DNA from: Oscillospiraceae bacterium
Lineage (GTDB): Bacteria > Bacillota > Clostridia > Oscillospirales > Oscillospiraceae
Length of the DNA: 64,000 nt
Direction of reading: 5' to 3'
Assembly (NCBI GenBank): GCA_017398625.1
Contig: JAFQFP010000003.1
Location: 456-64,455 of the forward strand
A program made the position numbers and the translations under genes. Positions 1-64,000 of this stretch are shown in pieces. Numbering within the stretch: the stretch's first letter is position 1; each line of letters begins with the position of its first letter. The notes under the pieces are model-generated. The model searched no databases, was not told the origin of the DNA, and saw nothing but the letters and a program-made list of their open reading frames with translations.

Positions 1-962
1 ATGGGCTTGTAGCCGTGCATCATGGCGTAGATCAAGCCGCTGGCAAAGGCATCGCCGCCGCCCACACGGTCGAGGATGTTGAAGGTAAACAGCTTGCTTT
101 CAAAGGTGTGCCCCTGATACCACATGAATGCCTTCAGACTGTTCTGGGAGCCGGAATGGGCATAGCGCACATGGCGTGCGATGCACTTGAGGTTGGGATA
201 GCGGTCGATAAAGCGCTGGAAGATCTCGTCCTGCTGCTCATAGCTGGGCTGCAGGGGAACGCCGTCCTTCCAATCGCCCTTGGAGTGGTCATTTTCGTCC
301 TTCCACAGGTGGTAGGGCTCGATGCCCAGCAGAACATCCACATAGGGCAGGCACAGCGTGCAGTAATCCCGGGCTTCCTCCCATGTCCACAGGCGGCTGC
401 GGAAGTTGCCGTCAAAGCTGACGGTGAGCCCCTTCTGCTTGGCGACCTTCAGACAATTCAGAATGAAATCGGCGCAGCTTTGGCACAGAGCGGGGGTAAT
501 GCCGGACAGGTGGAGCCAATCATAGCCCTCCAGCAGCTTGTCCAGATCCACACAGGACAGGTCATACTCGGTAATGGCGCTGTGCTTGCGGTCGTAGGTG
601 ACCTTGCTGGCACGGATGCCGTAGCCGGTTTCCAGATAGTAAGTACCCAGACGGTGGGTGGGGGTCTCCTCGGGGGTGCTGAGGATCACGGGAGAGCAGT
701 GGACATCGTTGCTGCGCAGCATACGGATGGCGCTCTTGCCGATGGAGTTATTGGGCACAACGGAGAAGAAGGTGCTGTCGATCCCAAGATTTGCCAGCGC
801 CAGAGCAATGTTTGCTTCACTGCCGCCGTAGGTAGCTTGGAAGTTGTTGGCGGTACGGATCTTTTCGTAGTTGGGCGGAGTCAGACGCAGCATGATCTCA
901 CCGATGGTGATGAACTTCTGGGGGCTGCTCACACTTTTCAGCAAGGGATTGAAATGTTCCAT
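1..962 (-). CDS. kdgK: PfkB-family sugar kinase, probably 2-dehydro-3-deoxygluconokinase (runs off window start)
   Basis: Not in the ORF track. Manual translation from ATG 962 (GGAGG upstream) gives MEHFNPLL...ITIGEIMLRLTPP...YGGSEANIALALANLG, a KdgK-type PfkB N-terminus. Confidence 0.8.
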   Translation of the reverse strand, partial: MEHFNPLLKSVSSPQKFITIGEIMLRLTPPNYEKIRTANNFQATYGGSEANIALALANLGIDSTFFSVVPNNSIGKSAIRMLRSNDVHCSPVILSTPEETPTHRLGTYYLETGYGIRASKVTYDRKHSAITEYDLSCVDLDKLLEGYDWLHLSGITPALCQSCADFILNCLKVAKQKGLTVSFDGNFRSRLWTWEEARDYCTLCLPYVDVLLGIEPYHLWKDENDHSKGDWKDGVPLQPSYEQQDEIFQRFIDRYPNLKCIARHVRYAHSGSQNSLKAFMWYQGHTFESKLFTFNILDRVGGGDAFASGLIYAMMHGYKP

Positions 963-991
963 AATGTGCCTCCTGTTATTAGGATATTTTC

Positions 992-1020
992 ATTATAATG
1001 GAAATTGCGACGCATTTCAA
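992..1020 (-). promoter_or_regulatory. sigmaA-type promoter of kdgK with overlapping palindromic operator
   Basis: Minus strand TTGAAA-N17-TATAAT; near-perfect dyad GAAATTGCGACGCATTTC at 1001-1018. Confidence 0.65.
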
Positions 1021-1093
1021 TAAGCAAACGCCATCTTTTTCTGCTTTTTACGGAACAGAAAGGGGCGTGCCGGCATAGTTTGTTCCGGGAGGG

Positions 1094-1354
1094 TTGGATA
1101 TGATGACCGGATTTATCACATTCCGCTCTGTGACCTTTGCCCAGCGGGGGGAGACGGTGCTGCGCCGGGGCAATATCGGCTGCAGCCTGCAGCGGACGCC
1201 CCGCTGGATGGAGGAGCAGGGCTGTGGATACTGCCTGCGGCTGAAGCTGGCAGACGCAAAAGAGGCACTTCGGCTGCTGCGGCAGCAGCAGGTGGATTTT
1301 CGTAAGGTATACCGCCGCAAGGAGGACGGAAGCGTGGAGGAAATGGTGCCATGA
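1094..1354 (+). CDS. DUF3343-like small protein
   Basis: 86 aa with FITFRSVTFA and PxxxxxxGCGYCL motifs; GGAGG RBS; overlaps the next gene (ATGA). Confidence 0.7.
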   Translation: MDMMTGFITFRSVTFAQRGETVLRRGNIGCSLQRTPRWMEEQGCGYCLRLKLADAKEALRLLRQQQVDFRKVYRRKEDGSVEEMVP

Positions 1355-2451
1355 CCTATCTGGATCACGGCGCCACCTCTTTTCCCAAGCTCCCGGAGGT
1401 GAGACGGGCAGTGCATAAGGCGCTGGAGCGGTGCGCCAATCCCGGCAGGGGCGGCTACGGTGCTGCCATGGAGGCGGCAAAAACCGTGTACGGCTGCCGG
1501 GAAGCCGCGGCAAAGCTGTTTGAATGCGCCCCGGAGCAGGTGGTTTTCACCGCCAACTGCACCCACGGGCTGAATATTGCCATAGAAACGCTGGTGAAGC
1601 CCGGCAGCCGGGTGGTGGTGTCCGGCTTTGAGCATAACGCGGTGACCCGTCCGCTGTATGCCCGGAAAGTGGGGCTTACCGTGGCGGGCAGACGGCTGTT
1701 TGACTGGGCGGACACGCTGGACAGCTTTGCCGCCGCGCTGAAAAAGGGTGCCGATGCGGCGGTTTTTACCCATGTTTCCAATGTGTTTGGCTATATCCTG
1801 CCTGTGGAGGAGATGGCGGCGCTGTGCCGCAGCGCAGGCGTGCCCTTTATCCTCGATGCTGCCCAATCGGCAGGGGTGCTGCCGGTGTCGCTGAAAAAGC
1901 TGGGGGCGGATTATATTGCCATGCCGGGGCATAAAGGGCTGTTAGGTCCCCAAGGCGCAGGCATCCTGCTCTGCGGCAGCCTGCCAAAGCCCCTGCTCCA
2001 TGGCGGCACAGGCAGCGCCTCCCGGTTACAGGAGATGCCGGACTTTCTGCCCGACCGGGCGGAGGCGGGAACACTGAATGTACCGGGGATCGCCGGTCTG
2101 GCAGCGGGGATCCGCTATGTGTCCCAAGAGGGGACGGCTGCCATCGCCCGTCGGGAGCGGCGGCAGGCACGGTACTGTGCGGAAGCTCTGAAAAATAGGG
2201 GATTTCGGGTGTTTTCCGGGGAACATCAAGGAGGAACGGTGTCTTTTGTTGGGAAAACCGATTGCGAAGAGCTGGCAGCGGCGCTGGCGCAGCAGGGGAT
2301 CGCTGTCCGCAGCGGGCTGCACTGTGCGCCTCTTGCCCATGAAAGCGCAGGAACGCTGGACACGGGAACGGTGCGTGTCAGCTTCGGATATAATGCCTGT
2401 GATGCCCAAACCCGGCAATTTTTACAAGGGCTTGATGGGGTGAGAGCGTAA
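1351..2451 (+). CDS. Cysteine desulfurase family (aminotransferase class V)
   Basis: YLDHGATS, LDAAQS, PGHKGLLGPQG (PLP lysine), RSGLHCA (catalytic Cys). Confidence 0.9.
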   Translation: MTYLDHGATSFPKLPEVRRAVHKALERCANPGRGGYGAAMEAAKTVYGCREAAAKLFECAPEQVVFTANCTHGLNIAIETLVKPGSRVVVSGFEHNAVTRPLYARKVGLTVAGRRLFDWADTLDSFAAALKKGADAAVFTHVSNVFGYILPVEEMAALCRSAGVPFILDAAQSAGVLPVSLKKLGADYIAMPGHKGLLGPQGAGILLCGSLPKPLLHGGTGSASRLQEMPDFLPDRAEAGTLNVPGIAGLAAGIRYVSQEGTAAIARRERRQARYCAEALKNRGFRVFSGEHQGGTVSFVGKTDCEELAAALAQQGIAVRSGLHCAPLAHESAGTLDTGTVRVSFGYNACDAQTRQFLQGLDGVRA

Positions 2452-2469
2452 AAATTTCTGCTTTTGCTA

Positions 2470-2498
2470 TTGCCAAGGACAAACGAATCCGCTATAAT
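2470..2498 (+). promoter_or_regulatory. sigmaA-type promoter upstream of cdaA
   Basis: TTGCCA-N17-TATAAT. Confidence 0.65.
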
Positions 2499-2572
2499 AG
2501 TAAGGATAATAGGGTTGGTATACGAATTGACCAAAAGACGCCGAAACGGGCAGAAAAGAGGTAGATGCATAT

Positions 2573-3442
2573 ATGGAATTTTTGCAGCAGTTTATCCAGC
2601 AGCTGACGAAAATGCAATGGTCAGACTATTTGGATATCATTCTGGTGGCATTCCTGATATATAAGCTGATACCGCTGATCCGGACTACCGGTACTGCCCG
2701 GATCGCCACGGTGGTGATCGGATTTTTGGTGGTTACTTGGCTGACCGAGGTCATGCATCTTTATGCCTTGAATTTCTTGCTGAGCCAGCTGCTTGCCGTC
2801 GGTCTGATCGCGGTGGTGGTGCTGTTCCAGCCGGAGCTGCGGCGTATGCTGGATCATTTGGCAGACATCCGGCTGAACAGGCTGTTTGGCACGGAAAAAG
2901 ATACGCTGCCCATGGATTCCATTATTTCCGAGACCGTTGCCGCCTGCGAGGTCATGAGCAAGGAGCGGGTGGGTGCGCTGATCGTTTTTGCCCGCCATTC
3001 CATCGTGGATGACTATACCAAGACCGGCACTGCCATTGACGGTCAGGTCTCTGAGCAGCTTCTGCGGAACATCTTCTTCCCCAAGGCATCTCTCCATGAC
3101 GGCGCTGTGATCATTCAAAACGGCCGTGTAGCCGCGGCAGGCTGCGTGCTGCCCCTGTCGGATACCCACCGGCTCAGCGCCGATCTGGGTACCCGTCACC
3201 GTGCAGGCGTGGGCATGAGCGAGGCAAGCGACGCGGTGGTGGTCATCGTCTCTGAGGAGACCGGTGCCGTTTCCGTTGCGGTGAGCGGTATGCTCAAGCG
3301 GCATTTGGCACCCCAGACGCTGGAACGCCTGCTGCGCAACGAGCTTTGCAAGGACGAGGAAGTCAAAAACGAGAATCTGGTTCTGAAGCTGCGGCAGAAG
3401 CTGCATAAGAAAAATAAGGAGGACAGCGCCAATGAAAAATAA
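2573..3442 (+). CDS. cdaA: Diadenylate cyclase CdaA
   Basis: Three N-terminal TM segments, FQPELRR, LHDGA and GTRHRA DAC motifs. Confidence 0.95.
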   Translation: MEFLQQFIQQLTKMQWSDYLDIILVAFLIYKLIPLIRTTGTARIATVVIGFLVVTWLTEVMHLYALNFLLSQLLAVGLIAVVVLFQPELRRMLDHLADIRLNRLFGTEKDTLPMDSIISETVAACEVMSKERVGALIVFARHSIVDDYTKTGTAIDGQVSEQLLRNIFFPKASLHDGAVIIQNGRVAAAGCVLPLSDTHRLSADLGTRHRAGVGMSEASDAVVVIVSEETGAVSVAVSGMLKRHLAPQTLERLLRNELCKDEEVKNENLVLKLRQKLHKKNKEDSANEK

Positions 3443-4676
3443 GGGTTTGGTGGCGCTGGTATCCATTGTGGCGGCGTTTTTGCTGTGGACCTATGTGGTC
3501 ACGGTGGAAAACCCGGAATATTCAGCGGAATTTTATAATATCCCCGTGGTTTTTGAAGGGGAAAGCATTTTGGAGGAGCGTGGTCTGATGGTGGTCGGCG
3601 GCACAGAGCAGACTGTCACCATGAAGCTCAAGGGCAACCGTTCCGATCTGTACAGCTTAAAATCCTCGGATATCACCATCAAAGCGGATCTTTCCAAGGT
3701 GGATGAGCCCGGCATCCAGAGGATCCAGTATAACCATTATCTGCCGGGGAATATTGCCTCCAACGCCATTATCGTGGAGTCCAAGGCACCCTCTATGCTG
3801 GAGATGACCTTTGCCCGGCGGGAGACGAAGAATGTTGATGTGAAGGTAGTGCTCAACGGCTCTGTGCCCACAGATTATATTGCCGATCAGGACACTCTGG
3901 TGCTGGATCGACAGACCGTTAAGATCACAGGCCCGGAGGAGCAGGTGAACCAGATCACCCAAGCTGTGATCAAAGTGGAGCTCACCGACAGAACCGAATC
4001 TTTCAGTGAAAGCTACCGCTATACCCTTTGCAACGAAGGGGGAGAGCCGGTGGATGCCTCTCTGGTCAGTGTGGAAGCCACAGAGGTGAATGTGACCATG
4101 AGTATCCAGCGGGTGAAGGAGATCCCTCTGGTGCTGACGGTGATCTCCGGCGGCGGTGCCACACAGGAGACCAGCAAGATCACGATCGAGCCCAAGACCA
4201 TCAAGGTCTCCGGCAGCGACAAGGTGCTGGAGAACCTCAACGAGCTGAACATTGGAACGGTGAACCTTGGTGAGCTTTGGGAAGGCACCAATCTGGTGTT
4301 CCCCATCACCGTGCCGGACAATGTGACCAACCGCTCTGCGGTCAACGAGGCTTCCGTATCGATCAAATTCCCCAAGCTGCTGAGAAAGATCTTTACCATT
4401 CCCGGCGATAATATCCAGTGCGTCAATGTGCCGGAGGGTCTGGAGGCGGAGATCGTGACCCAGAGTCTGAAGCTGGAGTTGCGGGGAGCTCTGGATCTGG
4501 TCAGCCCCATGAGTGCTTCCGATTTCACCCTGCGGGTGGACTTTGCCGAAAAGCAGGCAGGTACCTTTACTATGCAGGTCGAGGTGGTCATGGACGCGGG
4601 CTATGAAAGCGTGGGCGTTATGGGCAACTGCTCCGTTACCGCGATCCTGCGTGAACCTGAGGTGACCGAAGAATGA
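3432..4676 (+). CDS. cdaR: CdaR/YbbR-like regulator
   Basis: N-terminal TM anchor (LWTYV), beta-rich YbbR-like repeats, position after cdaA. Confidence 0.85.
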   Translation: MKNKGLVALVSIVAAFLLWTYVVTVENPEYSAEFYNIPVVFEGESILEERGLMVVGGTEQTVTMKLKGNRSDLYSLKSSDITIKADLSKVDEPGIQRIQYNHYLPGNIASNAIIVESKAPSMLEMTFARRETKNVDVKVVLNGSVPTDYIADQDTLVLDRQTVKITGPEEQVNQITQAVIKVELTDRTESFSESYRYTLCNEGGEPVDASLVSVEATEVNVTMSIQRVKEIPLVLTVISGGGATQETSKITIEPKTIKVSGSDKVLENLNELNIGTVNLGELWEGTNLVFPITVPDNVTNRSAVNEASVSIKFPKLLRKIFTIPGDNIQCVNVPEGLEAEIVTQSLKLELRGALDLVSPMSASDFTLRVDFAEKQAGTFTMQVEVVMDAGYESVGVMGNCSVTAILREPEVTEE

Positions 4677-5083
4677 AGCAGTTAGTCCGTGTACGAAAGC
4701 TGAACCCGGACGGAACGGCGCAGGTGCTCCACATTCGTCAGAGCGCTTGCTCCGGTGACTGCCATAAGTGCTCCGGCTGCGGTGCCGCACAGGAGACGCT
4801 GCTGTTTACCGCGGAGAATCCCATCGGCGCCAAGCCCGGAGATCTGGTGAATGTTTCCTCCGATTCCGGCCCGGTGCTGGCGGGGGCTGCGGTACTGTAT
4901 ATGCTGCCGGTGGTGCTGTTTTTCGCCGGCTATCTGCTGGGACATCTGGCATGGGGCATGGGCGCCTTGGTGGGCTGCCTTGCTTTTGTGCTGGGCATCG
5001 TCGTCGCGGTGGCATATGACCGCAATGTGGCAAAAAAACAAAAAACTGTGTATACCATTATAGAATTCGCTGCACAAATGTAA
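4673..5083 (+). CDS. RseC/MucC-family membrane protein
   Basis: RQSACSGDCHKCSGC motif, N.IGAKPGD.V, two C-terminal TM helices. Confidence 0.8.
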   Translation: MKQLVRVRKLNPDGTAQVLHIRQSACSGDCHKCSGCGAAQETLLFTAENPIGAKPGDLVNVSSDSGPVLAGAAVLYMLPVVLFFAGYLLGHLAWGMGALVGCLAFVLGIVVAVAYDRNVAKKQKTVYTIIEFAAQM

Positions 5084-5095
5084 AAAAAGGGGATA

Positions 5096-5983
5096 ATGAC
5101 CTTGATCAAGAGTATGACAGGCTATGGCCGCGCCGTGGAAACGGTGAACGGCAGGGAATTCACCGTGGAGCTGCGCTCCGTCAACAACCGCTACTTGGAT
5201 TGCTCCGTGCGTTTGCCCCGGATGCTAGCCTTTGCCGAGGACGCGGTGAAGCAGGCGGTGAAGGCTTCCGTATCCCGGGGTAAGGTGGATGTGTATATTT
5301 CCGTCCATGCCGAAGCGGGAGACGAGGTTGTGGTCAAGCTGAACCGTGGCGTGCTGGAGGGGTATCTGGCAGCCATGCAGCAGATGGTGGAGGAGTACGA
5401 TGCCGTAGAGGATGATATCCGGGTGTCTGTGCTGTCCCGTCTGCCGGAGGTGTTCTCCATTGAGAAGCCGGAGGTGGATGAGGAGCAGCTGCTTGCCGAT
5501 CTGATGACGGTGGTCAGCAAAGCCCTCAGCGGCTACGATGCCATGCGCAGCACCGAGGGTGCTGCTCTGGATCGGGATCTGCGCAGCCGGGGACAGACCA
5601 TTCTTGAGCTGGTGGGCGTAGTGGAGCAGGGCAACGGCCAGACCGTTTCCGACTACCGTGCCCGTCTGGAAGCCAAGCTCCGGGAGGTGCTTGCCAATAC
5701 TGCCATCGACGAAAGCCGCATCCTCACCGAAGCCGCCATTTTTGCGGACAAGGTGGCTGTGGATGAAGAAACGGTGCGCCTGCGCAGCCATCTGGAGCAG
5801 ATGAATGCCATGCTGGACGGCGGCGGTGCCATCGGCAGAAAGCTGGACTTCTTGCTGCAGGAGATGAACAGGGAAGCCAACACCATCGGCTCTAAGTGTA
5901 CCGATGTCCGTTTGGCGAGAGTCGTGGTGGATATCAAGGCAGAGCTGGAAAAGATCCGGGAACAGACCCAGAACATTGAGTAA
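5096..5983 (+). CDS. YicC/YloC-family endoribonuclease
   Basis: SMTGYGR, SVNNRYLD, GRKLDFLLQEMNREANTIGSK, EQTQNIE. Confidence 0.95.
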   Translation: MTLIKSMTGYGRAVETVNGREFTVELRSVNNRYLDCSVRLPRMLAFAEDAVKQAVKASVSRGKVDVYISVHAEAGDEVVVKLNRGVLEGYLAAMQQMVEEYDAVEDDIRVSVLSRLPEVFSIEKPEVDEEQLLADLMTVVSKALSGYDAMRSTEGAALDRDLRSRGQTILELVGVVEQGNGQTVSDYRARLEAKLREVLANTAIDESRILTEAAIFADKVAVDEETVRLRSHLEQMNAMLDGGGAIGRKLDFLLQEMNREANTIGSKCTDVRLARVVVDIKAELEKIREQTQNIE

Positions 5984-5992
5984 GAGGCGACT

Positions 5993-6250
5993 ATGAAGCT
6001 GATCAATATTGGATTTGGCAGCATGGTAGCTGCCGAGCGGGTGCTGGCCATCGTGGAGCCGGACTCCGCGCCTATCAAGCGTGTGATCCAAGAGGCAAAG
6101 GAGAGGGGCATGCTGATCGATGCTTCCTACGGGCGTAAGACGGCGGCGGTGATCCTGATGGATACGGACCATGTGATCTTGTCCTCCGTGGAGCCGGAGC
6201 TCCTTGGCCGGCGTTGGTCGGACAAGTTTCAGGAGGAAGAGAGAAAATGA
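5993..6250 (+). CDS. remA: RemA/DUF370 family protein
   Basis: [23 protein letters not shown]; lies between yicC and gmk. Confidence 0.9.
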
Positions 6251-6804
6251 GCAAGGGCAAGCTGTTTATTATCTCCGGTGCGTCCGGTGTGGGCAAAAGC
6301 ACGGTGCTGAAAAGGGTCATGGAGAAGCGGCCGGATATCCGGTTCTCTGTTTCCGCCACCACCAGAGATCCCCGTCCCAACGAGGAGCATGGCGTTCACT
6401 ACTTCTTTGTGACCAAGGAAGTCTTTGAGGACATGATCGCCAAGGATGCATTTTTGGAATACGACAATCATAACGCCCATTATTACGGCACTCCCATCGG
6501 CCAGCTTGAGGAACGGCTGGCGCTTGGACATACCATTCTGGACATAGAGCCTGTGGGCGCTGCCATCGCCAGAAGAAAGCGCCGGGACGCAACGCTGATC
6601 TTCATCACCCCTCCGACTATGGAGGAGCTGGAGCGGCGGCTTCGCGGCAGAGGCGACACCAGCGAGGAGCAGATCGCCATCCGTCTGGAGCGTGCCAAGT
6701 GGGAAATGGATCAGCGCAGATGGTATGACTACGAGGTGGTCAACGATGTAGTGGAGACCTGCGCAGAGGAAATTTTGAATATCATCGCCCGTGAGGCGGA
6801 CTAA
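6247..6804 (+). CDS. gmk: Guanylate kinase
   Basis: [10 protein letters not shown]-loop, SVSATTR.PR, YYGT; start placed at ATG 6247. Confidence 0.95.
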
Positions 6805-6823
6805 TAATTTGGAGGAATCAATT

Positions 6824-7030
6824 ATGCTTTACCCCCCTGTTGCTGATATGCTGAAGAATGTGGACAGCCGTTACCTGCTGGTAAATGTGGTTGCCCAGCG
6901 CGCCCGCCAGATCGCTGCCGAGGCAGAGGCTCTGGAAGAGGAGCTGACCGATAAGCCCGTGACCATTGCCATCCGCGAGGTCGCCGAGGGCAAGCTGACC
7001 GCCACCGTAAAGGACGAGTACAAGAACTAA
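6824..7030 (+). CDS. rpoZ: RNA polymerase omega subunit
   Basis: MLYPP...SRYLLVNVVAQRARQI...KPVTIAIRE; GGAGG RBS. Confidence 0.93.
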   Translation: MLYPPVADMLKNVDSRYLLVNVVAQRARQIAAEAEALEEELTDKPVTIAIREVAEGKLTATVKDEYKN

Positions 7031-7049
7031 GATCAAAGGGAGGGGCTGT

Positions 7050-9494
7050 ATGATCGCAAAAATTGCTGTTTCCGCTGCCAATTTTGCCATAGACAAGCCC
7101 TATTCCTATGCCGTGCCGGATACCATGGCATTGCTGCCGGGTATGCGTGTCACAGTTCCCTTTGGCAGAGGAAACCGCCCCAGTGAGGGCGTGGTGCTCA
7201 CCGTGGAGCCGGGAGAGGAGCAGGGGCTGAAGACCGTTTCCCAATGTTTGGACGGGGAAAGCCTGCTGTCCGATACTATGCTGCGTCTGGCGGCATTTAT
7301 CCGGGAGCGGTATTTCTGCACCTTTTACGATGCTATTCGCTGTATGCTTCCGGCTGGGCTGTGGTTCCGCACCGCGGATACCTATTCGCTCACCGAGGAT
7401 CGAAGCTGGAAGGAAAAGAAGCTTCGCAATGCCGATGCTGACCGGGTGCTCTCCTTTATGGAGGAGCTGGGCGGTACTGCAGAGGAAACGCTGCTGCAGG
7501 GGCTGATCCCCTCGGAGGAGGCGCTGGAAACGGCACTTTCCTATCTGCTTCGGAAGAAATGGATCACCGGTCAGCGCAGCTTCCGTCAGCGCACCTTGGA
7601 CAAGCAGGAGAAGATCGCCACCTTGGCGGTGGATGCGGCGGAAGCCCTTGCCTTTGCTGCCAGCCGCCCCAAGTCCGCGGTGATGCAGAAAAATGTGCTG
7701 CAGCTTTTATGCAGTGTGGGCAGCGCCGCGGTGAAGGAGATCTGCTATTTCACCGGTGCCAAGCCGGCGACGCTGAACCGTCTGGAGGAGCTGGGCTATG
7801 TGACGCTCTCCCAGCGGGAGGTGCTGCGCTGCCGTGAGGTGCGCCCTGCCAAGCAGGAGGGACCGCTGGAGCTGAGCAGCGAGCAGCAGGCGGCGTATGA
7901 CGGTCTTGACCGGCAGATGGGCGCTCCCCAGCCCGGTGTGGCGCTGCTTTGGGGCGTCACCGGTTCGGGAAAAACCTCCGTATATGTCAAGCTGATCCAA
8001 AGCTGCCTACAGCGGGGCAAGGCTGCGGTGCTTCTGGTGCCGGAGATCGCCCTGACACCCCAGCTTTTGGGCTTGATGGCTGCCTATTTCGGGCAGCAGG
8101 TGGCGGTGCTGCACTCCAGCCTTGCGGCAACGGAACGCTATGACCAATGGAAGCGTGTCCGCAGCGGTGAGGCAAAGGTGGTGGTGGGCACCCGTTCCGC
8201 CGTCTTTGCCCCCTGTCCCGATCTGGGTCTGCTGATCTTGGACGAGGAGCAGGAGCATTCCTATAAATCCGAAAATTCCCCCCGGTATGCCGCTAAGGAG
8301 ATCGCCGTATGGCGTGGTGCCAAGGAAAACGCACTGGTGCTGTTAGGCTCTGCCACCCCATCGGTGGAGACGATGTACCGTGCCCGCCGGGGTGACTATA
8401 CACTATACCGCCTATCCCGGCGCTACAACGGCAGGCGGCTGCCCGAGGTAGAGATCGTGGATATGCGGCAGGAGGTGCGGGAGGGCAACGACCTGTCCTA
8501 CAGCAGCGCCCTGCAGCTTGCCATAGCGGATACCGCGGCGGCAGGCAAACAGACCGTGCTGTTTCTCAACCGCCGGGGCAACAGCCGGGCGCTGGTGTGC
8601 GTAGATTGCGGTGAAGCGCCGGAATGTCCCCGGTGCAGCGCAAGGCTGACCTACCACAGCGCCAATGAGCGGCTGATGTGCCACTACTGCGGCTATTCCC
8701 AAGCTGCCGTGAACCGGTGTCCTGCCTGCGGCGGCCCGGTGAAGAAGGTGGGCGTGGGCACGCAGAAGGCACAGCAGGAGCTTTTGGAGCTGCAGCCGGA
8801 GCTGACGGTGGCGCGGATGGACGCGGATACGGTCAGCGCGGTAAATACCCACGAAAAAATACTGGAGCGTTTTCAAAACGAAAATATGGATGTGCTGCTG
8901 GGTACCCAGATGGTGGCAAAGGGGCTGAATCTGCCGCAGGTCACACTGGTGGGCGTGCTGGATGCGGATCTGAGCCTGTATGCCGATTCCTACCGGGCAG
9001 CGGAGACCACCTTTAATATGCTGACGCAGGTGGTGGGCAGAGCCGGACGGGGAGACACCGCCGGAAAAGCCATTATTCAGACCATGGTGCCCAACCACAA
9101 GGTCATCACACTGGCGGCAGAGCAGGATTACGAGGGCTTTTATGAAATGGAAGCTGCTCTGCGGCAGCTTCAGCGCTGTCCTCCCTTTGGAGACATCGCT
9201 GCCGTTACCTTCACCGGAGAGGATGAGACGGCGCTGCTTCGGGGCGCTGTGAAATTCCGGGATTCGCTGATGCAGTGGCTTCGCACCGGCACAGCGGAGA
9301 AAGAATGGTCGGTGCTTGGCCCTGCGCCCTGCTCCGTACCGAAGATCAATTACCGATACCGTTACCGTCTGATTCTGCGCTGTACCATGGACCGGCAGCT
9401 TCGTCAGCTTTTGGCACAGCTTTTGCGGCAGTTTTTGACCGACCGGGAAAACCGGGGCATTTCTGCCTTTATCGATGTAAACGGATTCGACTAG
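7050..9494 (+). CDS. priA: Primosomal protein N' (PriA helicase)
   Basis: GVTGSGKT, LVPEIALTPQ, DEEQE, four CxxC pairs, GTQMVAKGL, QVVGRAGR. Confidence 0.97.
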   Translation: MIAKIAVSAANFAIDKPYSYAVPDTMALLPGMRVTVPFGRGNRPSEGVVLTVEPGEEQGLKTVSQCLDGESLLSDTMLRLAAFIRERYFCTFYDAIRCMLPAGLWFRTADTYSLTEDRSWKEKKLRNADADRVLSFMEELGGTAEETLLQGLIPSEEALETALSYLLRKKWITGQRSFRQRTLDKQEKIATLAVDAAEALAFAASRPKSAVMQKNVLQLLCSVGSAAVKEICYFTGAKPATLNRLEELGYVTLSQREVLRCREVRPAKQEGPLELSSEQQAAYDGLDRQMGAPQPGVALLWGVTGSGKTSVYVKLIQSCLQRGKAAVLLVPEIALTPQLLGLMAAYFGQQVAVLHSSLAATERYDQWKRVRSGEAKVVVGTRSAVFAPCPDLGLLILDEEQEHSYKSENSPRYAAKEIAVWRGAKENALVLLGSATPSVETMYRARRGDYTLYRLSRRYNGRRLPEVEIVDMRQEVREGNDLSYSSALQLAIADTAAAGKQTVLFLNRRGNSRALVCVDCGEAPECPRCSARLTYHSANERLMCHYCGYSQAAVNRCPACGGPVKKVGVGTQKAQQELLELQPELTVARMDADTVSAVNTHEKILERFQNENMDVLLGTQMVAKGLNLPQVTLVGVLDADLSLYADSYRAAETTFNMLTQVVGRAGRGDTAGKAIIQTMVPNHKVITLAAEQDYEGFYEMEAALRQLQRCPPFGDIAAVTFTGEDETALLRGAVKFRDSLMQWLRTGTAEKEWSVLGPAPCSVPKINYRYRYRLILRCTMDRQLRQLLAQLLRQFLTDRENRGISAFIDVNGFD

Positions 9495-9508
9495 AAAGAG
9501 GGATCACT

Positions 9509-9991
9509 ATGGGACTTCGTAAAATTCTAACTGTAAAAGAGCCGGCGCTGCACAAGGTCTGTAAGCCGGTGACCAGCTTTGACCCGAAGCTGCACAAGCT
9601 GCTGGACGATATGGCGCAGACGCTGATCGACGCCAACGGTGTGGGTCTTGCCGCGCCGCAGGTGGGCATTTTGCGGCGTGTGGTGCTGGTGGATGTTGGC
9701 GGCGAGGACGGAGCGGAGATCCTGGAGCTGGTGAACCCCGAATTGGTGGAGACCGACGGAGAGCAGGAGGGCCCCGAGGGCTGCCTCAGTGTTCCCGGCA
9801 AATACGGTCTGGTGAAGCGGCCTTGGTATGCCAAGGTCCGCGCACAGGACCGCAACGGCGAATGGTTCGAGGCGGAGGGCGAGGAGATCATCGCCCGGTG
9901 CTTCTGCCATGAGCTGGATCATCTAGACGGCATCGTCTATACTCAGGTGATGGAACGCTTCCTGACCAAAGAGGAGCTGGAAGAGGACTGA
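9509..9991 (+). CDS. def: Peptide deformylase
   Basis: GVGLAAPQ, EGCLS, HELDH; start placed at ATG 9509. Confidence 0.97.
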   Translation: MGLRKILTVKEPALHKVCKPVTSFDPKLHKLLDDMAQTLIDANGVGLAAPQVGILRRVVLVDVGGEDGAEILELVNPELVETDGEQEGPEGCLSVPGKYGLVKRPWYAKVRAQDRNGEWFEAEGEEIIARCFCHELDHLDGIVYTQVMERFLTKEELEED

Positions 9992-10016
9992 CACCGGCTG
10001 CAACGGAGGAATTTCA

Positions 10017-10931
10017 ATGCGTGTTGTGTTCATGGGTACACCGGATATCGCGGCTACCTGTCTGGACAGGATCATAGAGGACGGCTTTGAGGTGGTGGGT
10101 GTTTACACCCAGCCCGACCGTCCCAAAAACCGGGGCATGAAGCTTGCCTTTTCTCCTGTAAAGGAGCGGGCGCTGCGTGCCGGGATCCCGGTGTTTCAGC
10201 CGGAAAATTTCCGTGAGGACGCCGATGTGGAGCAGCTTCGCGCCCTGCAGCCCGATGTGGTCGCTGTGGTGGCGTACGGCAGGATCCTGCCCCAACGGGT
10301 GCTGGATATTGCCCCCGGCGGCTTCGTCAACATCCATGCCAGCCTGCTGCCTGCCTACCGGGGCTCTGCTCCTTACCAGTGGGCGGTGCTGGACGGCTTG
10401 CAGGAGACCGGCGTGACCGCCATGTACCTGTGCCGGGAAATGGATGCCGGCGACATCATCGATGCGGAAAAGACTCCCATCGGAGAAAATGAGACCGCAG
10501 GGGAGCTGCTGGATAAGCTGGCGGTGCTGGGGGCGGGACTTTTGAGCCGTACCCTGAGCCGCATCCGCGGCGGAGAGGTGGAACGCACGCCGCAGGACGG
10601 CAGCCTTGCCACCTATGCCCCCATGCTGGATAAGACCATGTGCCCCATCGATTGGAGCAAAACCGCCCGGCAGGTCCATGACCATGTCCGGGGTCTGCAC
10701 CCGTGGCCTGTGGCGACCATGGAGCTGGGTGGGAAGAAATTCAAGGTACACCAGACCGCCGTCGTCCCCGGTAAGGACGGCGCAGCACCGGGCACGGTGC
10801 TGGAGCTGACCAAGACCGGCTTAAAGATCGCCTGCGGCACCGGCGCGGTGGAGATCCGCCAGCTTCAAGCAGAGGGCGGTAAGCGCATGGCTGCGCCGGA
10901 TTATTTCCGGGGTCACCCGCTGGAGCTGTGA
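10017..10931 (+). CDS. fmt: Methionyl-tRNA formyltransferase
   Basis: FMGTPD, TQPDRP, NIHASLLP.YRG.AP, MDAGD. Confidence 0.97.
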   Translation: MRVVFMGTPDIAATCLDRIIEDGFEVVGVYTQPDRPKNRGMKLAFSPVKERALRAGIPVFQPENFREDADVEQLRALQPDVVAVVAYGRILPQRVLDIAPGGFVNIHASLLPAYRGSAPYQWAVLDGLQETGVTAMYLCREMDAGDIIDAEKTPIGENETAGELLDKLAVLGAGLLSRTLSRIRGGEVERTPQDGSLATYAPMLDKTMCPIDWSKTARQVHDHVRGLHPWPVATMELGGKKFKVHQTAVVPGKDGAAPGTVLELTKTGLKIACGTGAVEIRQLQAEGGKRMAAPDYFRGHPLEL

Positions 10932-10932
10932 T

Positions 10933-12246
10933 ATGGGCGCACGGGAAACGGCGCTGAACGCCTTGATCGCCTGCCGCAAGCAGGGAGCTTGGTCTAACGG
11001 CGTGCTGAAGGACTATATTGTAAGGGACGGCTTAGACCGCCGGGAGGCGGCACTTGCTACTCGGCTGAGCTACGGTGTGCTGCAGAACCGGCTCTTGCTG
11101 GATTTTTACCTGCAGCAGCTTCTCACCGAAAAAAACAGCAAGCTGCACCCGCTGGTGCGGGACATTCTGCATCTGGGGCTGTACCAGCTTTGCTGTATGG
11201 ATAAGATCCCCGAATCCGCCGCCGTCAACGAATCCGTGGCGCTGGCGAAGAAGTACTGCCGCAAGCAGACCTACGCCCCCGGTCTGGTGAACGCGGTGCT
11301 GCGCAGCGGCGCGAAAAAACGCTCTGCTCTGGCAGAGCCTGAGGAATTGTCTGACCGCTACAGCCATCCCAAGCCCCTGCTTTCCCTGCTGGAAAGCTAT
11401 GTGGGCAGCGAAAGGTTGGAAAATATGCTCCGTGCCAACAACGAAGCCCCTGCCACCGTGGTGCAGGTCAACACCCTGCGTACCACTTCGCAGGAGCTGC
11501 AGCAGCGTTTGGAAGCCGAGGGGATCGGCGCAGAGCCTCACCGCTGGATGGAAAACTGTCTGGTGCTGGGCAGCACCGGCAATCTGGAGCAGCTTGGCAG
11601 CTTCCGGGAGGGGCTGTTCTATGTGCAGGATCCTGCGGCGAAGCTCAGCGTGCTTTGCGCCGGGCTGAAAAAGGGAATGCAGGTACTGGATTGCTGCGCT
11701 GCTCCCGGGGGCAAAAGCTTTGCCGCTGCCATGGCAATGGGCGGCGAAGGAAGCATCCGCTCCTGCGATATCCACAGCCACAAGACCGCCTTGATCCAAA
11801 AGGGCGCCCAGCGGCTGGGTATTGGATGCATTACCGTGCACCAGCAGGACGGAGCGGCCTTTGTGGAGGAATGGAAGCAGACCATGGACGCGGTGATCGC
11901 CGATGTGCCCTGCTCCGGCTACGGCATCATCCGCAAAAAGCCGGATATCCGCTATAAGGATCCCGATACCATGAAGGAGCTGCCTGCCCTGCAGCTGCAG
12001 ATCCTTTCCAATCAAGCCCGGTATGTCAAGCCCGGCGGCGTGCTGCTGTATTCCACCTGCACCCTGGTGCGCCGGGAGAACGAGGGCGTTGTTGAGAAAT
12101 TTTTGAAAAATAACCCGGATTTTTACCCGGAAAAGCTGGAATTACCCTCCGTTTTTCCAAAAAATGAAACAGGCATGCTGACGCTTGTGCCGGGTGAATA
12201 TGACACAGACGGCTTCTTCATCTGCCGTCTGCGGAGGAAGGCATGA
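10933..12246 (+). CDS. rsmB: 16S rRNA m5C967 methyltransferase RsmB
   Basis: NusB-like N-terminus, DCCAAPGGKS, DVPCSG.G, YSTCT, DGFF. Confidence 0.95.
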   Translation: MGARETALNALIACRKQGAWSNGVLKDYIVRDGLDRREAALATRLSYGVLQNRLLLDFYLQQLLTEKNSKLHPLVRDILHLGLYQLCCMDKIPESAAVNESVALAKKYCRKQTYAPGLVNAVLRSGAKKRSALAEPEELSDRYSHPKPLLSLLESYVGSERLENMLRANNEAPATVVQVNTLRTTSQELQQRLEAEGIGAEPHRWMENCLVLGSTGNLEQLGSFREGLFYVQDPAAKLSVLCAGLKKGMQVLDCCAAPGGKSFAAAMAMGGEGSIRSCDIHSHKTALIQKGAQRLGIGCITVHQQDGAAFVEEWKQTMDAVIADVPCSGYGIIRKKPDIRYKDPDTMKELPALQLQILSNQARYVKPGGVLLYSTCTLVRRENEGVVEKFLKNNPDFYPEKLELPSVFPKNETGMLTLVPGEYDTDGFFICRLRRKA

Positions 12247-13277
12247 AAAAGCATTTGAAGTCCATGACCCAGCAGGAGATCGGCGCCGTTCTGAAGGAGC
12301 TGGGGCAGCCTGCCTTTCGGGCAAAGCAGCTTTTTGCTTGGCTCCATAAGGGTGTTCGCAGCTATGGGGAAATGACCAACCTGCCCCTGTCACTGCGGCA
12401 GGTCTTGGAGCAGGAATACCCCATCTGTCCGCCGGAGGTGGTGCGTAAGCAGGAATCCCAAAAGGACGGCACCATCAAGTATCTGTGGCGGCTGTCCGAC
12501 GGCAACTGCGTGGAAACAGTGCTGATGCGCTACCATTACGGCAATACCGTCTGCATTTCCACCGAGGTGGGCTGTGCTATGGGCTGCGCCTTCTGCGCTT
12601 CCACATTGGGCGGTCTGGTGCGGCGGCTTGAGCCCTACGAAATGCTGGATCAGGTGCTGTTTACCCAAGTGGATTCCGGTCTGCCGGTATCTCATATCGT
12701 GCTGATGGGCATTGGCGAGCCATTGGATAACTATGACAATGTGCTGCGGTTTCTGGAGCTGGTGAACAGCCCGGAGGGAATGAACATTTCCATGCGGCAT
12801 ATCAGTCTGTCCACCTGCGGCCTTGTGCCGAAGATCGACGCGCTGGCGGAAAAGAAGCTGCAGCTTACCCTTTCCGTGTCCCTCCATGCTCCCAGCGATG
12901 CCACCCGCAGCCGAATCATGCCTGTGAACAAGGCATACCCGGTGGAGCAGCTTCTGGCTGCCTGCCGCCGGTATTATGAAAAGACAAGCCGGCGTATCTC
13001 CTTTGAATACGCCATGATCGATGGGGTCAACGATTCCGAGGCAGATGCCAAGCTGCTGCTGAAGCAGCTCAAGGGGCTAAGCGCCCATGTGAATCTGATC
13101 CCGCTGAACCATGTGGAGGAAAGTCCCTTGAAGCCCAGCACCAAGGCTGCGGTCGCCCGTTTCCAGAAGCTTCTGGAGGACGGCGGTGTCAGCGCCACGG
13201 TGCGTAGGACCTTAGGCGGCGATATCGACGCCTCCTGCGGTCAGTTAAGACGCAAATATACCAAAAATCAAGCCTGA
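12243..13277 (+). CDS. rlmN: Radical SAM RNA methyltransferase RlmN
   Basis: GCAMGCAFC, MGIGEP, SLHAP, DIDASCGQL. Confidence 0.95.
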   Translation: MKKHLKSMTQQEIGAVLKELGQPAFRAKQLFAWLHKGVRSYGEMTNLPLSLRQVLEQEYPICPPEVVRKQESQKDGTIKYLWRLSDGNCVETVLMRYHYGNTVCISTEVGCAMGCAFCASTLGGLVRRLEPYEMLDQVLFTQVDSGLPVSHIVLMGIGEPLDNYDNVLRFLELVNSPEGMNISMRHISLSTCGLVPKIDALAEKKLQLTLSVSLHAPSDATRSRIMPVNKAYPVEQLLAACRRYYEKTSRRISFEYAMIDGVNDSEADAKLLLKQLKGLSAHVNLIPLNHVEESPLKPSTKAAVARFQKLLEDGGVSATVRRTLGGDIDASCGQLRRKYTKNQA

Positions 13278-13298
13278 TACGAAAGGGGAGACCGCCTT

Positions 13299-14030
13299 AT
13301 GCAAAGCTGGGGTCTGACAGATCCGGGCTGCGTTCGTCCGCAGAACCAGGATGCCTACAAAATGGAATATCTGGACCGAAACACACTGCTGTGCGTAGTG
13401 TGCGACGGAATGGGCGGTGCCAAATCCGGCAACATTGCCAGTAAGCTGGCGGTGGATGTGTTCGTGGAGGAGATCAAGCAAACTTGGAAAAGCGGCATGG
13501 ACAGGGAAAAGACTGACCAGATGCTTTACGGGGCTGTGAAGCTGGCGAATTTCACCGTTTTTGATCAGGCGCAGCAGTTTGAGGAATTCTACGGCATGGG
13601 CACCACGCTGGTTGCAGTGCTGCTCAGCGGTAAGGATGCCACCTTAGTGAATGTGGGCGACAGCCGAGCCTACCGGGTGGACCGGGAGGGCATCCGACAG
13701 CTTACCACCGACCATTCTCTGGTGCAGATGATGGTGCAGCGGGGTGAGCTGACCCCGGAACGGGCAAAGACCTACCCGGGAAAAAACCTCATCACCCGTG
13801 CCATCGGCACAGAGCCGGTGGTGGAATGTGACCTGTTCCGCTGCAAGCTGGAACGGGGGGACTGCCTGCTGCTTTGCAGCGACGGCTTGTCCAACCTGCT
13901 GGATGAGCAGGAGATCCTGTTTGAAGTTGTACACGGTGTCAATATGGAAAGCTGCTGCCAGCGCCTGCTGGACATAGCCAAGGACCGTGGCGCGCCGGAT
14001 AATGTGACCAGTGTTCTGGTACAGGTTTGA
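13299..14030 (+). CDS. prpC: PP2C-type Ser/Thr phosphatase (PrpC/Stp1)
   Basis: R..NQD, CDGMGG, GMGTT, VGDSR, CSDGL, DNVT. Confidence 0.93.
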   Translation: MQSWGLTDPGCVRPQNQDAYKMEYLDRNTLLCVVCDGMGGAKSGNIASKLAVDVFVEEIKQTWKSGMDREKTDQMLYGAVKLANFTVFDQAQQFEEFYGMGTTLVAVLLSGKDATLVNVGDSRAYRVDREGIRQLTTDHSLVQMMVQRGELTPERAKTYPGKNLITRAIGTEPVVECDLFRCKLERGDCLLLCSDGLSNLLDEQEILFEVVHGVNMESCCQRLLDIAKDRGAPDNVTSVLVQV

Positions 14031-14056
14031 TCCCGGCTGCGAAAGGAGACGCGTTT

Positions 14057-16429
14057 ATGGATAGCGATAAGTATATTGGCCGCCTGCTGGATAACCGTTA
14101 TGAGATCCAAGAGCTCATCGGTATCGGCGGCATGGCCGTTGTATATAAAGCACGGTGCCACCGGCTGAACCGGCTGGTCGCCATTAAAATATTGAAGGAC
14201 GATTACTCTCAGGATGAGGATTTCCGCCGCCGCTTCCATGCGGAAAGTCAGGCGGTCGCCATGCTGAGCCATCCCAATATCGTTTCGGTGTATGATGTTT
14301 CCACCACCTCCGCGGCGGATTATATCGTCATGGAGCTGATCGACGGTATCAGTCTGAAGCAGTACATGGAGAAAAAGGGTGTCCTCAACTGGAAGGAAAC
14401 GCTGCACTTTGCTATGCAGATCGGCAAGGCGCTGGAGCACGCCCATTCCCGCGGCATCGTTCACCGGGATATCAAGCCCCACAATGTGATGGTGCTGAAA
14501 AACGGCTCCGTGAAGGTGACGGACTTCGGTATCGCCCGGGTGATGTCCAAGGGCAATACCTTGACCAAGGAAGCGCTGGGCTCTGTGCATTACATTTCCC
14601 CGGAGCAGGCCAAGGGCGGCAGAGTGGATGACCGCTCCGACATCTATTCTCTGGGCGTGGTCATGTACGAAATGATGACCGGGCGGCCTCCCTATGACGG
14701 AGAATCCCCGGTGGCGGTGGCGATCCAGCATATCAACGGCGGCGCTGCCATGCCCTCTACCCTCAATCCCAATATACCCGGCGGCTTAGAGCAGATCATG
14801 ATGAAGTGTATGGCACATGACCCTGCCAACCGCTATGATACTGCCACCGCCATGCTCTATGACATGGATGAGTTCCGCAAGAACCCTGCCATTTTGTTCC
14901 CCTATGTACTTCCGGCAGCGGGAGCGGCAGGGCTCACCGGTGAAAAGACCGGGGCAGGGCAATCCCCCACCACCATGACCATGGCGGAAGCGGCGGCGGC
15001 AGCCAGCCGTGCGAAGCAGGCAGCCCGTACTACCGGCAGCGTTCCCCGAAGCACCGGAAAGACCGGTACCGGAAGAACCGGCACGGGAAGAATCGGCACG
15101 GGAAGGACCGGCACAGGTGCCATCGGCATGGGCGGGGCAGCCGCCCGCGGCGCAGAGGCAAGGCGCAACGCCTCCAGCGCCCGCAGACGGCGTGAGCAGG
15201 AGGAAAAGCAGAACCGGATCGCCACCTTTGCCATTATCGGTGTGTCCGTCGTTGCCATTATCGTGATCATTCTGTTCTTCATCGCCCTGTTTGGAAACGG
15301 CGGGGAGGACACCACCAAATATGTCTATGTTCCCACCTACATCGGCAAGTATTATGACACCCTGCCCCAGACCGACGGGATCATTATTAAAGAAGGCATC
15401 GCCGAGCATAGCGAGGAATACGAAAAGGGCTATGTCATCAACCAGAATCCCAAACCCGGTGAACGGGTAGCGGAGGGCACCGAGGTGGTGCTTACGGTCA
15501 GCTTGGGCGCAGAGCCTGCGGACAAGACCATGACGGATCTGGCGGATGTGGAGCAGACCAATGCCGTAAACTATCTGACAGGACAGGGCTTCTACCATCT
15601 GATCCGGGAGATCAACAGCGAGGAGATCCCGGCAGGCAGAGTGGTGTATACCGAGCCCGCCGCGGGAGAGCCGCTGAAGGATGGGCAGACCGTGGTGCTG
15701 TGGGTCAGCTTGGGACCGGAGATCAAGACCGGCACCATGCCCAATGTGGTGAAGCAGGATGTGGAGAAGGCAAAGCAGATCCTGTACAGCCAAGAGCTGG
15801 ATATTCAGATCGTTCTGGAGGAGGAATCCAGCGAGACCGTCGCCGAGAATAAGATCATTCGCAGCGATCCGGAGGCAGGCAGCGAGCTGATCGGCGGACA
15901 GACTGTAACATTGTGGGTCAGCACCGGTCCTGTAAAGGCAAAAATGCCCAATGTGATCGGCGAGGATATCAATGTGGCGCTGCGTCTGCTGAATTACGCA
16001 GGCTTCAACAATGTGGTCTATGACGAATATGTGGAGAGTGACCGTCCCCAGAATGAGATCGTTTACCAGTCTGTGGATGCGGACACGGAGATCCCCCTGT
16101 CCACCCAGATCACCTTGAAGCTTTCCCTCGGTCCCACCACCCAGCCGCCTACCAGCGAGCCGACCACGGAGCCGACCACCGAACCCACCACCGAGCCCAC
16201 CGTGCCCCAGATCGTGGAAAAACCGGTGACCTTCAGCATTGTAGGCGTGGAAATGACCCAAAACTATACCATGCAGATCTTCTGCGACGGCGAGCTGCTC
16301 TACAGCATCCCCATGGAGGCTGGGCAGACCTCCGTTTCCAGAACGGTCAGCGGCTACGGAAAGCAGGTCTATGAGATCTGCATAGACGAGGTTTATAACA
16401 ACGAGATCGAGGTGGACTTCACAGCTTGA
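14057..16429 (+). CDS. prkC: PASTA-domain Ser/Thr protein kinase (PrkC/Stk1)
   Basis: IG.GGMA.VY, VAIK, HRDIKPHN, DFG, SPEQA, one TM helix, about four PASTA repeats; AAGGAG RBS before ATG 14057. Confidence 0.95.
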   Translation: MDSDKYIGRLLDNRYEIQELIGIGGMAVVYKARCHRLNRLVAIKILKDDYSQDEDFRRRFHAESQAVAMLSHPNIVSVYDVSTTSAADYIVMELIDGISLKQYMEKKGVLNWKETLHFAMQIGKALEHAHSRGIVHRDIKPHNVMVLKNGSVKVTDFGIARVMSKGNTLTKEALGSVHYISPEQAKGGRVDDRSDIYSLGVVMYEMMTGRPPYDGESPVAVAIQHINGGAAMPSTLNPNIPGGLEQIMMKCMAHDPANRYDTATAMLYDMDEFRKNPAILFPYVLPAAGAAGLTGEKTGAGQSPTTMTMAEAAAAASRAKQAARTTGSVPRSTGKTGTGRTGTGRIGTGRTGTGAIGMGGAAARGAEARRNASSARRRREQEEKQNRIATFAIIGVSVVAIIVIILFFIALFGNGGEDTTKYVYVPTYIGKYYDTLPQTDGIIIKEGIAEHSEEYEKGYVINQNPKPGERVAEGTEVVLTVSLGAEPADKTMTDLADVEQTNAVNYLTGQGFYHLIREINSEEIPAGRVVYTEPAAGEPLKDGQTVVLWVSLGPEIKTGTMPNVVKQDVEKAKQILYSQELDIQIVLEEESSETVAENKIIRSDPEAGSELIGGQTVTLWVSTGPVKAKMPNVIGEDINVALRLLNYAGFNNVVYDEYVESDRPQNEIVYQSVDADTEIPLSTQITLKLSLGPTTQPPTSEPTTEPTTEPTTEPTVPQIVEKPVTFSIVGVEMTQNYTMQIFCDGELLYSIPMEAGQTSVSRTVSGYGKQVYEICIDEVYNNEIEVDFTA
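15053..15118 (+). repeat. Degenerate 15-bp tandem repeat encoding (TG-R/K-TG)n in the PrkC juxtamembrane linker
   Basis: About four units like ACCGGCACGGGAAGA; protein TGKTGTGRTGTGRIGTGRTGTG. Confidence 0.75.
16157..16204 (+). repeat. 12-bp tandem repeat encoding EPTT x3 + EPTV in the PrkC ectodomain
   Basis: GAGCCGACCACG/GAGCCGACCACC/GAACCCACCACC/GAGCCCACCGTG. Confidence 0.8.
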
Positions 16430-17313
16430 TGGATAGACAAACAGGACGCATTGTCCGCTCCCTCAGCGGATTTTACGATGTGCAGACCCCCAAGGGGATC
16501 GTGACCTGCCGTGGGCGGGGCAGCCTGCGCCGCAGCGGGGACAGCCCGCTGACCGGCGACATGGTGGAGATCACCGTGGAGCGGGGAAAGGGCATGGTGG
16601 AAAAGATCCTGCCCCGGCGCAACAGCTTCGTCCGTCCGGCGGTAGCCAATATCGACGCGCTGGTGGTGTTTGCCGCCAACGCCAACCCGGTGACGGAGCC
16701 CTTCCTCATCGACCGGGTGGCTGCCATCGCCGGCGACCGGGAAGTCCCGGTGTATATCTGCGTCAACAAGCTCGATCTTGACCCGGCGGTGGATCTGATC
16801 CGGATCTATGAAAATGCCGGTTTTCCCGTGATCCGTGCCAGTGCGGAGACCGGAGAGGGGGTAGAGGAGCTGCGCAGCCTTTTGCAGGGCAAGCTCACCG
16901 CCTTTACCGGGAATTCCGGCGTGGGAAAAAGCTCTATGCTCAACTGCCTGTGTCCGGAGCTGGCGCTGCCCACCGGGGAAGTGTCGGAAAAGCTGGGTCG
17001 GGGCAGACATACCACCCGCCATGTGCAGCTTTACTGCTTGGGGGAGGATACCTTTGTGGCGGATACCCCCGGCTTTTCCTCCTTTGATACCGACCAGATG
17101 GAGGTCATCCTAAAGGAGAATCTGCAGTACGCCTTTCCTGATTTCGGGGCGTTTTTGGGAAGCTGTCAGTTTCACGATTGCACCCACCGGGCTGAGCCGG
17201 GGTGCGCCGTGCGGCAGGCGGTGGAGGCAGGAAGTCTGGAAAAGACCCGCTACGACAGCTATCTGCGGCTGTATGAAAAATCCAGCCAGATCAAGCAGTG
17301 GGAGATCAAATAA
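16429..17313 (+). CDS. rsgA: Ribosome small-subunit-dependent GTPase RsgA/CpgA
   Basis: NKLDL, GNSGVGKSS, GRHTTR, DTPGF, C-terminal CQFHDCTHRAEPGC zinc finger. Confidence 0.96.
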   Translation: MDRQTGRIVRSLSGFYDVQTPKGIVTCRGRGSLRRSGDSPLTGDMVEITVERGKGMVEKILPRRNSFVRPAVANIDALVVFAANANPVTEPFLIDRVAAIAGDREVPVYICVNKLDLDPAVDLIRIYENAGFPVIRASAETGEGVEELRSLLQGKLTAFTGNSGVGKSSMLNCLCPELALPTGEVSEKLGRGRHTTRHVQLYCLGEDTFVADTPGFSSFDTDQMEVILKENLQYAFPDFGAFLGSCQFHDCTHRAEPGCAVRQAVEAGSLEKTRYDSYLRLYEKSSQIKQWEIK

Positions 17314-17315
17314 CG

Positions 17316-17431
17316 AGGGGCTGTCTTACTAAGGGCAAAATGAACAACGGTGTCATTTTGAACCAGTGACCATAGTTGCTGGTTTGAAATGACGCCGTTT
17401 TTGCGTATTTGCTTTTCATAAGACAATCCCT
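17316..17431. repeat. About 116-bp imperfect palindrome (MITE-like, contains a terminator-like hairpin)
   Basis: Ends AGGGGCTGTCTTA / TAAGACAATCCCT; inner arms AACGGTGTCATTTTGAACCAG / CTGGTTTGAAATGACGCCGTT. Confidence 0.65.
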
Positions 17432-17505
17432 ATTACAGAGAATAATTTTATTGCAAAAAGCGGAGGGGGTATTGTATAATGAAGAAAAAACAGGAGGCGG
17501 CGACT

Positions 17506-18516
17506 ATGACAGAACAGTTCGGCACACTGCCCGGCGGTGAACAGGTGAAGCTTTATACCATTTCCAAGGGCGGCATCACCGCCAAGATCACCGACTACGG
17601 CGCTACGCTGGTAAGCCTGTGGGTACCCGATGCTAAGGGGGAAACGGCAGATGTGGTCTTAGGCTACGACAGCTATGAGGGCTACGAACAGGGAGATGCC
17701 TTTTTCGGCGCCACCGTGGGCAGAAATGCCAACCGCATCGGCGGCGCATCCTTTCTGCTGAATGGGCAGACCGTTACCGTTGCCGCCAACGAGAACGGCA
17801 ATAACCTCCACAGCGGCCCCGATTGCTACAATACCCGGTTGTGGAGGGTAGAGCGCCATGCTGAGAGCGGCATCACCCTCTGTTTGCACAGCCCCCATCT
17901 GGATCAGGGCTTCCCCGGCAACGCAGACATTCGGGTGACCTACACCGTGACGGAGAATGCGCTGACCGTCAGCTATGATGCTGTTTGCGACCGGGATACC
18001 GTGTTCAACATGACCAACCACAGCTATTTCAATCTGGCAGGGCAGGACAAGCAGCACCTTGCCATGGAGCAGACGCTGATGCTGAGTGCCCGGTTCTTCA
18101 ATCCCGACGATGCCGCCAATATCCCCACCGGAGAGCTGCGCCCGGTGGCGGGGACACCCATGGATTTTGGCAGCCCCAAGCCCTTGGGGCAGGATATCGG
18201 TGCCGACTATGAGCCGCTGAAGCTGCAGGGTGGCTACGACCACAATTTTGAGGTGTATACCAATCCCTGCGCGGTGCTTTGTGACCCCCATTCCGGGCGT
18301 ACCATGCAGGTGCATACCGATTGCCCCGGTATTCAGGTGTATACTGCCAATTTTACCGACGATATCGGCAAGGGCGGCATCCGTTACCGCCCCCGCTGTG
18401 CTGTGGCGCTGGAGACCCAGTTCTATCCCGATTCCGTGAATCACCCCGAATGGCGGCAGCCCTTTGTGAAGGCCGGGCAGCACTACCGCAGCACCACCGA
18501 ATACCGTTTCTTATAA
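17506..18516 (+). CDS. galM: Aldose 1-epimerase (galactose mutarotase)
   Basis: GRNANRI, LHSG, FPG, TNHSYFNL, GGYDHNF, LETQ; AGGAGG RBS before ATG 17506. Confidence 0.93.
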   Translation: MTEQFGTLPGGEQVKLYTISKGGITAKITDYGATLVSLWVPDAKGETADVVLGYDSYEGYEQGDAFFGATVGRNANRIGGASFLLNGQTVTVAANENGNNLHSGPDCYNTRLWRVERHAESGITLCLHSPHLDQGFPGNADIRVTYTVTENALTVSYDAVCDRDTVFNMTNHSYFNLAGQDKQHLAMEQTLMLSARFFNPDDAANIPTGELRPVAGTPMDFGSPKPLGQDIGADYEPLKLQGGYDHNFEVYTNPCAVLCDPHSGRTMQVHTDCPGIQVYTANFTDDIGKGGIRYRPRCAVALETQFYPDSVNHPEWRQPFVKAGQHYRSTTEYRFL

Positions 18517-18523
18517 GATATCC

Positions 18524-18552
18524 ATGACGCAGGCAGCAGCCTGCGTCATTTT
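18524..18552 (+). terminator. Intrinsic terminator after galM
   Basis: ATGACGCAGG-loop-CCTGCGTCAT followed by T run. Confidence 0.75.
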
Positions 18553-18557
18553 CTGCC

Positions 18558-18585
18558 GCACTTCTTTTCCGTGGGTGCATAAACT
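18558..18585 (+). promoter_or_regulatory. Candidate sigmaK/sigmaE (mother-cell) promoter
   Basis: GCAC-N16-CATAAACT. Confidence 0.5.
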
Positions 18586-18632
18586 GTCCTATAAGCGATC
18601 ATTGCTTAATTATGCGACAGGAGGTATTACCC

Positions 18633-19454
18633 ATGGCTGATCATTGCCAGGACGCCGTCCACTGCGACCGCTCGGACGCGCTCTCCATCCACACCCGTAA
18701 GATCACCGATAGCTGCCGGGATAAGGACTGCATCGAGGATCTGAGAGTATACCTCACCACCGGCTCCCAGACCCTGCTGGACAGCGCCGCCACCGCCAAG
18801 GTGCGCAGTGCCGAGCTGCTGTACACTTACATCGATGTGGAGCCCATCGCTTTTGACCGCAACCACTACTGCATCGATGTGACCTTCTATTACCGGGTGC
18901 TTGCCGATGCGGTGGTGGGCTGTGCCAGACCTGCCACGCTGTACGGCTTGGCGGTATTTTCCAAGCGGGCGGTGCTCTGCGGCGAGGAGAGCAAGACCCA
19001 TATCTTTACCAGCGATACCCGTTTGAACGCTTCGGACGGTCAGACCCGCTACGCCGCCAACCTGCCCACTGCCGTGGTGGAGGTGCTGGATCCCATGGTG
19101 CTGAGCTCCAAGGTCAAGGATGTATGCGAGTGCACCTGCGGGGAATCAATGGCGCAGATCCCCGGCTATATCTGCAGCCTGTTTGACGAGGAGCTGGTGC
19201 TTTCCGGTGACCGCCGCCGTCTGTTTGTGACGCTGGGGCAGTTTTCCATCATCCGTTTGGAGCGGGATGCCCAGCTTGTTGTCCCTGTGCTGGATTACAG
19301 CATCCCCACCAAGGAGTGCTGCGACAATCCCGGCGGCAGCGTGGAGGATCCCTGCGAAATGTTTTCCCGGATCCCCTTCCCGGAGAAGCAGTTTGCCCCC
19401 CGTGGCTGCGATGGGGAGCAGACCGACAGCTGCGGCTGCTACAAGACTACATGA
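18633..19454 (+). CDS. Cysteine-rich protein resembling clostridial exosporium proteins CsxA/CdeC
   Basis: SIHTRKITDSCRDKDC and TLGQFSIIRLERDAQLVVP..DY..P..EC...DPC..F motifs recall CsxA (from memory); AGGAGG RBS. Confidence 0.6.
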   Translation: MADHCQDAVHCDRSDALSIHTRKITDSCRDKDCIEDLRVYLTTGSQTLLDSAATAKVRSAELLYTYIDVEPIAFDRNHYCIDVTFYYRVLADAVVGCARPATLYGLAVFSKRAVLCGEESKTHIFTSDTRLNASDGQTRYAANLPTAVVEVLDPMVLSSKVKDVCECTCGESMAQIPGYICSLFDEELVLSGDRRRLFVTLGQFSIIRLERDAQLVVPVLDYSIPTKECCDNPGGSVEDPCEMFSRIPFPEKQFAPRGCDGEQTDSCGCYKTT

Positions 19455-19461
19455 TGAATGG

Positions 19462-19489
19462 GCTGCTCTGCGTCTGCAGGGCAGCTTTT
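19462..19489 (+). terminator. Intrinsic terminator
   Basis: GCTGCTCTGC-GTCT-GCAGGGCAGC-TTTT. Confidence 0.7.
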
Positions 19490-19621
19490 CATAAAAAATT
19501 TGCACTCTATAAAAAAACAGTTCAAAAAATCCGCCAGTTTTGATATAGTATTATACGAGAAGCTCAAATGGGTCAGGCAGCCGCTGCAAGGCGGTGAAGA
19601 TCGCTTACTAGGAGGAGAAAT

Positions 19622-21466
19622 ATGAAAAAATGGGGCATTTATTGTTTGCTGGCTGCGGTTTTGCTGACAGGCTGCGCACCCAAGCTCCCTGCTGTTGAAG
19701 GAACTATGGGAACAGAGCCGACAGCCGGGAGCACCGCACCGCCGGAGTCTACGGCAGCGCAGGAGACTACTACCGTTACCCGGCCGCTGGAACCTACCAC
19801 CGACAGCCAGCCTACGGCAGAAACGGTGGACACCTCGGAGTTGATCTCCAAGCGCGACCGAAAGGACGAATACGATGCCGAGGAGAGTGTTAGGATCTAT
19901 CTCAACGGGGACAGCGCTAAATGCAGCGCCGATGGGGTAACAATCAGCGGCAGCAGGGTGACCGTCACTCAGGAGGGCACTTATGTGCTGTCGGGATCTC
20001 TGAACGACGGCATGATCGTCGTGGATGCCGGGAAAAAAGACAAGATCCAGCTTGTGCTGGACGGCGTAAGCATCCACAGCCGGACCTCGGCACCCATCTA
20101 TATCCTGCAATCGGACAAGGTATTCATCACCCTTGCCGCCGGCAGTGAAAACACCCTTTCCAACGGCGGCAGCTTTGTTGCCATGGACGAAAACGACATT
20201 GACGCGGCGGTGTTTTCCAAGGAGGATGTGACCTTCAACGGCAAGGGAAGTCTGGCGGTCACCTCTCCCGCCGGACACGGCATAGTGTCCAAGGACTCTC
20301 TAACGGTGACCGGGGGAAGCTACCGGATCACCTGCAGCGGTCATGGGCTTTGCGGCAAGGACGATGTTGCTCTTTCGGATGCCGCGTTTACCATTGTCTC
20401 CGGTAAGGACGGCATCCATGGGGAAAACAAGGACGATGCCGCCTTGGGGCTTGTGTATATTGAAAGCGGCAGCTTTGACATCGAGGCAGAGGGAGACGGC
20501 ATCAGCGCGGCTTCGACCTTGCAGATCCTAGACGGCAGCTTTACCGTCGTTTCCGGCGGCGGAAGTGTCAATGCCGCTCAGCAGACCTCCGATCGGTGGG
20601 GCATGGGCGGCGGACATGGCGCCATGGGGAGCAGACCCGGCGGTTCTTGGGGCTGGGGGGCTTCTTCCCAGACCGAAGAGGACAACACCAGCATCAAGGG
20701 CTTGAAAGCGGGTACGGCGCTGAGCATCAGCGGCGGCAGCTTTGACATCGACAGCGCCGATGACGGCATCCATGCGGATGGTAATGTGACGGTCAGCGGC
20801 GGCAGTTTTTCCGTTGAAACCGGAGATGACGGCATCCATGCCGACGAGATACTGTCCGTTACGGGAGGAAGCATTACGGTTTCCCAATCCTACGAGGGCT
20901 TGGAGGGACTGCATGTGCTGATCTCCGGGGGTGATATCCGCATATACGCCAGCGATGACGGCTTGAACGCTGCAGGCGGCGCGGATCAGAGCGGCTTTGG
21001 CGGTATGCGGGGCAACGACCGCTTCGGCGGCAGCAGCGCTTCTAAGGGAAGCATTCAGATCAGCGGCGGCAAGCTGTATGTCAATGCCGGAGGTGACGGC
21101 TTAGATGCCAACGGCACCATCACCGTTTCCGGCGGTAATACCGTGGTTTGCGGGCCTACCCGAGGAGATACCGCCACGCTGGATTACGATATCAGCGGCA
21201 TCATTACCGGCGGCACCTTCATCGGCACAGGTGCTTCCGGCATGGCGCAGAGCTTCAGCGATTCCCGGCAGGGCGTCATCGCTGTACGGGTGGGAAATGC
21301 CCCCGCAGGAACGCAGATCACCCTGACCGATAAAAGCGGAGCTGTGATCCTTTCCCATGCACCGGAGCTGAGCTATGATGTGGTGATCCTCAGCAGCCCG
21401 GAGATGGTGAAGGGGCAGAGCTATGTGCTGTCCGTCGGTACCGCCTCTGAGGAATTTACAGCATAA
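19622..21466 (+). CDS. Cthe_2159/DUF4353-family beta-helix carbohydrate-binding lipoprotein
   Basis: Lipobox LLTGC, T/P-rich linker, GTYVLSG.L.DG.I.VDA, repeated DDGIHA/GDGLDANG motifs. Confidence 0.88.
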   Translation: MKKWGIYCLLAAVLLTGCAPKLPAVEGTMGTEPTAGSTAPPESTAAQETTTVTRPLEPTTDSQPTAETVDTSELISKRDRKDEYDAEESVRIYLNGDSAKCSADGVTISGSRVTVTQEGTYVLSGSLNDGMIVVDAGKKDKIQLVLDGVSIHSRTSAPIYILQSDKVFITLAAGSENTLSNGGSFVAMDENDIDAAVFSKEDVTFNGKGSLAVTSPAGHGIVSKDSLTVTGGSYRITCSGHGLCGKDDVALSDAAFTIVSGKDGIHGENKDDAALGLVYIESGSFDIEAEGDGISAASTLQILDGSFTVVSGGGSVNAAQQTSDRWGMGGGHGAMGSRPGGSWGWGASSQTEEDNTSIKGLKAGTALSISGGSFDIDSADDGIHADGNVTVSGGSFSVETGDDGIHADEILSVTGGSITVSQSYEGLEGLHVLISGGDIRIYASDDGLNAAGGADQSGFGGMRGNDRFGGSSASKGSIQISGGKLYVNAGGDGLDANGTITVSGGNTVVCGPTRGDTATLDYDISGIITGGTFIGTGASGMAQSFSDSRQGVIAVRVGNAPAGTQITLTDKSGAVILSHAPELSYDVVILSSPEMVKGQSYVLSVGTASEEFTA

Positions 21467-21512
21467 ACAAACAGTGCGCTGCGGCTGAAACCGCAGCGCA
21501 CTGTTTGTTTTT
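21465..21512. terminator. Bidirectional terminator between convergent genes
   Basis: AAACAAACAGTGCGCTGCGG-loop-CCGCAGCGCACTGTTTGTTTT. Confidence 0.85.
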
Positions 21513-21518
21513 CTGATA

Positions 21519-22556
21519 TCAGCCCCGCATGATACGCCGTCTGGCGATGTTGATGGGGCCCTCCTGCATATGGTTCATCCACGCAAGGCTCTTGCCGCAG
21601 CCGATGGCAACGCAGTTGGCAGGCTCGTCGGAAATGGCACAGGGGATCTGGGTGTGCTCATAGATCATGCTGTCCATGCCCCAGAGCTGGCTGCCGCCGC
21701 CGGTGAGGGTGATGCCGTTGGCGGCAATATCGCCCACTAGCTCGGGAGAGGTCTCCTCCAGCACGGAAAGCACCTCGTCAGCGATCTGCTTGGCAGGACG
21801 GTAGAGCACCTTGTAGATCTCGGTGGAGGTCAGGGTGATCTGCCGGGGCATACCGGTCTTATAGTCTCTGCCCTTGACCACCATGGAGGTCTCCTCCGGG
21901 CGGGGGAACACACTGCCGATGTTGATCTTGATCTCCTCGGCGGTAACCTGTCCGATGATCATGTTGTATTCCCGGCGGACATACCGGGCGATGGCTTCGT
22001 CAAAGGTGTCGCCTGCCACCTTCAAAGAGGAGGAGACGGCAACGCCGTTGAGAGACAGCACCGCGATATCCGTCGTGCCGCCGCCGATATCCACCACCAG
22101 ATGGCCGTTAGGCTTGTCGATGGGCAGGTTAGCACCCAGAGCGGCAGCCAAGGGCTCCTCAATGAGGTAAACACGGCGGGCACCGGCTTCGATGGCGGCG
22201 TTGATAACGGTTCGCTCCTCCACCTCTGTGACACTGCTGGGAACGCAGATGACCACTCTGGGCTTGGGATTGAACAAGGACTTTTTGGAGGCTGCCTTAA
22301 ACAGCTCCTGCAGCATACGGACGGTCATCTCATGGTCAGAAATGACGCCTGCCTTCAGCGGATGCATGGCGACCACATTGCCGGGGGTACGGCCCAGCAT
22401 ATTTCGGGCGGCAGCACCCACTTCCAGAATCTTGCCGGTATTCTTGTCCACGGCGACCACAGAGGGCTCCCGGACAACGATACCCTTGTCCTGAACATAG
22501 ATCAATACATTGGAGGTACCTAGGTCAACGCCCAGGTCAAAGGATAAAATAGGCAT
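21519..22556 (-). CDS. MreB/Mbl-family actin-like rod-shape protein
   Basis: DLGTSN, EPSVVA, IEEP.AAA.GA, DIGGGTT, LTGGG; start placed at ATG 22556. Confidence 0.93.
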   Translation of the reverse strand: MPILSFDLGVDLGTSNVLIYVQDKGIVVREPSVVAVDKNTGKILEVGAAARNMLGRTPGNVVAMHPLKAGVISDHEMTVRMLQELFKAASKKSLFNPKPRVVICVPSSVTEVEERTVINAAIEAGARRVYLIEEPLAAALGANLPIDKPNGHLVVDIGGGTTDIAVLSLNGVAVSSSLKVAGDTFDEAIARYVRREYNMIIGQVTAEEIKINIGSVFPRPEETSMVVKGRDYKTGMPRQITLTSTEIYKVLYRPAKQIADEVLSVLEETSPELVGDIAANGITLTGGGSQLWGMDSMIYEHTQIPCAISDEPANCVAIGCGKSLAWMNHMQEGPINIARRRIMRG

Positions 22557-22561
22557 AAGCT

Positions 22562-23221
22562 TCACCTTTCGTGTGAATTCGCCGCTACGGCGGCGCAGTA
22601 GACTTCCTTGGCGCCTGCGGTCATCAAGACCCGGGCGCATTCGCTTACGGTGGCACCGGTGGTGAGGATATCATCCAGCAGCAGGATCCGCTTGCCCTTT
22701 ACGGTCTGCGGATCTGCTATCCGGTACACATTCAAAACATTGGCTTTCCGCTGTGCCATGCCGGTGATGCCGGATTGGGGCGGGTTGTCCCGATGCTTGA
22801 TCAGCGTAGACACGGCTGTTTGTCCCAGCTCTGCGGCAACGGCGGCAGCCAGAAGCTCCACCTGATCGTAGCCCCGCCGGTGCTTTCTGCGCTTGCTCAC
22901 CGGCACCCATGTGATCAGATCGTAGCCCTCGGGAAATTCCTCGGCGATCCGCATGGCAAGCAATCTGCCGTAGCTTTCGGCATAGCTGCGCTTGCCCCGA
23001 AACTTAAAGCGCAGCAGGCTGAAGCGGACATCACCTTCATAATACCACAAAGCCCGCCATTTCGCAACAAAAGGAATCCGCTTTCGGAAATTTTTGTATA
23101 TTTCGGTCCCTGTGCGGCATCGGCGGCACAGATCCGTCTCCTGCGGCTGCAAAATATCGCCGCAAAGGACGCATTTTGGTGGGAACAGCAGCGTCCATAA
23201 CCCTTCCAGCCACAGCTTCAT
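22562..23221 (-). CDS. ComF-family protein (zinc ribbon + phosphoribosyltransferase)
   Basis: LFPPKCVLC..LCRRC, RGYDQ, LLLDDILTTGAT. Confidence 0.92.
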   Translation of the reverse strand: MKLWLEGLWTLLFPPKCVLCGDILQPQETDLCRRCRTGTEIYKNFRKRIPFVAKWRALWYYEGDVRFSLLRFKFRGKRSYAESYGRLLAMRIAEEFPEGYDLITWVPVSKRRKHRRGYDQVELLAAAVAAELGQTAVSTLIKHRDNPPQSGITGMAQRKANVLNVYRIADPQTVKGKRILLLDDILTTGATVSECARVLMTAGAKEVYCAAVAANSHER

Positions 23222-25419
23222 ACTTTTCCTTGCAGCCGAAGCTTGACACCGCTGTAGCGCCGTGCCACCTTGGCGTTCTGGGTCATGACGGAAACGGTCT
23301 CAGCACTGCCCACGATGATCAGCAGCTCCCGGGCACGGGTGATGGCGGTGTAAAGAATGCTGCGGCTGAGCAGGTAGGGAGAACCGTTCCACGCGGACAG
23401 GATCACCGCCCGGTACTCGCTTCCTTGGCTCTTATGGACGGTCATGGCATAGGCAGGCTCCAGCTCATTGAGCTGGGTGAAATCGTAGTCCACCTCCCGG
23501 TCATCGAATACCACCGTCAGCTTTTCTTGATCGGCAGCGATGGCGGTGACGGTGCCGATATCTCCGTTGAAAACTCCGGTGCCCACGGCGGTGCCGTCCT
23601 GCTTTTTCCACATAATATCATAATTGTTGCGGATCTGCATCACCCGGTCGCCCTCCCGGAAGGAAAATTCTCCGAATTGCCGTTCTTTTTTGCCGGGGAC
23701 AGGAGGATTGAGGCTTTGCTGCAGCAGCTTATTCAGGCTCCATGTGCCTACGCCGCCCTTGCGGGTAGGGGTCAGCACTTGGATCTGGTCGGCGCTGATG
23801 CCCATGTTTTTCGGCAGCCGCTGGGCGCACAGAGACACGATGGTCTGTGCCACCTCCTCCTCACTGTGGCAGGGGAGGAAGAAAAAATCGCTGTTTCGGG
23901 TCTTCAGATCCGGCATAAGCCCTTGGTTGACCCGGTGTGCATTCATAACGATGAGACTTTCCTGTGCCTGCCGGAAGATCTCCGTCAGCCGCACTGAGGG
24001 CAGCACACCGCTGCGCAGACAGTCGGCAAAGGGCGCACCGGGACCTACCGGGGGAAGCTGATCCGGATCGCCTACAAGGATCAACCGCCGCCGCAGCGGG
24101 ATGGCGCTGAGCAGGCTGCCCAGCAGCTCCACATCCACCATGGACATCTCGTCCACGATCACCGCGTCAGCCTGTAGGGGGTTGCTTTCGTCCTTGGCAA
24201 AGAACATATTGCCGGTGTTGGGGTCGATGGTGGCTTCCAGCAGCCGGTGGATGGTGGAAGCGTCCTCCCCTGTGACCTCGGTGAGCCGCTTGGCAGCCCG
24301 CCCGGTGGGCGCTGCCAGCAGACACCGCAGCCCCATCTGCCGGTAGAGGGAGAGGATACCCTTTAGGATCGTGGTTTTGCCGGTGCCGGGGCCGCCGGTG
24401 ATCAGCAGCAGGCCGCTGGTGGCGGCTTCCCGAATGGCATCGGATTGGTAGTCGGAGTAGGCAACACCGCTTTCCTCGGCGGCGATGCGCAGCAGCTTTT
24501 CCAGATTTCGGGGTGGGGGAAAGCTGTAGCTGCCGAAGTCCAGCAGCCGCTGAACGGACAGCGCCTCCGCTTCGTAAAGCCGGGGCATATAGCAGACCGT
24601 GATCCCTGCCAGCACATCCTCCACCAGCCGGTCAGCAGCCAAAAGCCGGGCAAGCCCTGCTTCGATGTCCGAGCTGTCCACCGTCAGAAGCTGGGCAGTG
24701 GCATTGCACAGCTTTTCCCGGGGCAGGAAGCAGTGACCTGCGGTTCGGTTGTAGTTCAGTTCAAATAAAATACCCGCTTCCACACGGCGGCGGTCGTTTC
24801 CCGCTACCCCCAGCTCGATGGCAAACCGATCCACCGCCCCAAAGGGGGCTTCCAGACCTTCGTCCATGAGAAGATAGGGATCGTCATAGAGCAGGGAAAC
24901 GGTGTTTTCTCCGTAGAGCTTATAGGCGCGGACAGCCAGATCCGCAGGCAGATGGTGCAGGGCGAAAAACTCCATAAGCTGCCGCATCCCCACCTGCAGC
25001 CGGAAGGCTTCGCCGATGGCTTTTGCCTTGGCGGCGGAAATGCCGCTGACCTCCGCGAGCCTGTCCGGCTCCAGCTCCATCACCGCCAGCGTTTGCTCCC
25101 CAAAACGGTTGACGATCCGGGCGGCGGTGACAGGGCCGATGCCCTTGACAGCCCGCCCGGACAGATAGGTAAGGATCTCGCTGCAGGTCTGGGGCATGAG
25201 CCGCTCCAGAAATTCCGCTTCAAATTGCTTGCCGTAGCTTTGATGGGTGCTCCATTTGCCGGTGACCATCAGCCGCTCGCCTACGCTGGGCAGGGGAATG
25301 GTGCCCACCACGGTAACGGTCTGCCCGTCTTGGCAGGAAAGCCGCAGCACGGCATAACCATTTTCATAATTCTGGTAGATCACCGCTGCGATGACGCCCT
25401 GCAGGATCTCCATTTCCAT
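23218..25419 (-). CDS. recD2: RecD2-family helicase
   Basis: KGIGP.TA, TGGPGTGKTT, APTGRAAKR, DEMSM, GDPDQL, AYAMTVHKSQGSE, YTAITRA; start at 25419 or 25413. Confidence 0.95.
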   Translation of the reverse strand: MEMEILQGVIAAVIYQNYENGYAVLRLSCQDGQTVTVVGTIPLPSVGERLMVTGKWSTHQSYGKQFEAEFLERLMPQTCSEILTYLSGRAVKGIGPVTAARIVNRFGEQTLAVMELEPDRLAEVSGISAAKAKAIGEAFRLQVGMRQLMEFFALHHLPADLAVRAYKLYGENTVSLLYDDPYLLMDEGLEAPFGAVDRFAIELGVAGNDRRRVEAGILFELNYNRTAGHCFLPREKLCNATAQLLTVDSSDIEAGLARLLAADRLVEDVLAGITVCYMPRLYEAEALSVQRLLDFGSYSFPPPRNLEKLLRIAAEESGVAYSDYQSDAIREAATSGLLLITGGPGTGKTTILKGILSLYRQMGLRCLLAAPTGRAAKRLTEVTGEDASTIHRLLEATIDPNTGNMFFAKDESNPLQADAVIVDEMSMVDVELLGSLLSAIPLRRRLILVGDPDQLPPVGPGAPFADCLRSGVLPSVRLTEIFRQAQESLIVMNAHRVNQGLMPDLKTRNSDFFFLPCHSEEEVAQTIVSLCAQRLPKNMGISADQIQVLTPTRKGGVGTWSLNKLLQQSLNPPVPGKKERQFGEFSFREGDRVMQIRNNYDIMWKKQDGTAVGTGVFNGDIGTVTAIAADQEKLTVVFDDREVDYDFTQLNELEPAYAMTVHKSQGSEYRAVILSAWNGSPYLLSRSILYTAITRARELLIIVGSAETVSVMTQNAKVARRYSGVKLRLQGKV

Positions 25420-25747
25420 TTCGTTCAAGGTTCTTTCGCTCCGTTTCCAGCTTGGAGGCCAGTGCCGCCAAGGTACAAAATTCCACATCCGCGTGACGCC
25501 GCAGCCGTTTTTGTCCCTCCTCCGAAAAATCGCCCACAAGCAGCAGGGGCGGTTTTACAAGGGACAGGCCGTGGAGCCAGCGGTAACACAGCAGGGCACA
25601 TTCCGGTGCCGTCTCTCCGGGGCACAGGCATACCAAGCAGCAGCCCCGGGCGAGGGGGAGCAGCCAGCCAAACAGCGCCCACAGCAGAAACAGAAAACCG
25701 AATGCCGCCAGCACACCGGTCACCCAATCCAATAACAATGCCACCAC
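25364..25747 (-). CDS. Hypothetical membrane-anchored protein
   Basis: 127-aa ORF with an N-terminal TM helix, overlapping the recD2 start; exact start uncertain. Confidence 0.55.
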   Translation of the reverse strand: MVALLLDWVTGVLAAFGFLFLLWALFGWLLPLARGCCLVCLCPGETAPECALLCYRWLHGLSLVKPPLLLVGDFSEEGQKRLRRHADVEFCTLAALASKLETERKNLERNGNGDPAGRHRSGDLPEL

Positions 25748-25942
25748 CTCGGTATGATATATGGCGGCGGCAGGGAAAGTGTTCCTGTAGCTATACAGTT
25801 TACTACATTTTCAGAAAAAGGGAAAGCCTTTTTCGATGGATTTTTGCATTTATTTGTTGGTGTGGTATAAAAATATCGATAAGAAAATATCATTTTGTGT
25901 ACAATATCTAAAAAAACACCCGTTTTTTCCCTTTTTTACTCC

Positions 25943-25971
25943 TTGCAAGTTAGCGAGCATTGGGGTATAAT
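25943..25971 (+). promoter_or_regulatory. sigmaA-type promoter of the atp operon
   Basis: TTGCAA-N17-TATAAT; a second candidate TTGCAT-N16-TATAAA lies at 25844-25871. Confidence 0.7.
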
Positions 25972-26001
25972 ATAGGCTGGATTGATTTTGGGGGGAATGA
26001 C

Positions 26002-26262
26002 ATGAAGGACCTGAATTTGCTCATTTGGCTGACGCAGCTTGGGTTTTCTGTGATCCTTCCTCTGGCGGGTTTTTTACTGCTGGCGCTTTGGCTCCGTAAT
26101 AATTGGGGCTGGGGGGACTGGGTCATCGTTGTGGGCATCCTGCTGGGCATTACCAGCGCCGTTTCCGGCTTCCGGGGGGCTTTGGATGCCATGAACCGCA
26201 CGCCCCACAACAGCAGCAAGCAGAAGGAAGAACCCCCGCTTTCCTTTAATGACCATGACTAA
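26002..26262 (+). CDS. AtpZ/AtpI-family small membrane protein
   Basis: Two TM helices, LTQLGFSV..P motif, first gene of the atp operon. Confidence 0.75.
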   Translation: MKDLNLLIWLTQLGFSVILPLAGFLLLALWLRNNWGWGDWVIVVGILLGITSAVSGFRGALDAMNRTPHNSSKQKEEPPLSFNDHD

Positions 26263-26272
26263 GAGGAGCGCT

Positions 26273-26668
26273 ATGGAATCCCGTAAGATCGTATTTCATG
26301 AAACAGCCGTCGTTGCCATCGGTGTGGCGGTGTGTACTGCCGTGATGATCGGCGTGTTTGCCCTCGTGGGGGCTTACGATACCACCGTTTTGCTGGGCGG
26401 TATCGCAGGCGCGGTGCTGTCGGTGGGCAATTTCTTCTTCATGGCAGTGATCGCCTCCTTGGCGGCGGACAAAGCCCAGCAGCAGGATGTGGAGGGCGGC
26501 AAGAAGCTGATAAAAGCATCTTATCCCATCCGGATCCTAGTGCTGGCGGTGCTGCTGTTTGCCCTTGCCAAAAGCGGCTGGTTCCATGTTCTGGCACTGG
26601 CGCTGCCCTTGGTATTCGTAAGACCCTCCATAACCATTGCGGAATTTTTTAGGAAGAAAGGTGAGTAA
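26273..26668 (+). CDS. atpI: ATP synthase subunit I
   Basis: Four TM helices, NFF.M and SY..R motifs, directly upstream of atpB. Confidence 0.8.
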   Translation: MESRKIVFHETAVVAIGVAVCTAVMIGVFALVGAYDTTVLLGGIAGAVLSVGNFFFMAVIASLAADKAQQQDVEGGKKLIKASYPIRILVLAVLLFALAKSGWFHVLALALPLVFVRPSITIAEFFRKKGE

Positions 26669-26673
26669 AGCCC

Positions 26674-27573
26674 ATGGATCTGCAAGTAACCGGCGCATTT
26701 ATATACTTTACCATTCCCATTTTCGGCGGCATCAATGTGACCCAGACCACCGTGTCCTTTGCCGTGGTCACCATCCTTTTGTGCTGTGCCTGCTATTTTC
26801 TGGGCAAGGATCTGAAGACCCGTCCCGACGGTAAGCAGGTCATGGTGGAAAAGGGCGTGATGATGCTCCACAACATGGTGGTGGAGACCATGGGCGCCCA
26901 CAATGCCCACTGGATGCCCTTTATCGCCACCATCTTCCTCAGCAGTATCTGCGGCTCCTTTATCGGTCTCACCGGCTTTTTGCGCTCCGCCACTGCGGAC
27001 TTGAGCTGTGTAGGCGTGTGGGCCGTGATGGTCACGCTGATCATCTGGTACAACAACATCAAGCACAACGGCTTTGTGAACTGGCTGAAGGGCTTTACCG
27101 AGCCCATTGCGGTTATGACGCCTATGAATATCGTTTCCGAGATCGCCCAGCCTGTTTCCATGATGTTCCGTCACTTCGGCAATGTGGCAGGCGGCGGCGT
27201 CATCACCGCCATCATCTATACCTCTTTGAGCATGGCATCCACCGCGGTTCTGAATCTGATCTCCGCCAGCGGCTGGGCAGTATCCGCCATTTTGCTGGTG
27301 CTGGGCGGTGTGCTGATCTTCCTGTGGAAGAAAAACGGCAAAAAGCTGCCTTTGGTATTCGGCATCATCTCCGCTATGCTGGGTCTGTCCGGTCTGCTGC
27401 AGGCCACCGGCATTCTCGCCGGCCTGCCGATTTTGACACTGGGCCTTCCCGCTGTGCTTTCCTGCTACTTTGACCTGTTTTCCGGTTTCGTTCAGGCCTA
27501 TGTGTTCAGCCTGCTGACCATGGTCTATATCTCCGGCTCTCTGCCGGGCCCGGAAGAGGCAAAGACAGAATAA
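26674..27573 (+). CDS. atpB: F0 subunit a
   Basis: PMNIVSEIAQPVSMMFRHFGN (conserved Arg), QAYVFSLLT. Confidence 0.95.
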   Translation: MDLQVTGAFIYFTIPIFGGINVTQTTVSFAVVTILLCCACYFLGKDLKTRPDGKQVMVEKGVMMLHNMVVETMGAHNAHWMPFIATIFLSSICGSFIGLTGFLRSATADLSCVGVWAVMVTLIIWYNNIKHNGFVNWLKGFTEPIAVMTPMNIVSEIAQPVSMMFRHFGNVAGGGVITAIIYTSLSMASTAVLNLISASGWAVSAILLVLGGVLIFLWKKNGKKLPLVFGIISAMLGLSGLLQATGILAGLPILTLGLPAVLSCYFDLFSGFVQAYVFSLLTMVYISGSLPGPEEAKTE

Positions 27574-27613
27574 TTTCGTTGACCATAAAAATTTATATAA
27601 AAAACATTTTTAG

Positions 27614-27871
<258 letters not shown>

Positions 27872-27907
27872 GGCTCTGTTCATTTTATATGAAAGGAGCT
27901 GGCAGAC

Positions 27908-28414
27908 GTGGGACAATTTGAAGAATTTGTTGGTGTAAACTTTTGGACTGCGCTGTTCGTTCTGCTCAACACCCTGCTGATCTACTTCGTTGCGAAGAAA
28001 TTCCTCTTTAAGCCTGTGATGAATATCATCCAGACCCGGCAGAAGGAGATCGACGATCTGTACAGCGATGCAAATTCCGCCAAGGAAGATGCACAGGCTA
28101 TGCAGGCGGAGTATCAGCAGAAGCTTTCTGCTGCTCAGGCCACCTCTGAGCGTCTGGTGAAGGAAGCGGTCGCCCGTGGACAGAGCCGTGAGGAGGAGAT
28201 CATCCGGCAGGCAAACCGGGAGGCCTCTGCCATCATGGATAAGGCTGCCGCGGATATCGCTCAGGAGAAGAAAAAGGCCATCAACGACGCCAAGGACGAG
28301 ATCTCCGAAATGGCTATGGCTGTTGCGGAGAAGGTCGTTGGCCGTGAGCTGAACAGTGCCGATCAAGGTGCGCTCATCGACCATTTTATCAATGAATTGG
28401 GTGACGAAGCATGA
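27908..28414 (+). CDS. atpF: F0 subunit b
   Basis: GTG start with AAGGAG RBS, N-terminal TM helix, FLFKPV..II..R, coiled coil. Confidence 0.95.
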   Translation: MGQFEEFVGVNFWTALFVLLNTLLIYFVAKKFLFKPVMNIIQTRQKEIDDLYSDANSAKEDAQAMQAEYQQKLSAAQATSERLVKEAVARGQSREEEIIRQANREASAIMDKAAADIAQEKKKAINDAKDEISEMAMAVAEKVVGRELNSADQGALIDHFINELGDEA

Positions 28415-28950
28415 CCCAGATCGGAAGTGTATACGGGCAGGCGCTGTATGACCTTGCCCGGGAGGAAGGGCTGGATCAGCCCCTATTGGAGCAGCTGAAG
28501 GCACTGCGGGACAGCTTTGCCCAGGAACCGGATTTCCTGCGGCTGCTTTCCGCCCCCAACCTGTCCAAGGAAGACCGCTGCCGGATCGCTGACGACAGCT
28601 TCCGTGGCAAGGTACATCCCTATGTGCTGAATTTCTTGAAAATTCTTACCGAAAAGGGATATGCCCGCCATTTCGGAGCATGTGCCGAGGCATACCGGGA
28701 GCAGTATAACCGGGATCATGGCATTTTGCCGGTGAAGGCGGTCACCGCTGTGGCGCTGACACCGGAGCAGGCGGACAAGCTCAGCGCAAAGCTGGCAGGC
28801 ATCACGGGCAAGACCGTGGAGCTGACCAACCGGGTAGACCCGGATTGTCTGGGCGGCGTGCGTCTGGATTATGACGGCAAGCGTGTGGACGATACGGTAT
28901 CCCACCGGCTGGATGCTATCCGCGCGATGCTGAAAAACACCGTACTCTGA
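28411..28950 (+). CDS. atpH: F1 subunit delta
   Basis: YGQALY, NFLKIL, VDP..LGG. Confidence 0.95.
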
Positions 28951-28982
28951 ATCAATACGCAGAATTGGAGAGCAGGGACAGT

Positions 28983-30497
28983 ATGGAATTAAGACCCGAA
29001 GAAATAACAAAAATCATTCGTAGTCAGATCAAGAACTACGAGAATAAGCTGGAAGCCAGCGAGACCGGTGTCGTGATCCTTGTGGGTGACGGTATTGCGC
29101 GGGTTTCCGGTCTGGATAAGTGCATGGCAGGCGAGCTGATCGAATTCCCCAACGGCTCCTACGGCATGGCACAGAATCTGGAAGAAGACACGGTCTCCGT
29201 CGTTATTCTGGGTACCGACAACGGCATCAAGGAAGGCGAAACCGTGAAGCGTACCGGCCGCGTGGTCTCCGTGCCTGTGGGCACCGGGCTGATCGGCCGT
29301 GTTGTCAATGCGCTGGGCGAGCCCATCGACGGCAAGGGCACCATCGAGGCGGAGGCTTACCGCCCCATCGAAAGCCCCGCCCCCGGCATCATCGAAAGAA
29401 AGCATGTCAGTGTTCCCCTGCAGACCGGTATCAAGGCCATCGATGCCATGATCCCCATCGGCAGAGGCCAGCGTGAGCTGATCATCGGCGACCGCCAGAC
29501 CGGTAAGACCACTCTGGCAACCGATACCATTCTGAACCAGAAGGGCAAGGATGTGATCTGCATCTATGTTGCCATCGGTCAGAAGCGCTCCACCGTTGCC
29601 CAGATCGTTAACAATCTGACTCTGGGCGGTGCTATGGAGTATACCGTCGTGGTCTCCGCCACCGCTTCCGAGCTGGCGCCCATGCAGTATATCGCTCCCT
29701 ACACCGGCTGTGCTATCGGCGAGCATTTTATGCATCAGGGCAAGGATGTTCTGGTTATTTATGATGACCTGAGTAAGCACGCGGTGGCATACCGTGCCAT
29801 TTCCCTGCTGATCCGCCGTCCCCCCGGACGGGAAGCCTACCCCGGTGATGTTTTCTATCTCCACTCCCGTCTGCTGGAGCGTGCAGCACAGCTTTCCGAG
29901 GAGCTGGGCGGCGGCAGCCTGACGGCTCTGCCCATCATCGAGACTCAGGCGGGCGACGTTTCCGCTTACATTCCCACCAATGTGATCTCCATCACCGACG
30001 GTCAGATCTTCTTGGAGACCGAGCTGTTCAACGCAGGCGTTATGCCCGCCGTGAACCCCGGTATCTCCGTCTCCCGTGTCGGCGGCGATGCCCAGATCAA
30101 GGCCATGAAGAAGGTGGCAGGCTCTCTGAAGCTGCTGTACTCTCAGTACCGTGAGCTGCAGAGCTTTGCCCAGTTCGGCTCCGATCTGGATGCGGATACC
30201 AAGTCCCGTCTGGCGCTGGGCGAGCGGATCGTGGCAGTGCTGAAGCAGAAGAACAATGCCCCTGTGGAGGTCGCTCATCAGGTGTGCATCATTTACGCCG
30301 TTACCAACGGCTATCTGAAGAACATCGCCGTGGAAGCCATTCCCGAATTTGAAAAGCGGATGCAGGAGTTCATGGATAACCGCTACAGCCATGTGCTGGA
30401 TGCCATCCGCAGCTCCGGTAAGCTGGAGAAGGACACCGAAGAAAGCCTGAAGGCCGCTTTGACTGAGCTGTTGGGCGAGTTCCAGGCAGTACAGTAA
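28983..30497 (+). CDS. atpA: F1 subunit alpha
   Basis: [29 protein letters not shown]. Confidence 0.98.
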
Positions 30498-30512
30498 GGA
30501 AGGAGGCCTGTC

Positions 30513-31358
30513 ATGGCTGGCGTTTCCACAAAGGAAATCAAAAACCGGATCCGGAGCATGGAGTCCACCAAGCAGATCACCAAGGCCATGGAAATGGTTG
30601 CAGCCTCCAAGCTCCGCAGGGCGCAGACACAGGTTCTGAATTCCCGCCCTTATTTTGAGATCCTATATTCTACGATCAACGATATCGTGGATTCCAACCG
30701 GGATTTTTCCTCACCCTATCTGACCCAGCGCAGCGGCAACCGTGCCGCCTATGTGGTGGTAGCCGGTGACCGGGGACTTGCCGGTGGCTATAACAGCAAT
30801 ATTCTCAAGCTGTGCTACGGCGAGATGGCAGGTAAGGAAGCCTCCGTTCTGCCCATCGGCAAGAAGGCAGTGGAGTTTTTCCGCAGCCGGAAGATCCCGC
30901 TGCTGTCGGAAAGCTATACCGAGGCAGAGGAGCTTTCCGTAGGCGATTGCTTTACCATCGCCAAGCAGCTTTGCAAGGCATACCGCAGCGGCGAGTTTGA
31001 CGAGATCTATGTTGGCTATACCAACTTTGTCTCCGTCCTTTCCCAGACCCCTGCCACGCTGCGTCTGCTGCCCCTGCTGCGGGAGCAGACCGGACGGGAG
31101 GGAACTGTGCAGTCCGACATCGTCTACGAGCCGGACAGCGTGGAAGTGTTCGACGCCATCATCCCCGAATATCTGGGCGGCATCATCTACGGCGCTCTGT
31201 GCGAAAGCCGTGCGGCTGAGCAGGCAGCCCGCCGTACTGCCATGGACTCTGCCACCCAAAACGCGGAGGATATGATCGCGGATCTGAGCCTTAAGTTCAA
31301 CCGTGCCCGTCAGGCAGCCATCACTCAGGAGATCACTGAGATCGTGGCAGGCTCTTAA
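30513..31358 (+). CDS. atpG: F1 subunit gamma
   Basis: ITKAMEMVAASK, DRGLAGGYN, RQAAITQEITEIVAG. Confidence 0.98.
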   Translation: MAGVSTKEIKNRIRSMESTKQITKAMEMVAASKLRRAQTQVLNSRPYFEILYSTINDIVDSNRDFSSPYLTQRSGNRAAYVVVAGDRGLAGGYNSNILKLCYGEMAGKEASVLPIGKKAVEFFRSRKIPLLSESYTEAEELSVGDCFTIAKQLCKAYRSGEFDEIYVGYTNFVSVLSQTPATLRLLPLLREQTGREGTVQSDIVYEPDSVEVFDAIIPEYLGGIIYGALCESRAAEQAARRTAMDSATQNAEDMIADLSLKFNRARQAAITQEITEIVAGS

Positions 31359-31398
31359 GGAAGCACAAATAGAATCCTTATTTCTACAAAGGAGTTGA

Positions 31399-33203
<1,805 letters not shown>

Positions 33204-33204
33204 G

Positions 33205-33234
33205 AAAAAAGTCCCGCCACCGGCGGGACTTTTT
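33205..33234 (+). terminator. Terminator of the atp operon
   Basis: AAAAAAGTCCCGCC-AC-CGGCGGGACTTTTT. Confidence 0.85.
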
Positions 33235-33254
33235 GCGTGCATCGCCCCGAAAGG

Positions 33255-33593
33255 TTCCGATTTGTTGGGGTGTGGGTGGCTGCTGAGCGCCAAAGCCCCC
33301 CTTGCCTAAAGGGGTAAGCGAAGCGCAGTCGCGGTAGTGAATGACAGTCCGGTGGACTGTCAGAGCCGCGACCGGAATCGCCGCAGCGATTAGTCAGCGA
33401 AGCTGACAGGGGGGATACTTCATCAAGTCTCCACAGCGCCCTAGGAAATACCGCCAAAAAGACCCTGTAAAACCAAGGGATTGTTCCGTTTCAAAACCTT
33501 ACAATCCCCCAGTCAAAAATCAAATAGATTTTTGACAGCCCCCTTTACACAAGGGGGCCTTTGGGTGCGGTTCAAACATGTCGACAAATCGGA
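33255..33593. repeat. Composite nested REP/MITE-like palindromic element
   Basis: Outer IR TTCCGATTTGT/ACAAATCGGAA; inner IR GCCCCCCTTGCCTAAAGGGG/CCCCCTTTACACAAGGGGGC; internal hairpins TGACAGTCCGGTGGACTGTCA, GTCAGCGAAGCTGAC, GTCAAAAATC..GATTTTTGAC. Confidence 0.7.
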
Positions 33594-33627
33594 AGTTTGC
33601 AAATGGAATACTGTAAAGAATGTTTTC

Positions 33628-33657
33628 AGGGGGTGCTGCAAATCGCAGCACCCCCTG
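33628..33657 (-). terminator. Hairpin after glf
   Basis: AGGGGGTGCTGC-loop-GCAGCACCCCCT. Confidence 0.7.
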
Positions 33658-33660
33658 TTA

Positions 33661-34764
33661 TTATGCCAGCTCCTTTGCCGCACGCTCCAGTGCGCCGGCA
33701 ATGACGGCATCCATATCGTAGTACTTATACTCGCCCAGCCGCCCGCCGAAGATCACCTTTTCCTCACCGTCGGCAAGTGCCTTATACTGCCGGTACAGCG
33801 CCCCGTTCTTTTCATCGTTCACCGGGTAATAGGGCTCATCACCGGGTTTCCACTGCATACTGTATTCCCGGCTGATCACAGTTTTGCTCTGCTGCCCGAA
33901 TTCAAAGAACTTGTGCTCAATGATCCGTGTCCAAGGGGTCTCCCGGTCGGTATAGTTCACCGCCGCGTTGCCTTGGAAGCTGGGCATATCCAAAACCTCT
34001 GTCTCAAACCGGACACTGCGGTACTCCAGCGCTCCCAGACGGTAGCCGAAATAGGCATCCACCGCCCCAGTGTACACCACCCGGTCTGCCACGGCATCCC
34101 AAGATGCCTTGTTTTCCAGGTAGTCCACCCCAAGCTTCACAGGAATCCCTTCCAGCATCCGCTCCACCATAGCGGTGTAGCCCCCTATGGGGATGCCCTG
34201 ATACAGGGCATTGAAATAGTTATTATCGTAGCTCAGCCGCACAGGCAGCCGCTTGATGATAAAGGCAGGCAACTGGCTGCAGGGTCTGCCCCACTGCTTC
34301 TCTGTGTAGCCCTTTACCAGCTTTTCGTAAATATCGGTGCCCACCAGAGAGATTGCCTGCTCCTCCAGATTCTTCGGCTGAGTAATGCCTGCCGCCTGCC
34401 GCTGGCGGGCGATCTCCTTTGCCGCCTGCTCCGGTGTCACCACCCCCCACATCCGGTTGAAGGTGTACATATTAAAGGGCAGAGAATAGATCTCCCCCTT
34501 GTAATTTGCCACCGGAGAATTGGTGAAGCGGTTGAACTCCGCAAAGCGGTTTACATAACTCCAAACCTCTTTGTTATTGGTATGGAAGATATGGGCGCCG
34601 TAGACATGGACCTGAATACCCTCTACGGGCTTGGTATACACATTTCCGGCAATATGGCTGCGGCGGTCGATGACCAGCACCGACTTCCCCGCGTCTGCTG
34701 CCTGCCGGGCGAACACCGCGCCGTAGAGCCCGGCGCCCACCACCAGATAATCGTATTTTGCCAT
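33661..34764 (-). CDS. glf: UDP-galactopyranose mutase
   Basis: VGAGLYGA, HIAGN, YGAHIFHT, YTEKQWG, EPYYP, GRLGEYKYYDM. Confidence 0.97.
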   Translation of the reverse strand: MAKYDYLVVGAGLYGAVFARQAADAGKSVLVIDRRSHIAGNVYTKPVEGIQVHVYGAHIFHTNNKEVWSYVNRFAEFNRFTNSPVANYKGEIYSLPFNMYTFNRMWGVVTPEQAAKEIARQRQAAGITQPKNLEEQAISLVGTDIYEKLVKGYTEKQWGRPCSQLPAFIIKRLPVRLSYDNNYFNALYQGIPIGGYTAMVERMLEGIPVKLGVDYLENKASWDAVADRVVYTGAVDAYFGYRLGALEYRSVRFETEVLDMPSFQGNAAVNYTDRETPWTRIIEHKFFEFGQQSKTVISREYSMQWKPGDEPYYPVNDEKNGALYRQYKALADGEEKVIFGGRLGEYKYYDMDAVIAGALERAAKELA

Positions 34765-34779
34765 GGCGAATTCCCCGAT

Positions 34780-35451
34780 CTACCGCATCGCTTCCAGCGC
34801 GGCGCTGGCGGCTGCCTGCTCCGCCCGTTTTTTGCTGCTGCCGGTACCGGTACCGATGACCGTGCCGTTGAGAAGCACCTCCACAGAAAACTGCTTATCA
34901 TGGTCGGGGCCTGTCTCACCGGTGAGCCGATAGGACAGAATCTGATTCTTTTTCCGCTGTACCAGCTCCTGCAGCGCCGTTTTATAGTCCGCGTTGTGCA
35001 TACCCTTTACCGGCACATTGCTGAGGATAAACCGCTGAATGATCCCCCGTGCCGCGGTCATGCCGCCGTCGAGAAAGCTTGCGGCAATAACGCTTTCCAC
35101 CGCGTCTGCCAAGATGGAGCTGCGGCGGCGTCCCCCCTGCTCCTCGCCGTGACCCAGCAGCAGATGGCTGCCCAAGCCCAGCGTATTGGCAACGGCGGCA
35201 AGCGCCTGTTCACAGACCATATCTGCCCGCATCCGGGTCAGCTCGCCCTCGGGACGGTCTGGGAAACTGCGGTACAAATGTTCTGCCACCACCATACCCA
35301 GAATGGAGTCCCCCAGAAATTCCAGCCGCTCATTGCTTTTCAAGCTGTCATGCCAATATTCGTTGGCATAGGAGGAATGGGTCAGCGCATTTTGCAGCAG
35401 GGTGATATTTTGGAAGCGGTAGCCAAGAGCTGCCTCCAGATCCTTGATCAT
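34780..35451 (-). CDS. rnc: Ribonuclease III
   Basis: ALTHSS, NERLEFLGD, dsRBD (YKTALQE...SKKRAEQ). Confidence 0.97.
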   Translation of the reverse strand: MIKDLEAALGYRFQNITLLQNALTHSSYANEYWHDSLKSNERLEFLGDSILGMVVAEHLYRSFPDRPEGELTRMRADMVCEQALAAVANTLGLGSHLLLGHGEEQGGRRRSSILADAVESVIAASFLDGGMTAARGIIQRFILSNVPVKGMHNADYKTALQELVQRKKNQILSYRLTGETGPDHDKQFSVEVLLNGTVIGTGTGSSKKRAEQAAASAALEAMR

Positions 35452-36482
35452 TGTGATGTCTCCTTCATTTCCGCCAAAACACGCAGCCCCTGCTCCAGCT
35501 CAGCGGAAATATCGCCGGATGCCGCGTCCATAGCCTGCTTCACCGCGTTGCGGAACGCCAGCGCGTCGGAGGAGCCGTGGGCCTTGATCACCGGCTTACG
35601 GATGCCCAAAAACTGGGTGCCGCCGATCTGTCGGTAGTCCAGCAGCTTCTTCATTTCGTTCACGCCGCTTTTACAGCACAGGTAGCCCAGCTTGCTCAGC
35701 AGGTTCTTCTTGAACAGCCCCTTCAGCTTGCTGCCCATAAACATAGCAGTGCCCTCGATAGACTTCAGCAGCACATTGCCGGAGAAGCCGTCGCAGACAA
35801 CCACATCCACCTCGCCCAGCGGCACACCCCGGGCTTCCACATTACCTGTGAAATTCAGCAGACCCTTGCCCGCTGCATCCTGCAGCAGTGCATAGGCCTC
35901 TTTCTGCAAAGGTGTGCCCTTGGAATCCTCGGTGCCGATGTTCAAAAGGCCTACTCTGGGGTTTTCTATGCCCAGATACTTTTTGGCATACAGAGAGCCC
36001 ACCAGACCGAACTGCAGCAGAAACTCCGCAGTACACTCGGCGTTGGCACCGCAGTCCAGGATCACCGTCTTGCCGCCGGTCTTATTGGGCATGGCAGGGC
36101 CCATCGCCGCCCGGCGGATACCTTTCACCCGCTTGACGATCAAGGTCGCGCCGGTGAGCAGTGCGCCGGTGCTGCCTGCGGACACGAAAGCATCTCCCCG
36201 TCCGTCTGCCAGCATCTTCAGACCCACCACCATAGACGAACCCTTCCGCTTATGTATCACGGAAGCGGGGTCGTCATGCATATCCACCACATCGTCGGCA
36301 TTGGCGATCTCGATGCCGTCGGGAAGATCTGCGATATTGTTGCTGCGCAGCACCTCCAAGATCTGGTCGCCCTTACCCACCAGCGTGATCTGGGCCCCGA
36401 AGGTCTTTGCCGCATCGATGGCACCTAAGACCGGTGCCTGAGGGGCATTGTCGCCGCCCATGGCATCGAGAATGATTTTCAT
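35448..36482 (-). CDS. plsX: Phosphate acyltransferase PlsX
   Basis: DAMGGDNAP, SAGSTGA, LD.GAN, LLNIG.E..KG, DGFSGN..LK, KAHGSS. Confidence 0.97.
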   Translation of the reverse strand: MKIILDAMGGDNAPQAPVLGAIDAAKTFGAQITLVGKGDQILEVLRSNNIADLPDGIEIANADDVVDMHDDPASVIHKRKGSSMVVGLKMLADGRGDAFVSAGSTGALLTGATLIVKRVKGIRRAAMGPAMPNKTGGKTVILDCGANAECTAEFLLQFGLVGSLYAKKYLGIENPRVGLLNIGTEDSKGTPLQKEAYALLQDAAGKGLLNFTGNVEARGVPLGEVDVVVCDGFSGNVLLKSIEGTAMFMGSKLKGLFKKNLLSKLGYLCCKSGVNEMKKLLDYRQIGGTQFLGIRKPVIKAHGSSDALAFRNAVKQAMDAASGDISAELEQGLRVLAEMKETSQ

Positions 36483-36501
36483 AGCCGCACCTCTTTCTTC
36501 G

Positions 36502-37806
36502 TTATACGCCCTGCGCCGCCAGACTGTCGATCACAGCCAGAGAACGGTTGGCAATGGCGAGATTCTTCTCGGATTTCTTCTTGATCCGCTGCTCCAAGGG
36601 AGCGATGATGCTGAAATTGATGTTCATGGGCTGGAAATCCTTAACGGTCTCGTCGCTGATATACAGCCCAAGCGCACCGATGGCGGTGGTTTTGGGGAAC
36701 TGGGGCAGGGGTCTGCCCTGCACCTTTGCTGCCATAGCCACTGCAGCCAGATAGCCGGAGGCAGTGCTTTCCACATAGCCCTCCACGCCTGTCATCTGCC
36801 CGGCAAATGCCACCAGCGGATCCCGGCGGTCTGCGTAGTATTTGTCCAGCAGCCGGGGGCTTTGCAGGAAGGTATTGCGGTGCATCACACCGTAACGGAC
36901 AAATTCCGCGTTTTTCAACGCCGGGATCATGGAAAATACCCGCTTCTGCTCACCGAATTTCAAATGGGTCTGGAAGCCCACAAGGTTATACACCGTACCT
37001 GCGGAATTGTCCAGCCGAAGCTGCACCACCGCATAGGGTTCTCTGCCGGTTTTGGGGTCTGTCAGACCCACAGGCTTCAGCGGCCCATATCGCAGGGTAT
37101 CAAAGCCCCGCCGCGCCATGACCTCCACAGGCATACAGCCCTCAAACACATTCTTATCCTCAAAGCCGTGGACAGGGGCTTCCTCGGCAGCCACCAGCTC
37201 CTTGATAAATGCCTCGTACTGTTCCTTGTTCATGGCGCAGTTTACATAATCCGGTGTTCCCCGGTCATAGCGGCTCTGCCACCATGCCTGCTCCATGTCC
37301 ACAGACTCCGCGGTCACCAGCGGTGCCGCCGCGTCAAAAAAATGCAGGTAGCCCTCTCCGAAGTATTCCCCGATGGCATCGGACAGAGCATCGGAGGTCA
37401 GCGGCCCGGTGGCGATGATCACGGGGCCCTCCGGCACCCTTGTCCTCTCCTGCGCCGTCACGGTGATATTGGGATGGTTTTTCAGCTTTTCCGTGACCAT
37501 AGCGGAAAAGCCCTCCCGATCCACTGCCAGACAGCCGCCGGCTTCCACCCGGGTGGCATCGGCACAGGCGATGATCAGGCTGTCCAGCCGACGCAGCTCC
37601 TCCTTCAGCAGACCCACCGCGTTTTCCAAGCGGTCACCCCGCAGGGAATTGGAGCAGACCAGCTCTGCAAAATCCGGGCTGTGATGGGCAGGGGACATTT
37701 TATGGGGCTTCATTTCCACCAACTCCACGGAAATGCCCCGCTGGGCAAGCTGCCAAGCAGCCTCGCTGCCTGCCAGCCCCGCACCGATGACGGTTACCTT
37801 GCTCAT
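36502..37806 (-). CDS. trmFO: FAD/folate-dependent tRNA m5U54 methyltransferase
   Basis: GAGLAGSEAAWQ, AELVCSNS, FFDAAAP, GQMTGVEGYVES. Confidence 0.97.
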   Translation of the reverse strand: MSKVTVIGAGLAGSEAAWQLAQRGISVELVEMKPHKMSPAHHSPDFAELVCSNSLRGDRLENAVGLLKEELRRLDSLIIACADATRVEAGGCLAVDREGFSAMVTEKLKNHPNITVTAQERTRVPEGPVIIATGPLTSDALSDAIGEYFGEGYLHFFDAAAPLVTAESVDMEQAWWQSRYDRGTPDYVNCAMNKEQYEAFIKELVAAEEAPVHGFEDKNVFEGCMPVEVMARRGFDTLRYGPLKPVGLTDPKTGREPYAVVQLRLDNSAGTVYNLVGFQTHLKFGEQKRVFSMIPALKNAEFVRYGVMHRNTFLQSPRLLDKYYADRRDPLVAFAGQMTGVEGYVESTASGYLAAVAMAAKVQGRPLPQFPKTTAIGALGLYISDETVKDFQPMNINFSIIAPLEQRIKKKSEKNLAIANRSLAVIDSLAAQGV

Positions 37807-40094
37807 TTCTTCTCTCCCTCTTTTTTTCGGGCTTTGGTCTTAGCGGCAGGCTTTTTTGCTGCCGTCTTTTTGGCGGTCTTCTTTGCTGCCGCCTTTTTAG
37901 CGGTTTTCTTTGCCGCTGTCTTTTTTTCGGTCTTCGCCTCCACCGGCTTTTCACCCTCTGCTTCGGCAGTTTCCCCGGTTTCCGGCTTCTTATAGTAGCC
38001 CCGCTTGTCCTCCGGCAGGAAGTCCGGACAGCTTTCGTTGATACAGAAGCTCTTCATCCTGCCTCTGCCGGATTTTTTGAACAGGGTCTGGCCGCATTTT
38101 TCGCAATCCTTATCCGTGGGCACATCCCATGTCATAAAGCCGCACTCCGCGCCCCGCTCGCAGCTATAGTAGGCATAGCCCCGCTTGGACTTGCGCTTGA
38201 GGATACCGCTGCCGCACTTAGGACACCGACCGGGCATCCGCTCTATGATGGGCTTGGTGTTGGTGCATTCCGGCCAGCCGGGGCAGGCAAGGAACTTGCC
38301 GAACCGTCCCACCTTCACGATCATATTCTTGCCGCAGACCTCGCAGATCTCCTCGGTGACTTCATCGGGCACCTTCAGCCGCACGCCCTCCAGCGCCGCC
38401 TCCGCATCCTCCATCTCCTGACGGAAGCCTTGATAGAAGTCCGCAAGCACATCCTTCCAGCGGCGCTTACCTTCTTCCACATCATCCAGCTTGGTCTCCA
38501 TATCGGCGGTAAACTCTACATCGATCACATCGGTGAACCGCTGGGTCATCAGCCCGGTGACTACCTCGCCCAGCGCCGTGGGCAGCAGCCGCTTGTCCTG
38601 CTTGGTCACATACTCCCGATCCTGAATGGTGGAGATGGTGGCAGCATAGGTAGAAGGTCTGCCCACACCCTTTTCCTCCATTGCCTTCACCAAAGTAGCT
38701 TCGGTATAGCGGGCTGGCGGCTGGGTGAAATGCTGCTCCTTTTCGATCTTGGATGCCAGCGCACGGTCGCCCTCCTGCAGATCCGGCAGCGGAGCGCCTG
38801 TCGCCTCCGCTTCCTCGTCCCGGCCCTCCTCGTACACGGCGACAAAGCCTGTAAAACGCATACTCTGATGGCTGGAACGGAAAATATGACCGGCACAGGC
38901 GGTATCAATAGACACAGTGTCATACACCGCATTCGCCATCTGAGTAGCAAGGAACCGGCTCCAGATCAGCTTATACAGCCGGTACTGATCCATGGTCAGA
39001 GAACCCCGGACACGCTCCGGATCCAACTCCACATGGGTGGGGCGGATGGCCTCATGACCGTCCTGCGCGCTGTTTTTATTCTTGTATACATGGAATTTTC
39101 CATAGTAATAATCGTTGCCGTAACGGCTGCGGATAAAGGCGGCAGCCTCCGCCATAGCCTCGTCGCTGAGACGCAGGGAGTCGGTACGCATATAGGTGAT
39201 CAAGCCCAGAGTGCCCTCACCTGCCACATCCACGCCCTCATAAAGCTGCTGGGCGATGGCCATGGTGCGCTTGGGGGTCATGTTCAGCTTCCGGGAAGCC
39301 TCCTGCTGCAAGGTGGAGGTGGTAAAGGGAGGCGCGGCGGTGCGCTTCTTTTCCGCCCGCTTCACACCGGTGACCGTAAACTCCTTGCCGGTAATATCGT
39401 CGATAATACTCTGCACCTGCAGCTCGTTTTCCAGCTCCCGCTTTTTATCCTCGCCGTGGTACTTCGCCACAAAGGAGCCTGCCTTGCCGATGCGCTGCAG
39501 TGTCACCTCCAGCGACCAGTACTCCCGGGGCTGGAAGGCGCGGATCTCATTCTCCCGGTCCACCACCAGACGGGTGGCTACGGATTGCACTCTGCCTGCG
39601 GACAGACCCCGGCGCACCTTCTTCCACAGCAGCGGAGAAAGCTGATAGCCCACGATCCGGTCCAACACCCGCCGTGCCTGCTGGGCATCCACAAGATCAT
39701 AGTCGATGTTCCTTGGCTGGGCGATGGATTGACGCACCACCTTCTGGGTGATCTCGTTGAAGGTGACCCGCCGGGTCTTCTCATCGGGAAGCTCCAGCAG
39801 CTCCTTCAGATGCCAAGAGATCGCCTCTCCCTCCCGATCCGGGTCCGTTGCCAGATACACGGTCTTTGCCGAAGCGGCTGCCTTACGCAGCTCGTCGATC
39901 AGCGCTTCCTTACCGGGAACGGCTACATATTCCGGTGTGAAGTCTCTGTCCAGATCCACGCCCATGGTGCTCTTGGGCAGATCCCGCAGATGGCCCATGC
40001 TGGCCTTTACGGTATAGTCCGGTCCCAGATACTTGCCAATGGTCTTGGCCTTGGACGGGGACTCCACAATTACAAGATTTGTCGGTTTTGCCAT
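37803..40094 (-). CDS. topA: DNA topoisomerase I with Lys/Ala-rich tail
   Basis: IVESPSKAK, ATDPDREGE, SAGRVQS, ITYMRTDS, zinc ribbons, KKTAAKK repeats. Confidence 0.97.
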   Translation of the reverse strand: MAKPTNLVIVESPSKAKTIGKYLGPDYTVKASMGHLRDLPKSTMGVDLDRDFTPEYVAVPGKEALIDELRKAAASAKTVYLATDPDREGEAISWHLKELLELPDEKTRRVTFNEITQKVVRQSIAQPRNIDYDLVDAQQARRVLDRIVGYQLSPLLWKKVRRGLSAGRVQSVATRLVVDRENEIRAFQPREYWSLEVTLQRIGKAGSFVAKYHGEDKKRELENELQVQSIIDDITGKEFTVTGVKRAEKKRTAAPPFTTSTLQQEASRKLNMTPKRTMAIAQQLYEGVDVAGEGTLGLITYMRTDSLRLSDEAMAEAAAFIRSRYGNDYYYGKFHVYKNKNSAQDGHEAIRPTHVELDPERVRGSLTMDQYRLYKLIWSRFLATQMANAVYDTVSIDTACAGHIFRSSHQSMRFTGFVAVYEEGRDEEAEATGAPLPDLQEGDRALASKIEKEQHFTQPPARYTEATLVKAMEEKGVGRPSTYAATISTIQDREYVTKQDKRLLPTALGEVVTGLMTQRFTDVIDVEFTADMETKLDDVEEGKRRWKDVLADFYQGFRQEMEDAEAALEGVRLKVPDEVTEEICEVCGKNMIVKVGRFGKFLACPGWPECTNTKPIIERMPGRCPKCGSGILKRKSKRGYAYYSCERGAECGFMTWDVPTDKDCEKCGQTLFKKSGRGRMKSFCINESCPDFLPEDKRGYYKKPETGETAEAEGEKPVEAKTEKKTAAKKTAKKAAAKKTAKKTAAKKPAAKTKARKKEGEKK

Positions 40095-40107
40095 GGATTG
40101 CCTCCAG

Positions 40108-41331
40108 TTACTTGATTCGGGTCACACGCCTTCCCGGCAGGGAACGGGCATAGCCCATGACCGTCAGCGTGGTCAGCGCCGCCAGAGCCACCCCGGGTTC
40201 CATGGGTGCCTGTGCGATGATATCATCCGTAAAATGCTCTCCGGGAGTCAGCAGCTCCAGAACAGTACGTTCCGCCTCCGGCAGCCCGGTTTCTTCGCCA
40301 CTATACGCGCCGGCGGACAAATTGTCAACGGATTTTTTGTCAATTTCTTCCTTTGGCGTGGAATTTCCACCGGGGATCGTCACTTCCTGCGCCACATATA
40401 GGTAAGATACAGACTCCTCTGTCAAGGGCGTATCGTCCCGCTTCAGCTTATCCGGAAATTCCTCCGCGTAATCCTGCACCGCGTCCCAGCCGGTGAATGC
40501 TGCCATAGCGCCCTGCCGCAGCAGAGCATTGGAGCCCGCGCAGCTTGCCACGCCGATGTTGCCCGGCACCACATACACATCCCTGCCCTGCTCCAGACAG
40601 TGGGCAGCGGTGTTCAGCGCACCGCTTTTCTCCGGCGCTTCCACGATCAGCACACCCCGGCTCATACCGCTGATGATCCGGTTGCGCCGCAGGAAATTCC
40701 AAGGCAGAGTCCTCGCTCCGGGAGGATACTCGCTGAGCAGACAGCCCTGCCGCTGCACCCGTTCATAGAGTGCCCGGTTCCGTGCCGGATATATATTGTC
40801 GATGGCGCAGCCCAAAACACCGACGACACAGCCCTGTGCCGCCAATGCTCCCTCTGCCGCCTTGGAATCGATGCCCACAGCAAGTCCGGTAACCACGATA
40901 CCGCCGCAGCGGGCGATACCGTGTGCCATCTGCTTGGCACTGGAAAGTCCGTATGCCGAGGCGTGTCTGGTTCCCACCACGCCCAGCATCAGATTTTCAG
41001 AAAACACCGGGAGATCGCCCTTGTAGTACAGCAGCAGGGGCGGATCTTCGATCTCCCTTAACAGCGGCGGATAGCCCCGGTCATGAAAAGTCAAAATATG
41101 GATGCTCTTTTTTACGCAGGTCTCCAATAGCTTCTCCACACGATCCAGCGACTTGTCCAAAAGTACGCGGATCTGCTCCGGCTTCAGCCACTGCACCTGC
41201 GCCAGCGTCTCGGCGCTGGCAGAAAACAGATCCTCCGGCTCGGAAAAATAGGTCAGCAGCTTATGCTTCTCCCGCAGGCTGATATCCGGCAGCTCTGTCA
41301 GCCAAAGCCAGTGCAGCAGCATTTTCCTCAC
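40108..41331 (-). CDS. dprA: DNA-processing protein DprA
   Basis: YP..L.EI.DPP, VVGTR, GLA.GID, F..RNRIISG, VEA..KSG. Confidence 0.95.
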   Translation of the reverse strand: MRKMLLHWLWLTELPDISLREKHKLLTYFSEPEDLFSASAETLAQVQWLKPEQIRVLLDKSLDRVEKLLETCVKKSIHILTFHDRGYPPLLREIEDPPLLLYYKGDLPVFSENLMLGVVGTRHASAYGLSSAKQMAHGIARCGGIVVTGLAVGIDSKAAEGALAAQGCVVGVLGCAIDNIYPARNRALYERVQRQGCLLSEYPPGARTLPWNFLRRNRIISGMSRGVLIVEAPEKSGALNTAAHCLEQGRDVYVVPGNIGVASCAGSNALLRQGAMAAFTGWDAVQDYAEEFPDKLKRDDTPLTEESVSYLYVAQEVTIPGGNSTPKEEIDKKSVDNLSAGAYSGEETGLPEAERTVLELLTPGEHFTDDIIAQAPMEPGVALAALTTLTVMGYARSLPGRRVTRIK

Positions 41332-41340
41332 CCTTTCTGT

Positions 41341-42090
41341 TTATTGCTTCATTTGCCACATTACGATGGCGGCAGCAACTGCCGCGTTGAGGGATTCACA
41401 CCGCTCATCCATGGGGATGATCAGCGCCCGATCCGCCTGAGCAAGGATCTCCTGCCGCACGCCCCTACCCTCGCTGCCGATGACGGTGGCAAGGCTTGCC
41501 AGCGGTGCTTGGCGAATATCCTCCGCCGTTTCTGTAAGGGCGGTGACAGCCACAGGGATCTTCGCTCCCGTCAAAGCGGCGTGTGCCTGCTCCCATGTGG
41601 TCTGCATGGGAACTGTACGCAGCACCGCGCCCATAGAGGCACGGACGACCTTATGGCTGTAGGGGTCAGCACAGCCCTCCAGCAGTGCCACCGGCACCTG
41701 CAGGGCATCCGCCGTCCGCAAAATAGTCCCCAAGTTACCGGGATCTTGGATACCGTCCAGCAGCACCATCCCCTTTTGGGGCTGAAAAGCTGCTTTTTCC
41801 GGCAGGCGGCACAGGAACAGCGCCCCTTGAGGCGTTTCCATGGGAGAAACAGACTCCATTACATCCCGGCTGACCCGTACCACACGCACCTGCTCCGGTA
41901 CTTGAGCCTGAACGCCCTCAGCCAAGATCACCGTGTCCAAGCCCGGATACCAGCGCACCGCTTCTTCCAGCAGCTTCGTTCCGTCCGCCACGAACAGGCC
42001 TGTTTCCTCCCGGTAACGGCGGGAGGACAGCAGCTTTTTCACCTGCTGCAGCAACGGATTCTTTCTGGAGGTGATCCTCTCCTCCATCAT
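41341..42090 (-). CDS. TrmH/SpoU-family RNA methyltransferase
   Basis: QDPGNLGTILRTA, KVVRASMG, GSEG.G, ESLNAA. Confidence 0.93.
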   Translation of the reverse strand: MMEERITSRKNPLLQQVKKLLSSRRYREETGLFVADGTKLLEEAVRWYPGLDTVILAEGVQAQVPEQVRVVRVSRDVMESVSPMETPQGALFLCRLPEKAAFQPQKGMVLLDGIQDPGNLGTILRTADALQVPVALLEGCADPYSHKVVRASMGAVLRTVPMQTTWEQAHAALTGAKIPVAVTALTETAEDIRQAPLASLATVIGSEGRGVRQEILAQADRALIIPMDERCESLNAAVAAAIVMWQMKQ

Positions 42091-42734
42091 AGCTTCTGCA
42101 CCGCGTTCAGCGCCACGGTATCGCCCAGTACCACCATGATATCCTTCTCTTCGATACAGTAGTCAGCCGCAGGGGACACATTGATAGAATCGTCCTGCTT
42201 CACCGCCAAAATGTTCACGCCCAGCTTGGCACGAACATTCAGCTCCTTCAAGGTCTTGCCCCGCCAAGACTTGGGGGCAGGCACCTCGATGATGCCGTAG
42301 TCCTCGGAAAGCTCGATGTAATCCAGCACATTGTCTGCCGCAAGGCTTCGTGCCAGACGGGCAGCCTGCTCCTTCTCCGGGATCACCACCTGATGGGCAC
42401 CCAGCTTCAGCAGCACCTGCCGGTAAGTCTCATCATGCGCCTTGCAGACGATCTTGGGCACACCCAGCTCCTGCAGATTCATGGTGGCAAGCACCGCGTT
42501 GGAAAGGTCATCACCGATGGCAACGATGGCACAGTCAAAATTCCGCACCCCAAGTGCCTTCAGCACTTCCTTGTCCCGGGCATCGCCCACCACTGCGTGG
42601 GTCACATTCGGGGCGATCTGCTGCACCAAGTCGCTGCTGGTATCCATCGCCAGCACCTCACAGCCCACTTCATGGAGTTTCCGGGCAGCTTCTTCGCCAA
42701 ATCTTCCGAGTCCGATCACAATATAAGATTTCAT
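42087..42734 (-). CDS. ktrA: K+ uptake regulatory subunit (KtrA/TrkA, RCK_N + RCK_C)
   Basis: VIGLGRFG, GA..V..PE, C-terminal RCK_C. Confidence 0.9.
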   Translation of the reverse strand: MKSYIVIGLGRFGEEAARKLHEVGCEVLAMDTSSDLVQQIAPNVTHAVVGDARDKEVLKALGVRNFDCAIVAIGDDLSNAVLATMNLQELGVPKIVCKAHDETYRQVLLKLGAHQVVIPEKEQAARLARSLAADNVLDYIELSEDYGIIEVPAPKSWRGKTLKELNVRAKLGVNILAVKQDDSINVSPAADYCIEEKDIMVVLGDTVALNAVQKL

Positions 42735-42744
42735 AGCTTTCTCC

Positions 42745-44124
42745 TTATCCGATCAACAGGTTGGTCTGGGCATAGCTGAACCGATCCTCAGCTCGGTTTG
42801 CCATCAAGAAGCCCAAACTGATGGTCAGTACGCCAACACGGCCAAAATACATATAAATAATAATGAGGATCTGGGCAGGCACCGTCAGCAGCGGAGTCAC
42901 GCCCGCTGTTAAGCCCACCGTTGCCAAGGCGGAAATGGATTCATATAGAGCATCGGTAAAGCCCACCGGGCAGGTGGTGCAGATGAAGATGCCGCCAAAT
43001 ATCGCAAGACCCAGCATCAATGTCACGATGGTCAGCGCGTCCAGTACTTTTTCCTGTGCAATGGTGCGGCGGAAGACGCAGACGGAGTTTCTGCCCCGTG
43101 CCCGGCTCCACATAAACAGCAGCAGGGTCACCAGCGTCACCGTCTTGACACCGCCTGCGGTAGAACCGGAGGAGCCACCGATAAACATCAGCACCATGGT
43201 CACCGCCTTGCCGCCATCGGTCAGCGCCGCCTGATCCACAGAGGCGAAGCCCGCAGTACGGGTGGTCACCGATTGGAAAAAGGCATTGAGCAGCTTTTCT
43301 CCCACGCTCATGCCGCCAAAGGTGGCGGGATTGTTCCATTCCAGAATACAGAAGCACACCATGCCGCCCAATATCAGCGCCAAGGTAGTCAGCAGCACCA
43401 GCTTGGTATACACCGACAGCTTCCGGAAGCTGCGCAGGCGCACCACTTCTTCCCATACGAAGAAGCCCAAGCCGCCCAGCGCGATCAATATCGCCAGTGT
43501 GATGCTTACCACCGGGTCGGTATTAAACACCGTGGTGCTGGCTCCGGGGGCGATGGAGCCAAAAATATCAAAGCCCGCATTGCAGAAGGCGGATACCGCA
43601 TGGAACACGCCCCATTTCAGCGCCGTGGCAATGCCAAACTCCGGCAAAAACCGGAAAAACAACACCAGCGCACCCAGCCCTTGGATCCCAAGGCTTCCTA
43701 TGAGCACCCATTTCTGCAGACGAACCACGCCATCCATATCATTGAGGCTCAGCGCCTGCGCCATGACCATCCGCTGCCGCAGACCTACCTTTTTCCGCAG
43801 CACGAACACCACCAGCGCTGCCGCGGACATAAAGCCCAGACCGCCGATCTCGATCAGCATCAGGATCACAGCCTGTCCGAAACCGCTCCACTGGGTCCAT
43901 GTATCAAACAGAACAAGCCCTGTGACACAGGTAGCGGAAGTGGCGGTAAACAAAGACGGCAGGAATCCGGCAGACTCACCGTTGCGGGAGGCAACCGGCA
44001 GCATCAGCAGCAGCGCGCCCAGCAAGATGATCCCCAGAAACGCCAGTGCAATGATCTGGGTGGGGCTGAGCCGAAAACGGCGTCTCCGATTCACAATGCG
44101 AATCATCCGATATGGAAGATGCAT
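42745..44124 (-). CDS. ktrB: K+ uptake membrane subunit (KtrB/TrkH)
   Basis: SATCVTGL, SAFCNAGF, RTAGF, ATVGL pore loops; GSTAGG.K. Confidence 0.93.
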   Translation of the reverse strand: MHLPYRMIRIVNRRRRFRLSPTQIIALAFLGIILLGALLLMLPVASRNGESAGFLPSLFTATSATCVTGLVLFDTWTQWSGFGQAVILMLIEIGGLGFMSAAALVVFVLRKKVGLRQRMVMAQALSLNDMDGVVRLQKWVLIGSLGIQGLGALVLFFRFLPEFGIATALKWGVFHAVSAFCNAGFDIFGSIAPGASTTVFNTDPVVSITLAILIALGGLGFFVWEEVVRLRSFRKLSVYTKLVLLTTLALILGGMVCFCILEWNNPATFGGMSVGEKLLNAFFQSVTTRTAGFASVDQAALTDGGKAVTMVLMFIGGSSGSTAGGVKTVTLVTLLLFMWSRARGRNSVCVFRRTIAQEKVLDALTIVTLMLGLAIFGGIFICTTCPVGFTDALYESISALATVGLTAGVTPLLTVPAQILIIIYMYFGRVGVLTISLGFLMANRAEDRFSYAQTNLLIG

Positions 44125-44348
44125 GGTGTCCTATCTCCTTTCCTACTCCTTTTACAGACAACACTTCTCAGTTTATCCTTTATTATATCAATGTATCAAG
44201 CGGATTGCAAGTAGCATTTCCCAAAGCCGGGTGTGCTCCCTCTGCACAAAAAGGATGCCCAAATTTCATGCAATATGAGCATTGTACGGTCTGTGCTGGG
44301 TATGATATGATAAGTTATTATAAATTCAAGCATATTCGGAGGTGGACT

Positions 44349-46082
44349 ATGGCATACAAAGAAACATGGTCGGGGAAGATCAACCGCAAGCTGCTGAAAA
44401 AGCAGCGGATCATCGATGTAGCTGCGGGACGGCAAAAGGCGGATCTCGTTCTGAAAAACGCCACCTATGTAGATGTGTTCTCCGGGGAGCTTGCTACAGA
44501 AGATATCGCTGTAGCCGAAGGACTCATTGTAGGTCTGGGCAGCTATGAGGGCGTTATCGAAGCGGACATGACGGGAAAAATCGTCTGCCCCGGCTTTATC
44601 GATGCCCATATCCATCTGGAATCCAGTCTGGTAGCTCCGGCGGAGTTTGCCCGGGCGGTGCTGCCCCACGGTACCACCACGGTGATCACCGACCCCCATG
44701 AGATCACCAATGTCATGGGCACCGACGGCATCGACTATATGCTTTGTGCCACGGAGGGACTGCCGGTGGATGTGCGGTTTATGATCCCCTCCTGCGTTCC
44801 CGCCTCCCCCATGGACGAAAGCGGCGCAAATCTGGATTACCGGGATATCGACAGCTTTTTTGAGCATCCCCGGGTACAGGGTCTGGCAGAAATGATGAAT
44901 TTTCCCGGTGTCCTGGCCGGTGACAGCACCACAGTCGCCAAGATCGTGGCATCCCAAGCCCACCACAAGAAGATCGACGGTCATGCCCCCGGTCTTTCCG
45001 GCAAGGCGCTGAACGCCTATATTTCCGCAGGCGTCTACTCCGACCACGAATGCTCCGATCTTGCCGATGCCATGGAAAAGCTGCGCCGGGGCCAGTTCAT
45101 CATGATCCGGGAGGGCACTGCCGCCCGGAATCTGGAGGCGCTGATGCCCCTGCTGCGTTCCAACAAGCTCTTTGACCGGTGTATGTTCTGCACCGACGAC
45201 AAGCACCCCAGCGATCTGCTGGAAAAGGGCCATATCGACCATATCTGCCGGGAAGCGGTGGCGATGGGTGCCGATCCCATTCAGGTGGTGCAGGTGGCTT
45301 GCCTCCACGCCGCCCGTTACTTCCTGCTGAACAACCGGGGCGCTATCGCACCGGGTTATCTGGCAGATCTTGCCGTTGTGGAGGATCTGAAGGATTTCCA
45401 TGTGGTCAGTGTGTATAAAAAAGGCAAGCTGGTCTATGACGGAAGCACCGTGGCCGACTTCCCCCTGCCCAAGATCCCTGCCCATCTGGAAAAGCAGAGC
45501 CGGGATACCTTCCATCTGAACCGCTTGACCGCCGCCGACTTTGCCGAAACACGGCAAAAGGGCATCATCGGTATGGTTTCCGGTCAGATCGTCACCGAGG
45601 ATCGGGGCTACGCCAATGGGGTGGACACAGACAGGGACATTCTGAAGATGGCGGTGATCGAGCGCCACAAGCACACCGGTCATATCGGCATCGGCTATTT
45701 AAGCGGCTACTCTCTAAAGCGGGGCGCCGTTGCCACCTCCGTTGCCCACGACAGCCACAATATTATCTGTGTAGGCGCCAACGACGCGGATATGGCAACC
45801 GCTGCCAACCGTGTGGCGGAAAACCACGGCGGTATCGTGGTGGTAGAGAACGGTACGGTTCTGGCAGAGCTTCCTCTGGAGATCGCCGGGCTCATGAGCA
45901 GCCAGCCCCTGACACGGGTCAATGACCTGCTGGAAAACGCCAAAGCGCAGGCTCACGCTCTGGGGGTAGGGCGGGACATTGATCCTTTTATGACCCTTTC
46001 CTTTATGAGCCTGCCGGTGATCCCCACCCTGCGGCTCACCACCCGCGGTGTCATCGATGTTAACACCCAGCAATATATTTGA
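44349..46082 (+). CDS. ade: Adenine deaminase
   Basis: PGFIDAHIHLESS, DPHEI.NV, DGHAP, DHE, CTDD, AHDSHN; GGAGG RBS before ATG 44349. Confidence 0.96.
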   Translation: MAYKETWSGKINRKLLKKQRIIDVAAGRQKADLVLKNATYVDVFSGELATEDIAVAEGLIVGLGSYEGVIEADMTGKIVCPGFIDAHIHLESSLVAPAEFARAVLPHGTTTVITDPHEITNVMGTDGIDYMLCATEGLPVDVRFMIPSCVPASPMDESGANLDYRDIDSFFEHPRVQGLAEMMNFPGVLAGDSTTVAKIVASQAHHKKIDGHAPGLSGKALNAYISAGVYSDHECSDLADAMEKLRRGQFIMIREGTAARNLEALMPLLRSNKLFDRCMFCTDDKHPSDLLEKGHIDHICREAVAMGADPIQVVQVACLHAARYFLLNNRGAIAPGYLADLAVVEDLKDFHVVSVYKKGKLVYDGSTVADFPLPKIPAHLEKQSRDTFHLNRLTAADFAETRQKGIIGMVSGQIVTEDRGYANGVDTDRDILKMAVIERHKHTGHIGIGYLSGYSLKRGAVATSVAHDSHNIICVGANDADMATAANRVAENHGGIVVVENGTVLAELPLEIAGLMSSQPLTRVNDLLENAKAQAHALGVGRDIDPFMTLSFMSLPVIPTLRLTTRGVIDVNTQQYI

Positions 46083-46112
46083 CGGGCTTTTCTGCCCATA
46101 CAACAGTAAACA

Positions 46113-46138
46113 GGCGCGCTGCAAAATGCAGCGCGCCC
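46113..46138. terminator. Hairpin between convergent ade and feo genes
   Basis: GGCGCGCTGCA-AAA-TGCAGCGCGCC. Confidence 0.7.
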
Positions 46139-46175
46139 ATTCACATATATGGGGGAAATAAGAAGAAAATCAAAT

Positions 46176-46388
46176 TTACTGTGCCTTGGAGCAGCCTCCG
46201 CTGCAGCCTTGGCAGTTTCCGGAGCAGCCTCCGCTGCAGCCTTGGCAGTTTCCGGAGCAGCCTTCGGAGCACCGGTCGGCAGCGGGACAGCCAATGCACT
46301 TGACCCCACGCTTTTTGGCGCGGTAGACATACAGTCCCGCCAGCGCCACGATCACCAGAATGACCGCTATAATGATCAGATCTTCCAT
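46176..46388 (-). CDS. FeoB-associated Cys-rich membrane protein
   Basis: TM helix, KKRGVKCIGC, Cys-rich tail; immediately after feoB. Confidence 0.85.
   Translation of the reverse strand: MEDLIIIAVILVIVALAGLYVYRAKKRGVKCIGCPAADRCSEGCSGNCQGCSGGCSGNCQGCSGGCSKAQ
46188..46263. repeat. 33-bp perfect tandem repeat (about 2.3 copies)
   Basis: GGAGCAGCCTCCGCTGCAGCCTTGGCAGTTTCC x2 plus a partial copy. Confidence 0.9.
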
Positions 46389-46392
46389 AAAC

Positions 46393-48393
46393 TTACTTGC
46401 CGGAGACGGCATATTCCTTTTTCAGATTTTTTTCTGCCTTGGCTATGAGGTAGACAAGGATCCCCACAAACACCACAATGGCGAGCAGACCGGGCAAAAA
46501 GCCTGTGCCCAGAGTGCCTTCGGTGATCAGCGTGCCGATCTGGTAGACCAGATAGGCCACAGTGAAGCCTACACCCAACTGCAGGGCAATGCCTGCCCCA
46601 AGCCACTTACCGCTTTTCATCTCTGCGTTCATAGCGCCGATGGCAGCAAAGCAAGGGGGTGAATACAGGTTGAACATCAGATAAGCCAGTGCGGCGGCCT
46701 TGGTCAGACCGAAGGCGATGGCGACCTCATTACCGGCACCCTCCACCATTTCCAGCTCATCCATATTGATCAGGTTGGAAATGCCGAAGCAGACAGCCAG
46801 TGTGCCAACAACATTTTCCTTTGCGATAAAGCCTGTGACGGCGGCTGCCGCCAGCTCCCAGCTCAACACGCCAATGACCGGAACCAGCAGATAGGCAAAG
46901 GGAGACGCGATGGATGCCAGAATGGAGGCATCCGCGGTTTCTGCCACTTGGAAGTTCCAGCCGAAGGTCTGCATGATCTGCACGGCGGTGTTGCACAGCA
47001 GGATGATGGTAGCTGCCTTTACGATGTACGACCAGCCACGGCTGCACATAGACAGGAAGGCTCTCTTGAGAGAGGGGATCTTGTACTCCGGCAGCTCGAT
47101 GATGAAGAAGGACTTTCTAACCTTGTGACCGGTGACCTTGTTGACCAGCAGAGCGCCGAGGAAGATCAACACGATGCCGGCGGCATACATCACAAAGCTT
47201 ACCCAGCCGGCATTGTCAAAGAACGCGCCTGCGAACAGGGCAATAACGGGGATCTTTGCACCGCAGGGCATGAAGGGTGCCAGCATGGCGGCGGCACGGC
47301 GCTCACGCTCGTTGCGGATAGTACGGGTTGCCATAACGCCGGGAACGGCGCAGCCGATGGTGATGACAAAGGGGATCACAGACTTGCCGCTGAGCCCCAC
47401 CCGCTTGAAGATAGGGTCCAGCACTACAGAGACGCGCGCCATATAGCCGCAATCCTCCAGCAGGGCAATGAGGAAGTACATAACCATGACCAGCGGCAAA
47501 AAGCCGATGACCGCGATGACACCGCCGATGATGCCGTCCACCAACAGAGCCTGCCAGATGTCGGAAGCGCCGCTGACCAGCTCACCAACCCAGCCTTGGA
47601 AGGTTTCCAGCCAAGCCACCAGCGTGTCGGCAACGAAGGGTCCCACCCAGACCTGAGAGATCTGGAACACAAGGAACATCACCACAGCAAAGATGGGAAT
47701 GCCCAGCCACTTGTTGGTCAGCACCTCATCGATCTTGTCCTGCACATTATAGTCCTTGGTCAGCACCTTACGGCTCTCCACCTTGGCAACGATGCCGTTG
47801 ACAAACTGGAAGCGCTTTCTGTCGGCGGCTTCCACCGCCTGCTTGCTGGTCAGATCAATGATGCCCTGCTCATAGGGAGCCTTCTGACCCTTACCTACCT
47901 GCGCCACGGCAGCGGCAACCACATTCGCCAGATCCTTGTGGTCGGAATCCACGGAAACAGTCTCGATAACCGGGCAGCCCAGCTTCTTGGACAGCGCCGC
48001 GGCATCGATCTTAGTCTCCTTTTTCTCATTGATATCGCTCTTATTCAGCGCCACCACCACGGGAATGCCCAGCTCCAAAAGCTGTGTGGTAAAAAACAGG
48101 CTGCGGCTGAGGTTCGTCGCGTCCACGATGTTGATGATGGCATCGGGGTTCTCATTCTTCACATAGGAGCTGGTGATGCTCTCCTCAGAGGTAAAGGGAG
48201 ACATGGAGTAGGCGCCGGGCAGGTCTACTGCCACAAGACCCTCTACACCGCCGCAAAACACCTTGCGGATGGGACTTTCTTTCTTTTCAACGGTAACGCC
48301 TGCCCAGTTGCCCACCTTTTCATTTCTGCCGGTGAGGGCATTGTACATGGTGGTCTTGCCGCTGTTGGGATTGCCTGTCAGAGCAATTCTCAT
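46393..48393 (-). CDS. feoB: Ferrous iron transporter FeoB
   Basis: GNPNSGKT, VGNWAGVT, DLPG.YS, NKSD, LEDCGYMAR, AKENVVGT, PCFA. Confidence 0.97.
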   Translation of the reverse strand: MRIALTGNPNSGKTTMYNALTGRNEKVGNWAGVTVEKKESPIRKVFCGGVEGLVAVDLPGAYSMSPFTSEESITSSYVKNENPDAIINIVDATNLSRSLFFTTQLLELGIPVVVALNKSDINEKKETKIDAAALSKKLGCPVIETVSVDSDHKDLANVVAAAVAQVGKGQKAPYEQGIIDLTSKQAVEAADRKRFQFVNGIVAKVESRKVLTKDYNVQDKIDEVLTNKWLGIPIFAVVMFLVFQISQVWVGPFVADTLVAWLETFQGWVGELVSGASDIWQALLVDGIIGGVIAVIGFLPLVMVMYFLIALLEDCGYMARVSVVLDPIFKRVGLSGKSVIPFVITIGCAVPGVMATRTIRNERERRAAAMLAPFMPCGAKIPVIALFAGAFFDNAGWVSFVMYAAGIVLIFLGALLVNKVTGHKVRKSFFIIELPEYKIPSLKRAFLSMCSRGWSYIVKAATIILLCNTAVQIMQTFGWNFQVAETADASILASIASPFAYLLVPVIGVLSWELAAAAVTGFIAKENVVGTLAVCFGISNLINMDELEMVEGAGNEVAIAFGLTKAAALAYLMFNLYSPPCFAAIGAMNAEMKSGKWLGAGIALQLGVGFTVAYLVYQIGTLITEGTLGTGFLPGLLAIVVFVGILVYLIAKAEKNLKKEYAVSGK

Positions 48394-48451
48394 TGTCGAT
48401 CCTCCTCTTTTCTGTCACTTTGCCCAGAATCTGGCAAATATACGCTCTATA

Positions 48452-48467
48452 GTTAGCATAAACTAAC
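48452..48467. promoter_or_regulatory. TTAG-N6-CTAA dyad (candidate DtxR/MntR-family box) upstream of feoB
   Basis: GTTAGCATAAACTAAC. Confidence 0.65.
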
Positions 48468-48504
48468 CAATTTTCAAAAAGAACGCCAGCCCGTGCCGGC
48501 AGTT

Positions 48505-48717
48505 CTAAATGTGAATGGCTTTCGCCAGTTGGGTATCGATGCTGTAGCGCCCGTCCTTGATGGACACCACACAGCCGCTCCTGCGATGGGCTACCACGGT
48601 GATGGGCTCGCCGCTGTAGCAGCCAAGGGAGAACAGAAAGGCATCCAGCTCCTCATCATCGGTATCGATGCGGCGAATGATATATTCCTTGCCCTCTTCC
48701 GCTTTCGTAAGATCCAC
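48505..48717 (-). CDS. feoA: FeoA
   Basis: GTG start with AAGGAGG RBS; FLFSLGCY.G, IKD.RY.ID..LA..I. Confidence 0.9.
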   Translation of the reverse strand: MDLTKAEEGKEYIIRRIDTDDEELDAFLFSLGCYSGEPITVVAHRRSGCVVSIKDGRYSIDTQLAKAIHI

Positions 48718-48738
48718 GGTTCTCCCTCCTTTCCGGCA

Positions 48739-48791
48739 GTTAGCACCTGCTAATTCCTCTTTAGTTTAGCACCGGCTAACTGCTTTGTCAA
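48739..48791 (-). promoter_or_regulatory. feoA promoter with two TTAG-N6-CTAA operator dyads
   Basis: Minus strand TTGACA (48791-48786)-N17-TAAACT (48768-48763); dyads at 48739-48754 and 48765-48780. Confidence 0.75.
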
Positions 48792-48907
48792 GTGGGTTTT
48801 GGGGCTTTCGGAAATTTTTTCCTTCGCTGCCGGAAAATCATGGATTTTTTCTTTGTTTTTCGGCAAAATGTGCTATACTGATACTATATTACACAGAAAG
48901 AGGGATC

Positions 48908-49375
48908 ATGATGGAAGACAACAAGCTTATGCAGCTATTGCAGAACATCGAAAAAACCAACCGCCGCCAGGCGGTCGGTACAGCCATCCTTTGCGTATTG
49001 CTGGCGGTCACAGCGGTGTGCTGTATCGTCGTATTTACCTCTATCCACTCTTTGGTACCCCAAGTGGATACCGCTTTGGCACAGATGCAGACCGTGCTGG
49101 AGGATATGCAGACCGTCACCGAGGAGCTGGCAGCGGCGGATCTGGAGGGCATGGTGAAAAACATCGACACCATGGTAACGGATGTAGACGGCTTCATCGG
49201 CACGGCAGAGGGTCTGGCAGGAAACATGGACACATTGGTCGCAACCGGACAGACCAGCTTGGAGCAGACCATGGCAAAGCTGAACGCTATCAATTTTGAA
49301 ACACTGAACAAAGCCATTGAGGATCTTGCCGCAGTGGTAGAGCCCATCGCCAACTTCTTCAACAAGCTGCGCTGA
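48908..49375 (+). CDS. Hypothetical single-TM coiled-coil protein
   Basis: One TM helix then a heptad-like helical region; extended -10 TGCTATACT upstream. Confidence 0.7.
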   Translation: MMEDNKLMQLLQNIEKTNRRQAVGTAILCVLLAVTAVCCIVVFTSIHSLVPQVDTALAQMQTVLEDMQTVTEELAAADLEGMVKNIDTMVTDVDGFIGTAEGLAGNMDTLVATGQTSLEQTMAKLNAINFETLNKAIEDLAAVVEPIANFFNKLR

Positions 49376-49384
49376 CCTGTCGGC

Positions 49385-49477
49385 AGTCCATTATAAATGC
49401 TAACGAATGCTCTACCCAACCGAAAACCGATTCGCCTAACGGAATAGGATTGCTCCACCCCCGAGCACCATTCCTTC
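49385..49477 (-). pseudogene. Decayed spoVAC-like 3' fragment
   Basis: From the GAAGGA core it reads EGMVLGGGAILFR*, versus EGFILGVGAKMFT in spoVAC; stop codons follow; distal boundary approximate. Confidence 0.55.
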
Positions 49478-49520
49478 TGCGCATGTCAAGCTAGGACCCA
49501 TCCCTTGGTGTTCTATTAGG
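49472..49520. repeat. Conserved att-like arm + core, copy A
   Basis: 41/49 ungapped identity (hand alignment) with 61033-61081; includes the core TCCTTC. Confidence 0.85.
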
Positions 49521-49691
49521 GAACATTTTTCTTATGAGGTGTCGATTTGACTCGAACCGAGTTCTTCAAAATTCTTATTCGGTTTTCTTTGAAGGGGTTC
49601 ATCTATTTCTTCAAAGGCACAGTCTACGATACATAGGTTGCCTTGTTTTAGGTTCCATGATAACCTGTTATTCAGAAAGGGCGTGATATTT

Positions 49692-50276
49692 ATGAACACC
49701 TATGTAGCAAGTACAACAATCAAGCACCTCCGGGAAATGCGGAATTTCACACAGGCTGATCTGGCGGATCGAGTCGGTGTCAGCAGCAAAACCATCTCCA
49801 AATGGGAGACGGCAAAAGGATTGCCGGATATCAGTCTGCTGCAGCCGTTAGCACAGGCGCTGGGCATCTCGGTCATTGAGCTGATGAGTGGTCAGCATAT
49901 TATTAACAAAAACATCTCTGCCAATATGCTGCGCAGCAAATTCTATGTCTGCCCTATCTGCGGCAATGCCATCCACGCGCTGGGAAATACTGTGGTCAGC
50001 TGCTGCGGCATTACTCTGCCTGCTCTGGAATCAGAAGAAGCGGGTGAGGACCATACAGTATCCATCGAGAATGTGGAGGACGAGCATTTTATCACTATCC
50101 ATCACCCTATGACGAAAGTACATTACATTTCCTTCGTAGCTTACGTCAGCTCAGATCGAATCCAGATGGTGAAACTCTACCCGGAGGGCAATGCCCAGAC
50201 CCGGCTGCAGTTGCGAGAAATGGGGTATCTGTATTATTACTGCAACCAGCATGGATTGTTCCGAATAAAGTATTAA
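49692..50276 (+). CDS. XRE-family HTH regulator fused to a desulfoferrodoxin-like domain
   Basis: TQADLA...SKWE...PDI; FYVCPICGN...SCCG; HPMTKVHYI; YCNQHGL. Confidence 0.88.
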   Translation: MNTYVASTTIKHLREMRNFTQADLADRVGVSSKTISKWETAKGLPDISLLQPLAQALGISVIELMSGQHIINKNISANMLRSKFYVCPICGNAIHALGNTVVSCCGITLPALESEEAGEDHTVSIENVEDEHFITIHHPMTKVHYISFVAYVSSDRIQMVKLYPEGNAQTRLQLREMGYLYYYCNQHGLFRIKY

Positions 50277-50307
50277 TGAAAACATCAAGGCATATAACAG
50301 AAGCAAA

Positions 50308-50343
50308 GCCCGGAATTGGAAGTATCCTCAACCAATTCCGGGC
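50308..50343. terminator. Bidirectional terminator
   Basis: GCCCGGAATTGG-loop-CCAATTCCGGGC. Confidence 0.8.
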
Positions 50344-50349
50344 ATGTTT

Positions 50350-51141
50350 TTATTTAACCGGTAGCTGAATCTCCGTCAGCCAGTCCTCTACATTTTCCTT
50401 GTTCCAGATACCGTCGATGTAGCTTTCCCGATGGAAGCCCGCCACCTGATATCCATTCTCCATAGCATAGCGGTAGATGTAGGCATAGGCCTCGCCTAGG
50501 CGGTCATAGGCACCCTTGTGGTAAATGCAGATGGCCTTGGTGGCAGGCAGAATCCGGAACTGAATTCGCTCATTTCCCACACCCATCTTTATCACCGCCT
50601 GAGAGTAACGGACACGCATATTGGTTTCCTTATGTTCCCCATCCAGATATTCGCAGAAACCATAGTCGGGTTTTACGCACTCCATACCCGGATTCAGCCG
50701 GAGACACTCCTGGGCAGATTCCAGCACCAGTATGGTCACATCGCTGTACCGCTCCAGAGTTCGTTCCTCACTGTAGACGATGCACTCTTCAATGTCTTTT
50801 ATCACGGCCTGATATTTCATTTCACTGTCCTCCATAAGATAGTTGATTATGGAGACGCGTGCGGAAATATCGGCCTGTTTTTGCATCAATGCCGTTTTCT
50901 TGGCACGAAGGGCATCCCTCAATGGAACGCCATTCAAATGCGCCCGGATTTCCTCCACGCTGAAATCAAGCTGCCGCAGTGCCTTGATGGTTGCCGCTGT
51001 TTCCAGCTGATTGGTCTCATAGAAACGGTAGCCTGACCATTCATCCACATAGGCAGGGATCAGCAGGTCCTCCTTTTCATAAAACCGCAAGGCTTTGATG
51101 GTCAGCATGGAAAGCTTTGAAAATTCACCGATTTTGAACAC
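50350..51141 (-). CDS. MerR-family regulator with GyrI-like effector domain (BltR/BmrR-like)
   Basis: FKIGEFSKL...LRFYE...GYRFY; HKGAY; TEIQLPV; GTG 51141 follows GGAGG. Confidence 0.92.
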   Translation of the reverse strand: MFKIGEFSKLSMLTIKALRFYEKEDLLIPAYVDEWSGYRFYETNQLETAATIKALRQLDFSVEEIRAHLNGVPLRDALRAKKTALMQKQADISARVSIINYLMEDSEMKYQAVIKDIEECIVYSEERTLERYSDVTILVLESAQECLRLNPGMECVKPDYGFCEYLDGEHKETNMRVRYSQAVIKMGVGNERIQFRILPATKAICIYHKGAYDRLGEAYAYIYRYAMENGYQVAGFHRESYIDGIWNKENVEDWLTEIQLPVK

Positions 51142-51162
51142 ACGCTTCACCTCCATGGCACT

Positions 51163-51193
51163 ATCGTAATCTATCCCCTAAGAGGAGAGTCAA
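51163..51193 (-). promoter_or_regulatory. MerR-type promoter with 19-bp spacer
   Basis: TTGACT-CTCCTCTTAGGGGATAGAT-TACGAT, imperfect dyad in the spacer. Confidence 0.75.
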
Positions 51194-51200
51194 GCATTAT

Positions 51201-52484
51201 TTAGTCCTCTAATCTCCAGATATGCTTATCTGCCCGGAAGATCAGGCATACACCGACTCCGGAAAGCCACAGTACCGCAAACAGGAACGCTGCACCGCTG
51301 CCTTTCCCTGAACCAAATAAACCAGCCAGAAAGCTTCCTATCCTCTGCGCTGCCATGATCGGTTCAAATACCTGATCCACCAGCAGTCCGCCGAGGAAGT
51401 ATCCTACCGGGATGGTAAAGAACTGAAAAGAGTTCCGGGCAGCAAAGACCCGCCCCTGAATTTCCACCGGGATATTCAACCGGTTGATAGCATCCAGATT
51501 TGCATTCATCCAAGGGATGGCGATCCAGCCCAGAGCTGCGCCAAAGCACCAGATCCATACATTGTTTCCGAAGGCAAGGAAGAAATTCTCCGTACACATG
51601 GAAAACATCAAGCAGCACCAAATTGTCTTGACCCGGCTTTTCGGTGTTTTCATAACAGAAGCCAGAATACTGCCTGCCAGCATGGTAATACCAACGACAG
51701 AATTGACAGTACCCATTGCTGCTTCCGAAGCCTTGGACAGCATCATGGCCGGGAATGCCGCATTATACATACTGGCTACCAGATTGATGGCAGCCAGAAA
51801 CAGAATCAGATGGAAGATGCCGGGATTGTGCTTCAGCCAGCGGATACCCTCTGCTGCGCTTTGCAGGACACTTTCCTGATTCTGTTCCGACTTGATCTTG
51901 GGAATGGGGATAAAAAACAGCAGAACTATAAATGCAATCAAAAAACTGATCAGATCGATGGCGATGACCGTATCGATTCCCCATAGGCCCATGATTGCCG
52001 TTGTGGTAATGGGGGTCAGAATGGAATTTAAGGAATTGGATAAGTATCGCAAGCCGCCCACCTTCTGATAGAACTTCCGGGGAAGGAGAGCTGTGGTTGC
52101 AACCTCGGATGCAGGCTGCTGGACCGTATTCATCAGTCCGGAAGCCGCATTGACGAGGTACAGATGCCAAATCCGCAGTGCATCATTTTTCAGCAGCAAC
52201 AGCACGATGAGCGTGCTGAGTGCTGCCAGGGCATCGCAGACCAGCATGGTTTTCTTCTTATCCCAACGGTCGCTGAGAGCACCGGCAAAGATGCTGCAGA
52301 TCACATAGGGGGCATAGGAACAGACCATCAGCAGCGCCGTCTGCAATGCAGATCCTTCCTGTGTATAGGACCAAATTACCAGCGCATAGGCGGTCATGGC
52401 GCTGCCAAGGCTGGAGATCATTTGTGTGAACCAAAGCAGCAGATAGCTGCGCATTTCTTTAAGATCGTTTCTATGGTTTTTCAT
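51201..52484 (-). CDS. MFS efflux transporter (DHA3/Mef-like)
   Basis: LW.TQ.IS.LGS.MT, GALSDRWDKK..M..CD, QGRVF; about 12 TM helices; AAGGAG RBS before ATG 52484. Confidence 0.9.
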   Translation of the reverse strand: MKNHRNDLKEMRSYLLLWFTQMISSLGSAMTAYALVIWSYTQEGSALQTALLMVCSYAPYVICSIFAGALSDRWDKKKTMLVCDALAALSTLIVLLLLKNDALRIWHLYLVNAASGLMNTVQQPASEVATTALLPRKFYQKVGGLRYLSNSLNSILTPITTTAIMGLWGIDTVIAIDLISFLIAFIVLLFFIPIPKIKSEQNQESVLQSAAEGIRWLKHNPGIFHLILFLAAINLVASMYNAAFPAMMLSKASEAAMGTVNSVVGITMLAGSILASVMKTPKSRVKTIWCCLMFSMCTENFFLAFGNNVWIWCFGAALGWIAIPWMNANLDAINRLNIPVEIQGRVFAARNSFQFFTIPVGYFLGGLLVDQVFEPIMAAQRIGSFLAGLFGSGKGSGAAFLFAVLWLSGVGVCLIFRADKHIWRLED

Positions 52485-52564
52485 TTTGACTTTGCTCCTT
52501 TTATATTTTTGTAATTCTACGAAAGCAAAGCCGAAGGCGTCATTATTTCTCCATGCTGCCCGCC

Positions 52565-52606
52565 TTATTCGGCCTTGCATGGAGCATTCGCAATGCAGAG
52601 CATCAT
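52565..52606 (-). other. 13-aa mini-ORF MMLCIANAPCKAE (candidate leader peptide) upstream of the MFS gene
   Basis: GGAGG RBS, ATG 52606, TAA 52567-52565; overlaps a CTCCATGC/GCATGGAG hairpin. Confidence 0.4.
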
Positions 52607-52704
52607 ATATAATTCCTCCGTATTCTTTTTCGATTGTCCGATATTATTTTGTTATCATGCCAAATGAATGTTTACTAACGAACTTTCCGCGTCTGCAATA
52701 ACCA

Positions 52705-53160
52705 TCATTTATATTTGCAGGTTCTGAATTTTTCTTCGATCCAGAAGGTGGCTTCGATGGTATGGAAATGAATCAGGCGGAATTTGGGATCGTCAAGGCC
52801 TTTCTTGAAAAACTTCCGGTCTGCTTCCTTCCAGATACTTTCCTGTGTTGCCCTGTCCTCGATGAATTCTACATTTCCGATCAGGGTCACAGAGTCCCCA
52901 CCGAGGAAATAGCAAACACTGGCCTTGGGATTGGTTTCAAAATGGGTAGCTTTTCCGTTAATGGCAGAGCGCTTGGAGGTTACGAAATAAATATCCGAAA
53001 ATCCGTCCGCCTTGGCAATGGACATCACGCAGGTTCGGGGATAACCCTTTTCGTTGATGGATGTGAGAGTTGCCACATTGCACTTTGCAATCAGTGCATT
53101 TGCTTTGGCTTCCAATTCTTTGATTCTCTCTTTCTGAATTTGACTTGCCGTTTTTTCCAT
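52705..53160 (-). CDS. Pyridoxamine 5'-phosphate oxidase-like (general stress protein 26) FMN-binding protein
   Basis: LTSINEKGYPR, NPKASVC, W....FF..G.DDP. Confidence 0.85.
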   Translation of the reverse strand: MEKTASQIQKERIKELEAKANALIAKCNVATLTSINEKGYPRTCVMSIAKADGFSDIYFVTSKRSAINGKATHFETNPKASVCYFLGGDSVTLIGNVEFIEDRATQESIWKEADRKFFKKGLDDPKFRLIHFHTIEATFWIEEKFRTCKYK

Positions 53161-53172
53161 AACATCATCCTC

Positions 53173-54156
53173 CTAAAACGCGGTCAGCAGCTTTGCTGTC
53201 AGCGTTTCCACATGCTCCTCCAGCCATCGGAGCAGTTTCGTGGAAAATACCGCCTGATGCAGATATATATGGCGGTTATCTGCGGTGGAAGCGTAATACT
53301 GCCCGTAGTAATCGCACACGGCGATCTGGCAATAAAACAGCCGTGCCATGCAGAGCAAATCGCATTCATTCAGGGGCGCAAACTTTCGATACTCTGCCAC
53401 ATATCGCAGGAATTCGTCCATGTCGATCTGCCCATCCTTACAGGAAGGTGCAGCATAGACATAGGAACGGACGATTTCCCATACTACTGGGTGGACACAT
53501 GCAGTGGTCCAGTCGATGACTGCGTTAATCTTTTCATCGCCACAGATGATCTGACTGATGAAATAATCGCCGTGGGTAGCACAGCAGGTCAGCTTTTCCA
53601 AGTCAAATTCGTATGCCGGGAAACGCCGCATCAGATCGATGCGATACTGTAGGTCTGCGATAATCTCTGTGTCATTTTGGCTTTCTGCGATGTTCAAGGA
53701 CTTTTGGTAGGACAACAATGCCCGGTCCGGGGTCATATACTTGAAGAAATTCGCTCCAATCCCAACAGTCAATCCCGGACAATCCCTTAATGCGGCATGG
53801 ATCTGACCCAGCATATGCGCCGATTCTGTCAGCAGCCAATCCGGAGCGGCATTCAGCTCAAACATCTTCCCTTCGATGAAGCGCTGGACATGGAACAGCC
53901 TGCCAGATTCATCCGTAGTCAGAAAATGACCTTCTTTGTTCCGAAGGAACTGACATACCGGAATGCCATGAGCAAGCAGGTATTCACACAGCTCCGGCTC
54001 CGCTTCCGGATGGTTGATCTCACTGGAAGCCGGGTATTTCACCACATATTTCCCATCAGCACAGGAAACGAAGTATGTATCGGAACCAGCGCCAACACCT
54101 GATTTTTCAATTTTTGTAGTTTCCAAGCCATAAAGATGTTTCAAACGTGTATTCAT
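53173..54156 (-). CDS. APH/choline kinase-like phosphotransferase
   Basis: LGQIH, HGDY, VIDW. Confidence 0.85.
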   Translation of the reverse strand: MNTRLKHLYGLETTKIEKSGVGAGSDTYFVSCADGKYVVKYPASSEINHPEAEPELCEYLLAHGIPVCQFLRNKEGHFLTTDESGRLFHVQRFIEGKMFELNAAPDWLLTESAHMLGQIHAALRDCPGLTVGIGANFFKYMTPDRALLSYQKSLNIAESQNDTEIIADLQYRIDLMRRFPAYEFDLEKLTCCATHGDYFISQIICGDEKINAVIDWTTACVHPVVWEIVRSYVYAAPSCKDGQIDMDEFLRYVAEYRKFAPLNECDLLCMARLFYCQIAVCDYYGQYYASTADNRHIYLHQAVFSTKLLRWLEEHVETLTAKLLTAF

Positions 54157-54157
54157 T

Positions 54158-54865
54158 TCATTTTTTCCTAACAATCATACCCACAAAATTGGTGTACAGT
54201 CTGATAATCTGCTCCCAGCAGGCAGCATCACCCTTGGCAAATTGATTGTCCATTACCAGCCAGTCCTGCCATGCCGCTTCGAAACAGTCCAGTTCAAAGA
54301 CTTCTACGGACACCATATCCGGATCCTCACCCAAGATCTTCTTCCATTGCCGGACACTGCGGAACATATACGCTTCCTTGCCAAGCCAGGGAAACAGCAG
54401 TTCGATGGTTTGCTCATCGTATTCTTCTTTGATCCCCGGCACACCAAGCAGGGCAACACCGCCACTTTTCAGAAAAGGCAGGATCTTCTCCTGAAAATAG
54501 CCTTCTTTTCCCGCAAAATAGTGGTAGGAATCGATGCTGACAATGGCATCGAAGCTTTCCTTCTCAAAGTTCAGGTTGTCCGCATTCTCGTGAACCGGTG
54601 TCACGCAATCTCCCACACCCCATGTGGCAAACCGGGCAGCGTTTTCCTCTCCACTGATCCAGAGATCATTTGCCAGAACCTTTGCGCCGGTTTCCCTGCA
54701 CAGAGCAAAGCTAGTCAAGCCCGTGCCGCAGCCAAGATCCAGAATCAGGCTGTCCGCGCCCAAAGATTTTGGATTCTTATCCAACAGTTCCTTAAGAACC
54801 CGCAGGCTGTTGGGGCCCATGAGATAGTCCTTCGTAAAATAGGGTCTGTAAAATTCCAGATTCAT
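54158..54865 (-). CDS. Class I SAM-dependent methyltransferase
   Basis: MGPNS, LDLGCGTG, FDAIVSIDSYHYF. Confidence 0.9.
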   Translation of the reverse strand: MNLEFYRPYFTKDYLMGPNSLRVLKELLDKNPKSLGADSLILDLGCGTGLTSFALCRETGAKVLANDLWISGEENAARFATWGVGDCVTPVHENADNLNFEKESFDAIVSIDSYHYFAGKEGYFQEKILPFLKSGGVALLGVPGIKEEYDEQTIELLFPWLGKEAYMFRSVRQWKKILGEDPDMVSVEVFELDCFEAAWQDWLVMDNQFAKGDAACWEQIIRLYTNFVGMIVRKK

Positions 54866-54879
54866 TTGATCATTTCCTT

Positions 54880-55284
54880 TCATTTTCGGGCAAAGGGCCG
54901 GTTGAAGGAGCCAATTTCGATAAGATTTCCTTCCGGGTCAGCAATGTAGCAGGTTCTTTGACCCCAGCATTCCGTCTCCGGTGCTAGGACGGAAATCGCG
55001 CCCTTGGCAATCGCATCGGCATAGGCTTTGTCCACCTCTTCAAAGGTGTCCACATACAGAGCAATCTCGAAATGGCCGTTGAGCCCCTTGATGTACTCGT
55101 ACCGGCGGCTGGTCATGTTTTCAAAATCCTTCCTTCCATACAGAAGGAACAGCGTTCCGTCCTTGACAAGATACACATTGCCGGCATCTTCGCTCTCTCG
55201 AATCTCAAAGCCCAGCACATCCCGGTAAAAACGGATCATACGGCCCATATCCTCTACAAACAATCCAAATCCATCCAGCTTCAT
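54880..55284 (-). CDS. VOC/glyoxalase-family protein, copy 1
   Basis: FYRDVLGF, WGQRTCYIADPEGNLIEI. Confidence 0.92.
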   Translation of the reverse strand: MKLDGFGLFVEDMGRMIRFYRDVLGFEIRESEDAGNVYLVKDGTLFLLYGRKDFENMTSRRYEYIKGLNGHFEIALYVDTFEEVDKAYADAIAKGAISVLAPETECWGQRTCYIADPEGNLIEIGSFNRPFARK

Positions 55285-55302
55285 TTGATTACCTTCGTTG
55301 TT

Positions 55303-56235
55303 TCACTTTCGTATCATTTTGAACATTCCAGCCCCATCCCAGTCGCAGGGGCGCTGATCAAATCCAAATCTTTCGTAAAAGGGTTCTCTGCCCTTGGAAC
55401 TGATCAGTTCCAGACTGACTGCCCATCCGTTGGGAATGTGGGACATAATGTATTCTTCAATTGCAGTCATCAGCAGACTCCCAACACCTTTTCCCTGATA
55501 CTCCGGACGAACCGCAAAATCCTTGATATAAAAGGACATGCCGCCGTCACCCAATAGCCGCGCCATCCCCACAGGCTGTTCGCCGTCGTAGGCGCAGAAG
55601 GTGGCAAAGCTATGCTCCAGCGCCATTGTGATCTGGTCAAGGTCCGGTGCTTCCCAGCCTACGGACCGGTACAGCTCCAGAAACAGTTCTGGATATAAGG
55701 TGTTGATTTTTACATTCATTGTGTTGGTTCTCAAAATTGGGCATACCATCTGAATATCATATGGCTCCGCCTCTGCAATCTCTGGGATCGGATCATCGGT
55801 GGGTACAGCACCCATGGCTTTATAGAAGTTCACCGTTTCCTCCGAACAGCAGGCAGAGATGTACAGCTCCTTCGCACCGGCTCTTTTTGCCTCCGCAACG
55901 GCCAGAGTAAATAGCTGCCTACCGATTCCTTGCCCCCGGAAAGCCCGATCAACCTGGATGATGTCCAGCACCATTCGGCATCCAATCAATGCTTTCATCA
56001 CGCTGACAAATCCGATGACTTTTTCGTTCTCCCATACCGCATATGCGATACAGTCATCGGATTTCAAGTTGGTAGCAACTTTCCGCTTATGCTTTAGGCT
56101 CCAGTCCATGGTCCATATCTGATCTTTCAGGCGAAGACTGCCGCTGTCATTGATATAGACACGCTTAACTTCCTGAGAGCGGTCAAAATCATCCAGATTT
56201 ATAAAGTGCGTTTCCCTTATCTTCTCAAACTTCAT
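55303..56235 (-). CDS. Tandem double GNAT acetyltransferase (apparent in-frame fusion)
   Basis: Two acetyl-CoA motifs (RGQGIG, YQGKGVG); second domain starts at internal MNVKINTL (about 55718). Confidence 0.85.
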   Translation of the reverse strand: MKFEKIRETHFINLDDFDRSQEVKRVYINDSGSLRLKDQIWTMDWSLKHKRKVATNLKSDDCIAYAVWENEKVIGFVSVMKALIGCRMVLDIIQVDRAFRGQGIGRQLFTLAVAEAKRAGAKELYISACCSEETVNFYKAMGAVPTDDPIPEIAEAEPYDIQMVCPILRTNTMNVKINTLYPELFLELYRSVGWEAPDLDQITMALEHSFATFCAYDGEQPVGMARLLGDGGMSFYIKDFAVRPEYQGKGVGSLLMTAIEEYIMSHIPNGWAVSLELISSKGREPFYERFGFDQRPCDWDGAGMFKMIRK

Positions 56236-56253
56236 TCGATATGCCCTCTGTCG

Positions 56254-57231
56254 TTAACGATCCATCGTACTTTCCAAATAGCGCAGTTTACTCCGCAGCC
56301 GCTTTACCAGATGTTCCATCCATTCCGGCGGATCTGCGACCGGTTCCGACAGGCAGTGACGGAGCCGAGCATAGGAATATAGATTGATAAATCTGCGCAT
56401 CAGAGGCATGGATGCTTCCATTTCCTCCGTAAAGGCATGGTGCGTCCGATAGCCTTTCAGAAACTGTTCCTTCGCTTTTTGCAGTGCGTCCCCTTCAAAG
56501 AATTCCGTCAGGCAGTCAAAGACCTGCTCCACATCCAGCGCAAACCAGTGGTACATTCCATCATCAAAATCAATGACGCTGCACTGATGATTTTTAACAT
56601 CCCAAAATACGTTGTCCGGTTCGAAATCATAATGAACAAGGCCAAAGTTTTCTTCCGTTTTGGGAAGCAGCTTCAACAAATCGGATACTATGCCCAATTC
56701 CCGGCGCACCGGCTCCGGAACATCTTCTGCAGCAAATTCCTCATACATGACTTCAAGCACATCCGCATAGGAGGATTTTTTAACGGATGGAGTAAAGCTC
56801 TGTGACAGGCTGTGCAGCCGTCCAAGGGCAGCACCGTATTCGTACAGCACCGCATCGTCCATTTCTACATCCTCCAACGGTTTCCCTGCAACGCGCCGGA
56901 AGGCACAGGCATAGTATCTGCCCCAAGGGGTATCCATAGAAAAGCAGTAAGTACCATCCCTTGCCGGAATCGGCTCCATGGCAGGATAGCCGCAGGAACG
57001 CAGATACCGGATAAACTCGATTTCTCCCTGAATATCATGAAAATTCTTCTCTTCCGCAGGCGCGAGACGAAGGAAGCAAAGTTCACCGCCGCAGAAGAAA
57101 GGATACACCGCATTGGCGGAAATACGGAACCATGAAAGGGCTTCGTCCAACCGTTCCATATCGTGCTTGTAATTCTGCAATACATATTTTGCAAGCTCAA
57201 AATTCTCGAACATATACTTTAGCTTCAGCAT
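56254..57231 (-). CDS. APH/choline kinase-like phosphotransferase
   Basis: LGRLH, FGLVHYDFEPDN, IDFDD. Confidence 0.87.
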   Translation of the reverse strand: MLKLKYMFENFELAKYVLQNYKHDMERLDEALSWFRISANAVYPFFCGGELCFLRLAPAEEKNFHDIQGEIEFIRYLRSCGYPAMEPIPARDGTYCFSMDTPWGRYYACAFRRVAGKPLEDVEMDDAVLYEYGAALGRLHSLSQSFTPSVKKSSYADVLEVMYEEFAAEDVPEPVRRELGIVSDLLKLLPKTEENFGLVHYDFEPDNVFWDVKNHQCSVIDFDDGMYHWFALDVEQVFDCLTEFFEGDALQKAKEQFLKGYRTHHAFTEEMEASMPLMRRFINLYSYARLRHCLSEPVADPPEWMEHLVKRLRSKLRYLESTMDR

Positions 57232-57241
57232 ATTCTGGTTC

Positions 57242-57481
57242 TCATTTCTCCTTCCGAATACACATGCCAATTGCCATGCCGACTAACATACCAAGGGACA
57301 GCCCGTTACCGCCCAAGGCAGCACCCACACACATCCCAAGGCACATACCTTCGGTCATGTAGTTACCGTATTCCTTGTCGCTGTCTTTTGCGTTCTTTGC
57401 CGCACTGTGGTTCGCCGCAAACAGGGCAATTGCGATACCAATACAAATCCATGGCAATGCAGCCATCATAAATTCTTTCAT
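57242..57481 (-). CDS. Small Gly-rich membrane protein
   Basis: ALPWICIGIAIA, EGMCLGMCVG, GMLVGMAIG; AAGGA RBS. Confidence 0.75.
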   Translation of the reverse strand: MKEFMMAALPWICIGIAIALFAANHSAAKNAKDSDKEYGNYMTEGMCLGMCVGAALGGNGLSLGMLVGMAIGMCIRKEK

Positions 57482-57492
57482 GCTATTTCCTT

Positions 57493-58062
57493 TCAGGGAC
57501 AGGGAACATTCAGCAAAGCTTTTACCATCCATGCCATATTCCGTCCCAGGTTGTATGCGATTTGCATCCCCTCTGTATCGTCCCGGACTTCATCGGGTGT
57601 ATTTCCATGGACCATGCACCAGTAGCTGGAGGATACCAGCGGCTGTTCGTTCACCATCGGATACTTATGCAGTACCTCCAGTGCAGCAGTGGTTCCAGCC
57701 CGGCGGGCAGACACGATGCAGCCGCAGGGCTTGTACATCAAGCTGTTCCCGTGGGCGGCATACAGCCTGTCTAAGAAAGAAATCAGACTGCCACTGGGGG
57801 AAGCAAAGTACACAGGAGAGCCTATAATCATACCGTCGGCAACTTTTAATTTTTCTGCAATTTCGTTTACCCCATCATCGATTACACATTTTCCTAACTT
57901 CCGGCAGGCGAAGCAGCCCCTACAGCCGGCGATACCATGGGTTCCGATGTGTATGATTTCCGCGTCCGCCCCATGGTCATTCAAACCTCCGGCAACCTCA
58001 AAAAGAGCCGTGTATGTACACCCCCGCTCATGGGGACTGCCGTTGATCAGGATCACTTTCAT
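57493..58062 (-). CDS. Flavodoxin-like iron-sulfur flavoprotein (NADPH-dependent FMN reductase family)
   Basis: INGSP...G.T, GCRGCFACRKLGKC, GSPVYF. Confidence 0.9.
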   Translation of the reverse strand: MKVILINGSPHERGCTYTALFEVAGGLNDHGADAEIIHIGTHGIAGCRGCFACRKLGKCVIDDGVNEIAEKLKVADGMIIGSPVYFASPSGSLISFLDRLYAAHGNSLMYKPCGCIVSARRAGTTAALEVLHKYPMVNEQPLVSSSYWCMVHGNTPDEVRDDTEGMQIAYNLGRNMAWMVKALLNVPCP

Positions 58063-58065
58063 ATT

Positions 58066-58503
58066 TTACATCTCCTTGCACAGAAACAGTACATGCTCGC
58101 AATCTATAAACCCCAGCTTTTTATAAAACTGCCGCGCAGGCGCATAGCGGTTTGTAGAGAGCGTAATGCCTGCCAGCGAATTTTCCTGCACATACTGCTC
58201 CACGCGCTTTATAAGCATGGCACCGTAGCCCCTGCCCTGATGCGACTGCTTCACGAACAGCTCCTCAACATACACCTCGCTGCCTGACCACCACACTTTT
58301 TCCCGAGCTAGAAGTCCGCCAAGGATCGCACCATCTTCTTCGATGACATAGCCAAGGAATTTCGGCATATTGAAAATATCTGACAGGTATTCCATTGCCG
58401 TGGCTTGTTCCCAACGGTTCTGCCACAGATCATTGTTGTATACACTGCACAGGATACCGGCGCAGGCGGCAATATCGCCTGATTTCATTTCTCTTACCTG
58501 CAT
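58066..58503 (-). CDS. GNAT acetyltransferase
   Basis: EELFV, HQGRGYG, FYKKLGF. Confidence 0.9.
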   Translation of the reverse strand: MQVREMKSGDIAACAGILCSVYNNDLWQNRWEQATAMEYLSDIFNMPKFLGYVIEEDGAILGGLLAREKVWWSGSEVYVEELFVKQSHQGRGYGAMLIKRVEQYVQENSLAGITLSTNRYAPARQFYKKLGFIDCEHVLFLCKEM

Positions 58504-58508
58504 AGCCT

Positions 58509-59174
58509 TCACTCCAGTCCAAAATGTACTGCCAGAGCAGCAAGGGTCTGCTGCCTTGTATCTGTTTGTATATCTTCTCTTATCAATGTAAAGAATCCGC
58601 TGTTTGCAAAGGCATTGTAATGCTCCGGGCTGTTTACCCTGGCGATGCAGGCTCTGAAATTGGCAAGAGTCTTTTTCGGGTCGGGGCAGCTGCGGATCAC
58701 CGACAGCAAAAACTGCTTTTCGGGATCGCCGCGGTCAAAAAACTTATCCACCGACATAGACTGGGGCGACAGCATGACCGCAACGCGGCTGTAATCCGAT
58801 ATTTCCCGGAGCACATCACAGGAAATGTTGGTGTCCACGATCACTTTCCCATGGGCAGACAGCCGGATCAGCTCCGCGATCTCAAACCCGGTCACTTCCT
58901 CCACCGTTCCCAGATACCAGCGCTCATATTCCTCCGGTCTGCGGCTCACATAGGCCTGCCAGTCGATCTTATTGTTAAAGTAATTCAGATTCGGCTGCGC
59001 CTCCTGGGTAACCACCGACAAGACTTGATCCATATTGTAGTTTTCTTCGCAGTGGATCATGCCGTATTTTTCCGCCAGCATGGCACACATGGTGGATTTT
59101 CCCGCATAGACCGTTCCGGTGATGAAGTAGCAGTTTTTCAGGTAATGTTTGAGAATATTATTTTGAATTTCCAT
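58509..59174 (-). CDS. P-loop NTPase/kinase-like protein
   Basis: YFITGTVYAGKST Walker A; nucleoside-kinase-like length. Confidence 0.8.
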   Translation of the reverse strand: MEIQNNILKHYLKNCYFITGTVYAGKSTMCAMLAEKYGMIHCEENYNMDQVLSVVTQEAQPNLNYFNNKIDWQAYVSRRPEEYERWYLGTVEEVTGFEIAELIRLSAHGKVIVDTNISCDVLREISDYSRVAVMLSPQSMSVDKFFDRGDPEKQFLLSVIRSCPDPKKTLANFRACIARVNSPEHYNAFANSGFFTLIREDIQTDTRQQTLAALAVHFGLE

Positions 59175-59229
59175 TTTGTTCCTTATAGCCGCCACCCGTT
59201 GGCGCAATGCATATACTTTCCGCAGTTTT

Positions 59230-59631
59230 TTACCGCAAAAACGGTCTGTTAAAGGAGCCGATCTCGATCAGATTTCCCTCCGGGTCAGAAATGTAGCAGG
59301 TTCGCTGACCCCACGGCTCTGTGGTGGGCGCCAGCACAGAGCCGGCACCGGCGGCTATGGCTTTACGGTACTCTTCATCCTCTTCCTCAAAGGTATCCAC
59401 ATACAGGGCAATCTCAAAATGACCGTTCAACCCTTGGAGATATTCATATTTCCGTCTGGTCATGTTCTCAAAATCCTTTCTGCCATATAGCAGGAAAAGC
59501 GTTCCATCCTTTACGAGATACACATTGGATGTATTTTCACCCTCCTTGATCTCAAAGCCCAATACATCCCTGTAAAAGCGGATCATCGCCGCCATATCGT
59601 TTACAAACAATCCGAATCCATCCAGTTTCAT
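59230..59631 (-). CDS. VOC/glyoxalase-family protein, copy 2
   Basis: About 110/133 identical residues (hand count) with 54880-55284. Confidence 0.92.
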   Translation of the reverse strand: MKLDGFGLFVNDMAAMIRFYRDVLGFEIKEGENTSNVYLVKDGTLFLLYGRKDFENMTRRKYEYLQGLNGHFEIALYVDTFEEEDEEYRKAIAAGAGSVLAPTTEPWGQRTCYISDPEGNLIEIGSFNRPFLR

Positions 59632-59646
59632 TTTGGTTCCTCCTGA

Positions 59647-60174
59647 TTATTTTAGTGGGAATTCCAGTTGTATGTCTCTGGGGTCTTCTGCCTGAAGTGT
59701 CTGGTTTGGCTCCGCAGCTGCCCTGCAGCCCAGCTTTCCATAAAAAGCGATGGTGTTCTCCGAAGAACCGGCACAGAGATAGATTTTCTTTGCACCAATA
59801 CTACGAGCCCGCTCCGCGCATAAAACAAACAGAGCCTTGCCGATACCCCGTCCACGATAAGGATTTGAAACGAAAAGCTGATCCAGCAGCACATAACCCT
59901 GTTGCCCGAAAACACTGCCTTCCACGGTAGCATAACCTACCAGCATACCGCCATCAAAGCAGCCAAAGGCTGTGCCGCCATTGGCAAGGGTATTTCGGAA
60001 GTGCCGCAAATGCCATGCATACCCATTGGGCAGTTCCCGGTCTGTCCAGTTGATTTCGGTAAGCTGATACTCCCCCGAGCCATCCCTGCGCCAGACATTC
60101 TTTATAAAATTGGTGGCATCGATCTCAGCGATCCGTTCCGCTTCCTCAACCTGAAGCGTTCTGTATTGCAGCAT
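59647..60174 (-). CDS. GNAT acetyltransferase
   Basis: YRGRGIG, IYLCAGSSENTIAFY, EDPRDIQLE. Confidence 0.9.
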   Translation of the reverse strand: MLQYRTLQVEEAERIAEIDATNFIKNVWRRDGSGEYQLTEINWTDRELPNGYAWHLRHFRNTLANGGTAFGCFDGGMLVGYATVEGSVFGQQGYVLLDQLFVSNPYRGRGIGKALFVLCAERARSIGAKKIYLCAGSSENTIAFYGKLGCRAAAEPNQTLQAEDPRDIQLEFPLK

Positions 60175-60190
60175 AGGGGATTCTCCTTAA

Positions 60191-60808
60191 TTATTTCTCC
60201 ATCTTGGGAACAGGCGTGGGCATATTCATTCTGCCGGATTTGGCATAGAATAGCATGGCCATAAAATCCTGTCCCAACATTTGGATGATCTCCTCCTGAG
60301 AGAACCGGCACATGCCGGTGGCACACAGAGCGCCAATGCCGAAAGTATAGATCCAGACGTGTTCAAAAAGTGCCTTGGCATCTTTTTCGGAAAGGCTGTA
60401 ATCCCGCTGAATCACATCCACGCAAAGCTGTGCCACATCGCCCAGCCGCTCTACAATGCCCTCAAAATTCGTGGCACCGGCATTTTCCGACATATACACC
60501 AACTGATACAGCTTCGGCTCCTCCATGGCGAAGAGGATCATCTGCATACCCACCTGCTTAAAAACCGGAGTATAGTGCATGGCTTTCTCGGCATAACCTT
60601 CAAACCGTTTCAAGGCAGCAGAGCGAACCTCCCCCTGCACTTCCTCCATGGAATTGAATACCGTAAAAATCGGACGGGCGGAGCTGCCCAGTCTGGCACC
60701 CAGCTCCCGGGCGGTCAATGCCTCGATTCCCTTTTTGCTGACCAGCTCCAGTGCGGCAGCAACGATTTCCTCTTTTGTAAACTTCGGCTTGGGAGGCATA
60801 TGCATCAT
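60191..60808 (-). CDS. TetR/AcrR-family regulator
   Basis: MPPKPKFTKEEIV...LTARELG..LG.S..PIF. Confidence 0.92.
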   Translation of the reverse strand: MMHMPPKPKFTKEEIVAAALELVSKKGIEALTARELGARLGSSARPIFTVFNSMEEVQGEVRSAALKRFEGYAEKAMHYTPVFKQVGMQMILFAMEEPKLYQLVYMSENAGATNFEGIVERLGDVAQLCVDVIQRDYSLSEKDAKALFEHVWIYTFGIGALCATGMCRFSQEEIIQMLGQDFMAMLFYAKSGRMNMPTPVPKMEK

Positions 60809-60815
60809 CCTTTCT

Positions 60816-60872
60816 AAAACTATCGTTTTGCATCATTTGTTTTAATATAAACCAAATTACGGAATTTGTCAA
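60816..60872 (-). promoter_or_regulatory. Near-consensus sigmaA promoter plus dyad operator at the head of the cargo operon
   Basis: TTGACA-N17-TATATT (60872-60844); AAAAC-N4-GTTTT at 60816-60829. Confidence 0.75.
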
Positions 60873-60875
60873 CAA

Positions 60876-60908
60876 AAAATAAATCGGCTGTGCCCGTCGG
60901 GCACAGCC
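60876..60908 (-). terminator. Terminator following the spare spoVAC 3' end
   Basis: GGCTGTGCCC-GAC-GGGCACAGCC then GATTTATTTTTT on the minus strand. Confidence 0.8.
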
Positions 60909-60915
60909 AGTCTAT

Positions 60916-61038
60916 TTAGAAGCAGGTCGTACAAATCCAATAAACAAGCCCATAGACTACACTCGCAGACACACCGTACACGATAACAGGCCCGGCGATG
61001 GTGAACATTTTCGCGCCTACCCCCAAAATGAATCCTTC
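60916..61038 (-). pseudogene. Displaced, still in-frame spoVAC 3' fragment (40 codons + stop)
   Basis: Translates EGFILGVGAKMFTIAGPVIVYGVSASVVYGLVYWICTTCF*; first 31 aa identical to the intact spoVAC; no 5' part. Confidence 0.92.
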
Positions 61039-61081
61039 TGCGTGTGTCCAGTTAGGACCCATATATTCGTGTTCTATTAGG
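61033..61081. repeat. Conserved att-like arm + core, copy B
   Basis: TCCTTCTGCGTGTGTCCAGTTAGGACCCATATATTCGTGTTCTATTAGG; direct repeat of 49472-49520. Confidence 0.85.
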
Positions 61082-61126
61082 ACAAATTTAGCCGCATAAA
61101 GGTAAATATTCGCGAATAAGCAGCAG

Positions 61127-61156
61127 AACAGGCTTACCTATCGGCAAGCCCGTTCC
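61127..61156 (-). terminator. Hairpin after the module 1 cargo gene
   Basis: Minus strand GAACGGGCTTGCC-GATA-GGTAAGCCTGTTC. Confidence 0.6.
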
Positions 61157-61161
61157 TTTCA

Positions 61162-62454
61162 TCATCTTAATCGTTTTGCTGCCATGCGGCGAATATCGTC
61201 GTTACTGTCATACAGACTTTCTTCCAAAATCTCCTTCGTTAGCATCCGGTGTTTGGACATATACACCAGCACAGATTCCCGGCAGAAAGAGCAGGGAGTA
61301 TATTCATATAAAAGTGGCAACAGATGCTTTGGGTGGGGGATGACACTATCTCTGCGAAATGCCCGGCGAACATCCATTCCTGCTGCATGAATCTCATCCC
61401 AATTCTTTTTTGAAATCAGATCTTTCAAAATAGATTCCAGCAGCATAGCATCTTCGGGAATATAGTTCGTTACCAACAAGGCAAAGTTTTCAAATGTCCG
61501 GTTACCTTTCGTAGCGTTATTATGAGCAAAGTCCCGAACGGCAGGATGACGCAGATTTTCCAATGCCTGCCAAGCGGTTCTCCTCAGTTTTTCATCCACA
61601 GACAGGGTATCCTCCAGAATAGGGCTGGGATCCCCAGGATAAGGGCACCATGTGAAGGCTTCCAATGCTTTTGCCTTGGCTTCCGGCACTGTTTGCTTCT
61701 GGTAGTCGTGGGCATAGCGCTCCACTGTTTCGCTGTCTGCCTTTTTCGCAAGCCAGCGGGAAAGACGGAATCCGGTCAGATTATCTTCGGGTTTCTCTGT
61801 CCGCTGCTGCCTGAATCTCTCCTGAGCATCGATATCTGCCTGCTCTCTTTTCATAAAGCAAGCGATATTCTCGTTTTTTCGTGCAGCGGCTTCCATGGTT
61901 CTTCTGTATTGTCCTCCCTTGGATGAAAAGAACCACGCAAAATCTCCATCGTACATGTATTTCTTTTCTCGATACAGACGACCAAAGTCCCCCGCTATTC
62001 TCAGAAAGGACTTGCTGTCAACAGCCAATACCAAACCAAGCTGCTCTAAATCCGACAGTTCGTGAAATACACGGTTTGGTCTGCGTTTCCTCGCAAACAT
62101 CCCCGTCAGTACTTCCTTATATTTCTCCTCCAAAGCATTTCGGGCAGATTCATAGCCGTCCATCGCAAAGAACATCAGGATTTCACTCAAGTGCAGCAAA
62201 TCCCAACTACCATTAGGTCGATACCGTTTGAGTGCATCTGCCGTAGCGTCAATAAAGGTTTCCTTATCGGGATAGGCATTTACCATCGTATAGGTATACC
62301 ACGACCTTGTGCCCTCACTTTGGGCATCGTAAGCAAAATTTCTTTTGCAAGCCCAAAGTACAATATCACGATATTTCTCCGGTTCTTTCCTGACAGCGAT
62401 CACGCATCTGCCAAGGCCACGGAGCATAGCTTCTTTGAAATCTTTTTTCGTCAT
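61162..62454 (-). CDS. Hypothetical alpha-helical protein (possible HEAT-like repeats)
   Basis: 430 aa from ATG 62454 (GGAGG RBS); GLGRC, AYDAQSEGTR and PCSFCR motifs; no family recognised with certainty. Confidence 0.75.
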   Translation of the reverse strand: MTKKDFKEAMLRGLGRCVIAVRKEPEKYRDIVLWACKRNFAYDAQSEGTRSWYTYTMVNAYPDKETFIDATADALKRYRPNGSWDLLHLSEILMFFAMDGYESARNALEEKYKEVLTGMFARKRRPNRVFHELSDLEQLGLVLAVDSKSFLRIAGDFGRLYREKKYMYDGDFAWFFSSKGGQYRRTMEAAARKNENIACFMKREQADIDAQERFRQQRTEKPEDNLTGFRLSRWLAKKADSETVERYAHDYQKQTVPEAKAKALEAFTWCPYPGDPSPILEDTLSVDEKLRRTAWQALENLRHPAVRDFAHNNATKGNRTFENFALLVTNYIPEDAMLLESILKDLISKKNWDEIHAAGMDVRRAFRRDSVIPHPKHLLPLLYEYTPCSFCRESVLVYMSKHRMLTKEILEESLYDSNDDIRRMAAKRLR

Positions 62455-62473
62455 ATAACCTCCGGTAAAACTC

Positions 62474-62524
62474 TTATTTTGCCGGAACCTTTCCGGCGGT
62501 TTCCAAACTACAATGTACAAGCAT
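62474..62524 (-). other. 16-aa mini-ORF MLVHCSLETAGKVPAK with strong RBS
   Basis: AAGGGAGGTG RBS, ATG 62524, TAA 62476-62474; internal hairpin GCCGGAA-AGG-TTCCGGC. Confidence 0.4.
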
Positions 62525-62566
62525 AGAAAACACCTCCCTTATTGTTATGAAATAATTGTATCATAA

Positions 62567-62606
62567 GAAAAAGTACACCGCAACCAAAATGATTGCGGTG
62601 TACTTT
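62567..62606 (-). terminator. Terminator of spoVAC
   Basis: AAGTACACCGCAA-loop-TTGCGGTGTACTTTTT. Confidence 0.85.
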
Positions 62607-63049
62607 CAAAATAAAGTTGTTATCCAATAAATGAGTCCATACACCACGCTGGCAGATACACCGTAGACGATGACGGGCCCGGCGATGGTGAACATCTTCG
62701 CGCCGACTCCGAGAATGAATCCTTCGGTTTTGAATTCCACCGCAGGGGCGGCAACGGAATTGGCAAAGCCCGTGATGGGCACCAGTGTTCCGGCTCCCGC
62801 CACCTTGGCAATATCATCATACACACTGAGCCCCGTCAGAAGTGCCGACAGCGCTACCAGTGTCATTGACCCTGCCGTGCTTGCCATTTCCTTCTCCATT
62901 CCCAAGGCTGTGTAGCCGTTGATCAGAAGCTGTCCCAGCGCACAGATCAGCCCTCCGATCCAAAACGCGTTCAGGCAATCCTTCTTCACAGGAGACTTAG
63001 GCGCCATTTCCTTTACAATGCGCTGATACTGTTTTTCCGTCATGTCCAT
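62606..63049 (-). CDS. spoVAC: Stage V sporulation protein AC
   Basis: AFWIGGLIC, YD.IAK.AGAGTLVPITGFANS, EFKTEG.ILGVGAKMFTIAGPVIVYG. Confidence 0.96.
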   Translation of the reverse strand: MDMTEKQYQRIVKEMAPKSPVKKDCLNAFWIGGLICALGQLLINGYTALGMEKEMASTAGSMTLVALSALLTGLSVYDDIAKVAGAGTLVPITGFANSVAAPAVEFKTEGFILGVGAKMFTIAGPVIVYGVSASVVYGLIYWITTLF

Positions 63050-63060
63050 CCCTCCGCATA

Positions 63061-63089
63061 TAGCCTGCCCGATAATTCAAGATTTATCC
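63061..63089 (-). promoter_or_regulatory. Candidate sigmaG/sigmaF (forespore) promoter of spoVAC
   Basis: Minus strand GGATA-N17-CAGGCTA, close to GHATA-N17/18-CAtacTA. Confidence 0.5.
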
Positions 63090-63157
63090 ATAGCAGCTAC
63101 AGAGCAAAATAGCAAAATAACGCTATAAAATCCGGAAATCTTTGGTACTTATTGCGC

Positions 63158-63186
63158 TTGAAACCGATCCTGTTTGGTGGTATGAT
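63158..63186 (+). promoter_or_regulatory. sigmaA-type promoter
   Basis: TTGAAA-N17-TATGAT with extended TG. Confidence 0.7.
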
Positions 63187-63247
63187 ACGGCGTGCGATGA
63201 GGGGTCTCTCTCCCATCTATTTTTTGAATGTTAAAGAAGGCACAAAC

Positions 63248-64000
63248 ATGGAAACCTATCTCATTTGTCTTGCCGTGGCGCTGATCGGCGGACTGATGCT
63301 GTCCCGTCTGGCAAAGCTGCTGAACCTGCCAGCCGTTACTGCCTATCTGGTGGCAGGTCTTTTGCTGGGGCCCTTCGCTTTGGGCGCGCTGAAGATTCCA
63401 GGTATGGGCTTTAACTCACCCGAGCAGGTAGAAAACTTAAACATCCTCACCCAGACCGCTCTGGGCTTCATTGCCTTTACCATCGGCAACGAATTCCGTA
63501 TGCGGCAGCTAAAAAGCACCGGCAAGCGTGCCATTACCATCGGCATCCTGCAGGCAGTGCTGACCACGGCAGTGGTGGATATGGTTCTGATCGCGGTGCA
63601 TCTGCTGTTCCCCAATGTTCTCTCACTCTCCGCCGCCATTACGCTGGGCGCCATCGCCGCTGCAACTGCCCCCGCGGCAACACTGATGGTAGTACGGCAA
63701 TACAAGGCAGACGGTCCTCTGACCCGCCTGCTGATGCTGGTGGTCGCCATCGATGACGCGGTGGGTCTGCTGCTGTTTTCCGCATCCTTCGGCATCGCCA
63801 CCGCCCTTGCCAACGGCTCGGTCAACTTTTTGGGCATCGTGGTGGAACCGATTCTGGAGATCACACTGTCTCTGGTGCTGGGCAGCATCATGGGCTGGCT
63901 GCTGAACTGGGTAGAGCAGTTTTTCCACTCCCGCAGCAAGCGCATGGCTGTGTCCGTAGCGTTTGTGCTGCTGACCGTAGGCCTTTCCATGCTAAAATTC
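63248..64000 (+). CDS. Cation:proton antiporter (CPA2/Kef-type), runs off window end
   Basis: Not in the ORF track. Manual translation METYLICLAVALIGGL...LPAVTAYLVAGLLLGP...ALGFIAFTIGNEF...ATAPAAT...VVAIDDA. Confidence 0.88.
   Translation, partial: METYLICLAVALIGGLMLSRLAKLLNLPAVTAYLVAGLLLGPFALGALKIPGMGFNSPEQVENLNILTQTALGFIAFTIGNEFRMRQLKSTGKRAITIGILQAVLTTAVVDMVLIAVHLLFPNVLSLSAAITLGAIAAATAPAATLMVVRQYKADGPLTRLLMLVVAIDDAVGLLLFSASFGIATALANGSVNFLGIVVEPILEITLSLVLGSIMGWLLNWVEQFFHSRSKRMAVSVAFVLLTVGLSMLKF

What the first reader, a model, noticed from the sequence alone, without database searches (positions are those of the whole stretch)
49385..63049. Integron-like tandem cassette array using the sporulation gene spoVAC as attachment site, with swappable 3' ends and no local integrase
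Seen, reading the minus strand from spoVAC: 5' spoVAC, core GAAGGA (62725-62720), 3' end #1 + terminator, one gene, 49-bp arm with core (61081-61033), 3' end #2 + terminator, 15 genes, same arm with core (49520-49472), decayed 3' end #3. The core-to-core units are 1,687 and 11,561 bp, and neither encodes a recognisable recombinase or transposase. Established: integrative elements that target genes often carry a replacement copy of the displaced fragment and can pile up in tandem. Bacillota also have elements that interrupt mother-cell sporulation genes (e.g. skin in sigK) and are excised during development. Inference: these are non-autonomous circular cassettes (arm + core + spoVAC 3' end + terminator + cargo) inserted one after another by an enzyme acting in trans, newest next to the gene, as in integrons. 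SpoVA acts in the forespore (germ line), so replacement rather than excision keeps both gene and cargo heritable. I cannot confirm novelty without a search.
Basis: partly seen in the sequence, partly recalled or inferred. Interest (0 to 1): 0.92.

Follow-up and report, generated by a model that had tools for sequence, protein, structure and literature searches.

The report
ICE-seeded gene-cassette array at spoVAC
Behind the spore gene spoVAC sits a stack of recombinase-free gene cassettes, each ending in the attachment arm of a large three-recombinase mobile element; the same cassettes recur with different neighbours in many gut Clostridia, likely delivered by that element and likely swapped by homologous recombination, much as an integron would do.

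Summary
Real and widespread. The layout is as described. The arm is one half-site of a ~118-kb putative ICE with three serine recombinases that inserts at a GA dinucleotide in spoVAC and, unlike the cassettes, breaks the gene (5 of 5 genomes). So the array reads attB, attR, attR. The arm occurs in 94 of 300 same-genus genomes, the recombinase in 4 of 300. Of 238 units (median 1.3 kb, up to 7 arms per array), 98 fall into 40 families shared between contigs, with a shared neighbour in 0 of 47 comparisons; 114 carry one common promoter module before unrelated genes. Free circles inserted in trans were not seen and would need non-canonical reactions. Likelier: the ICE carries cassettes in cis (CIME/SCC-type accretion), and homologous recombination swaps cargo, since the shared sequence starts inside the spare gene end in 13 of 14 near-identical pairs. 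Three earlier scan notes report this array on other DNA; I found no paper on it. New variant of a known kind.

The parts
62606..63049 (-). spoVAC, intact, 147 aa
   Evidence: PF03862 E 4e-44
62724..62725 (-). GA crossover dinucleotide of the attB-type site (B|GA|B')
   Evidence: same codon position as the ICE left junction in 5 of 5 ICE-bearing genomes
62606..62725 (-). 3' copy 1, the expressed spoVAC end
62571..62605 (-). hairpin after the spoVAC stop, terminator-like; shared with the same cassette in other hosts
   Evidence: read from the sequence; related hairpin in L340 and L075
61039..62725 (-). unit 1, 1,687 bp, single-gene cassette
   Evidence: whole-unit family with L033_1 (76% nt) and L419_2
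61162..62520 (-). unit 1 cargo, 452-aa ORF (most homologues 430 aa), no Pfam family
61125..61156 (-). terminator-like hairpin after the unit 1 gene
61039..61083 (-). arm (ICE P half-site; inner half-site 61058-61039 plus an outer repeat 25 bp upstream)
60916..61038 (-). GA core and 3' copy 2, in frame and intact (attR-type junction)
60844..60909 (-). terminator-like hairpin (60909-60885) and sigma-70-like promoter (60872-60844) opening unit 2
49478..61038 (-). unit 2, 11,561 bp
50350..60808 (-). 15 co-directional cargo ORFs: TetR, three GNAT, two glyoxalase-like, two APH-like phosphotransferases, FMN reductase, methyltransferase, PNPOx-like, MFS transporter, MerR/GyrI, AAA-like, one unknown
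49638..50276 (+). XRE/desulfoferrodoxin-like gene reading away from the arm
49478..49520 (-). second arm (inner half-site 49497-49478)
49436..49477 (-). GA core and decayed 3' copy 3

Best explanation
This is an array of recombinase-free gene cassettes at the spoVAC attachment site of a triple-serine-recombinase conjugative element, likely built by that element carrying cassettes along in cis and likely refilled by homologous recombination. Shown: the element inserts at a GA in spoVAC, breaks the gene, and leaves arm|GA|3' end (attR) at its right side; every cassette ends in that same attR-type junction, and the restored gene is an attB. Inferred step 1: when the element sits at the head of an array it can excise between attL and any downstream attR, so it takes one or more cassettes with it. 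Inferred step 2: in a new host it integrates attP x attB and later leaves by the first attR, which drops the cassette next to the gene and repairs spoVAC with a spare end; only ordinary serine-integrase reactions are needed. Inferred step 3: once such slots exist, cargo is exchanged between arrays by crossovers in the conserved flanks (tail of the spare end on the left; promoter, arm or beyond on the right), without the recombinase. Selection for a working SpoVAC keeps the spare ends translatable because they cycle into the expressed position.
For: Arm directly follows the third recombinase gene (gap 42-142 bp) in 26 of 26 loci listed, and in all 4 same-genus genomes with that recombinase. Left junction = spoVAC 5'|GA|inverted copy of the arm motif in 5 of 5 genomes. 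In G440 the element spans ~117.6 kb with VirB4-like, VirD4-like, TrbL-like and NlpC/P60 genes. ICE followed by further cassettes in L021 and G608. Arm in 94 of 300 genus genomes, 0 control hits, recombinase in 4 of 300. 268 of 278 distinct arms are followed by the spoVAC 3' start. 0 of 177 cargo ORFs match serine or tyrosine recombinases. 40 shared families, neighbours shared 0 of 47; near-identical cassettes in records of different named families, e.g. L035_2/L049_1 94%. Spare ends pS 0.71, pN 0.08. Last copies decay more. Left boundary of shared sequence lies inside the spare end: 13 of 14 pairs with cargo at least 93% identical are below 0.93 in both first 36-nt windows, while the arm is at least 0.92 identical in 10 of 14. 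Precedent: CIME-ICE tandems transfer together (PMC5704250, passages); SCCmec excises alone or with ACME (PMC7029739, passages).
Against: No case of one ICE carrying the same cassette in two hosts: the three near-identical ICEs (L021, G608, G563; third recombinase 97-99% alike) are followed by different units. 24 of 26 ICE loci show no second arm in the DNA held behind them (several hold under 400 bp), so the ICE often exists without cassettes. Pure cis delivery predicts that the whole spare end travels with the cargo, which is seen in only 1 of 14 pairs; recombination has to be added. One pair (L392/L427) shares a block that runs through the next copy and gene. No relaxase was recognised among 83 ICE ORFs scanned. 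The pN/pS figure comes from copies pre-filtered for an intact frame. All data are metagenome assemblies; kin are not independent. How a new gene first gets between terminator and promoter is unexplained.
Confidence: 0.6

Rival explanations
1. Recombination-only array: an ICE left the first arm long ago, and arrays now grow, shrink and swap cargo solely by homologous recombination between the spare gene ends and promoter-arm repeats; the recombinase plays no current part.
For: Left junctions lie inside the spare end and vary in position; right junctions sometimes lie in the promoter. Copies within an array are more alike than between arrays (0.79 against 0.70) and share short identical tracts. 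Recombinase found in only 4 of 300 genomes. The ICE encodes a YqaJ-like exonuclease that could aid short-homology recombination (role inferred).
Against: The motif that is symmetric with the ICE's left end stays conserved in arms found without using it (spoVAC protein search: 0-1 mismatches) across several families, which suggests continued recognition by the recombinase; ICEs with intact triplets sit at the head of arrays.
Confidence: 0.2
2. One reading: cassettes excise as free circles (arm + core + 3' end + cargo) and are inserted at attB by the triplet acting in trans, as in integrons.
For: Small single-gene units (70 of 108 with one ORF), independent assortment, distal decay. The division of labour among the three recombinases is not known from the papers read, so relaxed pairing is possible. 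Several homologues of the unit 1 gene lie on contigs of 1,686-1,692 bp, the unit's size, but breaks at the flanking repeats give the same size.
Against: Needs attR x attR excision and attR x attB integration, which ordinary serine integrases do not do (established knowledge; the attP/attB and attL/attR rule is shown for GirC in PMC5595907). Whole spare end does not travel with the cargo. No terminal overlap among 124 metagenome loci, no circle joint; units carry no recognised transfer genes.
Confidence: 0.13
3. Immobile remnants: each unit is a deletion relic of a separate past ICE insertion.
For: CIMEs arise by decay of ICEs (PMC5704250). Unit 2 is large and ICE-cargo-like.
Against: The ICE does not bring a spare 3' end, so its decay cannot restore spoVAC and leave a new copy. 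Units 94-99.6% identical occur in different arrays with different neighbours. 114 of 238 units share one promoter module.
Confidence: 0.05
4. Assembly artefact at short repeats.
For: All sources are metagenome assemblies; contigs often break at these repeats.
Against: Copies differ by about 15-30%; junctions in the window are bridged by separately assembled contigs at even depth; 135 contigs show the same layout.
Confidence: 0.02

Closest known systems
Streptococcal ICEs with triplets of serine integrases (mutT, traG, hsdM; PMC4701971, passages seen)
   Same: Three tandem serine recombinase genes at the element end, 2-bp core, target gene disrupted, conjugation genes.
   Different: Target is spoVAC, a forespore gene; DUF6870 ORF precedes the triplet; followed by arrays of small cassettes, which the passages seen do not describe.
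CIMEs and site-specific accretion (PMC5704250, passages; Pavlovic 2004 and Bellanger 2011 seen only as reference entries)
   Same: Integrase-less elements in tandem at one att site, newest element at the target gene, co-transfer with an ICE in cis.
   Different: Described there as decayed elements keeping attL and attR; here units are mostly 0.5-2 kb single genes, keep only attR-type junctions, number up to 7, form a shared pool across families and carry a spare coding end.
SCCmec with ACME/COMER composite islands at rlmH (PMC7029739, passages)
   Same: Serine recombinases, tandem modules between repeated att sites, excision of the first element alone or with the next module.
   Different: SCC modules are tens of kb; SCC insertion leaves rlmH intact (recalled), whereas this ICE breaks spoVAC; the helper here has a type IV secretion module; different recombinases.
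Integrons (intI, attI, attC)
   Same: One anchor site, tandem single-gene cassettes each with a site, shared cassette pool, older cassettes distal.
   Different: No resident integrase, serine rather than tyrosine enzyme, no hairpin attC, each cassette has its own promoter and most read towards the anchor; free circles not shown. Integron features are recalled, not from a call.
Sporulation gene-intervening elements: skin, SPbeta, gin (PMC5595907 parts 1-3 of 6; PMC6957869 passages)
   Same: Serine recombinase element inside a sporulation gene; gin also has three recombinases.
   Different: Those lie almost all in mother-cell genes; spoVAC is sigma-G dependent in C. difficile (PMC3789822, passages). 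In gin girC stands apart from girAB. The window itself has no intervening element: spoVAC is whole.

Membership tests
Integron | Tyrosine integrase gene next to the primary site | tested here: not met
   Upstream gene is an Na/H exchanger; upstream genes vary between hosts; no recombinase among 177 cargo ORFs.
Integron | Tandem cassettes, mostly one gene, each with a recombination site | tested here: met
   70 of 108 units with one ORF; 186 of 238 at most 2 kb.
Integron | Cassettes assort independently between arrays | tested here: met
   40 families, neighbour shared 0 of 47.
Integron | Free circular cassette intermediates | tested here: inconclusive
   None seen; contigs drop rare forms and this genome seems to lack the helper.
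Integron | Promoterless cassettes read from one promoter at attI | tested here: not met
   114 of 238 units have their own promoter module at the arm, facing spoVAC; 0 in shuffles.
CIME / accretion | No integrase or transfer genes | tested here: met
   (first 108 units; the 130 added later were not scanned by Pfam).
CIME / accretion | Bounded by att sites of a related ICE at the same target | tested here: met
CIME / accretion | Retains both attL and attR of the parent | tested here: not met
   Units begin with a spoVAC 3' copy, not the ICE's P' arm.
CIME / accretion | Co-excision and co-transfer with the ICE | not testable with these tools
   No identical ICE+cassette pair in two hosts was found.
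Triplet serine-integrase ICE (helper element, not in the window) | Three tandem resolvase+recombinase genes at the element end | tested here: met
   31% identity between first and third.
Triplet serine-integrase ICE (helper element, not in the window) | Very short direct repeat and disrupted target | tested here: met
   GA core, truncated spoVAC in 5 of 5.
Triplet serine-integrase ICE (helper element, not in the window) | Conjugation module with VirB4, coupling protein and relaxase | tested here: inconclusive
   VirB4-like and VirD4-like found, no relaxase family among 83 ORFs of G440.
Developmentally excised intervening element (skin/gin type) | Gene split in the vegetative chromosome and rejoined in sporulation | tested here: not met
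   spoVAC is whole in the window. Split in ICE-bearing genomes; timing of excision there not testable.

The most novel reading that the evidence does not exclude
An integron analogue with a travelling integrase: a chromosomal cassette array without its own enzyme, served by a conjugative element whose three serine recombinases can pair any of its sites, with a standard promoter-RBS slot into which unrelated single genes are captured (81 cargo families behind one promoter module), anchored in a forespore gene whose spare ends make every rearrangement safe for the spore.
Probability: 0.25. Interest if true: 0.9.

Novelty: new variant of a known kind. Interest (0 to 1): 0.72.

Why it matters
About a third of the sampled genomes of this gut genus carry the array, and it spans several clostridial families, so it is a sizeable and apparently undescribed route for single-gene exchange (cargo includes defence systems, sugar enzymes and detoxification- or resistance-like genes). 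It gives a natural set of substrates (attB, attL, several attR) for asking what the three recombinases of triplet ICEs each do. It shows an ICE interrupting a forespore gene, against the mother-cell rule for such elements. The common promoter slot makes the old question of how gene cassettes are born testable in a second system. The recombinase and its defined site could serve as an integration tool for gut Clostridia.

Tried and rejected
Helper in the own genome: only three unrelated serine recombinases (at most 33% identity, single genes) and no DUF6870 (control did not ring); the genome is 69% complete, so absence is not shown. Circles or empty sites in reads: only contigs were available; no joint at the cores; joints of an arm to copy-1-like sequence (table 5c, loose end) carry another arm variant and likely come from other organisms. 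Run X5 holds a related strain at low depth over flanks and unit 2 but not over the unit 1 gene: a hole, not evidence. Excised ICE junction pattern in viral contigs: 0 hits. Left-junction pattern in viral contigs: 55 hits, none near spoVAC, chance. Recombinase relatives in viral contigs: only the query. Hidden extra sites inside unit 2: none. Empty site in a close relative: window flanks matched no fetched locus. Whether the expressed end follows the host or the cassette: hosts too divergent, rho 0.12; one pair with identical 5' parts has different expressed ends (L174/L176), a single case. Host-derived target duplication: rejected, flanking copies average 82% alike even around recent cargo. 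Family-wide sample: 4 of 400 with 1 control hit, so the array is patchy. Literature searches listed no paper with spoVAC as an insertion site; 8 supplementary files of PMC10083194 held no SpoVA term. Subscription papers and bioRxiv supplements were not searchable.
Full report
Observation. The window shows spoVAC (62606-63049, minus strand, PF03862), then two repeats of an arm plus core at 61081-61033 and 49520-49472, 1,687 and 11,561 bp apart core to core. After the first arm comes a complete second spoVAC end; of its first 35 codons 16 differ from the expressed end, 15 synonymously. After the second arm only about nine codons still resemble spoVAC. The 17 cargo ORFs include no recombinase or transposase family. 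G+C falls from 0.53-0.59 in the flank to 0.47-0.51 in the array. Contigs from runs that may be the source bridge all three junctions at even depth.

Spread. A SpoVAC search of 40 relatives found extra 3'-only copies in 9 (7 of 24 same genus, 2 of 16 others), and the arm stood before such copies in the loci fetched. A 25-letter pattern hit 94 of 300 same-genus genomes with 0 control hits, 4 of 400 family genomes with 1 control hit, 147 stretches of species genomes in a partial scan (about 410 estimated) and 128 metagenome stretches. Named records are Faecousia, other Oscillospiraceae, Acutalibacteraceae, Lachnospiraceae and unclassified Clostridia; the window's genus is probably Faecousia (inference). 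268 of 278 distinct arms are followed by the start of a spoVAC 3' end.

The enzyme. In three IMG/VR contigs the arm directly follows a DUF6870 ORF and three large serine recombinase genes. The third recombinase has a close relative in 4 of 300 genus genomes, each followed by arm and spoVAC end; the gap is 42-142 bp in 26 of 26 loci. In G440 the whole element is on one contig: about 117.6 kb from the spoVAC 5' part to the arm, with VirB4-like, VirD4-like, TrbL-like, NlpC/P60, adhesin, YqaJ, RecD2 and primase-like genes; no relaxase was recognised in 83 ORFs, so 'ICE' is putative. In 5 of 5 such genomes spoVAC is truncated and the left junction is spoVAC 5' | GA | an inverted counterpart of the arm motif. 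This is the symmetric attP of a serine integrase with a GA core. Triplet integrases that disrupt their target are known from streptococci, at mutT, traG and hsdM (PMC4701971, passages). The window's genome shows no close relative of the triplet, but it is 69% complete.

What the sites mean. The ICE brings no spare gene end. The junction arm|GA|3' end is therefore attR, and the intact gene is attB: the array reads attB, attR, attR. Serine integrases pair attP with attB and, with a directionality factor, attL with attR (shown for GirC of the three-recombinase gin element, PMC5595907 parts 1-3 of 6). A free cassette circle would carry attR and need non-canonical pairings. An ICE at the head of the array needs none: excision from attL to a distal attR takes cassettes along, integration at a new attB followed by exit through the first attR leaves them next to the gene with spoVAC repaired. 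This is inference; the precedents are CIME-ICE tandems (PMC5704250, passages) and SCCmec excising alone or with ACME (PMC7029739, passages). ICEs at the head of arrays exist (L021, G608), but no ICE was found with the same cassette in two hosts, and 24 of 26 ICE loci show no second arm in the DNA held.

The cassettes. The first set gave 108 core-to-core units, median 1.29 kb, 70 with one ORF; the enlarged set 238 units in 135 contigs, 186 at most 2 kb, 8 above 5 kb, up to 7 arms per array (identical contexts were dropped). 98 units fall into 40 families covering at least 80% of both interiors; a neighbour was shared in 0 of 47 comparisons. Window unit 1 groups with L033_1 and L419_2; its gene also lies in L098, and in L075 without att sites. 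Unit 2 has no whole match and is the largest of the first set. Of 177 cargo ORFs none matched serine or tyrosine recombinases; four matched Y1_Tnp, one a reverse transcriptase; others are Wadjet, type I restriction, HNH, immunity, sugar and hydrolase genes, many unknown. 114 of 238 units, in 81 of 180 cargo families, carry the same promoter-like module just inside the arm, followed by a ribosome-binding site and an unrelated ORF; 0 in shuffles.

Age and selection. The expressed end is intact in 105 of 105 cases, internal copies in 118 of 140, last copies in 67 of 107 (kin are not independent). Arm-preceded intact copies within arrays differ at 0.71 of synonymous and 0.08 of non-synonymous sites (the filter for intact frames lowers the second figure). 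Spare ends have thus served as the coding end for much of their history, and distal means older on average.

A result against the simple picture. If a cassette moved from GA to GA, its spare end would match wherever the cargo matches. In 14 pairs with cargo at least 93% identical (not all independent), the first 72 nt of the preceding copy match in only 1; shared sequence starts in the distal part of the copy, at varying points. Third-position identity for shared cassettes is at background in the first third (0.37 against 0.39) and raised in the last (0.62 against 0.47). On the right, identity usually runs to the arm (at least 0.92 in 10 of 14), sometimes ends in the promoter, and once runs through the next copy and gene. 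Copies within an array are more alike than between arrays (0.79 against 0.70). These are marks of homologous recombination in conserved flanks. I therefore favour a mixed mechanism (0.6) over recombination alone (0.2), free circles in trans (0.13), immobile relics (0.05) and artefact (0.02). How a new gene first enters a slot is not explained.

Comparison and novelty. It works like an integron but fails the membership tests for a resident tyrosine integrase and promoterless cassettes. It is nearest to CIME accretion and composite SCC islands, but the units keep only attR-type junctions, are mostly single genes, and form a pool shared across families. Intervening elements lie almost all in mother-cell genes (PMC6957869, passages); spoVAC is sigma-G dependent in C. 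difficile (PMC3789822, passages), so the helper ICE is an exception. Searches (listings; PMC6907783 passages) and the supplements of PMC10083194 gave no report of spoVAC as an insertion site; subscription papers and bioRxiv supplements could not be seen. Three earlier notes of this scan describe the same array on other DNA; they are unchecked AI notes, not support. Verdict: real, new variant of a known kind, interest 0.72.

Noticed in passing
L001, L017, L076, L093, L187, L286, L396, L399 and others (14 loci): A G+C-rich palindromic insertion of about 105-140 bp sits at the same point in spare spoVAC ends (after codon 12); REP- or MITE-like. Y1_Tnp (RAYT-like) genes are cargo in four units; a link is untested.
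   Followed up: partly
L170:3376-3825 (G440 element): The ICE encodes a Spo0A C-terminal-domain protein; it might tie excision to sporulation.
   Followed up: no
L263-L336: 24 of 124 metagenome loci carry the ICE recombinase, most as one near-identical type followed by a single spoVAC end and no cassette; arrays are found in other hosts.
   Followed up: partly
G563:C32:7480-22080 (L189): After the ICE comes a 14.6-kb stretch with citrate-lyase-, fumarate-hydratase- and glutamate-mutase-like genes (names from sequence appearance, not a family scan) before a further spoVAC end; may be a captured chromosomal block.
   Followed up: no
L075 (oriented 13,300-14,770): The unit 1 gene with its hairpin and promoter lies about 1.2 kb beyond the last arm, without att sites: cargo also exists outside slots.
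   Followed up: partly
window 54892-55191 and 59239-59538: Two glyoxalase-like genes in unit 2 are 74% identical.
   Followed up: no
window 46188-46253: Exact 33-bp tandem repeat in a small Cys-rich ORF after feoB.
   Followed up: no
G000 and same-genus loci: spoVAC stands apart from spoVAD/spoVAE in this genus and its upstream neighbour varies; no spoVAE-like hit in G000 (69% complete).
   Followed up: no
L073, L098, L032, L096: Whole defence systems as cargo: Wadjet, type I restriction-modification with Mrr, a reverse transcriptase, an HNH nuclease.
   Followed up: no
G000:C14, C22, C35 (L446-L448): Three single large serine recombinases unrelated to the spoVAC triplet.
   Followed up: partly
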